NCBI GenBank assembly: GCA_002269645.1
Contig: NIVC01000522.1
Location: 124,001 to 188,000, forward strand
DNA: 64,000 nt
Direction of reading: 5' to 3'
Origin: Macrostomum lignano
Lineage: Eukaryota
Position 1 is the first letter of the stretch, and each line of letters starts with the position of its first letter. Below are positions 1 to 64,000 of the stretch, in pieces. A model generated the notes under the pieces. The model did no database searches. It was given only the letters and a program-made list of their open reading frames with translations, and had not been told where the DNA came from. The position numbers and the translations under genes were made by a program.

Positions 1-8
1 TGAGTGGG

Positions 9-315
<307 letters not shown>

Positions 316-334
316 GCCAGTCAGTCTGTGAGCT

Positions 335-482
335 TAGTAGCGCCATTTCTGTGTGTTTAGTGGCGCCATTTCTGTGTGTTTAGTGGCGCCATTTCTGTGT
401 GTTTAGTGGCGCCATTTCTGTGTGTTTAGTGGCGCCATTTCTGTGTGTTTAGTGGTGCCATTTCTGTGTGTTTAGTGGCGCC
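335..482. repeat. 23-bp tandem repeat TAGTGGCGCCATTTCTGTGTGTT, ~6 copies
   Basis: Read directly, period 23. Confidence 0.92.
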
Positions 483-1037
483 AAAAAATCTACGCCGCTA
501 ACTAAGTCGGTAACAGCAGGCAACAAACTTTGCTCCCAGAAGACAGCAGCGGGTCTCTTAGTGAACGTCAGTGGCTCTAAAGGCTAGAAGTTCAAATTAC
601 CAAAGGACGACAGACATTTGCCTCACTGACGGAGTGTCACGGCCGTCAACGCAAGCACCGCGATGACAAGTGTACCTGTGCCTCCAACCCCACCCCTTCT
701 ACCCAGGAGCATTTCATATGTTTATAGCCAGAAACTCTTGGTAGAGGGCAGGCATCAGGCAACAGGGGTCAGATGTGGCATGCCCTGTTGGCAGGGTTAA
801 CTGACTGACATACTAGCTAGACTCAGTAGGTTATTGAAAACTACGCCAGAATGGTGGCTTTCATCAAATATTCCAGGTCATGTCCTGTTGAACAAATGAA
901 AAATCAGCAGCGCCTGAAGCGGGAAGGCCTGAAATAAAGGCATGCCTGTAGCACATAACTGCTTGAGACTGATCCAAAAACTCAAGGATCACGCTTCACC
1001 CCCGAACCACTCCTCCCAAGACATCGAGAAACCGGGT

Positions 1038-1805
1038 ACCCACCAAGAGACAGTAGGCGCCGACCATGAGACAGGGGACAGGGGGCGCCCACCATGAGAC
1101 AGGGACGCCCACCATGAGACAGGGACGCCCACAAAGAGACAGGGGCGCTCACCAAGAGACAGCGGCACCCATCATGAGACAGGGGCACCCATCATGAGAC
1201 AGGGGCACCCATCATGAGACAGGGGCACCCATCATGAGACAGGGGCACCCATCATGAGACAGGGGCACCCATCATGAGACAGGGGCACCCACCAAGAGAC
1301 AGGGGCGCTCACCAAGAGACAGGGGCACCCACCAAGAGACAGGGGCACCCACCAAGAGACAGGGGCGCCCACCAAGAGACAGGGGCACCCACCAAGAGAC
1401 AGGGGCGCTCACCAAGAGACAGGGGCGCCCACCAAGAGACAGGGGCACCCACCAAGAGACAGGGGCACCCACCAAGAGACAGGGGCACCCATCATGAGAC
1501 AGGGGCACCCATCATGAGACAGGGGCACCCACCAAGAGACAGGGGCGCTCACCAAGAGACAGGGGCGCCCACCAAGAGACAGGGGCACCCACCAAGAGAC
1601 AGGGGCACCCACCAAGAGACAGGGGCACCCACCAAGAGACAGGGGCACCCACCAAGAGACAGGGGCACCCAAGCACCAAGAGACAGGGGCGCCCACCAAG
1701 AGACAGGGGCACCCACCAAGAGACAGGGGCACCTACCAAGAGACAGGGGCACCCAAGCACCAAGAGACAGGGGCGCCCACGAAGAGACAGGGGCGCCCAC
1801 CAAGA
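1038..1805 (+). repeat. 20-bp minisatellite ACCAAGAGACAGGGGC(A/G)CCC
   Basis: Same family as the arrays at 21447, 28107 and 35598. Confidence 0.95.
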
Positions 1806-2794
1806 CACACAACGTTGGCGCAAAGGTGGACTGCGGCCTCTTCTTATTAAAGAACACGCAGTACTTTGGCTTTTTAAGCCTCCAGTGCAGTCTTCAACAA
1901 ATTTCCAATCGGAAACCAACCATTTTTATTTACACACTGGAAGGTTTAAGAAAACTGAATGCAACATTTGAGCTGTCAGAAAAGTTTTCCATCGAACGGC
2001 AGTGTTACCTTTCAGTACCTGCTTTTTCACTTTGCAGGAGGCTGCATTTTTCAATATTGCCACGGCGGCCAGATACGGACTTATTGTGGACAGAATGGAC
2101 AGACGGGCCCAGAAAAAGCATTCAGGAGAAGCTCTATCACTGCCAACTCTGCGCCAGACAGGCCAATGTCCAGTTCACTAGTGCGGCTGATGGATCCGAG
2201 TGAGGGAAAGTTCATCGTAAAAATAGACGCTTTTCCCTCAGTAACCAGCTTTGAAAAAAAAAGTTTTATTTTTGCGTCGAACTTCCTTAATGGAATTGGC
2301 GGATCCGTCAGGCGGACTGCAGGAATCCCTGGAAATATCAGATCGGTGGAAAAGTTCCTGGGGCCAGCTGTGTCTGTCTGGCAATTCTGTTGCAGAATCG
2401 TTCAATATTCACCGGGGTGTACAGCTCTGATTTTATAGTATTGTACAAATCAGCAGGACACCTGAGAGACAGGTCTGAGCGGAGGTCTTACCTGAAGAGT
2501 ACAAATCAGTGCTTTCAGTTGCTATCCTTAGGGACTTCCACCAGATAATTGTTCAGGGTCGAAGTTTAAAGGGATCGGTTTCTGGGGGGAGGGGGAGATC
2601 GAGCCAGCAGCCCCCGGGAGGGCCGCCCTTGTCAGTGCGGTAGACAAGGGCAGGGCAAAGCACCGCCAGTAATCATCCTTGCCGTTGTGTTCAGCTATTT
2701 TTCAAAAACGTTTTTGCTGCTTTTCAGTGAGCCTCCCTCTGTCCAGCGCTTTGAAACTGTGCTCTCCACTGCTGGGCGTTTATAAAAGCTTTTA

Positions 2795-3520
2795 CTGTCT
2801 ACTCTGTCCACCCTGTCTACTCTGTCAACCCTGTCTACTCTGTCCACCCTGTCTACTCTGTCCACCCTGTCTACTCTGTCCACCCTGTCTACTCTGTCCA
2901 CCCTGTCTACTCTGTCCACCCTGTCTACTCTGTCAACCCTGTCTACTCTGTCCACCCTGTCTACTCTGTCCACCCTGTCTACTCTGTCCACCCTGTCTAC
3001 TCTGTCCACCCTGTCTACTCTGTCAACCCTGTCTACTCTGTCAACCCTGTCTACTCTGTCCACCCTGTCTACTCTGTCCACCCTGTCCACCTTGTCTACT
3101 CTGTCTACTCTTACTTCACTGTCTACCCTCTGAATTCTTTCTACCCTTTCTACCCTATCTACCCTGACTACCCTATCTACCCTGACTACCCTATCTACCC
3201 TGACTACCCTATCTACCCTGACTACCCTATCTACCCTGACTACCCTATCTACCCTGACTACCCTATCTACCCTGACTACCCTATCTACCCTGACTACCCT
3301 ATCTACCCTGACTACCCTATCTACCCTGACTACCCTATCTACCCTGACTACCCTATCTACCCTGACTACCTTATCTACCCTGACTACCTTATCTACCCTG
3401 ACTACCCTATCGACGTACCTTGACTACCCTATCTACCCTGACTATCCTGACTACCGTGTATGCCCTGTCTACCCTGTCTACTCTGACTACCTTATCTACC
3501 CTATCTCCCTATCTACCCAG
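2795..3520. repeat. 18-bp minisatellites (CTGTCTACTCTGTCCACC then CTGACTACCCTATCTACC)
   Basis: Read directly. Built from 9-bp half units. Confidence 0.92.
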
Positions 3521-4074
3521 CTTGTAGATAGACCTTCATTATGATCACATTTTCTAATCCGTACTCTATGTTAGCTCCACTACTCTGTGTAACAAAAACA
3601 TTGAATAAAATTGCTCAACAAAACACAGAAGCAGAACTCAATCAGGAAAATTCCCACAGCAAATGACACTTCTTCACCTTCCTTCCCTCCATATTATTCC
3701 GGAACTCGCCATGGGAAGTCAAGCACAAGCGATCAAGCAGTAAACTCACTGACAATATTGATTGTTATTTTCTCCGTTACGAAGCGGCCGAACTCCACCC
3801 AACCCCACGAAAACACTCCAGGGAGATCTCAGCTCCTCCCCCAAGCAGTCGCAGAACCGCTGTCTCCCCGTGTCATATTATTATCATACATGTTGCTGAC
3901 AAAAATGAACTGACGACAAACATGTTAAATGAGCGGCTTTTATGTTATCTCCTATAGCTACTTGTTAGTAGCATTTGGCTAGCTACTACTGACATAAGTA
4001 GCCACATTAAAAAGGAGTTCTTTTCTTTTGCTTACAGTGAATGTCGTGCACTTGCGGCACCAATACGCGGGTCC

Positions 4075-4670
4075 ACTCTGACTACCCTGACTACCTGACT
4101 TCCCGAACTACCGTGTCTACCCTGACTACCGTGTCTACCCTGACTACCGTGTCTACCCTGACCATCGTGTCTACCTGACTACCGTGTCTACCCTGACTAC
4201 CGTGTCTACCCTGACTACCGTGTCTACCCTGACTACCGTGTCTACCCTAACTACCGTGTCTACCCTAACTACCGTGTCTACCCTGACTACCGTGTCTACC
4301 CTAACTACCGTGTCTACCCTGACTACCGTGTCTACCCTGACTACCGTGTCCACCCTGACTACCGTGTCCATCCTAACTACTGTGTCTACCCTGACTACCG
4401 TGTCTACCCTAACTACCGTGTCTACCCTGACTACCGTTTCTACCCTAACTATCGTTTTTACCTGACTACCGTGTCTACCCTGACTATCATAATTACCCTA
4501 ACTACCCTGACTACCCTGACTACCCTGACTACCCTGAATAACCTATCAACCCTAACTATCCTGACTACCGTGTCTACCCGAACTACCGTGTTCACCCTAA
4601 CTACCATGTCTACCAGCTGTCTACCGTGACTACCTTGTCTACCCTGCCTACCCTGTCTACCTTATCTATC
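4075..4670. repeat. 18-bp minisatellite CTGACTACCGTGTCTACC
   Basis: Read directly. Related to the 2795-3520 array. Confidence 0.92.
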
Positions 4671-5033
4671 CTGCGACAACACACAGACAGGCAATACTGA
4701 CCCAGCAGTATTAGCATGCAGTAGAATACATGTACAAAAGATTTGGTGAATATATTTCTTAAAATTCTTTGTAGTAAATTCAGCCTATCGGTAATTTACA
4801 CTTTTGTCTTGAGTGGATCTTGATAAGCATATGAAGGTGAAATTAAATAATATTATAGGTTGCACGCAAGCATCAAGAGCTCAATGCTGATACGTTACGA
4901 TTCGGAGTGCAAAAAAAATATTTTAGCAAACTATAAGTTTCACTACACAGGGTAAACTCGAGTACAGGTTGCCACGCGACCAGTAGTAGCCTTAGAAACA
5001 GGTGCCCAGGTGTCAAAACCCTACCCTATCTGA

Positions 5034-5566
5034 TAGGTGTTACACACCCCAATTATCACACAGGTGTTACACATCCCAATTATCACACAGGTGTTACACA
5101 TCCCAATTATCACACAGGTGTTACACATCCCAATTATCACACAGGTGTTACACACCACAATTATCACAGGTGTTACACATCCCAAATATCACACAGATGT
5201 TACACACTCCAATTATCACACAGGTGTTACACACTCCAATTATCACACAGGTGTTACACATCCCAATTATCACACAGATGTTACACATCCCAATTCTCAC
5301 ACGTGTGTTACACATCCCAATTATCACACAGGTGTTACACATCCCAATTATCACACAGGTGTTACACAGCCCAATTATCACACAGGTGTTACACATCCCA
5401 ATTATCACACAGGTGTTACACATCCCAATTATCACACAGATGTTACACATCTCAATTATCACACAGGTGTTACACATCCCAATTATCACACAGGTGTTAC
5501 ACATCCCAATTATCACACAGGTGTTACACACCCCAATTATCAAAGGTGTTACACATCCCAATCACA
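5034..5566. repeat. 27-bp minisatellite CAGGTGTTACACATCCCAATTATCACA
   Basis: Read directly. Lies just 3' of the Rac-like stop. Confidence 0.93.
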
Positions 5567-5636
5567 CCACAGTATCACACTGGTCAGCCAGTACAGACCA
5601 GTTTGAGTCAGTCAAGTTGAGCACAGAGGCAAAAGT

Positions 5637-6230
5637 TCACAAAACCGAACAGAATCCACTGAACCGCCGCCTCGGCTGACTTCTCTTCTTTCTCATCTTG
5701 AGCACGCACATCACGGCCTCTTCAAAGAGCTCTTTGAGTCCCATGTTCAGCTTGGCAGAGCACTCCATGTAGGCCTCGGCGCGGATCTCGTGAGCCAATC
5801 GACGGCCCTCCTCTGTGCTCACGGGTTTCTGACCGAACCGTTCGAGCTCCTTGAGCTTGTCCGGATCAGTTCTCAAGTCGCTCTTGGTTCCAACCAGAAT
5901 GATGGGTGCATTGCCACAGTGGTGCTGTAGTTCTGGGTACCACTTGGCCAGGACATTGTCCCGGCTGTGTGGGTTCACCAGGGAGAAGCAGATCAGGAAG
6001 ATGTCTGTCTTGGGGTAGCTCAGCGGTCTGAGCCGGTCATAGTCCTCTTGTCCGGCCGTGTCCCAGAGGCCGAGACAGACAGGCTTGCTGTCAATCACGA
6101 TGTTGGTGGAGTAGTTGTCAAACACTGTGGGCGTGTACTCGGCCGGGAAGGCGTTCTCTGAGTAGGACATGAGCAGGCAAGTCTTGCCAACGTCCCCATC
6201 GCCAACGACAACACATTTCACCGCCTGCAT
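5637..6230 (-). CDS. Rac/RhoG-like Rho-family small GTPase, intronless, 197 aa
   Basis: ATG at 6230 gives [54 protein letters not shown] and ECSAK. It ends in a polybasic region and CAAX ([18 protein letters not shown]). Clearly Rac-like, but the exact orthologue is not assignable by eye. Confidence 0.93.
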
Positions 6231-6710
6231 TGGAAACGAATTTGCGGAGACAAGGATTACTACGGGTATTAGGTAATTATGTTGATAGCTAATTTGAACA
6301 CAAGGTGTTGAATGATTTAATACTACGCAACTGCAAATTCTCTCTCTCTTGCTGGTGAAACTCGCGCTAACCGCTGGGTGCACATTCAGTTCATCGAGAT
6401 TCGTTTGTGCGCGCTTTCTGGCAAAGCAGACAGTTTCGCCTCCAATTGTAAACCGGAAACAGGATGAGTGACCGAGCATGCATAGGGAGTGTGTGAAGAT
6501 TGGGTTTTTCAAACAACAAAAACTGCCTCTCTGCATGTTTGATTTCTTATCTCTATCTAACATGCTAAATTTCGCTGCTTATATAGAAATATATAAGGTG
6601 TGCACGTCGGCCCACGTACATCATGAGGTTTGCGAGCAGTGCAGTCAACACAGCACTGCTTCAAGCATGCATGACATCATTTATGCACTGTACTAAGTTC
6701 CCTTTGGGCA

Positions 6711-7961
<1,251 letters not shown>

Positions 7962-8626
7962 ATCAAAGCTAAATCTACATGCTTGAACAAAGAATGCGAA
8001 CTCCTATACTCTCAAGAGATCTCGCAACACTCTACTTAAAGTAGAAAATTTGAAATTCAGGCTACAATTATTTTATTTTAGTCGTCCCTAATAAAATCTT
8101 TCTTGTACCTTGCCCTTTTTGAATAATTTTTTGACCTCTAATTATCGCAGGAATATAGCTATTATAGATTTGTAGCCTATATGATTACGCTGAACAATTA
8201 AAAGCACTTAGCCTTAAACCGCTGATCACATCAGCAAAACCCAGTTTCTGGGCTGAATATTATCGATCGGTTGACTTTGCCTTGACATTTCAAGCCCCAC
8301 TCACAGTTCAGTGGCAACTCCTGAATGCTGACAGCACAGCAACTGACGCCCCTTATCACAGATCTCAAATGCGCCAAGCTTTCACAGAAACTAAAATGTC
8401 CTTTGCCAGATAACAGACAGATAAATTTGTGCGATAAGAAAACCAGTGCCAATTGTGATTATCACAGTGAACCAATGGCTCCCATGTTAGTCATAAATTT
8501 TTCCGTGAAATATGACAAAATTTTTCAAGAAATGAAAATGATCATATCTGGTAACAGTCTAGATTTCCGGATGAATCTGTGTCATGCATTGATTCATGCT
8601 TAGACTGTTCTAGAATCTCACTGATA

Positions 8627-9160
8627 TCTCTGATCTCCTCTCACCCTCTCTCTGATCTCCTCTCACCCTCTCTCTGATCTCCTCTCACCTTCTCTCTGAT
8701 CTCCGCTCACCCTCTCTCTGATCTCCTCTCACCCTCTAACTGATCTCCTCTCACTCTCTCTCTGATCTCCTCTCACCCTCTCTCTGATCTCCTCTCACCC
8801 TCTCTCTGATCTCCTCTCACCTTCTCTCTGATCTCCTCTCACTCTCTCTCTGATCTCCTCTCACCCTCTCTCTGATCTCCTCTCACTCTCTCTCTGATCT
8901 CCTCTCACCCTCTCTCTGATCTCCTCTCACTCTCTCTCTGATCTCCTCTCACCCTCTCTCTGATCTCCTCTCACTCTCTCTCTGATCTCCTCTCACTCTC
9001 TCTCTCTCTGATCTCCTTTCCCCCAATCTCTGATCTCCTCTCACCCTCTCTCTGATCTCCTCTCACCCTCTCTCTGATCTTCTCTCACCCTCTCTCTAAT
9101 CTCCTCGCATTCTCTCTCTGATCTCCTCTCACCCTCTCTCTGATCTCCTCTCACCCTCCT
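8627..9160. repeat. 22-bp CT-rich minisatellite CTGATCTCCTCTCACCCTCTCT
   Basis: Read directly. Confidence 0.92.
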
Positions 9161-9759
9161 TTCATCCTTAAAGTCGATAAATGAACATTTAGTAGTATGA
9201 AGAATTGACTTTTGTTAGTTTTTGCTGGTCAGTAAAATGAATAATAAAGCATCAAAGTAGGTGAGTATTGATTCAGTTTCAACATGGCCTTTTTCTACCA
9301 CGGTTTAGCACAAGTCAATGGAAAGTAAATTGGGTGAAAAGCTTTCTAAGCAAAATGATTAGTTTTTGTTTTTAACTAAAGCAAAGTTGTTATGCAAATA
9401 GAGGTATTAGGTAGGACATTGCTAAAGTCAATGGGCATTAGCAAAAGAGGGACAGTCTTTTAACGACAAAATGTTTATAGAATATAAACTTATATTATAC
9501 TATTTATAGAATATATACAGGACTGCCCATGGAATTTCCATGAGCTAGGGGCGTACATTCATCTGTGTACAGTGATGTATTTACAAGTGTCTATTGGTCT
9601 ATACTAGAGTTTGGCAATGCAACGATAAAATGTTAAGCGTTAATATAAAGGAATGAAATGTAAAGATCAGGAAGTGCATGCGGTACTTCTATTCATGAAT
9701 ATCTACACAATTAAAATAATTGCATTATGACGTTATCAAAATTGATTAATTACTTTATA

Positions 9760-10117
9760 TAGCGCCACATAAATAGAGCCACATCGATAGCTCTACATTG
9801 ATAGCGCCATATAAATAGAGCCACATTGATAGCACCACATTGATAGCGCCACATTGATAGCGCCACATCGATAGCGCCACATCGATAGCGCCATATTGAT
9901 AGCGCCACATTGATAGCGCCATATTGATAGCGCCACATCGATAGCGCCATATTGATAGCGCCACATAAATAGCGCCACATTGATAGCGCCACATAAATAG
10001 CGCCACATTGATAGCTCCACATTGATAGCGCCACATAAATAGAGCCACATCGATAGCGCCACATAAATAGCGCCATATTGATAGCGCCACATAAATAGCG
10101 CCACATTGATAGCGCCT
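9760..10117. repeat. 14-bp minisatellite GATAGCGCCACATT
   Basis: Read directly. Confidence 0.92.
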
Positions 10118-10215
10118 AATGAAGCTGCACTTTATTTACACAGAAAATTTTTGTACAAAACGCTCAGAAACTACTCAGCATCCCTATGTACAATCGAGCA
10201 GCACCTCATCTTATC

Positions 10216-13137
<2,922 letters not shown>

Positions 13138-13744
13138 GGCCGCAGTTAGGCGGTCCAAGTTGCCATGGCAACGCTGAGCACAGTATTATCTCAGAGGCGG
13201 GTGGAGCTGCAGCTGTAGGGGATGAGAGATTACAGAGATGCTGCACACAGCAGCAGCTGCATCAGGTCAGATGAGGAGAGACAGAAGTTTCCCTCCCAAG
13301 TCTCTCTCTCCCACTCATCCAGCCAGTCCATCGGGAAATTGCTTTACGACAAAATAATTCTGCCAATCAGAGTGATTGGGTTTCTCACCGTGGCCGAAAT
13401 CAAATACAAAACTGCACCTGTGCTTTAATTACTGTCTGAGCAAAGATTCAAAAGGGGAAAATTAACTCAGAGTGGCACCTACTCGTATGGGAAATCTCAA
13501 AGCTTTCCAAGACAATTTTGGTGGAATTATCAGATGCCTATTGAACTGCAAGCATGACAATGGCGCCAGGGTGGATTTTATTTACCACGACTCCCATTTG
13601 TGTCCACAGTTGCAAAACAGCTGCTAGTTGCCATCGGAACTCGGGCTAGTGTGAAGTCCAGCACAGTGCAACCGGGTCTTCTCTTGGTTCTGCTCTTCTA
13701 TAAGTTTTCTTCTGTTGCAGTTAAACACGTGGCAGAAATTTCAT

Positions 13745-13930
13745 GACGTGGAAAGCAGAGAGAGAGAGAGAGAGCGAGCTGGGTCGTGGGGGAGGGCAGC
13801 CCTCATAGTTTGAAATACTTGGCGGTGGGGTGGTCGCCCAGCCAATGACCTGAAGGCTAGAGATAAAGCATTGAAAAGGTCGTCGAAGTGTAGAGACCTG
13901 GCGGGTCGGGCGGGGGTGGGAGGCCAACCG
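13745..13930 (-). mobile_element. Possible 3' end of another LINE/SINE with a (TC)n tail
   Basis: GC-rich segment ending ...GGCTGCCCTCCCCCACGACCCAGCTCGC(TC)n. No protein motif is certain. Confidence 0.25.
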
Positions 13931-14303
13931 CTTTTCTTTCTTCGCAGTTTCTCTGCGTTGTCAAGCGTTGCCATGGACAACTCTGTGTAATAGCTAAGTA
14001 GTTTCTTTGCATTGTGCCCGAGGGTAAATTAGAACCCAAAACCCCGTGCCGTAGCTAGCATGCCTGCCCTGGCAGCCAGAGCGTGACTGACTGCGGGTAA
14101 CAGAGGAGGCACAATGAACTACTGATGCCTGCACACCCGCTGTCATGCAGAAGATGCCTATTTTTGCCTATGAATAACTGGCTGCTGCCACTCTGATTTA
14201 TTTTAAATTCTTCCAGAGTTTTATAAACAGGATGTTGAAAATTTTACAATATGGAATATGGGATGAGTTAATAACACCGGAAGCCTTTTTGGCATTACGT
14301 AAA

Positions 14304-14814
14304 TATTGGTTTTGTCAGCCTAACTGAGAATAAAACCATCCAAAGTGAGAATCCTGCCTACGCTGACTGCGAAGGGCCTGGCTGCGTGCAGCCTTAGTCT
14401 ATGGGCCATAGACTATAAAGGACAAGCAAAGTGATAAAAAGCCATCCAATGTGAGAATCCTGCCTACGCTGAATACGAAGGGCCTAGCTGCGTCCAGCCT
14501 AGTCTATGAGCCATAGACTATAAAGGACAAGCAAAGTGATAAAAAGCCATCCAAAGTGAGAATCCTGCCTACGCTGACTGCGAAGGGCCTGGCTGCGTGC
14601 AGCCTTAGTCTATGAGCCATAAACTATAAAGGACAAGCAAAGTTTTAAAAGACCAATCGATTCTCACATTGGATGGCTTTTTATCACTTTGCTTGTCCTT
14701 TATTGTCTATGGCCCATAGACTAAGGCTGCACGCAGCCAGACCCTTCGCAGTCAGCGTAGGCAGGATTCTCACTTTGAATGGCTTTATTCTCAGTTAGGC
14801 TGACAAAACCAATA
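14304..14814. mobile_element. Foldback/MITE with ~154-bp terminal inverted repeats and three internal ~106-bp tandem units
   Basis: TATTGGTTTTGTCAGCCTAACTGAGAATAAA... at 14304 is mirrored at 14661-14814 with only a few mismatches. Terminal TA. Units start at 14336, 14442 and 14547. Confidence 0.8.
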
Positions 14815-14938
14815 CTATTTTATTTATTCGAACTGTCATTTTTAGACACTGCCGAAATTTCTGCTTTCGTCTATGGTCTAAAATGGTTCTGCCTGAGCTT
14901 AAAGTCTGAAATTTCAATGCTCTCCCCATCTACACGGC

Positions 14939-15474
14939 TTTGGCCATAGACAATTGTCAAAGCATGGGGTGGATAGCGATTCTGACAGGACAGATGGCTG
15001 CACCAGCTCCAGTATCCACTGTACGCCTATCCTTGACCTATTTTACACTCCTGCACTTAAACAAGCAATTGTTTAACTTCAGCAGTATAGGATTGAAGCA
15101 AGTTTAGTGTCGGACACAGGACACAGTTCAGCTAATATTAGAATAACGTGTGGCTAATTTTAGTTTGTCGGGCATTAAGTTCCTGGAAATGACCGACTTC
15201 ACTAGGCTTGTTACTAGTAAAGTTGCACTTTTCTAACAATAGACTGCTTGCATTAATCCTCTAGCTGGGTTATAACTTTGCATTGATCTGTAGCAATGGT
15301 TAGCGAGGCCCAGTTACAGTGTAGGAAAATGTTTGGAACACGTGACAACTGCAGTAGCTATAGGTAGCAAAGGTAGCCTACGAGCTAAGTTGAGATGGAG
15401 GACAGTAAAGAACGCGGCTTGAGTATGCTCTGGAGAAATCGGATTATTTTAGCTGGAATTTGTCTATGGCCAAA
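14939..15474. mobile_element. Possible MITE with 15-bp inverted termini
   Basis: TTTGGCCATAGACAA at 14939-14953 and its perfect complement at 15460-15474. No TSD recognised. Confidence 0.3.
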
Positions 15475-15584
15475 CCCCATGAAGTGCTACATGTTTTCTC
15501 GAACACACTACATGGAAATGCACTAACCTGATACGAGTACACTCCACTAATCTGGTATATTTTACCAACATTATGGAATATATG

Positions 15585-16435
15585 CCACTAACCTTTCACA
15601 TTCCACTAACCTTGTACATGCCACAACCTTTTACATTCCACTACCCTTGTACATGCCACAACCTTTTACATTACCCTAACTTTGTACCTGCCACAACCTT
15701 TCACATTACCCTAACCTTGTACATGCCACAACCTTTCACATTCCACTACCCTTGTACATGCCACAACCTTTTACATTACCCTAACCTTGTACATGCCACA
15801 ACCTTTCACATTCCACTACCCTTGTACCTGCCACAACCTTTCACATTCCACTACCCTTGTACCTGCCACAACCTTTCACATTCCACTAACCTTGTACCTG
15901 CCACAACCTTTCACATTCCACTACCCTTGTACCTGCCACAACCTTTCACATTTCACTAACCTTGTACCTGCCACAACCTTCACATTCACATTGTACCTGC
16001 TACATTCCACTTGTACCTGCCACAACCTTTCACATTACCCTAACCTTGTACCTGCCACAACCTTTCACATTACCCTAACCTTGTACATGCCACAACCTTT
16101 CACATTCCACTACCCTTGTACATGCCACAACCTTTCACATTCCACTACCCTTGTACCTGCCACAACCTTCACATTCCACTACCCTTGTACCTGCCACAAC
16201 CTTTCACATTCCACTAACCTTGTACTTGCCACAACCTTTCACATTCCACTAACCTTGTACATGCCACAACCTTTCACATTCCACTACCCTTGTACATGCC
16301 ACAACCTTTTACATTACCCTAACCTTGTACCTGCCACAACCTTTCACATTCCACTACCCTTGTACATGCCACAACCTTTCACATTCCACTACCCTTGTAC
16401 TTGCCACAACCTTTCACATTCCACTGACCTTGTAC
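15585..16435. repeat. 35-bp minisatellite CCACAACCTTTCACATTCCACTACCCTTGTACCTG
   Basis: Read directly. Abuts the Gypsy LTR. Confidence 0.93.
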
Positions 16436-16448
16436 ATAATTTTGCTAG

Positions 16449-16738
16449 TGTTGGGGTTGTACTTTGGTTTTTCATGTTGTTTCACTTGTCTCTCTCTCTC
16501 TCTCTCTCCCGTGACTGATCATTCTTGCGCGCTATCGTTTTACCCCTACCTGTGTACATTTGTGCTTGCCAGTGTGCATGGTTTAAACCCCCAGCCAATC
16601 GGATGGCGTGTGTCTACTAATGTACGTGGTTTCGTGTTATGTAGTCAAATAAATACTTTCGTCACTTCGGTAGAGATCTTTCAATGGTATTCTCCTTCGC
16701 TTGCAAACATGACTTGACTCAGTTTTCCTAGACTAACA
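16449..16738 (+). repeat. Putative 5' LTR (290 bp)
   Basis: Starts TGTTGGGG, ends CTAACA immediately before the PBS, and contains AATAAA. It cannot be confirmed against a partner LTR. Confidence 0.6.
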
Positions 16739-16760
16739 TTTTGGCGTCGCAAGCAGGATC

Positions 16761-19700
16761 ATGAGCATCAAATTGAGAGAGACGCTGCCGTTGAGCAACA
16801 TAGATGAGCTTCGCGCCTGGGTTGAAGTATTTGACGCCCAGGCCAGATCCAAAGGAGTCGAAGATACCGACGAGAGACGAGCGCTGACCGACGCTTTCAT
16901 GGGCTGCCTCGGGGTCGCTGAGCTCATAAAAGTCAAGCAGCTGGTTGCTCCAAAAACCCCGTCTGCGATGAAATGGTCTGAAATCAAGCAATGCCTACTG
17001 GCGTTTGTGGAGCCCAAGAAGAAACTGCAGATCGCTGAGAGGACAGCCTTCATGTCTATGCGCCAGGCCGAAGGCGAAACCGTCACCAGCTATGCCGCTC
17101 GTCTCAGGGAGCAAGCCGTCGTATGCGAGTTCGAGAGCCTGAAAAAGGAAGGAGCGGACCCCGCCGAAGCGCTCATCAAGATGCGGCTCATTGCCGGTCT
17201 GGCCAACTCGAACATCAGGAACAAGGTGCTCGAGCGTGAAGTTACTCAAGAACTGACGGTCGATCAGGTCACAGAATATGTTCAGCAGCTGCTGATGGTC
17301 AGCAACTTTTCAGCTGGGTCCCAGGCTGCTGCTCACTCGACTCTTGTGGATTCGGTGGTGCACCAGGCTAGGTCGCTGTCGACCGCGGGTCTGACTACGG
17401 CTGATGAAGCTCACTGCCATCCGGATAGCTCCGGCTCTGTCAACGTTAATTCGGTTATGAGGCAGAAGCAGAACTTCGGACACCAGCGCTGTCAGCGTTG
17501 CGGGTTGAGATCGCACCAGAAGCCCGCTGACTGCCGTGCCCTGAGAGCCACCTGCAATCAATGTGGAAAGCCTGGCCACTTTGCCCGTGTGTGCCGCGGT
17601 GCCAGGACTCACTTCGCTGCCCCAGCTGAAGCAGTCGGCACTCAGCTGAGTCCAGAAGACTCCTATCGTGATGAGCCCGTATTCTACTGTGGAGAAGGAA
17701 AGCCTGCTGAGTTCTGCACTGTGAAAATCAATCACAGAGAAGTGCTGATGGAGAAGGACAGCGGTGCCTCCTGCTTGTTAATCTCACGAAGGATCTGGAA
17801 TGAGCTCGGAAGGCCCCCGCTGAAGTCGGCGAAGTCGCGCATGCTGGCGTATGACGGACACGTTATGAGACAGATGGGCGTTCTGGAATGCCTGGTGGAG
17901 ACCACTGGCAACATCGGCCGCTTCAAGGCGGCAGAGCTGCCCGTCATCGACTGCCAACAGGAGTTTGGGCTGCTCGGCCGGAATCTGCTGGTCCTCGCAC
18001 CGGTGCACCATGCCAGTTCTGATGAGTCAGCCGCCAGCAACAGGTATGAGAGCTTGTTGGGAATATCTGGTGCTACGGGAGAAATCCGTCTTTGTGCTGG
18101 AGCTAGGCCAATTTTCCAGGCAGCCAGAGAACTGCCCTTAGCGCTGAAGCACTTGGTTAAGAAGGAGCTGGACCTGATGGAAAGTGCTGGAATCGTTGAG
18201 AAGGTGATGTCGTCGGAATGGGGCAGTCCAATTGTGGTGACGGTGAAGTCAGATCGGGCATCCGTGAGAATTTGAGGAGATTATTCGGCTGTTAATCGGT
18301 TGGTTCAAGACCAGACCTTCCTCACTCCCTCGATTGAGACAGCCTTTTCGAAAATGGCCAACAAGAAGCTGTTCTGTCGGTTGGACCTATCGGATGCGTA
18401 CTATCAGGTTCCCCTGGATGAGGAATCGAAAGCGGTGACCACCATAAACACTCCGTTTGGTTGCTACAGGTTTAACCGGTTGCCGTATGGCATTAAGGTG
18501 TCGCCATCTGTTTTTCAACGTGTGATGGAAAAGCTCCTGGGAGACCATCCATGTGTCATAGTATATCAGGACGATGTGCTGATCGGTGCTGCGAGCCGGG
18601 CAGAGTTGCAGAAAATTAGGGAGCAGGTGCTCAACAAGTTAAAGGCCGCAAATGTAAAGATCAACGAGGCGAAGTGCGTGATGGAAGCCAACAGCCTGAA
18701 GTTTCTTGGTCACATTATTGATGATGAAGGAATAAAACCCGATCCGGGCATGGTGAAACGTGTGATGGATGTCGAGGTGCCGAAGACCAAGAAAGATTTG
18801 GAGAGATTTCTAGGACTGGCTCAATTTTATGGACGGCTGGTTCCGAACTTTTCTGAGAAATGTCGGCCTCTTCAGGAGCTTCGCCGCGGTGACCGGGTTT
18901 TTGAATGGAACGCGGTGGCTGAGGCGGCATTTTCGGAGGTCAAAAGGAGTCTGGCCTCAAACCCGTGCATCAAGCCGTTTGATGTTTCCGCGCCTGTCTG
19001 TCTTCGAGTTGATGCGAGCGAGAAATCCTTGGGCGCGGTGCTGGTCCAGTCTGGACATCCCGTCATGTTCATGTCCAGGGCGCTCACACAGGCAGAAACC
19101 AACTACTCAAACATCGAGAGAGAAGCGCTGGCTATTGTTTGGGCGGTTGAACGAGCTCGGAAAATGTTGCTAGGGAAGAAATTCATTCTGCAGACCGATC
19201 ACGAGCCTTTGAAGTTTATTCTGAATCCTTGCAAGAATCTTCCAAAGACTGTTTCTGCCAGACTAACCCGGTGGGCTCTGCGGCTATCGGCTTATGATTA
19301 CGAGATTGAATATGTGCCGGGAAAGAAGATGCAGGATGCTGACGCTCTATCAAGGCTGAGCTTTGAAAACCTCGATCCTGAGACGGAGTCTGTTCATCAG
19401 ACTGAGTTGATCACTGACGGAAGCTTGGTTACCGTGGAGGAGCTGAGAGAAAGTACTTCCCGGTGTTCACTGCTTCAAAGACTCCAGCAGAGAATCAGGA
19501 CAGGCCGGTGGGGTCAGGTCTCTCAGCTGGAGCGGCCGTACAAAGCGTGTCGGGAAGCGTTGTCTGTGGAGAACGGGCTGGTCATCCACGGTACCAGGGT
19601 GGTGCCTCCGACCATTCTCCGGCGGCGCATTTTGGAGACCGCGCATGATGAGGTGCGCCCGAGCGCGGAAAATACGAAGGCCCATGTGTCTAAGGAGTTC

Positions 19701-20663
19701 TGGTGGCCTGGACTGGATCGCGATGTCCGTCAGTTTGTTGAGCGGTGTCAGCTGTGCGCTGAAAGACGGCCGGTGGTTCAGCGGAAAATTGACATCTGGC
19801 CATCCGAGAGCGAGCCGTGGTCCCGGGTCCACATGGACCACTGTGAGGCGCCAGGAGTGGGCTTGCTACTGTTGCTGTCTGATGCATACTCGGGTTGGCC
19901 AGAAGCTGTCCAGGTCCCAGACAGGTCTGCGGGCAGTGTGCTGAGAGTGCTGAGAGCGGTGTTCGCCAGAAATGGAGTGCCTCGGACGCTAGTGTCAGAT
20001 AATGCGCCCGAGTTCAGGTCGGAAAGAGTCTCGCAGTGGCTGAACAGTGTCGGCTGCCAGGAGATGCACACCCCACCGTACCATCCGACATCGAACGGGC
20101 AGGCTGAGCGGTTGGTGAGGAGTCTCAAAGGCGGGCTGAAGACGTGGACGAAAGTGGTCCCATTTGACCAGTTCCTGCAGAAATTGCTCCTAACCATTCG
20201 CACCAGCAGGCCTAGCGGGAATCGTTCCAGCTCGCCGGACATTCTCATGTGGGGACGCCGGCTGCGCCATCCGCTGACGATGACCGAGCAGGTGGGTGAC
20301 TCCATCTGGCTGAGGGCTCGGCCTGGCACGGCTCCGGTTCCGGCCAAGTTCATCGTGCAGCACGGCCGGAACACAGCTCTGGTGACCTCAGCTGACCTAC
20401 CAGACGGTGGACTGCGGATGGCGCACGCAAACCAATGGAGCTGCCGCCCGGAGGCGGAGGCCGATCGGCGGCTGACCGAGGCGGCTGGATCCGAGGATCA
20501 GGCTGGGCTATCGATTCAGGGTGCCAAGGCTGGCTCTGACTCGGAGCTGCGTGAACCTGAGCTGACTGACTGTGACTCCCCGCTGAGTTCTGGAGATGAG
20601 ACTCTCCAGCCCCAAAGCTCGTATGATTTGCGGCCTCGTAAACCTGTTTGTTATAAGGTCTAA
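16761..20663 (+). pseudogene. Single-frame gag-pol polyprotein with one in-frame TGA (18273-18275)
   Basis: Two Cys/His knuckles (CQRCGLRSHQKPADC, CNQCGKPGHFARVC), protease KDSGAS, RT VRI*GDY, LDLSDAYYQV and YQDDVL, RNase H VDASEKSLGAVL and TDHEPL, integrase H..WWP..C-x2-C with HMDH / SDNA / QAER. The two listed ORFs share one frame. Confidence 0.92.
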
Positions 20664-21380
20664 GGACAGGTCTTGGTTTCTTTTGTTTTTTGTTTTGCTG
20701 CTTTTGGGGGGAGCAGCTAGATTTTCAAGTTGTCTATTTTTGCTCAAACCAATTTTATACAATTTGATATGACACTTCAGTCATGCAGTGAGTATCAGAT
20801 TCCTCAAGAGCTCATCTATGAGATCTATGCATGTATGTATAACATATGTAGTTACTTTGGAACGGATAGAAAAGTGCGTACATGTCATCCGTCTTTGACA
20901 CAAATATTACAAAAAGTACGCTTGGCTTATTTAATTAAATGTTTAACGGTTAGCAATATTCTAACAATACGGGCTTTTCAGGACTTTAGGGCATCCACGA
21001 ATGCAGTTGATTTAAAAAATTAGAACCTCATAAAAAGTTGCCTTTTTTGGTGTTTCAAAATGACATGTAAGAACTAATTACTCAAAACCAAAGCAACTGA
21101 AAGGCAAGGACGACTAAAGAGGTGCTCCCAAGTTGTCCTTGGAAAAGAAACTTGGTTCACTTTCTGTGATAGTTCGCATAGTAGATTTAAGGTTCACATG
21201 GGTTTAAATTTTACAACCATATGAGTGACGGCCAACCCACAGCGCACAGAGAGTGTACACGCCTGATGGTTAGAAAGTCAATGGGAAGCTGTGCACCCTG
21301 TGTGAGCTTGTGTATGAGTGCGTGCACATCAGAGTAAAATGTACAGAATTGCCTCAGCACTGACTGATTGTTAGCCGATG

Positions 21381-22066
21381 CAGTGTCGTACGCAGTAATT
21401 TTATTGGAGGGGTCGCAACCCCAAATGGCGCCAATATTTGGTCTCTTTGTGGGCGCCCCTGTCTCTTGGTAGGCGCCCCCTGTCTCTTGGTCGGCGCCCC
21501 TGTCTCTTGTTGGGCGCCCCTGTCTCTTGGTGGGCGCCCCTGTCTCTTGGTGGGCGCCCCTGTCTCTTGATGGGCGCCCCTGTCTCTTGGTGGGCGCCCC
21601 TGTCTCTTGGTGGGTAGCCCCTGTCTCTTGGTGGGCGCCCCTGTCTCTTGGTGGGCGTCCCTGTCTCTTGGTGGGCGCCCCCTGTCTCTTGGTGGGTGCC
21701 CCTGTCTCCTGGTGGGCGCCCCTGTCTCTTGGTGGGCGCCCCTGTCTCTTGGTGGGCGCCCCTGTCTTTTGGTGGGCGCCCCTGTCTCTTGGTGGGCGCC
21801 CCTGTCTCTTGTTGAGCGCCCCTGTCTCTTGGTGGGCGCCCCTGTCTCTTGGTGGGCGCCCCTGTCTCTTGGTGGGTGCCCCTGTCTCCTGGCAGGCGGC
21901 TCTGTCCCTGTCTGCCACGTCCAAGAGAAGTAGCAAAAGTTAGGCTCCTTTCATTCGTAGAGCTGGGTTGCCTCGTTCATAAATTTTATAAAGGAGCGAA
22001 ATTTTTATGGCGGCGTTTGGGGTGGTGGGCCGCGACCCCTTGGGCCCCTCCCTGCGTACGCCGCTG
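21381..22066. mobile_element. hAT-like MITE carrying the 20-bp GAGACAGGGGCGCCCACCAA minisatellite
   Basis: TIRs CAGTGTCGTACGCAG (21381-95) and CTGCGTACGCCGCTG (22052-66), 13/15 match. Subterminal GGGGTCGC inverted motifs. 8-bp flanks AGCCGATG / GGACGATT match at 5/8. Confidence 0.62.
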
Positions 22067-22434
22067 GGACGATTTCGCCAACAAGTCTTATGGGCAATTA
22101 AAAGCCATCGTCGTTTAAAATCATTCAAAGTTGTGCCCAACGCAGCCAAACTCAGACTGCGCAGAGACTCAGCAAACAGAACAAAATACTGACTGCGCGT
22201 GCTTGACAACAGAGCGCAGACAGCAAATGCTTTAGTACAATGCATTTTGCTTTTGTAAAAGCGAATTCTGCCCTGCATTGTCTGAACGGTGGTGTACACC
22301 AACCCCATAAATGCCACGCGCTCGACTCGTGCTCAACACTTTACTGCTCAAATATGCGCTTTGGATATGCTATTGCAAAGCAGCTTAAGAATTTTCTTTT
22401 CCACCTAACAGCAGCAGCAGCAGCAGAAGAAGAA

Positions 22435-22502
22435 GCATGCCAACGGAACACCCTTCACGCGGGGGCTGTGTCCTGAGGTCAACCCTCGGGCCAATTGTTT
22501 CG
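22435..22502 (+). ncRNA. HDV-like (CPEB3-type) self-cleaving ribozyme fold at the LINE 5' end
   Basis: P1 GCA(U)GCC 22435-41 / GGCUGU 22464-69 (one bulge). P2 CGGAACA 22444-50 / UGUUUCG 22496-502. P3 CCC / GGG around L3 UUCACGC. J1/4 GU. P4 CCUGAGG / CCUCGGG. J4/2 CCAA. Folded by eye. Confidence 0.78.
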
Positions 22503-22537
22503 GCCACACTCACCCGAGTAGCAGATTACAGTCACCC

Positions 22538-23056
22538 ATGGCCCGTCCTACCGGCCGTCTCGGGGGGCTGTCCTCGCCCATCAGCACGGTGTTTCTCATC
22601 TCCTTTTTTCTCTGCCTGGCCCCCGATCGTCTCATCCTGCGCGCGGGGGACGTCGAAACTAATCCAGGCCCGTTCTGGCCGTGTGGCTCCTGCGGACGCA
22701 ACGTGGGCAGCTTCTCCGCTGTGCAGTGCCGAAGCTGCCTCGTTTGGAACCACGGCAATTGTGCTCATCTTTCCAAGAACCAGATCTACCAGCTTGCCAA
22801 GCAGAACGGAGGCTGGGCCTGTGCGGCTTGTACGAAACCCGCGGCCCCTGCGAAAAATAATTCTGCCGACAGAGCGCCTAAAACCGTCAATACCGCTAAC
22901 CGTCAAGGCCCAAGTGACGCTACCAAGCAGCCACCAGCCACAAACCTGAGGCAGACGGGCCGTCAAAAACGAGCAACTGAACCGACCGCAACTACCAAAC
23001 CTCAGGACCAACCGGAAATTAAAGCCCTCCAGCCAGCCCCCAAGGGGATCAACTAA
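22538..23056 (+). CDS. LINE N-terminal ORF: hydrophobic leader, 2A-like peptide (DVETNPGP) and PHD finger
   Basis: LILRAGDVETNPGP (motif at 22649-22672) followed by CGSC..VQCRSC..WNHGNC..WACAAC, a C4HC3 pattern. The frame is broken just before the APE start. Confidence 0.8.
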   Translation: MARPTGRLGGLSSPISTVFLISFFLCLAPDRLILRAGDVETNPGPFWPCGSCGRNVGSFSAVQCRSCLVWNHGNCAHLSKNQIYQLAKQNGGWACAACTKPAAPAKNNSADRAPKTVNTANRQGPSDATKQPPATNLRQTGRQKRATEPTATTKPQDQPEIKALQPAPKGIN

Positions 23057-23222
23057 ACTGTAACGGCATCGGAGCTAGAACCACTGAGAGCTGGCCGTTG
23101 TCCTGGACCGGGAGAAACCCCACGCGGCCCTGCTGCAGGAAACCTTCCTCCGCCAGGACTCCCGCCCCCGCGTTTTACTAACTACAATCCCGCCGGCCGC
23201 ATCGATTTTATATCGATTTAGC

Positions 23223-25581
23223 TCCTATAGGCCCATCTCCCTACTCAGCTGCGTAGGAAAACTGATGGAACGTATGGTCACGAACCGGCTGTATTTCTGG
23301 CTTGAGACCCGCAGCCTGCTAAACCGCAATCAGGCAGGTTTCCGTAAAGGACACTCTAACATGGACCGACTGACGCGCATCACCCAAGCGATTTTCGATG
23401 CTTTCGAACAGAAGAAGCCGGAGCGCGCCATCCTTATCCTGCTGGACTTCGCCAAAGCCTACGACTGGGCGTGGCGCCCGGTCTTATACGCGATAATGGC
23501 TCGGCTTGGCGTCCCTAAGCATGTTATTCACTTCATCAAAAACCTCCTCTGCGACCGTCGCGCCTGCGTGCGCTGGTGGGACGCGACCTCCAAATGGAGA
23601 GTCTTTTCCGACGGTCTGCCTCAGGGGTCGGTCATCGCACCTTTGCTATGGCTAGTCTACGTCCATGAAATTGACGACGGCATCGACGAGAGCGTCCACC
23701 GTTCACTTTTCGCCGATGACACGGCACTTTTGGCGACGGGCCGGTCAATGGGATGGACGCCTGCGCTGCGAAGATCCAACCCGCGCTGGACCGCGTCGTC
23801 ACGTGGACTAACAATTGGAAGGTAACGCTGAGCCACTCAAAATGCGTCTTCACCACCTTCACGCTGAATCCCAGTGAATGCGGCGCAAAGGTCCTTTCAA
23901 CACTGCGCATTGAGGGGCAGGAGCTTACGTACGATCCGTCACCTACGTTTCTCGGCCTACGCCTTGACGATCAATTGACTTTTGCTAACCATGTCGAGGT
24001 CGTGCGCCAAAAGATGGCCACTAGGCGGCGCTGCCTGCAAACTCTCGCTGGCAAAGTCTATGGCGCTCACCGGACCACGCTGCGCACCGCCTACACGGCC
24101 TACATTCGGTCTGTGTTTGATTACGGAGCTGCCATCTACTTCAACCACGCCGCGCCCACTCTCAGGGACAAGCTGGAGGCTGAACAACATAAGTGCGCGC
24201 GCATCATCACCGGATGCCTCGGTGTCACGAATTGCCGCTCTCTGCTCGCCGAAGCGGACCTACCGGCACTGCACCTGCAAAACAGCTTCTCAGCAACGAA
24301 TTTATCCGCATCATGAGCCTGCCCGACGATGACCCAGCGCGCGAGTTGCTGTCGATCGCGCCACCGCCGCGCCTCTGCAGCAGGGCCCATGAAGCCTGGA
24401 AGCGCGAGGTCAGCCCCGACCAACCTGTCGATATTCTGAGATGGGACGAAGACATTACCTTGAGCAACAAACCTTGTTTCCGCCGCGTTGGACAGTGGCT
24501 GTGCGAACTCGCTGGGTGCCACCTGGAGGACCTCATGCGCCCTGTCAAGCCCGCGCTCCCGCCATGGCACTGGCTGGATAAGCAGGTGACCATCGCGGTC
24601 GACCTGGTCGCCGCCACGCGCCGGAGTGACCCTCCCGACTTCCGCCGGGAGATTGCTGAGAGGACGTCGGGCCTCCTTCATCCGGCGGACGTGCTCATCT
24701 GGACCGATGGATCCACCCGGCCGGATGGCACCGCGTCTGGAGGAGGAGCTATTATCACCTCGGGCCTTCTGGGTATCCGGGAAGATGTCTGTGTGCCGGC
24801 CGGCCGCTGGAACAGTAGCACCAGTGCGGAACTCGTTGCGATCGAAGCGGCCCTTGCCCGCCTGGCCGAGTTTCTCCGTGGTGGCGGCAGCCCGGCCATT
24901 ACTGTCAGGCTGTACACGGATTCCCGTGCCGGCCTCCAAACGATTCTGCGCGGCCCGACCGTCGCGGCGGACGATGTCACCCGACGCGTCTGGGCTAATA
25001 TCGCTGCCCTGCCGAGTGGCTGCAAAGTTCACCTGCAATGGGTGCCGGGTCACGCTAACCTCCCCGGGAACGAAGCGGCTGATGAGATGGCCGGGAGAGC
25101 TACCGAGGCTAAGCAACAGCCGAACACCGTCACCCCTATCGCCGCTAGGACTGTCATCAATCACGTTCTCCGAGGTTGGCGAAAAACGCGAGACCACATG
25201 CACCCGTATCCGAGCCCGACGCCTGGCCACGGCGATCTCCCGAGATGGGGCCAGGTCACCCTTTGCCAGCTGAGAACGCGCAAATCTCCGCTCACGCGCG
25301 ACACGCTCCACCGATTTGGCCTCACCACTGACGACCGCTGCATTACCTGTGGAGAGTCGGACTCGGTCGAGCATTTGCTCCTTACCTGCCCAGGCTACCA
25401 CCAGGCTCGCATCCGCACCTGGGGTGGCATCAGCGTTGATTGGAATACCGTGCTGGGGGGCGAGGGCAGCCTCCTCTGTGACTACCTGCGCAGGGTGGGC
25501 CGCCAAGAACCGCCTATCGACGATCCTGGTGGCAGAGCGGCCCCGACCCGGCCTCCCGCGGGCGGCCGCAGGTCGGAGTGA
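23223..25581 (+). pseudogene. LINE RT-RNase H-zinc knuckle region, frameshifted
   Basis: Motifs are split over ORFs 23265-23825, 23753-24316 and 24193-25581, implying two frameshifts (~23750 and ~24290). Confidence 0.88.
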
Positions 25582-26392
25582 AGAGAGAGAGAGAGAGAGA
25601 GAGAGAGAGCAGAAGAAGAAGAAAAACTTCCAAGATTCGACTCAATTTGTATTGGAGAACTGCGTTATTCAAAGATTCGATAGTTGTCATTAAAGTTTCG
25701 TTTTAACCATGGCACTTAATAAATCATCTCGGTGATAGGAAGGCACTTGTCGCCTCTGACCCCCGGCACCACGGCTTTGATGTCTATATGAGACTTATTT
25801 TCTATGCAAAATAGTAATTACTTTTACCTCTCGCAGTGCAGCAGGCTTGACAGAAAGACAATGTCCATGACGAGACCAGATGATGTTTGCCCACAGCACA
25901 CTTTGCAGCTACATTGCATGCAAATCCAGCAACTTTAGGCTGGATATACAGTCTTCACTTTTCCTCCTTAATACAATAATATTTTTCTCTTGAAGATATT
26001 ATGACCAACAACATGTGCATTTAGTGGCTGAATTTTAGTATACTGAACTAGCTAGCAATCTTCGCCTCCCCCAACGGGGCGGCAACAAAGATAAATTTTT
26101 TTAATAAACTAATTTAGCTTCCAACTTTGTACAATCACCAATATTACTTTCTTAAGGAAAATGACCTTTTAATCAAAGTCCTTTGAGATTTGGCATCAAA
26201 GCCTCCCTTTAAGCCATGGCGTAACTATAGCTCTCCATATTGGTACTTGGCCTAGCAACAACTCCCAATTGACTCTCGGCATCTCAGAAAGTCCTCATGA
26301 ACCAATTGACATCTCAGCTGTCTATTAGTTAAAATTTTATCAAGTTTGAAGTGAGTGCCCCAGTTTTTTGTTTCTGCATTCATCAGATGCAG

Positions 26393-26460
26393 AGTTAAGG
26401 GCCTTGTTCAAGGACGCAAGTTGTTCCAAAGTGGGGTCAAGAATCAAACCCGCGAAGGCT
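26393..26460 (+). mobile_element. L2/MIR-tail-like SINE fragment
   Basis: AGTTAAGGGCCTTGTTCAAGGACGCAA...GAATCAAACCC resembles the L2-derived GGTTAAGxGxCTTGCxCAAGG...GATTCGAACC tail. Confidence 0.35.
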
Positions 26461-26829
26461 ACAACCCCTTCATTCTCGTGGTGATGAGTCAGTAAACAGT
26501 GCAACATACGGCCGGAATGCTTTCGAAGCATCTTAATTAAAGCTTGTTATGAAACCATTCTCGCTACAGATGGCTACATGTTCATGTAAAACTAAAAGTG
26601 AATCGTGCCTGATCTACATGCAGCTGTGCGGCTACACAACCAGCTACAATGTAAACAGCAGTCCGCAGCATTTGTCTAGACCAGAATGCATATCCATCAA
26701 ATCGTTGTTGAATAGTATGAATACCAAGCCATTGAAATTTTTTTGACTGGGGTGAGGGACTACAATCCCCCTACCCTAAGAGATGCTGGAAAAAATTCTA
26801 CAATGCGCATGTGCATGTTTCTCAAGTAA

Positions 26830-27150
26830 AAGTTGACATTGCGCAGGAAGAATGGCTTCATGCACTCGCGGTTCTCGGAGTCTGAGCTCTCGACGACTCC
26901 ATCATCTCAACCAGCAGCTGCAGCGACTGCCGCACGAGTTCCAGCAAGTTCTGCGGCTTCCAGTCTTCTGACGTCTCGTCGAGCGTGTACAACAGCAGGT
27001 TCTTGGGAACTTGAAAAGGATGGAAGAACTGGCCCTGCACGGTTGGTGAGGCTGCGCATGATGGCTTTCTCTAGCAGGGCTGTGCTCACCCGCAGGAACT
27101 TTCCGTCCTGACCCGGAGGCAACTCTGAGACTGCGGGACGTTTCCAACCG
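26830..27150 (-). pseudogene. Mab-21/cGAS-like receptor (cGLR) C-lobe fragment, frameshifted
   Basis: Stitching frames gives KFLRVSTALLEKAIMRSLT-TVQGQFF-ILFKF..KNLLLYTLDETSEDWKPQNLLELVRQSLQLLVEMMES..RECMKPFFLRNVNFY. This recalls the WRxSxxxxEK..L / KTLLxW..W.xxNL..L / C.xFF...N pattern of Mab-21 domains. Recognised from memory, no search run. Confidence 0.5.
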
Positions 27151-27464
27151 TCCGCTACTCTTTCGAATATGAAAAATGTTTTGGTTGGAAATCGAATCTC
27201 TCAGGATGTCCCTGCAACATACTGAGTTGAGCATACAGAAACTGGAATCCCTCGATACCGACATAGCCTATAGATTTTTCAACAGCTACATTTCCATAGT
27301 CGAGGCGCCACGATATTCACTCTGGGAACAAGATTCACTGTATGGAATAAATGTGACCAGGGGGTCGCCACGAATTTTATCGTGAGGGGCCCTGGGACAA
27401 AGCCACGAATTCTACATGAACATGTACATTATTTTCAGAATTGGTGTTGTCAGCACCTCGTTTG

Positions 27465-27712
27465 GCACCGCATGCACTCATTTTAGCGCCGCAGGCACTT
27501 ATTTTAGCTCCACAGGCACTTATTTTAGCGCCGCAGGCACTTATTTTAGCGCCGCAGGCACTCATTTTAGCACCGCAGGCACTTATTTTAGCGCCACAGG
27601 CACTCATTTTGGCACTGCAGGCACTCATTTTAGCACCGCAGGCACTTATTTTAGCGCCACAGGCACTCATTTTGGCACCGCAGGCACTCATTTTAGCTCC
27701 ATAGGCACTCAT
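27465..27712. repeat. 21-bp minisatellite GCAGGCACTTATTTTAGCGCC
   Basis: Read directly. Confidence 0.92.
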
Positions 27713-27721
27713 TGTACGTAC

Positions 27722-27921
27722 ATGTATCGCTCATGTATAGTAGGTTTAACATGGACTGCTGAAGCAGGAATTTCGTAGGTAGAACTAACTGATTTTAGCA
27801 ATAAATTAGCCAAATCACACTCTTGGACTTCCGGACACAACTCTTGAAGGAAAAGAGACAAGTATTCGTTCTGTCCGAAGTGCACTCGGTGCAAGAGCAG
27901 CTGGTAGCGTTCTTCCGCTTT
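27722..27921 (-). CDS. Candidate orphan internal exon (KAEERYQLLLHRVHFGQNEY...)
   Basis: Open frame of 66 codons bounded by TCTAG| and |GTACGT. No recognisable homology. May belong to the cGLR-like locus. Confidence 0.25.
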
Positions 27922-28106
27922 CTAGATTTTCATGAAATTTAAACCAAACGCGCAATTTTGATTTAGTTGTTTTTATCGTTGATTGATTGATTGATTCAAT
28001 CCAGATTTTTAGGCTTGCCAGTCAGATACATTACAGTAGCGTATGCTATTGAAGAATAACGTACATGTACTCGTGTTTGTCCTGCAAAATAAAATAAGTT
28101 ACACTT

Positions 28107-29345
28107 GTTGGCGCCCCTGTCTCTTTGTTGGCGCCCCGTCTCTTGGTGGGCGCCCCTGTCTCTTTGTTGGGCCCCTGTCTCTTGGTGGGCGCCCCTGTCT
28201 CTTGGTGGGGCCCCTGTCTCTTGGTGGGCGCCCCTGTCTCTTGGTGGGCCCCTGTCTCTTGGTAGGCGCCCCTGTCTCTTGGTAGGCGCCCCTGTCTCTT
28301 GGTGGGCGCCCGTCTCTTGGTGGGCCCCTGTCTCTTGGTAGGCGCCCCTGTCTCTTGGTAGGCGCCCCTGTCTCTTGGTGGGCGCCCGTCTCTTGGTGGG
28401 CCCCTGTCTCTTGGTAGGCGCCCCTGTCTCTTGGTAGGCGCCCCTGTCTCTTGGTGGACGCCCGTCTCTTGGTGGGTGCCCCTGTCTCTTGGTGGGCCCC
28501 TGTCTCTTGGTGGGCGCCCGTCTCTTGGTGGGTGCCCCTGTCTCTTGGTGGGCGCCCGTCTCTTGGTGGGTGCCCCTGTCTCTTGGTGGGTGCCCCATGT
28601 CTCTTGGTGGGTGCCCCCTGTCTCTTGGTGGGCGCCCCTGTCTCTTGGTGGGCGCCCCTGTCTCTTGGTGGGCCCCTGTCTCTTGGTAGGCGCCCCTGTC
28701 TCTTGGTAGGCGCCCCTGTCTCTTGGTGGGCGCCCGTCTCTTGGTGGGCCCCTGTCTCTTGGTAGGCGCCCCTGTCTCTTGGTAGGCGCCCCTGTCTCTT
28801 GGTGGGCGCCCGTCTCTTGGTGGGCCCCTGTCTCTTGGTAGGCGCCCCTGTCTCTTGGTAGGCGCCCCTGTCTCTTGGTGGACGCCCGTCTCTTGGTGGG
28901 TGCCCCTGTCTCTTGGTGGGCCCCTGTCTCTTGGTGGGCGCCCGTCTCTTGGTGGGTGCCCCTGTCTCTTGGTGGGCGCCCGTCTCTTGGTGGGTGCCCC
29001 TGTCTCTTGGTGGGTGCCCCATGTCTCTTGGTGGGTGCCCCCTGTCTCTTGGTGGGCGCCCCTGTCTCTTGATGGGTGCCCCTGTCTCTTGGTGGGTGCC
29101 CCCTGTCTCTTGGTGGGCGCCCCTGTCTCTTGATGGGTGCCCCTGTCTCTTGGTGGGCCCCTGTCTCTTGGTGGGCGCCCGTCTCTTGGTGGGTGCCCCT
29201 GTCTCTTGGTGGGCGCCCGTCTCTTGGTGGGTGCCCCTGTCTCTTGGTGGGCGCCCCTGTCTCTTGGTGGGGCGCCCCTGTCTCTTGGTGGGCGCCCCTG
29301 TCTCTTGGTGGGGCGCCCCTGTCTCTTGGTGGGGCGCCTCTGTCT
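28107..29345 (-). repeat. 17-21-bp variant array of the GAGACAGGGGCGCCCACCAA minisatellite
   Basis: Read directly. Shows higher-order block duplications. Confidence 0.95.
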
Positions 29346-29987
29346 CCTAGCGTGTGGATGCCCCGTCCAACAGGAGGTGGCAAACGTTGAGGTCCTGCAA
29401 TTCATTGAGCTTGGTTGCCTATTTTTCATTCTGCTTTCCGAGAAGCGCAATTGTTGTGGAGGCCACGGCCCCTTCTAAGAACGTGAACGTTATGTGGCTG
29501 TCAAATGGCTGTCAAATCAGCAACTAACAAGTTTGTCATCGGAGACCCGTGTCCCCCAGCGCACGGCTGTACTTGTTAACTTTTATTTCTCAAACCGACA
29601 CAATAGCATAAAATCTGATATGAAAGATTAACTACTAATTACTTGCCAGCATTACTGTTAGTAGCATAGAGGCACATATCAAAAGCAAAGATTTATTAAA
29701 AATCTATATGCATAATTTTATTTAGGTAAATTTCATTAGCATGTCAAAGTGCTTGCAGTACGCAATAACAGGCTAAATATGCTCTGTGCGGCAATAATCA
29801 AGAGTAAAAAGTATCCACATACCTGCATGCAATGCGTGTTATTAATAACACAAAAATTGAATTCTACTACCCAGAGTAGTTTTGTCCGGAAGCTCACGGC
29901 AAGCCAAGATAAATGAGTAGAGAGAAGAGAGGTAAGCGCATGAACTTTGGATATTTGCACAGAATAAGCAAAACAATTCACATATTA

Positions 29988-30946
29988 GCTCTGACAGCTG
30001 CTTACAGACTGCTCTGACAGCTGCTTACAGACTGCTCTGACAGCTGCTTACAGACTGCTCTGACAGCTGATTACAGACTGCTCTGACAGCTGATTACAGA
30101 CTGCTCTGACAGCTGCTTACAGACTGCTCTGACAGCTGCTTACAGACTGCTCTGACAGCTGCTTACAGACTGCTCTGACAGCTGCTTACAGACTGCTCTG
30201 ACAGCTGCTTACAGACTGCTCTGACAGCTGCTTACAGACTGCTCTGACAGCTGCTTACAGACTGCTCTGACAGCTGATTACAGACTGCTCTGACAGCTGC
30301 TTACAGACTGCTCTGACAGCTGCTTACAGACTGCTCTGACAGCTGCTTACAGACTGCTCTGACAGCTGCTTACAGACTGCTCTGACAGCTGCTTACAGAC
30401 TGCTCTGACAGCTGCTTACAGACTGCTCTGACAGCTGCTTACAGACTGCTCTGACAGCTGATTACAGACTGCTCTGACAGCTGCTTACAGACTGCTCTGA
30501 CAGCTGCTTACAGACTGCTCTGACAGCTGCTTACAGACTGCTCTGACAGCTGCTTACAGACTGCTCTGACAGCTGCTTACAGACTGCTCTGACAGCTGAT
30601 TACAGACTGCTCTGACAGCTGCTTACAGACTGCTCTGACAGCTGCTTACAGACTGCTCTGACAGCTGATTACAGACTGCTCTGACAGCTGCTTACAGACT
30701 GCTCTGACAGCTGCTTACAGACTGCTCTGACAGCTGATTACAGACTGCTCTGACAGCTGCTTACAGACTGCTCTGACAGCTGCTTACAGACTGCTCTGAC
30801 AGCTGATTACAGACTGCTCTGACAGCTGCTTACAGACTGCTCTGACAGCTGCTTACAGACTGCTCTGACAGCTGATTACAGACTGCTCTGACAGCTGCTT
30901 ACAGACTGCTCTGACAGCTGCTTACAGACTGCTCTGACAGCTGATT
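29988..30946. repeat. 23-bp highly homogeneous minisatellite CTGCTCTGACAGCTG(C/A)TTACAGA
   Basis: Read directly, ~41 copies. Confidence 0.95.
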
Positions 30947-31518
30947 ATTACAGACAAAAAATGACATACCGGTAAAAGTAAAATTGAGAATTGTCCAGTT
31001 TAATCACACAGACGAACAAATAAAGCTCAACAGCAGGATATTCTAAAGCAGACAGACGGTAGGTAAAATAATTTGAACAGAACTTAGCGATAAAATCTGA
31101 CCCAGTCATCAGATCAACTAAAAATAAACTAAAAATTGAAAACAACTCATACTACCTCAAGTAGTAAGCCAAGAAAACAAATCGACACGCAAATGAGGAT
31201 AAAAAATTTATGTAAAAAATCATAATTATCGACAATAAAACATTTTGTAAAAAAACAGACGGACAATTTAATAGGATAATATTCACAACTGACTACTGCT
31301 TGAATCTTTGGGGCGCTTTGCATTCAATTGTTAACAAAAAATCAATGCATATACTACTAATGCAGCTTTAGTCAGTAGTGCAGTAACAGTATGTGCAGCT
31401 GTAGATAAAAATTAAATAACCACCAATGAATAAAACTGAATTCAAAGTAACTTCCACTACAGTATTGATACTTTGCCGACAAACAAACAAAACATGCTTA
31501 TTTTGTAATCATTCACTA

Positions 31519-31614
31519 CTCATCAGTGACGTCATCACTCATCAGTGACGTCATCACTCATCAGTGACGTCATCACTCATCAGTGACGTCATCACTCATC
31601 AGTGACGTCATCAG
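31519..31614. repeat. 19-bp repeat x5, each unit containing the palindrome TGACGTCA
   Basis: TGACGTCA at 31527, 31546, 31565, 31584 and 31603. Confidence 0.9.
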
Positions 31615-31786
31615 TCTAAAAGTATATTAAAACACATGAGTAGAAACGAAGAGGTAATAAATTATTCTATAATTAATTTAGAATTTTCTCTATTTAAAAA
31701 CACACCATTTAAAACAATAATTAATTTTCTAATTAATTTTTACACAAAAAAGTTATTTACACAACATATCGGCAGATGTAGACGGG

Positions 31787-34700
31787 TCAGCGCTGGCCAT
31801 GATAGCCGAAGCCGCCATTCAGCGAGGCTCCGTGATCCACCGAGGCCCTGCCGGCGGCGCTACCACGCAGAGGCGAGGGAATCCGGCCGCCTTGTTGCTG
31901 CACAGGCCGCGGCAAACCCATCTGGCCGCTGGAGGCCCGTCTGGCGCCGCCAACGCCGCCACCGCCGCCGGGTGGCACCGGGGAGGCGGTCTGGTTCGGC
32001 CTTGGCAGCATGCTGGACCGCTGCTGGGCGACAACCGGAGTGACGGAGGCAGGCCGAGATGGCAGCTGCGGTGAAGGGAGTCAGTGAATGCAAAGTTTAG
32101 TCTCAAGCACTGTTAAAATGTGCTGTTTAAACACAATAATGAACTTAATAAACATACGGCACTTTGAGCCAGCACCTGCTGCTGATGGTGATACTGCTGC
32201 TGTTGCTGGGCAGAAGCAGCTGAGGCGCCTCTGTACGCCTGGCCCATCGCGCTCGAGGGCCGCTGGTGCTGCAGCTGCTGCTGGGCCGGCCTGGCTGGCA
32301 AAGTCCTGCGCTGCCGCTGATGCCCGCTCTCAGGTGCCGAGTGGTGCAGCCCAGCCGGTCCTGCGGCCCCCACTGCCAGCTGGTGCGACTGCTGCTGATG
32401 CGGCTGAGAGGCTGCCAAATCGTCAGTTGAGCCGGTTGAACTGGCTATGCTCAGCTGCGACCGCGACCGACTCACCTGCCATTGTGCATCAAAAGTCCAA
32501 GCTGACCTTTGCTACTGTTATAGGTTGGATTTCCCTGACCCTTCAACCCTCACAACACAACCCTTCAACCCTTTCCAACCCTGACCCTTGAACCCTTCAC
32601 AACCCTGACCCTTGAACCCTTCACAACCCTGACCCTTCGGTTTCAACACTTCACAACCCTGACCCTTCGGTTTCAACCCTTCACAACCCTGATCCTTCGG
32701 TTTCAACACTTCACAACCCTGACCTTTCAACCCTTCACAACCCTGATCCTTCGGTTTCAACCCTTCACAACCCTGATCCTTCGGTTTCAACCCTTCACAA
32801 CCCTGAACTTTCAACCCTTCACAACCCTGACCTTTCAACCCTTCACAACCCTGATCCTTCGGTTTCAACCCTTCACAACCCTGACCTTTCAACCCTTCAC
32901 AACCCTGACCTTTCAACCCTTCACAACCCTGACCTTTCAACCCTTCACAACCCTGACCTTTCAACCCTTCACAACCCTGATCCTTCGGTTTCAACCCTTC
33001 ACAACCGTGACCCTTGAACCCTTCACAACCCTGACCCTTGAACCCTTCACAACCCTGACCCTTCGGTTTCAACACTTCACAACCCTGACCCTTCGGTTTC
33101 AACCCTTCACAACCCTGACCCTTCGGTTTCAACCCTTCACAACCCTGATCCTTCGGTTTCAACACTTCACAACCCTGACCTTTCAACCCTTCACAACCCT
33201 GACCTTTCAACCCTTCACAACCCTGATCCTTCGGTTTCAACCCTTCACAACCCTGACCCTTCGGTTTCAACCCTTCACAACCCTGACCCTTCAACCCCTC
33301 CATCACGCAGCACGGCATCCTTAAAACCCACCTGCTGCCTCAGCGCATCAATCTGCATCTTGGCCACAATCTGCACATCCGTGAGGTCGTGCAGCCGCTC
33401 CTGCGAGCTCGTCGACGCCCCGATGCCACCGTCAGCTGAATCCTCGTAGCCTCCGCCTCCGCCACCGCCGCCTCCAGCACCAACCGGCGCGGTTCCGGCG
33501 CTGACTCCGCGAGAATGCGGCCGGCGGAAGGTCCTGGAATCAAATCCCGGAGATGCCCCGCTAGCTGACGAGTAGCCGTTGTTGCCGCCGGCACTGCTGA
33601 CTGCGGCAGCCGGGGAGTTCAGCTGGCGGTACAGCGACGATCGACCGTCTGGACGCTGACGCTCATCAGAGCCAGCAGCTGATGGACTGTTGAGCTCGGT
33701 GGCAGCAGCGGGGGCAACGGGCGAGGCGGGGCTGCAGGGCGCGAGGCGGCCGATCAAGGCGAGTTCGTTCAGCTTGGCCAGCAGGCTGCTGCCGCCGCGT
33801 TTGTGCCGCAGGTGCTGACCGGCGTCTGGCGTCTGGGGTTTGGCGAGTTCCAGATTCAATTGAATGAGTCAGAAGTGGCTCGGAACTGCGAAGTGAACTG
33901 CGATATCGGATAACAGAGTCTGAGATCAGCTGAGATTTAGGGGTGAGATTAGAGTAAGTCAGGTGATAAGACGATATGAGTCAGAGGATGGAAATGAGAT
34001 GAGAGTCAGAGAGGTGAGATCAGATGAGAGCTAGGGGTGAGATCAGATGAGAGCCAGGGTGTGAGATCAAATGAGAGTCAGGGGTCAGATCGGATAAGAT
34101 TCAGGGGTGAGATCAGACGAGATTCAGGAGTGAGATCAGACGAGAGTCAGGGGTGAGATCACATGAGAGTCAGGGGATGAGGTCAGATGAGAGTCAGGGG
34201 ATGAGATCACATGAGAGTCAGGGGGTGAGATCACATGAGAGTCAGGGGATGAGATCAGATGAGAGTCAGGGGATGAGATCAGATGAGAGTCAGGGGGTGA
34301 GATCACATGAGAGTCAGGGGATGAGATCAGATGAGAGTCAGGGGATGAGATCAGATGAGAGTCAGGGGTGAGATCACATAAGAGTCAGGGGATCAGATCA
34401 GATGAGAGTCAGGGGGTGAGATCACATGAGAGTCAGGGGATGAGATCAGATGAGAGTCAGGGGTGAGATCACATGAGAGTCAGGGGATGAGATCAGATGA
34501 GAGTCAGGGGGTGAGATCACATGAGAGTCAGGGGGTGAGATCACATGAGAGTCAGGGGGTGAGATCACATGAGAGTCAGGGGATGAGATCAGATGAGAGT
34601 CAGGGGTGAGATCACATGAGAGTCAGGGGATGAGATCAGATGAGAGTCAGGGGGTGAGATCACATGAGAGTCAGGGGGTGAGATCACATGAGAGTCAGGG

Positions 34701-35320
34701 GGTGAGATCACATGAGAGTCAGGGGATGAGATCAGATGAGAGTCAGGGGGTGAGATCACATGAGAGTCAGGGGATGAGATCAGATGAGAGTCAGGGGGTG
34801 AGATCACATGAGAGTCAGGGGATGAGATCAGATGAGAGTCAGGGGGTGAGATCACATGAGAGTTAAGGGTTAGATCAGATGAGAGTCAGGGGTGAGAGTC
34901 AAACAATCATCAGCTCACCGTGTAGCCGTCAGCGCCACTAGCGGAGCCAGCCAGCCAGTCCAGGGTGGGCAGGGGTCTCTGACCTCCCCTGGCCGCAGCC
35001 AGGCTGGAGCTGAGATGCTGAGACCTGAACAGCCATTGCTCCTCATCCCCGCCGGCAGCGGCTGGGTCCAGATCCCACTCGCTGAACGAGATTCGCCTGT
35101 GCCGAGCGGAATGGGACCCCACCTGAGAGTTCGCCGAGGGCGACCCCTGACGATGCTGATGATGAGGCGGAGATTCTGGAGGCGGAGGGAACTTAACTGT
35201 GGGAGAAAGCTGCTGTTGCTGTTGCTGCTGCTGCTGGGACCTAATCCGGTCGTTCTGTTCTTCGAGTTTGCGAACCAGATCCTGCAGTTTCTGCACGTCC
35301 GCCTGGGGCGATGGATCCAT
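31787..35320 (-). CDS. SLAIN2: SLAIN motif-containing microtubule plus-end protein, 4 exons, ~499 aa
   Basis: Exons 35320-34919, 33832-33332 (acceptor less certain), 32475-32158 and 32065-31787, all phase 0 with GT-AG. Motifs DVQKLQDLVRKLEEQN, SLLAKLNE, LHDLTDVQIVAKMQIDALRQ and SxIP-like SMLP / GRIP. Orthologue of the SLAIN1/2 family. Confidence 0.82.
32535..33300. repeat. 21/27-bp minisatellite filling SLAIN intron 2
   Basis: Units CCCTTCACAACCCTGAC(CCTTCGG)TTTCAA. Confidence 0.92.
33995..34897. repeat. 24-bp minisatellite filling SLAIN intron 1
   Basis: Units GAGATCA(C/G)ATGAGAGTCAGGGG(G/A)T. Confidence 0.93.
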
Positions 35321-35597
35321 AAAAATGGTGAGCTGTTGGAATTTCTGTTTGCTTTACTGTTACTCTTCAATGCTGACCGACTTTTGCTGTCTGAAAAATA
35401 ATGAAAAATACTATGTTTACTACTTTGATGAGTAATAAAATGCGTTTTCAGACACTGAAAGCAAGACAATTATGCAAAAATCCATATTGGAAGGTTATGC
35501 AAATTGAGGGGGTGGACAGGGGTCCCCCACTGTACCTCTAAAAACTAAATAAGAGAGGCAACAAACTCTACTTTTGCACACCTAATGAAAGTGGCAT

Positions 35598-36124
35598 CCA
35601 GAGACAGGGGCGCCCACCAAGAGAAATGGGCGCCCAAAAAGACAGGGACGCCCACCAAGAGACAGGGGCGCCCACCAAGAGACAGGGGGGCCCACCAAGA
35701 GACAGGGGGGGGGGCACCAAGAGACAGGGGGCCCACCAAGAGACAGGGGGGCCCACCAAGAGACAGGGGGGCCCACCAAGAGACAGGGGGGCCCACCAAG
35801 AGACAGGGGCGCCCACCAAGAGACAGGGGCGCCCACCAAGAGACAGGGGCGCCCACCAAGAGACAGGGGGGCCCACCAAGAGACAGGGGGGCCCACCAAG
35901 AGACAGGGGGGGCCACCAAGAGACAGGGGGGCCCACCAAGAGACAGGGGGGCCCACCAAGAGACAGGGGCGCCCACCAAGAGACAGGGGCGCCCACCAAG
36001 AGACAGGGGGGGGGGCCACCAAGAGACAGGGGGCCCACCAAGAGACAGGGGCGCCCACCAAGAGACAGGGGGGGGCCACCAAGAGACAGGGGGCCCACCA
36101 AGAGACAGGGGCGCCCACCAAGAA
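35598..36124 (+). repeat. 20-bp GAGACAGGGG(G/C)GCCCACCAA minisatellite
   Basis: Fourth array of this family. Confidence 0.94.
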
Positions 36125-36659
36125 ACCCTGGCTCGAGTCAGATCACTGAGCAGTTCTAGATTATCACTAACAACAAAATTTTATAAATAACAAGACCATA
36201 AACTGTTAATTAAAAGCACAAAAACTATTAATCAGCATCAATGATCGGAATTAGTTTATATTCAAGATTTTAAAATTACTCAAACTACTCATAAATTGAT
36301 GTTCAAAACCATAAATAAAGTGAGGATGACTCGGACAGCTTATAACACAGACCATGAAGTGTCAGTCACCAGCTATTACAGACAGACAGACAACAGACAA
36401 ACAAATACAAAAACAATTATAAGAAAGTTTCGAACAAAACAGAACAGAACACAGGCACTAAAAATGAATAGACAGTACAGAATTCTTAACAGCACTGCCG
36501 AAGCAAGCAAGCTTACTGTCAGTAATGGAGAAACAAATTAACGTGAATATTTAAATTTCAAACAAAATATAGCAGGTAAATAAATAATATAATGATTTAT
36601 GAATCTTGGAAAACGTAGTGCATTTATATATACTAAGCGATTTTCATGATAGGGTAATT

Positions 36660-37045
36660 TTCCCTCAAGACGATTAAGGGGGTTTCCCTCAAGGCCATTA
36701 AGGGGATTTCCCTCAAGGCTATTAAGGGGTTTCCCTCAAGGCCATTAAGGGGATTTCCCTCAAGGCGATTAAGGGGGTTTCCATCAAGGCCATTAAGGGG
36801 GTTTCCCTCAAGGCCATTAAGGGGGTTTCTTTCAAGGCCATTAAGGGGGTTTTCCTCAAGGCCATTAAGGGGATTTCCCTCAAGGCGATTAAGGGGGTTT
36901 CCATCAAGGCCATTAAGGGGGTTTCCCTCAAGGCCATTAAGGGGGTTTCCCTCAAGGCCATTAAGGGGGTTTCCCTCAAGGCCATTAAGGGGGTTTCCCT
37001 CAAGGCCATTAAGGGGGTTTCCTTTAAGCCCGTTTTAAGGGGAAC
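36660..37045. repeat. 24-bp minisatellite AAGGCCATTAAGGGGGTTTCCCTC
   Basis: Read directly. Confidence 0.92.
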
Positions 37046-37595
37046 GGGGCAATTTTCCCTCATGGCGATTATCCAAAAAACATCATAAACACAATATTAA
37101 ATTATTAGATTACCTGAAACCACAGAAAAGTGGAGCGGAGCATATTGATATTGATGCTACAACTATGAGCAACATAGCAAGGCAGATGCAGACCTACAAC
37201 AAGGAACGTATTTTATGTCTCTTATCTGGCCGCAGTAGAATGAAAGACGCGCAACAATTTGAAAGTTGAAGAAACCAAGCAAAGGGAGCACAAATTATTA
37301 AACCAGATCAGTCAGTTGGTGCACGTATCAGAGGAATAGAGGCCAGCCACTCCTGAGGCTCATTGGCACCAAACAATATATCATTACGCGATTTAAAACA
37401 CATTAGGCCGCAGAACAGACTTACTGACACTAAAACCGAATAAACTGAAACCAATATGAGGCTCAATAAAACACCACATGTACACATACATATATATGAA
37501 TGATTGTGATCATAATAAATTATTAATTCTATTGCGATCGGGACAGAAGAAACAAAAAAAATCGATAAATAGATAAAATATTGATTTTCTTCCTG

Positions 37596-40500
37596 TCAAA
37601 GATCGATAACGCTACCATGACAACAGGAGCATTGCATAACGTGGACAGAATCCTTTGTGGCGTCATCATGCAGCTGGGAGATGATGTCCAGTATGCGATT
37701 GGCTGCGAGACTCTGCTGCTGCACTGGTGGATCTTCAGAAGAACCACTTTGAGGGTTGCTAAAGCTGGTGTGAACTCCTTCCATAACGGGTCGCTGTTGA
37801 TGAAGCGACTCTGCGGCCGCATATGTCGAGGAGTCTGGAGATTGAGATGCCAACTGCTGGAGCTGATGAAGCTGCTGCTGAGGCTGGGAATGCATCAGAT
37901 TTCTAACGAGAGTTTCCAACTCGGACAACTTAAGCCGCATCTGCTCCTTCTCAGCGGCCAGTTGAGTCAGGGAGGCCTCCTTCTCCAGTTCGCGCTGGTG
38001 CAGCTGGGACCGCTGGTACTGGTACAGGGTGACGTACTCGCCTATGGTCTCAGTCTCAATCTCCAGCTGCATCAGGGTGTGCTCAAGGCGCTCCTTCTCG
38101 TCCTGCAGTTGGGCGACTCGCTGAAAGGGGTAAAATAGCAGCCATTTATTCACTCTATCAATCATTTAATAACTTTATCAATCATTTATTCACTCTATCA
38201 ATCATTTATTCACTCTATCAATCATTTAATAACTTTATCAATCATTTATTCACTCTATCAATCATTTATTCACTGTATCAATCATTTATTCACTCTATCA
38301 ATCATTTATTCACTCTATCAATCATTTAATAACTTTATCAATCATTTATTCACTCTATCAATCATTTATTCACTGTATCAATCATTTATTCACTCTATCA
38401 ATCATTTATTCACTCTATCAATCATTTAATAACTTTATCAATCATTTATTCACTCTATCAATCATTTATTCACTGTATCAATCATTTATTCACTCTATCA
38501 ATCATTTATTCACTCTATCAATCATTTAATAACTCTATCAATCATTTAATAACTTTATCAATCATTTATTCACTCTATCAATCATTTATTCACTCTATCA
38601 ATCATTTAATAACTTTATCAATCATTTATTCACTCTATCAATCATTTTATAACTCTATCAATCATTTATTCACTCTATCAATCATTTATTCACTCTATCA
38701 ATCATTTATTCACTCTATCAATCATTTAATAACTCTATCAATCATTTATTCACTCTATCAATCATTTATTCACTGTATCAATCATTTATTCACTCTATCA
38801 ATCATTTATTCACTCTATCAATCATTTAATAACTTTATCAATCATTTATAACTCTATCAATCATTTATTCACTCTATCAATCATTTATTCACTCTATCAA
38901 TCATTTATTCACTCTATCAATCATTTAATAACTCTATCAATCATTTATTCACTCTATCAATCATTTAATCACTGTATCAATCATTTAATCACTCTATTAA
39001 TCATAAAATCACTCTGTCAATCATGAAATTACTTTAGCAATCATGAAATCATTTTAACAATCATTTAATCACTCAATCAGTCATGAAATCAGTCAATCAA
39101 TCATGAAATCACTCAATCAATCATGAACTCACTCCATCAATCATGAAATCACTCAATCAGTCATGAAATCAGTCAATCAATCATGAAATCGCTCAATCAA
39201 TCATGCAATCACTCTGTCAATCACCGAACCATCTAACACAAACAAAACAATTACAAGCGCCTCACATCCATAGCCTGATGAAATTTCTCCTCCAATTGAC
39301 GGCGCGCTCGCTGCATCTCCTCGAACTCCGCCCGGCTGACGTGCGGCACAGCGGCAGCATCGGACGGGCTGGCAGCCTCAGCCGCCGCGTTGGCTTTCAA
39401 CTCTTCCACAGTTTTCAGCAGAGCGTTTCTCTCGCTCTCCAGCTGGTCAACGCTGGTCTGCAGGGTGGCCGTGGACTGGGTGCGGGACCGGCCGCCGTCG
39501 ACTACCTCAGCTCCGGCGGCAGCTGTTGGTGCCTCATCCTCGGAGTTGGCCGTATTGGCCTGCGATTTTGATGTGGCCGAAGCCTGTTGCTGCTGTTGCT
39601 GCTGGCTACGGTAGAGCAGCGCCTTAAGCTCACTGTTGCTGGCCGTCAGCTGATTGACGCGAGCTTGGGCAGCCGCCAGCTCCTGGCTGAGCCGCTGCTG
39701 AGCTTCAACGGCAGCGGCCGCGTCGGCACTTGACGGCGAAGCGCCCGATACGGCGCCGGGACTGTCCTGGAATAGCCGATATGTATCGAAAGTTATTATA
39801 AAGTAAAATAACATTTAAAGTTAACACAGGGTTATATAACTGTCGATATGTATCGAAAAAGAACAAAAATACGGTTATCTTATATCTCGTATAACCGATA
39901 TGTATCGAAAGTTAAAATAGCATGACATAAAACTAGAATAGGATTGTATAATAGCCGATATGTATCGAAAGATAACATAGGGGTTGTTTAAAAGTCGACA
40001 TGCATCGAAATATCCTAGTGATAGGACAAATTTTTGCATATATACAGAAGGCTATTGCAGTAAAATGAGCCACGTGCCGATATGTATCGAAAAAATAATA
40101 CACTGCCTAAACTACGCCGATAAGTACAAGCTATCGAATATAAACATTTAACCGTAATTACTATACAACTTGATATTGATGCTGCATACCGAAGTGAACT
40201 GAAATTCAATTTTACAACGAAACATACACTACCGATATGTATCGAAAACTTAGAAATTCAGTATACACAGACAAGCGTGTCTTACCGGCTGGCGGTACAG
40301 CAGAGTCTCCCTAGCGCTCTGATAGGCCAATTTGACAGCTCGCAGCTCTTCCTCCCGAGCTGACAGATCCTGGCGCAGTTCGCGCAGTTCATCCTCCTGC
40401 TCGCCCAGGCGGCTGGCCAGCTCCTTAGCCAGGTGCTGCTCAGCCTGCAGCTGCTGGGTGAGCTCGGCGCCGCGATTCGAAGCCGCCACAAAGCCAGTCT

Positions 40501-42674
40501 GCAGCTCTTCCAGCTGGGATTTCAGATCGCGGTTCTGCTGCAGAGCCCGGGACAGGCAGCTGCGATCCGACTGCACCGAGTCCGACAGCCGCTGCTGGTC
40601 AGCCTTGGCCGAGCGCATCTCGCCGCGGAGTCGCTCGCACGCGGCTTCCCGATCTTCCACCTGGGATGTGGAGAGGAGATGGGCTGACAGTGCTCAGTGA
40701 AGCTCGAGTCTCTATTAGCGGAGACTGTATATGATGGTTGATAAATCGTTTCTAGACTGATGGTTGCTAGGCTTATTGGTGGTTGCTAGGCTTATTGGTG
40801 GTTGCTAGGCTTATTCATGGTTGCTAGGCTGATTGATGGTTGCTAGGCTGACTGATGGTTGCTAGGCTGATTGATGGTTGCTAGGCTGACTGATGGTTGC
40901 TAGGCTGATTTATCGTTGCTAGGCTGATTTGTGGTTGCTAGGCTGATTGGTGGTTGCTAGGCTGATTTGTGGTTGCTAGACTGATGGTTGCTAGGCTGAT
41001 TGATGGTTGCTAGGGCGATTGAGGGAAGGCTGATGCTATGAGCAACATAATCCCAATGCTCAACTCAGTTCGAATTCCCACCAAAGAGATCACCCACCAT
41101 CTCCAACAGCCGCTGTCGTTCCTCAGCCTCAGCGTCTCTCAGCTTCCCAGCCTCATCAGCCTGAGCCTTCAGCTGTTGAACGCTGGCCAGAGCTGCATTT
41201 TCGGCCTCTCTAGCGGCTGCAAGCTGATCGGCCAGTCCGGCCAGTTCGCCCTCAAGTTCGGCCGTGCGGTTCACCAGCTGGCTTCGCTCGGTGGTCAGGG
41301 TGCTCACCTGAGCACGAAGCTGCTTGGCCTCGGCGCCCAGACGGTTGGTGTACTCGCGGTACTGCTCGGCTAGGCTGTCCCGCTCGCTTGTCAGCTGAGC
41401 CAGGCGCTCCGTTAAGTCCGCATTCGCCGACTGCAGTTCAACCACCGCCGCCCGGCCGTCTCGGTCCCGACTGGCGCCCAGCTGGTGCAGCTGCACTCCG
41501 GCGAGTTCCAGCTGGCGGCGAAGGTCGCGAACCTGCGGCGGGAGATGAGTGCGGACTGAGATATGACCATGAGGCACTAGAAACTAGAAACCTGTCTGCC
41601 TAGCAACCAGATTATATGAATTGACTAGTAATCTATCATCAGCCTAGCAACAAGAAATCAGCCTAGCAACCATCAATCAGCCTAGCAACCATCAATCAGC
41701 CTAGCAACCATCAATCAACCTAGCAACCATCAATCAGCCTAGCAACCATCAATCAGCCTAGCAACCATCAATCAGCCTAGCAACAATTAATCAGCCTAGC
41801 AACCATCAATCAGCCTAGCAACCATTAATTAGCCTAACAATCATCAATCAGCCTAGCAACAATTAATCAGCCTAGCAACCATCAATCAGCCTAGCAACCA
41901 TCAATCAGCCTAGCAACCATCGATCAGCCTTGCAATCACCTATCAGCCTAGCAACCATAAATCATCTTAGCAACAATCAATCAGCCTAGCAACCATCAGC
42001 TAAACTATCTAATTCCCAAATGAATCTCACCTGCTCCTCAAGTCCTTGAGCCGCTTGAGTCTTAGCTGCCAATCGAGCCCTCAGCTCCTTGGCTGCCTGT
42101 TCAAGCTCAACTCTGTCCGAACTCAGCCTAGCAACTTCAGCGCGCAGTCTCTCAGCCTCCTTAGCCAGCTCGCGGCCTCCAGAATTCAACTGAGATGTGG
42201 CCTGCTCCGCTGCGGCCTGCGCCTTCTCGGCCTCAGCTTGGCGAGCCTTGGAGAATTTTTGTTTGTAAGAACTCTGTGAGTGTGCGCTTATTGAGTAATT
42301 CTCTATCTGGCAGACTGCCAGCTCACCTTAGCTGCCCTCACTCGCTCCTGCGCTTCGGTGAGCTCCGACAGCCTCTGCTGGCACATCCGCTGGGCGTGAG
42401 CCAGTTGAGTAGCCAATTCCGTCTTCTCAGCCACCAGCATGCCGATTGTCTGCGCCTGGCTGGCCTGCTGCTCCCTGGCCGACTGCAGCTCGCGCCGGTG
42501 CCGCTCCTCTGAGGAGGCCAGCTCGGCTGATAGAGAGGCCTGCGGGTGCGGAGTAGGCTTGGAGTGGCCTCTCTGTACATGTGTCTCTCTTTCTGTTTGT
42601 GCCTGCCTGTCTGCTTCTACATGTCTGTCTGTCTGTTTCTACCTGTCCGTCTGTCTGTTTGTTTCTACCTGTCC

Positions 42675-42708
<34 letters not shown>

Positions 42709-42807
42709 ATGTCTGCCTGTCTGTCTGTCTGTCTGTCTGTCTGTCTGCCTGTCTGTCTGTCTGTCTATCTGTCTGTCTGTATGTCTGCCTGTCTGTCTGT
42801 CTGTCTA

Positions 42808-42856
<49 letters not shown>

Positions 42857-45800
42857 GTTATCGCACTGCCTGTGTATCTCAATATCTCAGTGCCTCGAGT
42901 ACCAACCTGAACTCGTTGCAGCTGATCTTTATACAGAGCCTGCGACCTCTTGGACTGCTCCAGAGCTTCTGTCCGCTTCTCCAGAATGCTGGCCAATTCC
43001 ACATTGCGCCGCTCCAACGACTGCTGCTGCTGGGCCAGCTGGGCCGTCTGCTGGTCTGCGGAATTGTTAAGTTTGAAATTCAGAAATCACAAGGCTTCAG
43101 ATGAATTTAGCTGGTTAGTTTTACGCTACTGATAGTAGAAATTAAAGGGGAAAAACTTTAAAAGAAAAAGGGGATAGCTCACCAGGACTATCCCAGGACA
43201 TGATGCCATTAATCTGCTGGCTAAGCTGCATCAGGCTCTCTGTGGCGCCGCTCACAGATGCTGTGTCGGAGACGTCTGCAACGTCGACTTGTTCAATAGC
43301 GGCACCAGACGCGGCCGCTGCTGCTGCTGAAGCTGCTGCTGCTGAAGGTTCGTGACTGCCATTCGATTCCACTATGCTGGATGGTGGAGCGTCTCCATTG
43401 CCGCTCAGTTCTGTTGCTGAAGGTTCCTGCTGCTGCTGCTGATGATGATGATGAGGCGGAGGCTGAGGCGGCAAAGACGAAGCGGTATCCTCAGCTGGTT
43501 GAGGAACTGCTGCTGCTTCTGCTGCGGGGTCGGCAGCCGATGGGGCGGAGCTGTTCGGTCGGCGCTGCTTTGACTTCGTTGACGAGCCGCCGCCTCCTGC
43601 TGCGCCGTCTTTTTGATCGCGGAATTTTTGCAACTGTTTTTATGAGGGTGACATTGGAGGGAGATTTGTGCAATAGCGGAGACATCCACTCGTTTGTGAC
43701 TGCTGACAGCTCTGCTGAGAATATGGGAGGCTGTGGCCCAGCAACCGAGGATCTGGGAGGCTGTGGCCCAGCAACTGAGGATCTGGGAGGCTGTGGCCCA
43801 GCAACCGAGGATCTGGGAGGCTGTGGCCCAGCAACTGAGGATCTGGGAGGCTGTGGCCCAGCAACTGAGGATCTGGGAGGCTGGCCCAGCAACTGAGGAT
43901 CTGGAAGGCTGTGGCCCAGCAACTGAGGATCTGGGAGGCTGTGGCCCAGCAACTGAGGATCTGGGAGGCTGTGGCCCAGCAACTGAGGATCTGGGAGGCT
44001 GGCCCAGCAACTGAGGATCTGGGAGGCTGTGGCCCAGCAACTGAGGATCTGGGAGGCTGTGGCCCAGCAATGAGGATCTGGAGGCTGGCCCAGCAATTAA
44101 AGATCTGGGAGGCTGGCCCAGCAACTGAGGATCTGGGAGGCTGGCCCAGCAACCGAGGATCTGGGAGGCTGTGGCCTAGCAACTGAGGATCTGGAAGGCT
44201 GTCCCAGCAACTGAGGATCTGGGAGGCTGGCCCAGCAACTGAGGATCTGGGAGGCTGGCCCAGCAACTGAGGATCTGGAAGGCTGGCCCAGCAACTGAGG
44301 ATCTGAGAGGCTGGCCCAGCAACTGAGGATCTGGGAGGCTGGCCCAGCAACTGAGGATCTGGGAGGCTGGCCCAGCAACTGAGGAGTAACTGAGGATCTG
44401 GCTGTGGCCCAGCAACTGAGGATCTGGGAGGCTGGCCCAGCAACTGAGGATCTGGGAGGCTGGCCCAACAACTGAGGATCTGGGAGGCTGTTGCCCAGCA
44501 ACCGAGGATCTGGGAGGCTGGAAGTCGTATAGCCAAATGATAAAAATAAACAATATTAAATAATAAAATTTGATTGAAGTGACAAAGTAAAGGTTGTTTT
44601 ACTAATGTTTTTAAATTATACTATTCTAGAAAGTTTCAACACTGACTTGCAAGTAGCCTATGAGGAGCTACGTTACATACATACAGACAAACAAGATTTA
44701 GTTTATTGAGATTATATATTCTATCTGCAAAAATATTTTGCTTGTAATACCAATATATGGATAAGTGTAGTTCCAAATTCAATTTTTGGAAGCTTCATTT
44801 CAAAAATTCTAAAATTTTCAAGTACTATAAAATGACATGACCAAGACTAGTTATGGTTTATTAGATGGGTTTATGAACTCTGCTCCACTTGCATTGCGAA
44901 TAACATCATGCTGCTGAACTGCTTGCGCTTGGTTGTCAGCAGCCATATATTTGATGTAAACAGCTCCGGATGGGCAGCCCTAATATGAACTTCAACGAGG
45001 AGCCCAGCGACTATGGAGATGTTAATGACCAAACATTCAAAACCAACAAGCTGCCTGACACCAACGAGCAGCTGCTGCCTGACACCAACGAGCAGCCACT
45101 GCCTGACACCAATGAGCAGCCACTGCCTGACACCAACGAGCAGCCACTGCCTGACACCAATGAGCAGCCACTGCCTGACACCAACGAGCAGCTGCTGCCT
45201 GACACCAACGAGCAGCCACTGCCTGACACCAATGAGCAGCCACCGCCTGACACCAACGAGCAGCTGCTGCCTGACACCAACGAGCAGCCACTGCCTGACA
45301 CCAATGAGCAGCTGCTACCTGACACAAATGTGCAGCCACTGCCTGACACCAATGAGCAGCCACTGCCTGACACCAATGAGCAGCCACTGCCTGACACCAA
45401 TGAGCAGCCACTGCCTGACACCAATGAGCAGCCACTGCCTGACACCAACGAGCAGCTGCTGCCTGACACCAACGAGCAGCCACTGCCTGACACCAATGAG
45501 CAGCCACTGCCTGACACCAACGAGCAGCCACTGCCTGACACCAATGAGCAGCCACTGCCTGACACCAACGAGCAGCTGCTGCCTGACACCAACGAGCAGC
45601 CACTGCCTGACACCAATGAGCAGCCACTGCCTGACACCAACGAGCAGCTGCTGCCTGACACCAACGAGCAGCCACTGCCTGACACCAATGAGCAGCTGCT
45701 GCCTGACACAAATGTGCAGCCACTGCCTGACACAATGAGCAGCCACTGCCTGACACCAATGAGCAGCCACTGCCTGACACCAATGAGCAGCCACTGCCTG

Positions 45801-48800
45801 ACACCAATGAGCAGCCACTGCCTGACACCAAGAGCAGCCACTGTCTGACACAAATGAGCAGCCACTGCCTGACACAAATGAGCAGCCACTGCCTGACACC
45901 AATGAGCAGCCACTGCCTGACACAAATGTGCAGCCACTGCCTGACACCAACAAATGAATCTAACTTTTATCGCACTTTGACTCTACATCTTACAGCTTAA
46001 TAATCGTCATTAATAGTAATTGAATAACAGGGGTCGGTGATATGGACTGGGTTAACCTGACAGATTCTTCTTTCAAAGATGTATTGCAGTTGGCTCATAA
46101 TTTGTCAGAATTTGAATCTGGGGGAAATTTGTTGGATTCAACTAAGAATTTTTCAGAATCTGCTGACGATTTGTCAGAATCTGCTGACGATTTCTCAGAA
46201 TCTGCTGACGATTTCTCAGAATCTGCTGACGATTTGTCAGAATCTGCTGACGATTTGTCAGAATCTGCTGACAATTTCTCAGAATCTGCTGACGATTTTT
46301 CAGAATCTGCTGACAATTTCTCAGAATCTGCTGACGATTTGTCAGATTCTGCTGACGATTTGTCAGATTCTGCTGACGATTTGTCAGAATCTGCTGACGA
46401 TTTGTCAGAATCTGCTGATGATTTGTCAGATTCTATTACCGCCAAAGATTAAGATTCAATCAATGTCTCACATCTCTGCAACTACAAGATCCTTAGATCT
46501 GACAGATGCAGCAATAAAATCTGAGTTTCTATGAAGAGCAGAGGGGAAGATGAGGGGAGGAAGGGGAGGGGAGGAAGGAGAAAAGAATTTGGTAAAATTT
46601 TGGTATTCTGCACTATCTAAACATCATGATTTGCCAGTTTGCAAGTTTTCAAATTATTAGAAATAGAAATAACTTCAGTGTTTGTTCAAAAGTTGTTAAT
46701 CAATAGAGATGGATTAGTACCAGTTTGCAAATTATTAATGACACCTCCTGCATTGATGATTGGTGGAGTAGCCAAATTGCTGGTTGTGATGGCATCATAG
46801 AGAAAATGAATATGAACAGAAGTGGCTAAGATTCTACTTTGGTCAAGCTGACCAATTTGAGTTGCCAGCAGCTTTAAAGGTGAAAAAAGCAATCATCAAT
46901 CCTCCCAGCACATGATCAGATTGCTTCATGTACGCATGTCTTGCTGTACTGCACGATGGTAATACCAATTTGTGAAATAATCTTAACAGGCTTTCAACTT
47001 ACTAACACTGGTTGTCTGAAATCAATCTGAAAGGAATTTCCTTACCAGTTGGATTAAATCGGCAACTAAACCAAATTGAAGCACAGAATCCAACTTTGTG
47101 CTTTGTTTTTTGTGGTCAGCCACTAATGCTATCAGTGTATTAAGATAGCCATGAGTTGACATTGCCCATGTTTGCGAAGTCATTTTGCTCCTGCTGCTAA
47201 CTAAGTAAGATATTGACTAGGAGAGCCATAGTGCAATTTAGATTAACTAATAATGACATGTTTTACAAAAACTTTGCCAAAAAATTATACTACATGCATT
47301 AGAGATCTAAATCTTTGCTAGGAATTAGGATTATGTGCTAGTGCATTAGGGACCCCTTGCGCGCAATGTGATTATGTACCAAGAGCATTGTGGATCCCCT
47401 GAGTGCATTGCAATTGAGTGTCAAGTGCATCTTGGACCCTTTGTTGTGCACTAGACTTTTTCATGGCAAAGGCCATTTTCTTGACTATAGAGTAAGAGAA
47501 AAAATATGCTGGAATTTTCTAACATGAAGGCCACCTTTTGGGCTATAGGCTAGACTATCGTTGCAACACAAGACTCACTCAGCAACAATGCCAATGTCAA
47601 GAACATTAAAAAGTGGAGTTAGATTAGTCATGAAATATACCATGCCCAGCAGCAAAAATAGCAGCAACAGCAACACTATTACAACCATATCGGCATCAAG
47701 GAGAATGGCAACTGCCATCTCTGTGTTGAAGAAGTCAACCAATTCCACCTTTTCAACTGCCCAGCCTTGGACACCCAACACTACTCATGGCATCACTGGA
47801 TTGTGTCATCTCACTTGTGCCAATATGGTGGCACTTCTCCTAGGGGCCATTGGCTAGTGTCCCCTTTAGGAGAGGCTCACTACACTTAACAACAATAGTA
47901 GCAGCAGCAACAGATTGCACTAGACTATTAGTCTATCCATCTCGACGATGTTGGCGAGGAGGAGAAAGCGAGGATCGTCCTGCCGAAGAGTCTCAACGCC
48001 ACGGTGTTTGGCGACCTGCATGGTTTGTCCTACTGCAGACACATGGGCCGAGACCTCACCATTGCGAAGGTGCACGGAAGGTTCTGGCGACCTGCCTTGG
48101 CAAAAGCAGTGTCAGACTATGTCGCTTCCTGCCAGACCTGCACCTAGAGCAAAGGACAGTGACGAATCCCAGCGCATGTACAATCGTTTCCGGTCTGCGA
48201 AATCTATGGGCGAAGCGCTATCGACATCCTGGGCCCCACTGGAGACCCGACAGACTGCAGCAACAAGTACATCCTGACCTACATCGATACTACATTGAAA
48301 TATCCCTTTGCCTTTGCCATGAAGAATCAGCGCGCCAAGATGATAAGAACTCTCCTGCAAGAGCAAGTCTTCCCGATCACCGGAATCCCCACATGGATCC
48401 ATTCGGACCAAGGCAAGCAGTTTACAGGGCATGAGTTTTGACATTTCTGCGAAGTCTATGGCATTCGATAAACCACGATGCCGCCATACTCGCCTTGGGC
48501 CAATGGGCAAGCTGAATCGTGCAATAAGAACATCAAGAAGGTGCTCACTTGTCTCCTAGAAGATCATCAGCAATGGGACAAGATGCTGCCAGCCGCTCTG
48601 ACAGCCTTAAGATCAGCTGTCAACTGTACGACGGATTTCTCGCCACACTACGTGGTCTATGGAGTGCCCTATTGATATCCGATCGATATTACCCTAGATT
48701 GCCTGGACGTATCGCCTGACCTACCCGAGTACATTGCAAAGCATCAGCGCAGACTGGCCGAGATTGAAAGGATTGTGCGACAAAGATTGTGAGCCAAGAT

Positions 48801-51800
48801 CCAGTGCTGCAAAGAGTATTACAAGAACCGACCCAAGCCCATGGAACTGCAGCCTAGAGACCTTGTCTGCCTAGCTAACCCGAAGCTTGAATTGGGAGAG
48901 CTGCCCAAATTCCACCAACTGTACGAAAGTATGTACAAGGTCGTGAGGAAAGTTGGCAAAGTAGCCTACTGGATCAAACTGGCAACAGCCCGGAAAGGAC
49001 ACCCAGCTGAGATGTTAGTGCATTGTAACAACATTATCAAGGTGCCACAGATGATGGCAGACTGACTGCAAGAGCCACCGCACCAAACTGAGTGGCCTAT
49101 GCTGCCCTACAAGTCCAGTGATAAAAGCAAAGCCGACCCCGCCGATCAGTCTGCTCTAGAACAGCCAGCCACAGCTAAGCCTGACTTGCGAGGCAGCTAG
49201 CTGTTTGAGTCGAGCCTCCATCATCCGGAAGTGCTGCCCAAAGGCGACTCGGATCTGCCCAATATTGGCATTTACTAGCAAATTTGTTATTGTGCCTAAT
49301 AGCTAATTTACGATGCGCATTATTAGTAGTTGTCAAGTTGGCGAACACGTTTTGATTTTTATTTGCTGTAAGCTTTCTTTGCACTTATTCTGTGCTGAAA
49401 GCAGCATTTTCATTTTCTGTTCAGTTTAATTGTACTTCCTTATGCTTGAGAGCATAAGGACTTATGCTTATAAGTCCTTATGCCCACTTAATACGGCCCA
49501 CTTAATTGTAATTACCTTATGCTTCAGGGATAAAAGCAGTTAGTTTGGCTGTTTTCCTTGTTTTCCGGCTAAAAGCAATGTATATTTCGAATAGTTTTTA
49601 GTGCTCATATATAGTGTGATTTTGCTATTATCCAACGCAATTTGTTAATCCGCACCCTTGTGCTCAACATTTATCCCTATGCTTTCTGGCAAAAGCTAGC
49701 ACTATGCAATTATATTTAAACAATGCATCAATATTTAATCAATGCAATACAATATAATCATTGCATAATTGCATTCATCTGATTTTGTGAATCCCCGTTT
49801 TCTTGTAAGCTTCTTTGCACACAATTAAAGTGCAAAAGTACCCCCCTTTTTTCTTGCCTTATGCTTTTGGGAGAAAAGCAGTGAATTTTGTAAACTTTGC
49901 AGTTTGATTAAAACTGAAGGTACGAGTATTTCTTTCCAGTTTGCAAGCCCACTGTCTAAGGGCCAAATTGTCTTCTGCCCTGCTTAGTCAAGCTGCCCCA
50001 GTTTCAGGCTTTGTCCCCAGTGGAGGGCATTTGAGGTGACTCAACCCCCTGCTCTTTGTTTGATTTTGCTCAAGCCTGGAAACTCTGTGAGGGCCGCCAA
50101 CTTGGCTCCTCTGTCCTAGCACCAGTTGTTGCCCCTGTTTCATTGTAACTCCTTATGGAGCCCCCAACATGCTATATTGTTAGCTAACCTAATTTTATTC
50201 ACATATTATCATTAGTAAGGAGCCCACAATTGCTTCCTTGCTTTTCTTATTTTGACAACTGTTTATGTGCTATTCAGCTTTTTCTAACCACCCCTACTTG
50301 ATGTGAGCCATTAAAGGCACTCCCAATTCATTCTAACTTGAACCCTTTCTGTGGTTATTTATCTGTTTTATTACTCCCTAATATATATAATAGGGAGTAA
50401 TATAATCTGTTTATTACTCTCTTTTAATACACCCTAATTCCAGGCCTACACACAAGCCATGGAAAAGGGCATACAAATTGATACACCATGGTGGCAACTC
50501 TATGGCCTGATGCCACTGGCCTCCACCCGCGACTTATTAGATGAGCAGCTGAGCTGAGCTGAGGAACACCTCCAACAAAAGGGACAGTCCCAACAAGCCT
50601 TAGCACTGTTCCTTGCACTAGCCTATCTAGAGGCCAGTCATCTGCAAGACGGCTAGTTCCCACAACTAAGGGAATTTTGGGATGCAGCTGTCGAGAAGTT
50701 TCTAGAGCATCTAGAGCAAATCCAAGACCAGCCTCTGGCAGCCAGCTTTGGCATTGGCCACTATGTAGCCCTGGCAGCCCCAGCCCGCCTTGGCCGATGG
50801 CGCAGAGCAAGGAACTTGCCCGGCCAACCGCGGAGGTTAAAGATCAGCTGGCTATAGACAAAACAGCAGCAGCAGTTGCTGCTAAACTTTTCTGTCATCC
50901 AGGGCTGCCTTGTACATGTGGCAGTCAGATGCCACCTCTGTTTATGCCATCTATTATTATTCATTTATAACTATCCGATTCAAATTTGCACATTAATTTT
51001 TTTCCACTGTTGGAAGGTGTCATAATTTCCCTATTCCACCAATGACTATCCCTGCAGTGAAATTTTTGTTTCCACTCCGTGAATCTACGCCTGTCAGTTG
51101 CTGGACAAAATTTGTTATTTTTCTATTTTTGCATGCATTTGAGGCCATCTAGCGCTGTGTCTAACCCACGAAAATTTGTATCCACTGCCATGCCCAACAC
51201 TTGAACCAAAGGATGACCCATTATTATCTTCATTATATATGCCATGTTCCTTTATTTTCTGCATAAACATTTTTTTCTTTTGTTTTTTTCCTTCTTTCTC
51301 AGCTTTATCCAGCTTCATCTAGTTTATTCAATTGTTAATAGTGCCCTGGCACCCCAATTCACTCGAGCAGCACTAAATATCAATACCAATTTACTGCCTG
51401 CTTCCTAATTAATAGTATTTAATAAATAATATTGAATAAATCACTAATTTCCACCATATTTATTTGTTGATCCATAAGCCATAGCCTATATTGAGTCATT
51501 TGCCTATAGGGCATAAAAAAATCAAAGTTCTTAACTCAAAGAAAGCTCTGATACTTAATTGTTCTATAATATGTAAATTATGGTGGTGGCAGCTTAACCC
51601 TTTTAAAAGTAATTAGCTCAACTGATCAACACATTAATTTAGTGTCAGAATCTATAGTGTCTACCATTTGAACAACCCTGTCGTTACACAACCACTCAGC
51701 TACGATTACGACTACCCTCCCCCTAGAACTTGAGGACCCTGGCAGTTGGAGTAAAACAGGAGAAGGAATTCCGTCATGATTTGTCTGCACGATTTCTGGA

Positions 51801-53411
51801 TGTATTTATGCAAACATAATGCTAGCAGGAATTCAAACGCAGAATCTGCCCAACCTCATTGGTATCAAGAAACCTGCCAATTTCCAAGAAAACTTATTCC
51901 ACCTACATCTCACTATCACTATTCTATGACCATAGTCAACATCATGTCAAATGTGTGCTAGAACATTTTTTAGATAAAAAAGATGTGTCCCATACATTAA
52001 TAAAGAGATTTACCATGTGCCAAGTTTCAGTCAATTTTAATATGCACCAAATCAAATGTACTTTTTGTAATATCACTTTTTTAAACTATTTTCCTTATTA
52101 AAGTATTTAAAGAATTAAAATAACATAGACAATAAATGATTTAAAATTAAAAAAATGGTTGTATTCAAGTAGTAAAAGTTTTAAAATAGGGCCCCTACTT
52201 AAATTTTATCTTTGAAATTAGTTTGATAAAAGATTTTTAATTTCAATATACATTTTGTTATTTGATAAGTGCGCTCTATATTATAAACATCACATAGCCT
52301 ACTTTATATTGTACTACTGCATTGCAAACTGCCATAGTCAGGAAGGTGGCAAGTGCACGCGGGAATCAATTTATGGAAAAATCCTTGGTGCACGCCAATG
52401 TATGCCAATTTTTTAAAACCCTTAACATGACGTTTCTGTTGCACGCCAAAAATCTTAATACCAAAAATCACGTGCCTCGTGTACGTGTGATTTGAATATT
52501 AACCGTATTAGATACTATTTTTAAATAAATTTTCTACTTATGTTAAGCAAAGTTTATATAAAAAAAGGAAATTCGCTACAAAGAACATAGTGAGTATCAA
52601 AAACTTTTTCTACACATTTCAAGAAACAAATAAACTAAAAGTCTACAAGAGTCACAAAATAAGAGCGTTTAAAAGTTATTGGATATTTTAATTTTAATGT
52701 AGGCTGTAGAGTGTAGGCCTGGCTGTAGGCTAGGCTGTAGCCTCAACTAGTTGGTTTAATCAATATTCAAATTCAATTGTTCACGTTTAACTTTATATAT
52801 TGTATATATATAGTATATACATCTATATCTGACTTGTTGATATACTGTCAGTTTGTAATTGCACACCAAGGTTATACGCCAAGTAAAAAACTTGTACGCT
52901 GAAAATTTAGGCGTGGCTTGAGACCCCTATTTGCACACCAACTTTGCACACCAAAATTTTAGCGTGGCTTGTGCACGCGGGAAAATTCCCGCATGCAGGC
53001 CACCTTCCTGAGTATGGGCAAACTGCACTGCTTGCTATGTACTGATATATTGTACTGAAATAGCTTTTGTATGCTAGAATTTTCTAGGCAAAGGACATCA
53101 TATTTAGTGTGGTCACTATTAAAAAACAAATTGTGCTACTAAGTCTAACTAAAGTGCTTAAAACCAAAAGCATAAATTTTAGCCACAAAAGACACATATA
53201 GGCCCTAACTATATAGATTTAATAATAATAAATAATGAATGACCATTTCATGTAAAAAATAGGCCTACTAGCAATTTGAAAATAAACATTATCAATTCAA
53301 TATATAAATAATGAAATTCATTAGTCATTTATTCATGAGAAAAAGCTATATACTTACTCTCTTTTTTGCAGATGCAATTTTTTCAATTCGACTTTTCTCA
53401 GACATTTTCAT
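37596..53411 (-). CDS. GOLGA2: Golgin subfamily A member 2 (GM130), 9 exons, ~981 aa
   Basis: Exons 53411-53358, 43633-43183, 43055-42907, 42539-42327, 42273-42031, 41532-41098, 40660-40286, 39766-39266 and 38120-37596, all GT-AG and frame-consistent (2946 nt). Motifs [16 protein letters not shown]|[40 protein letters not shown] and C-terminal [11 protein letters not shown]. Confidence 0.88.
38141..39215. repeat. 20-bp minisatellite ATCATTTATTCACTCTATCA filling GOLGA2 intron 8
   Basis: Read directly. Drifts to ATCATGAAATCACTCAATCA at one end. Confidence 0.94.
39776..40247. repeat. Array of 16-bp palindromic repeats (C/T)CGATATGTATCGAAA with variable spacers in GOLGA2 intron 7
   Basis: Copies at 39776, 39843, 39895, 39955, 39995 (variant), 40077, 40117 (expanded loop) and 40232. 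Confidence 0.88.
40757..41013 (+). repeat. 19-bp minisatellite TTGATGGTTGCTAGGCTGA (GOLGA2 intron 6)
   Basis: Read directly. Reverse complement of the 41636-41998 array. Confidence 0.92.
41636..41998 (-). repeat. 19-bp minisatellite TCAGCCTAGCAACCATCAA (GOLGA2 intron 5)
   Basis: Read directly. Inverted relative to 40757-41013. Confidence 0.92.
42590..42856. repeat. (GTCT)n microsatellite, GOLGA2 intron 3
   Basis: Read directly. Confidence 0.93.
43724..44520. repeat. 27/30-bp minisatellite GGCT(GT)GGCCCAGCAACTGAGGATCTGGGA
   Basis: Read directly. GOLGA2 intron 1. Confidence 0.93.
45051..45950. repeat. 24-bp minisatellite CTGCCTGACACCAATGAGCAGCCA
   Basis: Read directly. Confidence 0.94.
46150..46432. 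repeat. 21-bp minisatellite TCAGAATCTGCTGACGATTTG
   Basis: Read directly. Confidence 0.93.
46730..47142 (+). pseudogene. Decayed Polinton/Maverick-like polB-associated N-terminal fragment
   Basis: Across stops: [72 protein letters not shown]. This matches the remembered KKAIIN..CF.xA.LA.LH..Y..LN..GI.FP....E.QNP pattern of invertebrate Polinton-like polB ORFs. Confidence 0.55.
47990..49070 (+). mobile_element. Degenerate Ty3/Gypsy integrase region
   Basis: One frame with several stops: [76 protein letters not shown], then PGDLV-like LQPRDLVCL. Confidence 0.85.
52332..53017. mobile_element. Non-autonomous DNA transposon with 19-bp TIRs and 8-bp TSD
   Basis: CCATAGTCAGGAAGGTGGC ... GCCACCTTCCTGAGTATGG (18/19). 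Exact GCAAACTG at 52324-31 and 53018-25. Repeated subterminal GCAC(G/A)CCAA motifs. Confidence 0.85.
53358..53411 (-). CDS. GOLGA2: GOLGA2 first coding exon (basic p115-binding N-terminus)
   Basis: ATG AAA ATG TCT GAG...AAA AAG AGA|GTAAGT joins in phase 0 to ACAG|TTG CAA AAA at 43633, rebuilding the KxAxAKKxL..F motif of GM130. Confidence 0.8.
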
Positions 53412-56320
53412 AAGGTTTGTTAATCCAGCAGCTATTAAATGAGAAATGCAAAACTCTTTCCTAGTTGTAGTATGTTGTTTGTTTTGTTGGTAACCTATTA
53501 ATAAAATGTCTCAGTCTCACAAGGGCAATACCAAAAAAGTTGTCCAGGTCTATACTATTTTTAGCTTATGATAGGGCTATGTGCCATGATTTCTATCCAT
53601 CATAATGATCATAGTTAATTTATCAAGGTCAACAATCAAAGGATTTATAAAAGTTATGGACCTCAAGCTACTTTCTTTCACAGTTTACCTGAAAAAAATA
53701 TTCAAATTTTCAGGTTCACGTTAACCCCCAGAAACAGGAAAACTTGTGATCAAAATGTGATTTGCAGGTGGTTTCTACGAAATAATATTTTTGCTACGTA
53801 TTTTTAACTAGAAACTGTAATATACAATTAATATTTACAAAACTTTTTGCATGATAAAAGCTATAGGATGCCTTTTTTACTCGCTAAATTTACACATAGA
53901 AAATAGAGTTAGAAATTTTGTTATACCTATTTACCACAATCACAAGTAAGCAATACACAGACCGTATAGAACTGTCTTTTTCTCTTCCCGAAAAAGTAAT
54001 AAATATTAAAAAATTAATAAACGCTTTGTTTTATACCTTGCGACGGGCTTGCAATTTGTTTTCGAGAGCTTTGAATGACAAAAATGAAGCTTTTTTGGCT
54101 GAATTGAATTAGTCAAAAACTTTGCTTTGAGGCGCCAAAATGAGTGTACGGCGCCTAATATATTTGGTCTTGCTATACCTAAGCTTAATTTTTCTTGAAT
54201 CATGGTTCGTTCCTCTATCATAAATTCTATGGTCGTGACCCTGTCTGAATACATGTCCTCGTACATGTACACTTTCTAATACATACATGTAGAATTTTTT
54301 GTAGAACTTTTTAGCACATTCGATGGTTATGCTTGTTTATGCTTGTATGCTTGGTTATGATGGTTATCAGTTTCAACTTTAGGAAAACTGTGTAAAAACA
54401 CCAAGTCAAATAAAGATATATATGTATTGTGCGCGATTAGTGCAATTTTATCAAAAAAACAATAACAAAAGATACTGATTTGCACTTGCTACTCAGCATC
54501 ATAAAAATTATTTATTTAATCAGTAAAAATAGGTATTGTATTGTATTTTATTGTATACAATATCGTCCTATAGGGCCAGCAATGTAGACTAAAAAATTCT
54601 AACCAAAATGAAAGTCACGTCCGCCGCATGCGAAATTGCGAAGACATGACCGGTTAAAATATGTTGCAAAAAGTTGATCTGTTTTGCGCAGACAGAGCAC
54701 AATGTCGAATGCTATGCAATAACTAACTGTGAAAACATTTGATACGAATATCAACAAATAAAAGTATAAATGTCACTATTCTACGCCTGTCAACTGACAT
54801 TTATAATTTATTCCGCAAATTTAGGCACTTCGAGTTTTTTAAACAGCACAGATTGGCAAAGGTGAACAGTATGGACAGAGTATGCCAGCAGAGTAAATAA
54901 ACACAAAATTAGGGTAAGAAAGTATTTAAAAAAACAATTTTCAAATAGCCAGATAAACAATCGATTTCGAAAAGGAATGAAAACAGGAAAGTGCTAGCAG
55001 ACATGCAAGGGCTGGAGAAGGTAAAAAAGTACAAAAGGAACTAGACGATTGATATTTACAAAAAAATACAGAACACGTTACGCGGCTATAAAATCAAAGG
55101 ACACAGAGCCCTGGTGTTAGAGAAACAAAATAATGATTTAAATTCGCGCCAAAGCAAATGTTTTCTAAGAATTTTACTAATGAATGATTACTATTTGTAG
55201 CTGGAAAAATTCCGGATTTTGGCACGAATTTGAATTAAAAAATTGTCTGAAATAGAAAATTAAACGGCCAGCAGCGGCCTAGGCTCGATTCCAAGTGCAG
55301 CCACATTAATTCGGGGCTAAACTAGAATCTGGGCTTGCTTGTGCGTATGACTGCACACGAATCCGCGGGCTTGTATGCCTGCTCAGGGGAGTCGGCGGAA
55401 TGAGCAGCAATGTGCGACAATGTCGCCTAAAGTGTGCCAGGGTGCAAACAGCCCCTTTGCTCTAATCTAATACGCGGTGCCCGGATATTAGACCAACAAT
55501 AACGATTTAAATTCGCGCCAAATGAAACTACCGGTATTCTTTAAGAATTAAATGAATTCACGATCTTAATTAGAGTTAGGATATTCCGGGTTTTGGCACG
55601 AATTTAAATTTTTTTAAAACACTAAAAACTTAAAAAATTATTCGAGAGCGTCATTTTGCAAACCAAATCAACAATTTAACACATTCCTACAGATAGTTGA
55701 AAACGAATCAAAAAACGAACAAAATATAAAATTCCTGTTCAAAGACAGACGAACTACATGTACTACTAAAATCAGCGAAAAGCTCAGTAGTATCAACACA
55801 AACTACTGAAAAGTTTGAACACAAACTATAAAACTCGAAAATTTGTTAATTCGAAATTTATCAATAAGCCCTAGATAAACAAAGATTAAAAGCAACGAAC
55901 ATAAAATTTATATAAGTAAAATTGTGAAAAAAGTGAAAATTTAACCAACGAATGACAGTGCAAAAAAAGAATTATTTAGGGCAAAATGACATTTACGAGA
56001 GTGCCAGTTGAGATGCGCAATAAAATGATTAATGTAATGGCCTATTGTTACAAAAACATATACAATTACACAAACAGAACTAGCTAATAAAAAACTGATT
56101 GTTACAAAGCATGAAGATATTTTTAACTCAGGCACGCTCTCATACACTCGCTCCCACAGGGTGTACAGCACGGCCCTCTGACTTTCCAATCGTCAGGCAT
56201 GTACACTCTCTGTGCCTCCGGGGTCGGCCCTCACGGGTGCGAACAACTCATCGAGTAACTACTGTAAGTACAAGCATGCATAACAATAAGCACCAAGGCG
56301 CAAAGCAGGCGGCTCCCTCA

Positions 56321-59300
56321 TCACCATCTCAGCAGCCAGAATGTCAGGCCAGCTACAGCTGCCACGCCGACAGCCACTGCGAAGGCAGTCCGACCGACAC
56401 CGCCAGCTCCATCATCAGCTGCCAACTTCTGCCCGACACTGCCAGCTTCAGTTTTACCAGGCTCCGCTTTCTCTTCAGCTTCTTCATCAGCCAGCATCTT
56501 GGCCAGCTCATCGTCGGTGATGATCCGGTCTGACTCCGACTCGGTGGACGACAAGCTGTCAAGGATGTCCTGCTCAGTGCGGCCAGCAGCAGCTGCAGCG
56601 GCGGCAGCAGCAGCCGCCTGCGCTGGCCGCAAATCATCGGAAGACGAACTCGAAGACGACAGCAGCCGGACGGCATCGTCGCTGTTGGCACCAGTCGCCA
56701 CGTCGGCTGCGTCGACTCGGAACTCTAGCGAACCGGAATCGGCGTGCGCTAGGGTGACGGAGGCGACTGGCTGGGACAGGATGCGGCGGCCCGCCACTGC
56801 CACGGCTTCGTAGCAGAACCGCAGCTGGTCTGCAGTTTGCACCTGCGGTTGGGGTGCGGGTGGTTCTGGGGCAGACTGTCCGTCTGGCTTGTTGTGTCTC
56901 AGTGTCTGTCTCAGTGTCTGTCTCAGTGACTGTCTCAGTGTCTGTCTCAGTGACTGTCTCAGTGACTGTCTCAGTGTCTGTCTCAGTGTCTGTCTCAGTG
57001 ACTGTCTCAGTGACTGTCTAAGTGATTGTCTCAGTGTCTGTCTCAGTGACTGTCTCAGTGTCTGTCTCAGTGACTGTCTCAGTGTCTGTCTCAGTGACTG
57101 TCTCAGTGACTGTCTCAGTGACTGTCTAAGTGATTGTCTCAGTGTCTGTCTCAATGCCTGTCTCAATGCCTGTCTCAGTGTCTGTCTCAGTGTCTGTCTC
57201 AGTGTCTGTCTCAGTGTCTGTCTCAGTGTCTGTCTCAGTGTCTGTCTCAGTGTCTGTCTCAGTGTCTGTCTCAGTGTCTGTCTCAGTGTCCGTCTCAGTG
57301 ACTGTCTCAGTGTCTGTCTAAGTGACTGTCTGTGTCTGCCTCAGTGACTGTCTCAGTGTCTGTCTCAGTGCCTGCCTCAGTGTCTTTCTCAGTGACTGTC
57401 TCAGTGTCTGTCTCAGTGCCTGCCTCAGTGTCTCTCAGTGTCTGTCTCAGTGCCTGCCTGTGTCTCTCAATGTCTGCCTCAGTGTCTCAGTGTGTCCAGG
57501 AGCAGTTCTAGGGACACGCGGCACTCCCAAACTCACCAGTCCCATCCGATGACGCCGCAGCAACCGCAACTCGTGCCCCAGATCCACAGGCTGAGCAGCC
57601 GATGGATCATCCAGTTGCGCCGTCTCGCTAGCAGCAAGCAGCTGCCGGCAGCGCTGGGTGAGCAAAGCCAGGCACACGTCAACCAGAGCAAAGGTGCCAG
57701 TCCGCCCGATGCCAGCAGAGCAGTGTACAATGGGCGGCCGGTTCAGGCAGTCAGACAGCAGCCCGGCCCGCCTCACGGCCATCAGGAAGTTGAGAAAGGC
57801 TCCGGGGGTGTGCGGCACTCCAAAGTCTGGCCAGGTGAGGTACTGGAACTGCACCAGGTCCCGAGTCTCCCCGGTGGCAGTCAGGGTTAACAGGCACCTC
57901 CTAGTCAGATAGTAGCCATGGTTTTGTAGGTCAGCCAGTTCCACCGTCAGACCCTCAGCTGGGAAGTCCAGTTTGGGATGCCTCATATCCGGATAGTACT
58001 GGTGACACTTCACTGTGGCTTTCTCAACTAGCCGACTGAGCATCACGATGCCGGGGCTGTTGAGCTGCCAGGCCATCTGCCAGAAATGGCCGCTGGTCGA
58101 TGGCAGGGGGCCCTGGCGGAGAATCAGTGTGTAATATGCCGGTCATGAACGGCTGGCGACAGGGGAGAGAGAAGAAGGAGAAGAGGAATAGACGAGAAGG
58201 GAGAGGACAGCGAGAGCCATGGGAGAGATGAGAAGAGAAGAGAGGAGAGAGAAGGGAGAGGAGAAAGAAGAGAGAGAGAGAGAGGAGGGCGCCTCCAATC
58301 TCAGGCACCGACACGGTGAAAAGGACTAAAATAAGTCAATTTTATTTGAGTAGTCGATATTTCGAAATTATTAAATCTCTTCGTCAGGGCTGTAGGCGAG
58401 GAGAGAGAGAGAGAGGGGGGAGAGAGAGAAGGGAGGAGAAGGGAGGAGAAGGGAGAGAGAGAAGGGAGGAGAAGGGAGAGAGAGAAGGGAGGAGAAGGGA
58501 GAGGGAGAGAGAGAGGGAGAAGGGAGAGGAGAGGAGAGAGAAACGAGAGAAAGAAGGAGAGGAGAAAGAAGGAAGAGATGGAAGGGAAAGGGAGATGAAG
58601 AAGACAGGAGACAGAATAGGCAAGGTAACTGTAGTGAAAGCAGAAAAAAACAATGCAGGGCAAGCGCCCAGACTAGGCCTTGCCTGAGTCATAACGTAGG
58701 CCCGATCAGCGTGAGCGGCAGTGACCAGATTGGCATTGATGTAGTCGCACCATCCGTCTTCAACGCCAGCAGCGGATCCTAGCGGCAGCAGTCGCACCCG
58801 ACTGTGATCGTAGGGCAGCACGTCGCGATAGCGATTTCTCTGCCGGCTGGACAGCTCGCGAGCGGCCGCGATAGTGGCATCGGAGCTGGCCTCGCCGGCT
58901 TCGTTCCGGCCGCGTCGGTAGATTTCCTAAGCAAGTTTTAACGGATTTTCTTTATATTTCTACTATTAGTAGTGTTCCAAAGTAAAGTTCCTTATAATTA
59001 ATTCTATGCACATAAAATTCCCCTATTTTTACTCTAAGTAGAGTATCAAGAAAAATGCTAAGTATTTTTAATTTGTATTTTAAAACAGTATTTCTTGGGC
59101 AATACGCCAGGACTGGTTTCTGTCGGCCAATAATCTTTGTTTTGTTCTCATAATAGAATTTTAAGCGAATCTCTATAGTGTTTGCGCCAGGGTACCTGTA
59201 GCTTTCCTGCGAATATTGACTTTTTTCCTGCAGTGAATTCTACCCAATTGACTCCTTAAGAATTTATATGATAAAAGTTTTACACAGTACTGCATTGGCA

Positions 59301-60854
59301 GTTGAGGAGTACCAATAATTTGTCAACAGAGGAGCATAAGATGTCAGCTAATATTCTCGATACTTGGGATCCACACAGACATACAGAAATTCGGATTCGG
59401 ACAAATCTCATTTGAAGCAATTGTGGTCAGCCTTCCCATTTCCTGTCTTACATTCCAAGCATCGCGAGCGTCATTAACGGCCAAATCGCGAATGCACAAC
59501 GACAACAACGCTTCGGGATTTTGTATGGCATTCGACGGTCTGACGGTCGACGAGCCAGCCAGTTCGATTTCGTCGTCATCTTCCCCTTCGTCGTCGCTCT
59601 CCTCGCCGCTGTCGCCTCCGACGTTGCTATTATCGTCATCGTCATCTTCGTCGATATCGTCGTCGTCATGGTCACGCAGACGTCCAAGCGACAGAGGTTC
59701 CACGTCTGGAGGACGAGTCAGACCACCGCCGGTGGACCGACGCGGTAGTGGCAGATCCCACGATTGCAGATCGTCGTAATCGTCGTCTTCTTCGTCTTCA
59801 TCATCGGCGTCAGCTTTGATCACAAAATTGTCAGCGGTGTCTTTCACAGCTGCTTCTTTTTCAGTCGTTTCCTTTATGTCTTCTTCCACAGCAACGGTTT
59901 CTTTCACGTCTTCTTCCACAGCAACGGTTTCTTTGACGTCTTCTTCCGCAGCAACGGTTTGTTTGACGTTTTCTTCCGCAGCAATGGATTCTTTGACGTC
60001 TTCTTCCACAGCAACGGTTTCTTTGACGTCTTCTTCCACAGCAACGGTTTCTTTGACGTCCTCTTTTGCAGCAACGGTTTCTTTGACGTCTTCTTCTGCA
60101 GAAATGACTTCTTTGACTTCTTCGGCAGCCACGGATTTTTCGATGTTTTCATCTGTTTTGTTGACGTCTTCTTCGGCAGCAATGGCTACTTTGATCTCTT
60201 CTTTTTCTGGAGTGACAGTTTCTTTGACATCTGCTTCCACAGCGATGGTTGTTTCTTTGCAGTCTTCTTTAGCAGCAACGGTTACATTTATGTCTTCTGC
60301 CTCTACCGCAGCAGTTTTCCCGACGTCTTGTTCAACGGCAAAAGTTTCTTTAACCTCTGCCTCTGCCACGCAATCTTCTTCGATTACTTCCCCAGTGCCA
60401 GCTTCTTTGACATCTTCTGCTGCCGTAACAACTGTTTCTCTGACGCTGTTTTCTACTATCCCATCAGGTTCTTCAATGTCTTTCTCTTCCGCAGCAGCAT
60501 TCTCATTATCATTGCCCGCCTCAACGCTATCATCATTGCTATCTGTTAGCATCTGCTTCTCCTGGATGCTCGAATCAGCTAAGATACCTTCGGGTTGAGG
60601 TCTGCAAAAAATCAGTGAACAATTTAATTTTTTGAAGAAATGGAAATATTATGTAGCTTAATTATTCAGCTAAAAGAGTTGCGCACTCACTTGTTCACAC
60701 TGGTGAACTCCACACTCTGCTCAATATCATCAGCTAGAATTTGTACATTCTGAATGTCATTTTTGTCTGCAACACTGGCATTGGTGTCATTGTTATTAGC
60801 TGCGTTCACTGGCTCTGTTTGGCTCAGTGACGCTTGGACTTCTGTAGCATTCGA
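56321..60854 (-). CDS. PTPN1: Non-receptor tyrosine phosphatase, PTP1B/TC-PTP family, with C-terminal tail anchor and acidic N-terminal extension (5' end not located)
   Basis: Exons 60854-60691, 60601-59452, 58926-58684, 58112-57537 and 56842-56321. Motifs NRYRDVLPYDHSRV, DYINANLV, TQ|GPL, KCHQYYP, WPDFGVP, VHCSAGIGRTGTF, RMGL|VQTADQLRFCY and terminal TM FAVAVGVAAVAGLTFWLLRW. Catalytic exons are high confidence, upstream linkage moderate. PTPN1 and PTPN2 cannot be distinguished. Confidence 0.85.
56890..57490. repeat. 12-bp minisatellite GTCTCAGTG(T/A)CT filling the last PTP intron
   Basis: Read directly. Confidence 0.93.
58155..58620. repeat. GA-rich low-complexity tract inside the GC-AG PTP intron
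   Basis: Read directly. Confidence 0.88.
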
Positions 60855-62350
60855 CTGGAATATGAAGAAGGCAGAAATATTTTATGGCAAATAAAACTGT
60901 GTTGCAATGCTGTGCACCTGATCGAAATTCAAAACAGTCTGCATTAATCAGGTCACCATTTTACCTTACCTGTCACCAAATCTTGTTCTTATTGTCTTAT
61001 AACCTTTCTGCTTTCTCATTATCCCACCATGCTATCTATCCTCTGTTTCCAATTTTCTATATTCTCTTATTATTACTGTTGCTATTAAAAAGAAATATTT
61101 ACTTGTAATTTTATCAATATTTATGTTTACATTATATATATATAGGCCACATTGGCTTAGTTGGCTAGCAGTTGCACATAAATATATATGCCATTTTTAA
61201 ACAATTTTCTGCTTATTTGAATTGCATTAATTGTTTTATACAAATCATTAGCTTAAGTTGTCTCTATTAAACTTAGACAGCTAAATCTAAACATTTCAAT
61301 ATATATTTGTGTGACATTGTAAGTTTAAGGTGGTCCCGCAAAAGGGCCGTTGGACTACAATTTCTCATTTAACATTCGCCAATCTTGTATGCGCACATTT
61401 ACTTGTAGTAGCACCCAACAAATCTGTATCAATTGCTAATCATTGCGTACATTGTAATCTTTGCGTATGCCTGTAGGGTCTTTGCGCAATCAATACTTTC
61501 TGTTTTTGTTTTTTCCCTGCCAGCCAATGGAAACTCCGCGCATATATTATGCTAACCCTCCTGCGCTCCTTTATTAACCCCGCCTGGTGGCGGGCTGGGG
61601 GTTTTCACGCTCTCCTCCTCTTCTCTCTCCTTATCTCTCGCCACGGCCCGCTCTGTCTGGGCCAGACTTGTTTATGCCTTCTCTCTCTCTCTGCCTCACA
61701 CCACCACAGGCTAGCCACTTTTGCTAGGCCCTACTATGCTACTTTCCTATCTGCCAGTTTGCCACCGAAGGCTGCCACCACTGTCTACTCATTGCTATCG
61801 CTCTACTATTTGCATCACCTTCATCAATCTGCTCATCATCCTACTTAATCTATTAATTTCAAACCCATTGTTATAGCCGATAGCACCCCCGCGTGCCATA
61901 GCCTCTGTACTAACTTATTTGACAATTACAATAAACAAGCTACAGCCCTTACTTATCTTGCCGCTGAATTGCCAAGTGCTACCGCTACAAATCTACTCCG
62001 CCATTGTTGAGTTCACCATCCTTTTGGAACCTACAACTAAGAACGTCACAATTTGCTTGTATTTTACCAAAGCCAAATTTACTATAAAAAATTCTATATA
62101 GGGAGCCTATGTGGTAATGGGGCTACCTAGTGGGGTTGTATTTTGCATTTGTATTTTTCTCCTATGTTTGGCCTAATCCATCCTTAATAACAAGGATTTT
62201 GTCATCTCTTGTTCTAGGTTTGATCTTGTTGTTGGCTCTCCTTTGCCTTTTTGCTACAACTATCTGTGGCCCCATGGCATGCCCTAATTTCTACCCCATA
62301 ATGTGCCCAATGTGTTGGTAATTACTGTATTACCAACTAGTTAGTTATTA

Positions 62351-63238
62351 TACCTTTTCAAGCTCAACTTTGGCAAAAGTGACTTCAATTTTGGCAGCCC
62401 ATAGAAAAAGCATATGCCTGCTAGCAACATGTCTATGGTCAACTGTGGTAGAATTGGTTAAAGTGTGCATTCAACTTTGGCAAAAGTGAGCGAATTTTGG
62501 TAACACAATAAACTGAATGGAAAATGGTAACAAATGGACTAGGAAACAAGATTTAAGCACAAAACAAGATCCTTGCTGTCCACAAATTACAGCCAAACTC
62601 CTCCACATAGATGAGATTGTGTGCTAAGATGCTGGCTTCCATAAACCACTGCATGTGGTCGAAGCGCGCCGCCTTGGTGATATCCAAATTCTAGTGCTCA
62701 TGCACTCACTGAACATCCTTCAGCGTGATGTACAGAGTACAGTCCAGGTGACAGCTGATTGCCTGCACCGACACACCAGGTGTGCCTGGAAGTTTGGCTT
62801 CCATCTTTTCCTTCATCTCCCTCAACGTTATGGTGGGCTTCTCTTCAACAAACCAAGTCACAGCATTTAACATTAGTGGTGTAAATTTTGGCCTCATGGC
62901 TCCTCATTGCTTCAGCACAACGCGATCTTCAGTGACAAACCTGTGGATAATTGTATCAGCCGTGGTTCTCTTTATGTCGAGGTCCTTCGCCAGTCGTTTC
63001 TAGTCTCTTCCTTCTTGGTAGCTGCGCACTAGCCATTCTCAATCCTGCAGCAATATACGCACATTCGGCATCTTGTTTGGTTGAGTTGCCAAAATTTGTT
63101 CACTTTTGCCAAAGTTGAATGCACACTTTAACTGATTCTACTATAGTTGATCATAGACATGTTGCTGGCAGGCGTATGCTTTTTCTATGGGCCTCCAAAA
63201 TTGAAGTCATTTTTGCCAAAGTTGAGCTTGAAAAGTTA
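62351..63238 (-). mobile_element. Tc1/IS630-like transposon deletion derivative with ~165-bp TIRs
   Basis: The TIR CTTTTCAAGCTCAACTTTGGCAAAA... occurs at both ends with TA flanks. The minus frame from ATG 63071 has stops and gives an HTH region and LIYVEEFGCNLWTAR (first catalytic-acid region), then truncates. Confidence 0.82.
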
Positions 63239-63240
63239 TA

Positions 63241-63400
63241 TTACCAACTAGTTAGGCCTAGTTACTATTATCAACTAGTTAGTTATTATTAACAACTAGT
63301 TAGTTACTATTACCAACTAATTAGTTACTATTCCCAACTAGCTAGTTACTATTACCAACTAGTTAGTTATTATTACCAACTAGTTAGTTACTATTACAAA
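63241..63400. repeat. ~22-bp repeat TATTACCAACTAGTTAGTTAC
   Basis: One unit also lies left of the Tc1-like element at ~62330. Confidence 0.8.
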
Positions 63401-63867
63401 CTATTTGATATTAGGTAATTTTGTAACTTTTATATTGAACTCTTTGACTATTTATTTTTATAACTTTATGCTTTGCTTTTTATGTTGAAACTATCTTTTC
63501 TATTAAATAGTGATTTTATTAAACTTTGCTTATTTAACTTAAAAGTACAAACTGACTAGCAACCTAATTAAAAAATTTTTTTAAATGAAACTGGTTTTTT
63601 ATTTCAACAAGTTGGTTTGTTTTACTTTTAAAATTATTCTTATGAAAGTAAATAGGGGATTTTGCCAGTTTTTGTATTGCTAATTTATTAATTGTTATAG
63701 CTGTTAATAGTATGAAATTTTGCATGGAATCAGCTGGAATGGGCCAATTGTATTTATCATATTGTTGCACTTATTATACTATATATACTAGTGACTTTCT
63801 GCATCTAATTATTATTAATCTAAATATAATGTAAATTTAATTTCAGCTGTTTTAAAATGCATTTAAT

Positions 63868-63904
<37 letters not shown>

Positions 63905-64000
63905 TTACTGTGCTGAGCAGTTAGCTTCTATAAGCTCGTGCATATATGCATTTGCTTCTATCATGGCACTGTAGGCCCTATCTTCGGGAAGCAACTGAAA

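What the first reader, a model, noticed from the sequence alone, without database searches (positions are those of the whole stretch)
22435..22502. HDV-like ribozyme starting exactly at the LINE/TSD boundary
Seen: all helices of the nested double pseudoknot can be drawn in 68 nt. P2 (7 bp), P3 (3 bp) and P4 (7 bp) pair fully, L3 UUCACGC is nearly identical to CPEB3 UUCACGU, J1/4 is GU, and J4/2 CCAA supplies the catalytic C. The predicted G1-U wobble cleavage site is G22435, the last base of the left TSD copy. P1 has one unpaired U, and a single missing A (GGCAUGU) would make it a perfect 7 bp, so this copy may be slightly damaged. Established: HDV-like ribozymes process the 5' ends of R2, L1Tc/ingi and some RTE elements. 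Inference: this family self-excises from host read-through transcripts, and the ATG follows 35 nt later.
Basis: partly seen in the sequence, partly recalled or inferred. Interest (0 to 1): 0.85.

Follow-up and report, generated by a model that had tools for sequence, protein, structure and literature searches.

The report
HDV-like ribozyme heading a barnacle-type LINE
The 68 bases are a slightly damaged copy of a self-cleaving (HDV-like) RNA motif that marks the first base of a family of jumping genes related to ones in barnacles; this kind of arrangement is already known from other jumping genes, so it is a well-supported new example rather than a new principle.

Summary
Window 22435-22502 (+) folds on paper into the full HDV-like nested double pseudoknot. 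A structure-only descriptor finds it as the only hit in the window. It found none in 15 Mb of composition-matched random sequence.

Ten related LINE copies carry the same motif about 180-215 nt upstream of a conserved N-terminal 2A peptide. One is from the barnacle Amphibalanus amphitrite; the others are from ENA and Logan assemblies.

Across ten sequences, 96% of cells pair, against 73% after shuffling. Twenty of 26 pairs show compensatory changes, including P1, P2, P3, P4 and P1.1. The L3 core and the J4/2 C-N-A-A are invariant.

Target-site duplications place the element's first base at the predicted cleavage site, or within one extra base of it, in seven copies.

The window copy is a relic. 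About 660 codons (endonuclease and half the reverse transcriptase) are deleted, the frame is broken, and one unpaired U interrupts P1. Self-cleavage of this copy is therefore doubtful.

No Rfam family matches any member, and I found no paper on it. HDV-like ribozymes that process LINE 5' ends are established for R2, L1Tc/ingi and others. Verdict: new member of a known kind. Catalysis was not tested.

The parts
22422..22435 (.). Left copy of the target-site duplication AGCAGAAGAAGAAG. Its last base, G22435, doubles as the predicted G1.
   Evidence: Exact 14-nt repeat of 25608-25621.
22435..22502 (+). HDV-like ribozyme, whole motif (68 nt). Predicted scission is 5' of G22435.
   Evidence: Direct reading; only descriptor hit in the window; 0 hits in controls; family model hit at 29.4 bits, E 1e-6.
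22435..22441 (+). P1 5' strand GCAUGCC. U22438 is unpaired. G22435 pairs as a G.U wobble with U22469.
   Evidence: Pairs with 22464-22469. P1 covaries at 5 of 7 columns in the family.
22444..22450 (+). P2 5' strand CGGAACA.
   Evidence: Pairs with 22496-22502. 6 of 7 P2 columns show compensatory changes. Also recovered without supervision by RNAalifold.
22451..22463 (+). P3 (CCC/GGG) enclosing L3 UUCACGC, the active-site loop.
   Evidence: P3 always pairs, with one C-G to G-C flip in L003. L3 positions U1, C3, C5 and G6 are invariant in 10 sequences.
22464..22469 (+). P1 3' strand GGCUGU.
22470..22471 (+). J1/4 GU. G22470 pairs with L3 C22456 to form P1.1.
   Evidence: The G and its partner C are invariant. 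The second P1.1 pair is G-C in L005 and L039, a change on both sides.
22472..22490 (+). P4 hairpin CCUGAGG-UCAAC-CCUCGGG.
   Evidence: All 7 P4 columns show compensatory changes in the family.
22491..22495 (+). J4/2 CCAAU. C22491 aligns with the invariant C, the presumed catalytic cytosine.
   Evidence: C, A, A and U are invariant in the family alignment.
22496..22502 (+). P2 3' strand UGUUUCG.
22538..23056 (+). First ORF remnant of the LINE: a short leader, the 2A peptide GDVETNPGP (D-V-E-T-N-P-G-P at 22649-22672), then a PHD finger.
   Evidence: ORF list; Pfam PHD E 1.5e-4, 22.1 bits, just under Pfam's 24-bit cut-off; 2A motif shared by all relatives that carry it.
23178..25581 (+). Remnant of the reverse transcriptase (second half), the RNase H and the C-terminal region, spread over three reading frames.
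   Evidence: tblastn of the intact 1600-aa relative P0012: aa 18-146, then 808-1596, so aa 147-807 are missing. Pfam RVT_1 and RNase_H.
25582..25607 (+). (GA)n 3' tail of the element.
   Evidence: The same kind of tail occurs in L003, L007, L009 and L010. L001, L039 and L040 have (GAA)n.
25608..25621 (.). Right copy of the target-site duplication.

Best explanation
The 68 nt are the 5'-terminal HDV-like self-cleaving ribozyme of a single-ORF LINE family. The family's layout is ribozyme, short leader, 2A peptide, PHD finger, AP endonuclease, reverse transcriptase, RNase H, then a (GA)n or (GAA)n tail. Its named relatives are in the barnacle Amphibalanus amphitrite.

Proposed mechanism:
1. The element is transcribed, at least in part, as a read-through from upstream DNA.
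2. The nascent RNA folds into the nested double pseudoknot.
3. The J4/2 cytosine (C22491 here), held by L3, P1.1 and P3, promotes attack of the 2'-OH of the upstream nucleotide. The chain is cut 5' of G1.
4. The LINE RNA therefore starts at G1 and keeps the ribozyme.
5. Full-length reverse transcription copies the ribozyme into each new insertion.

Shown here: the fold, its covariation, the invariant core, and the coincidence of G1 with the element's first base.

Inferred: catalysis, co-transcription, and any role in translation of the ORF that starts 35 nt downstream.

The window copy itself sits in an internally deleted, frame-shifted, non-autonomous element and has one unpaired U in P1. It is most likely a weakened or dead copy.
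For: Specificity:
- It is the only descriptor hit in the window, with none in 15 Mb of random controls.
- A stricter, family-neutral descriptor hits only LINE 5' ends in 358 kb of window, related loci and unrelated metagenome DNA.

Conservation:
- The same motif lies 180-215 nt upstream of the 2A peptide in L001, L005, L006, L007, L009, L010, L011 and L039.
- It also sits at the 5' end of a deletion derivative, L003/L004.

Covariation in 10 sequences:
- 96.2% of cells pair, against 72.6% in shuffles (0 of 500 shuffles reach it).
- 20 of 26 pairs change on both sides.
- Slid controls give 46-55% paired.
- RNAalifold on an unsupervised alignment recovers P2, P3 and P4, with 12 of 16 pairs compensatory.

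First base of the element:
- L007 and L009 are 96% identical from exactly G1 onward and unrelated upstream.
- TSDs end at G1 or at -1 in the window, L007, L009, L010 and L040.
- One extra base intervenes in L001 and L039.

Literature:
- The cleavage site of HDV-like ribozymes is the first nucleotide of P1, and P1 is 6 or 7 bp (PMC4908430).
- The same arrangement is experimentally established for R2 (PMC3774820) and L1Tc (PMC3383444).
Against: - No cleavage assay or RNA 5'-end data exist for any member.
- No Rfam family matches the window or the best relatives, at gathering score or at E<=10.
- The main covariation count used an alignment that I fitted by hand to the structure.
- In this copy P1 is interrupted by an unpaired U. 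Mismatches in P1 are reported to be uncommon and to abolish or strongly reduce cleavage (PMC3774820).
- L005, which has the most intact ORF, has only a 5-bp P1. L006 has an A.C mismatch in P2.
Confidence: 0.85

Rival explanations
1. The conserved 5' structure is real but not catalytic. It acts as an internal promoter, an IRES-like element or a recognition structure. The uniform 5' ends come from transcription starting at +1, not from cleavage.
For: No biochemical evidence was obtained here. In L1Tc the same first 77 nt act as both internal promoter and ribozyme (PMC3383444), so a 5'-end coincidence alone does not separate initiation from cleavage. The ORF starts only 35 nt downstream.
Against: The structure is specifically the HDV-like double pseudoknot. 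It has a 3-bp P3, a 7-nt L3 with the conserved U and G, a P1.1 pair that covaries, and an invariant unpaired C followed by N-A-A in J4/2. A promoter acts as DNA and would not select for compensatory base-pair changes in five helices.
Confidence: 0.08
2. The ribozyme family is real, and this particular copy is still an efficient ribozyme. The unpaired U22438 is tolerated and was already present in the master copy that produced this insertion.
For: The copy has a perfect 14-nt TSD and an intact (GA)n tail, and its 5' end lies at G1. This fits a parent RNA processed at G1. Every invariant core nucleotide is retained.
Against: P1 mismatches are reported to abolish or strongly reduce cleavage (PMC3774820). 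No other family member has a bulge in P1. The U could have arisen after insertion. The copy has the lowest family-model score, 29.4 bits.
Confidence: 0.3
3. The motif is a chance resemblance to the HDV-like fold in GC-rich DNA.
For: The nested MFE is not better than shuffles (z = -0.14). There is no Rfam hit.
Against: There were no descriptor hits in 15 Mb of matched random sequence. Ten homologous copies show compensatory changes. The position is fixed at the element's 5' end. All 27 metagenome sequences that share the L3/P3 string fail the full descriptor.
Confidence: 0.01

Closest known systems
L1TcRz, the HDV-like ribozyme in the first 77 nt (Pr77) of the L1Tc/ingi LINEs of trypanosomatids
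   Same: The ribozyme occupies the first ~70-80 nt and cuts 5' of +1, so it travels with the element. The single long ORF has an N-terminal 2A peptide, AP endonuclease, RT and RNase H. Internally deleted non-autonomous derivatives keep the ribozyme and the 3' end: NARTc and RIME there; L003 and the window copy here (PMC3383444).
   Different: The host is a metazoan (barnacle-type). A PHD finger lies between the 2A and the endonuclease. Tails are (GA)n or (GAA)n rather than poly(A). No sequence comparison with Pr77 was made, promoter activity is unknown, and the RT clade was not determined.
R2 (and R4, Dong) 5' HDV-like ribozymes of arthropods
   Same: A double-pseudoknot ribozyme releases the element's 5' end from a co-transcript. 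P1 shows compensatory variation while P3, L3 and P1.1 are conserved. P1 defects accompany inactive copies (PMC3774820).
   Different: R2 is site-specific in 28S rDNA and uses a restriction-like endonuclease. It often takes its P1 5' strand from the 28S sequence and frequently lacks P4 or has a very long J1/2. The present family is dispersed, has an AP endonuclease, keeps the whole P1 inside the element and has a compact 63-84-nt ribozyme.
CPEB3 ribozyme (mammalian intron)
   Same: The window copy matches it in total length (68 nt) and in the position of L3 at nt 20-26. L3 is UUCACGU in L001, L010 and L011 and UUCACGC in the window. J1/4 is GU with a single-pair P1.1. The L3 comparison is supported by the mouse primer in PMC10919898; the rest rests on my knowledge of the published human sequence.
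   Different: CPEB3 is a single-copy intronic element, not at a transposon end. The Rfam CPEB3 model does not score the window at E<=10. [quoted passage not shown]
2A-bearing single-ORF LINEs of metazoans (Odon et al. 2013)
   Same: The 2A-like D(V/I)ExNPGP lies at the N-terminus of the long ORF, followed in some elements by a PHD domain and then the endonuclease (PMC3708506).
   Different: That study does not mention ribozymes (0 occurrences). Of its six clades, only Ingi carries RNase H, as far as I know.

Membership tests
HDV-like self-cleaving ribozymes | Nested double pseudoknot with P1, P1.1, P2, P3 and P4 in the canonical order | tested here: met
   All helices can be drawn in the window. 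Across the family, 96% of cells pair and 20 of 26 pairs are compensatory. P2, P3 and P4 are recovered without supervision.
HDV-like self-cleaving ribozymes | Uninterrupted 6- or 7-bp P1 whose first nucleotide is the cleavage site (PMC4908430) | tested here: inconclusive
   Met in L001, L003, L007, L009, L010, L011 and L039. In the window copy, P1 is 6 bp interrupted by the unpaired U22438.
HDV-like self-cleaving ribozymes | Unpaired catalytic cytosine at the start of J4/2 | tested here: met
   C22491 aligns with an invariant C followed by N-A-A in all 10 sequences. Its catalytic role was not tested.
HDV-like self-cleaving ribozymes | 3-bp P3 closing a ~7-nt L3 with the conserved U and G, and a C that forms P1.1 with the G after P1 | tested here: met
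   L3 positions U1, C3, C5 and G6 and the J1/4 G are invariant. The second P1.1 pair covaries, U/U to G-C, in L005 and L039. The importance of the L3 G is described in PMC3774820.
HDV-like self-cleaving ribozymes | Mg2+-dependent self-scission giving a 5'-OH at G1 | not testable with these tools
   Needs in vitro transcription and cleavage assays or 5'-OH RNA sequencing.
Curated Rfam HDV-like families (HDV ribozyme, CPEB3, drz-type models) | Score at or above the family's gathering threshold | tested here: not met
   No hit at gathering score in the window or 8 loci. No HDV-type hit at E<=10 around the window motif or the perfect L007 motif. These models are sequence-specific, so this excludes membership of those particular families, not of the structural class.
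LINE 5'-end processing ribozymes (R2, L1Tc type) | Predicted cleavage site coincides with the first base of the element | tested here: met
   TSDs end at G1 or -1 in the window, L007, L009, L010 and L040, and at -2 in L001 and L039. L007/L009 homology starts exactly at G1.
LINE 5'-end processing ribozymes (R2, L1Tc type) | Element RNA arises as a co-transcript with upstream host sequence | not testable with these tools
   No transcript data are available.
2A (StopGo) peptides in LINE ORFs | D(V/I)ExNPGP motif at the N-terminus of the long ORF | tested here: met
   The window has GDVETNPGP at 22649-22672. The motif is conserved in 7 relatives, and is NPGH in L001. Recoding activity was not tested.
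Ingi/L1Tc clade of LINEs | RT phylogeny places the element in the Ingi clade | not tested
   No reference RT sequences could be brought in. Only the domain order is comparable: 2A, APE, RT, RNase H in a single ORF.

The most novel reading that the evidence does not exclude
The barnacle-type family may be a metazoan branch of, or sister to, the Ingi/L1Tc lineage. In that case the three-part module would be an ancient inherited unit rather than a repeated convergence. The module is a 5' HDV-like ribozyme, an N-terminal 2A and a single APE-RT-RNase H ORF. As in L1Tc, the first ~70 nt might also serve as an internal promoter.
Probability: 0.2. Interest if true: 0.55.

Novelty: new member of a known kind. 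Interest (0 to 1): 0.4.

Why it matters
The finding adds a well-supported and unusually compact (63-84 nt) HDV-like ribozyme family to the catalogue. No Rfam family matches it, and I found no paper on it.

The family comes with natural covariation data for every helix, P1.1 included. Its members also form a natural series of P1 variants: 7 bp, 6 bp, 5 bp and bulged. These could be used to measure how P1 geometry tunes cleavage.

The pairing of a 5' ribozyme with an N-terminal 2A peptide was known from trypanosome L1Tc. This family shows it in a crustacean-type LINE as well. That bears on how promoter-less LINEs get transcribed, trimmed and translated.

For annotation, the motif gives a precise marker of the full-length 5' end of this LINE family and of its deletion derivatives.

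Tried and rejected
- Rfam scans of the window, of the motif region at E<=10, of 8 related loci and of the perfect L007 motif gave no HDV-type hit. This was rejected as evidence against the fold, because those models are narrow and ignore the pseudoknots.
- Plain MFE folding is uninformative for a pseudoknot (z = -0.14).
- The protein search with the window's own first ORF found nothing. With its RNase H ORF it found only 5 hits. Relatives came only after switching to the intact ORF of L001.
- No sibling copy of the window's own subfamily was found, so the ancestral state of P1 (extra U or lost A) is open.
- The JGI metagenome scan with a family pattern returned 27 loci. All failed the full descriptor and look like bacterial coding DNA, so they were rejected as chance.
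- An alternative P1 register for the window bulges U22467 on the 3' strand and gives 7 pairs that use G22470 and U22471. I rejected it because the J1/4 G and its L3 partner C are invariant in the family.
- A 7-bp P1 using the base before G1 is possible in L006 and L010. I rejected it for L010 because that base belongs to the TSD.
- The plain MAFFT alignment (A1) put P1' and P4 out of register, so I replaced it with an N-padded structural alignment (A2, A3).
- Ruminski et al. 2011 and Webb et al. 2009 are not held in the library. I cite them only through other papers and from my own knowledge.
- The RT clade and the source organism of the window could not be determined.

Full report
OBSERVATION

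Window 22435-22502 (+) reads GCAUGCC AA CGGAACA CCC UUCACGC GGG GGCUGU GU CCUGAGG UCAAC CCUCGGG CCAAU UGUUUCG. Laid out in the order of an HDV-like ribozyme, it gives:
- P1: 22435-22441 with 22464-22469, 6 pairs, U22438 unpaired, G22435.U22469 wobble.
- P2: 22444-22450 with 22496-22502, 7 pairs, one G.U.
- P3: CCC/GGG.
- L3: UUCACGC.
- J1/4: GU.
- P4: 7 pairs, one U.G.
- J4/2: CCAAU.

The ATG of the first ORF is at 22538, 35 nt after the motif.

The 14-nt repeat AGCAGAAGAAGAAG ends at G22435 and recurs at 25608-25621, directly after a (GA)n tail. It brackets a 3.17-kb LINE remnant. Because the repeat ends in AAG units, the boundary in this copy alone is only 'consistent with' G1.

IS IT MORE THAN CHANCE?

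I wrote a descriptor that uses structure only. It requires P1 of 7 bp (or 6 bp with one bulge), P2 of at least 6 bp, P3 of 3 Watson-Crick pairs, L3 of 6-8 nt containing a C, a G after P1', P4 of at least 5 bp, and a C opening J4/2.
- It hits only this site in both strands of the window.
- It hits nothing in 240 random 64-kb sequences generated with the dinucleotide make-up of the window or of the element.

Rfam gives no hit at gathering score and none at E<=10 in 22300-22650. The nested MFE is unremarkable (z = -0.14). Both are expected for a short pseudoknotted motif with little primary-sequence conservation.

RELATIVES

The window's first ORF has no database homologues. Its RNase H ORF led to an ENA contig, L001, that carries a related LINE. 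The intact ORF of that LINE retrieved 82 relatives. The closest named ones (60-69% identity) are from the barnacle Amphibalanus amphitrite.

Contigs for these gave full 5' regions. Eight elements, the window's included, encode an N-terminal 2A peptide (LLLRAGD[VI]ExNPGP).

A CCC-UNCNCGY-GGG hairpin lies 180-215 nt upstream of the 2A, embedded in a complete HDV-like fold:
- L001 7470-7553
- L005 1200-1264
- L006 4756-4819
- L007 4683-4755
- L009 4566-4638
- L010 4637-4699
- L011 3375-3437
- L039 9303-9369 (A. amphitrite VIIS01000780.1)

Specificity checks:
- A covariance model built from eight of them finds nothing else in 171 kb of window plus loci, except one further copy, L003/L004 282-353.
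- It finds the A. amphitrite copy at 47.6 bits.
- A stricter descriptor with no bulges or mismatches hits only LINE 5' ends in 358 kb.
- The 27 JGI metagenome sequences that share the L3/P3 string all fail it.

COVARIATION

On an N-padded structural alignment of ten sequences (A3), the named double-pseudoknot structure gives the following:
- 96.2% of cells paired, against 72.6% after shuffling (0 of 500 shuffles reach it).
- 46-55% paired when partners are slid by 1-3 columns.
- 20 of 26 pairs with changes on both sides.

By helix, the pairs with changes on both sides are 5 of 7 in P1, 6 of 7 in P2, all 7 in P4, one C-G to G-C flip in P3 (L003), and the second P1.1 pair, which becomes G-C in L005 and L039.

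This alignment was fitted by hand, which favours the structure. As a control, RNAalifold on an unsupervised MAFFT alignment independently predicts P2, P3 and P4, with 12 of 16 pairs compensatory.

The invariant positions are those expected of the active site: L3 U1, C3, C5 and G6, the G after P1', and C-N-A-A in J4/2. The importance of the L3 G and of an intact P1 is described for R2 ribozymes (PMC3774820).

THE CLEAVAGE SITE IS THE ELEMENT'S FIRST BASE

- L007 and L009 are 96% identical over 2 kb starting exactly at the predicted G1, and unrelated upstream.
- The TSD ends at -1 in L009 (15 nt), L010 (13 nt) and L040 (11 nt). It ends at G1 itself in the window (14 nt) and L007 (15 nt).
- One extra base lies between the TSD and G1 in L039 (14 nt) and L001 (CTGCAG).
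- In L010 the TSD shows that the 6-bp register of P1 is the right one, not a possible 7-bp one.

L040 is a distant relative (37% protein identity, no 2A). I first drew its fold by eye: G1.U wobble, GCC/GGC P3, a G-C second P1.1 pair, a 3-bp P4 and one A.C in P2. It scores only 8.4 bits with the family model. The TSD then placed its first base exactly at the predicted G1. All right-hand TSD copies follow a (GA)n or (GAA)n tail.

WHAT THE WINDOW COPY IS

Against the intact 1600-aa relative P0012, the window element keeps residues 18-146 (2A, PHD) and 808-1596 (second half of RT, RNase H, C-terminus), spread over three frames. It has lost the endonuclease and half the RT, so it cannot be autonomous.

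L003 is a more extreme derivative: the ribozyme is joined directly to the last 1.1 kb. Keeping the two ends while losing the middle is what NARTc and RIME do relative to L1Tc and ingi (PMC3383444).

Most family members have a 6-nt P1 3' strand followed by G-N. A 6- or 7-bp P1 is normal for the class (PMC4908430). The window has the 6-nt 3' strand but 7 nt on the 5' side.

P1 mismatches are reported to abolish or strongly reduce cleavage (PMC3774820). This copy is therefore probably impaired. It keeps every invariant core base.

MECHANISM

Steps 1-3 are inferred by analogy and step 4 is speculative. The evidence here is the TSD data cited in step 3.
1. Read-through or other transcription produces RNA that spans the upstream flank.
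2. The ribozyme folds co-transcriptionally and cuts 5' of G1, using the J4/2 cytosine.
3. The RNA starting at G1 carries the ribozyme, so full-length cDNA regenerates it. This explains why insertions begin at G1 (TSD data shown here).
4. The ORF 35 nt downstream is translated, and the 2A releases a short leader from the PHD-APE-RT-RNase H protein.

COMPARISON AND NOVELTY

HDV-like ribozymes at LINE 5' ends are established for R2 (PMC3774820) and L1Tc/ingi (PMC3185411, PMC3383444, PMC4035085). From my own knowledge they are also established for R4, R6, SART, Baggins and RTE (Ruminski et al. 2011, not held in the library).

2A peptides at the N-terminus of single-ORF LINEs, sometimes followed by a PHD finger, are also known (PMC3708506). 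That paper does not mention ribozymes. The combination of ribozyme and 2A is documented for L1Tc.

I found no paper linking ribozymes with barnacles, and no Rfam family matches. The finding is therefore a new member of a known kind. It is very well supported at the family level, but represented in the window by a decayed copy.

Noticed in passing
window 22538-22831: The LINE's first ORF encodes a virus-like 2A (StopGo) motif, LILRAGDVETNPGP, about 37 codons in, followed immediately by a PHD-type zinc finger. The 2A is conserved in all close relatives.
   Followed up: partly
L003 274-1512 (same as L004): This is a deletion derivative. An intact ribozyme (GCC/GGC P3, 6-bp P1) is joined directly to the last ~1.1 kb (RNase H region) and a (GA)n tail. 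It looks like a non-autonomous element in the manner of NARTc/RIME.
   Followed up: partly
L040 4568-4627: A distant relative (37% aa identity, no 2A, (GAA)n tail) has an HDV-like fold with a 3-bp P4 and one A.C in P2. Its 11-nt TSD ends exactly one base before the predicted G1.
   Followed up: partly
L010 4637-4642 versus L011 3375-3380: Two copies are 96% identical from the last base of the P1 5' strand onward, yet differ at 3 of the first 5 bases of P1 (GUCGAC versus GCUGGC). Both still pair fully with the same 3' strand, GUCGGC. The density of change is unexplained. It could reflect 5'-end heterogeneity or selection for pairing.
   Followed up: no
L005 1200-1264: The copy with the most intact ORF (1600 aa) has only a 5-bp P1 (CCACC/GGUGG). 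No TSD was found to fix its 5' end.
   Followed up: no
window 22404-22426: The (CAG)n run just upstream of the element can pair with the P1 3' strand: GCAGC with GCUGU, 5 bp. It could compete with the damaged P1. In R2, upstream flanks are known to modulate cleavage.
   Followed up: no
TSDs in window, L007, L009, L010, L039, L040: Left ends of the TSDs begin with AG or GAG and merge with the (GA)n or (GAA)n tail. Several targets are purine-rich microsatellites. This suggests priming by microhomology between tail and target.
   Followed up: no
window 18300-20663: A 787-aa ORF carries RT, RNase H and integrase domains of a Ty3/gypsy-type LTR retrotransposon, 1.8 kb upstream of the LINE.
   Followed up: no
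window 21441-21892 and 28110-29346 (also 1077-1809, 35600-36123): Arrays of a related 20-nt unit (GGCGCCCCTGTCTCTTGGTG and its complement) flank the LINE region. They create long spurious ORFs with PTKRQGRPPRDRGAHQETGA-like repeats.
   Followed up: no
window, whole: The window is unusually dense in micro- and minisatellites, with 38 TRF rows at score >=200. Examples are (ATCT)n 6710-7964, (TATC)n 10842-12666, and 23-nt and 24-nt arrays at 29988-30947, 33921-34897 and 45051-45950.
   Followed up: no
window 22437-22949: An ATG inside the P1 5' strand opens a 170-aa ORF in another frame that overlaps the ribozyme and the first LINE ORF. It is probably spurious.
   Followed up: no
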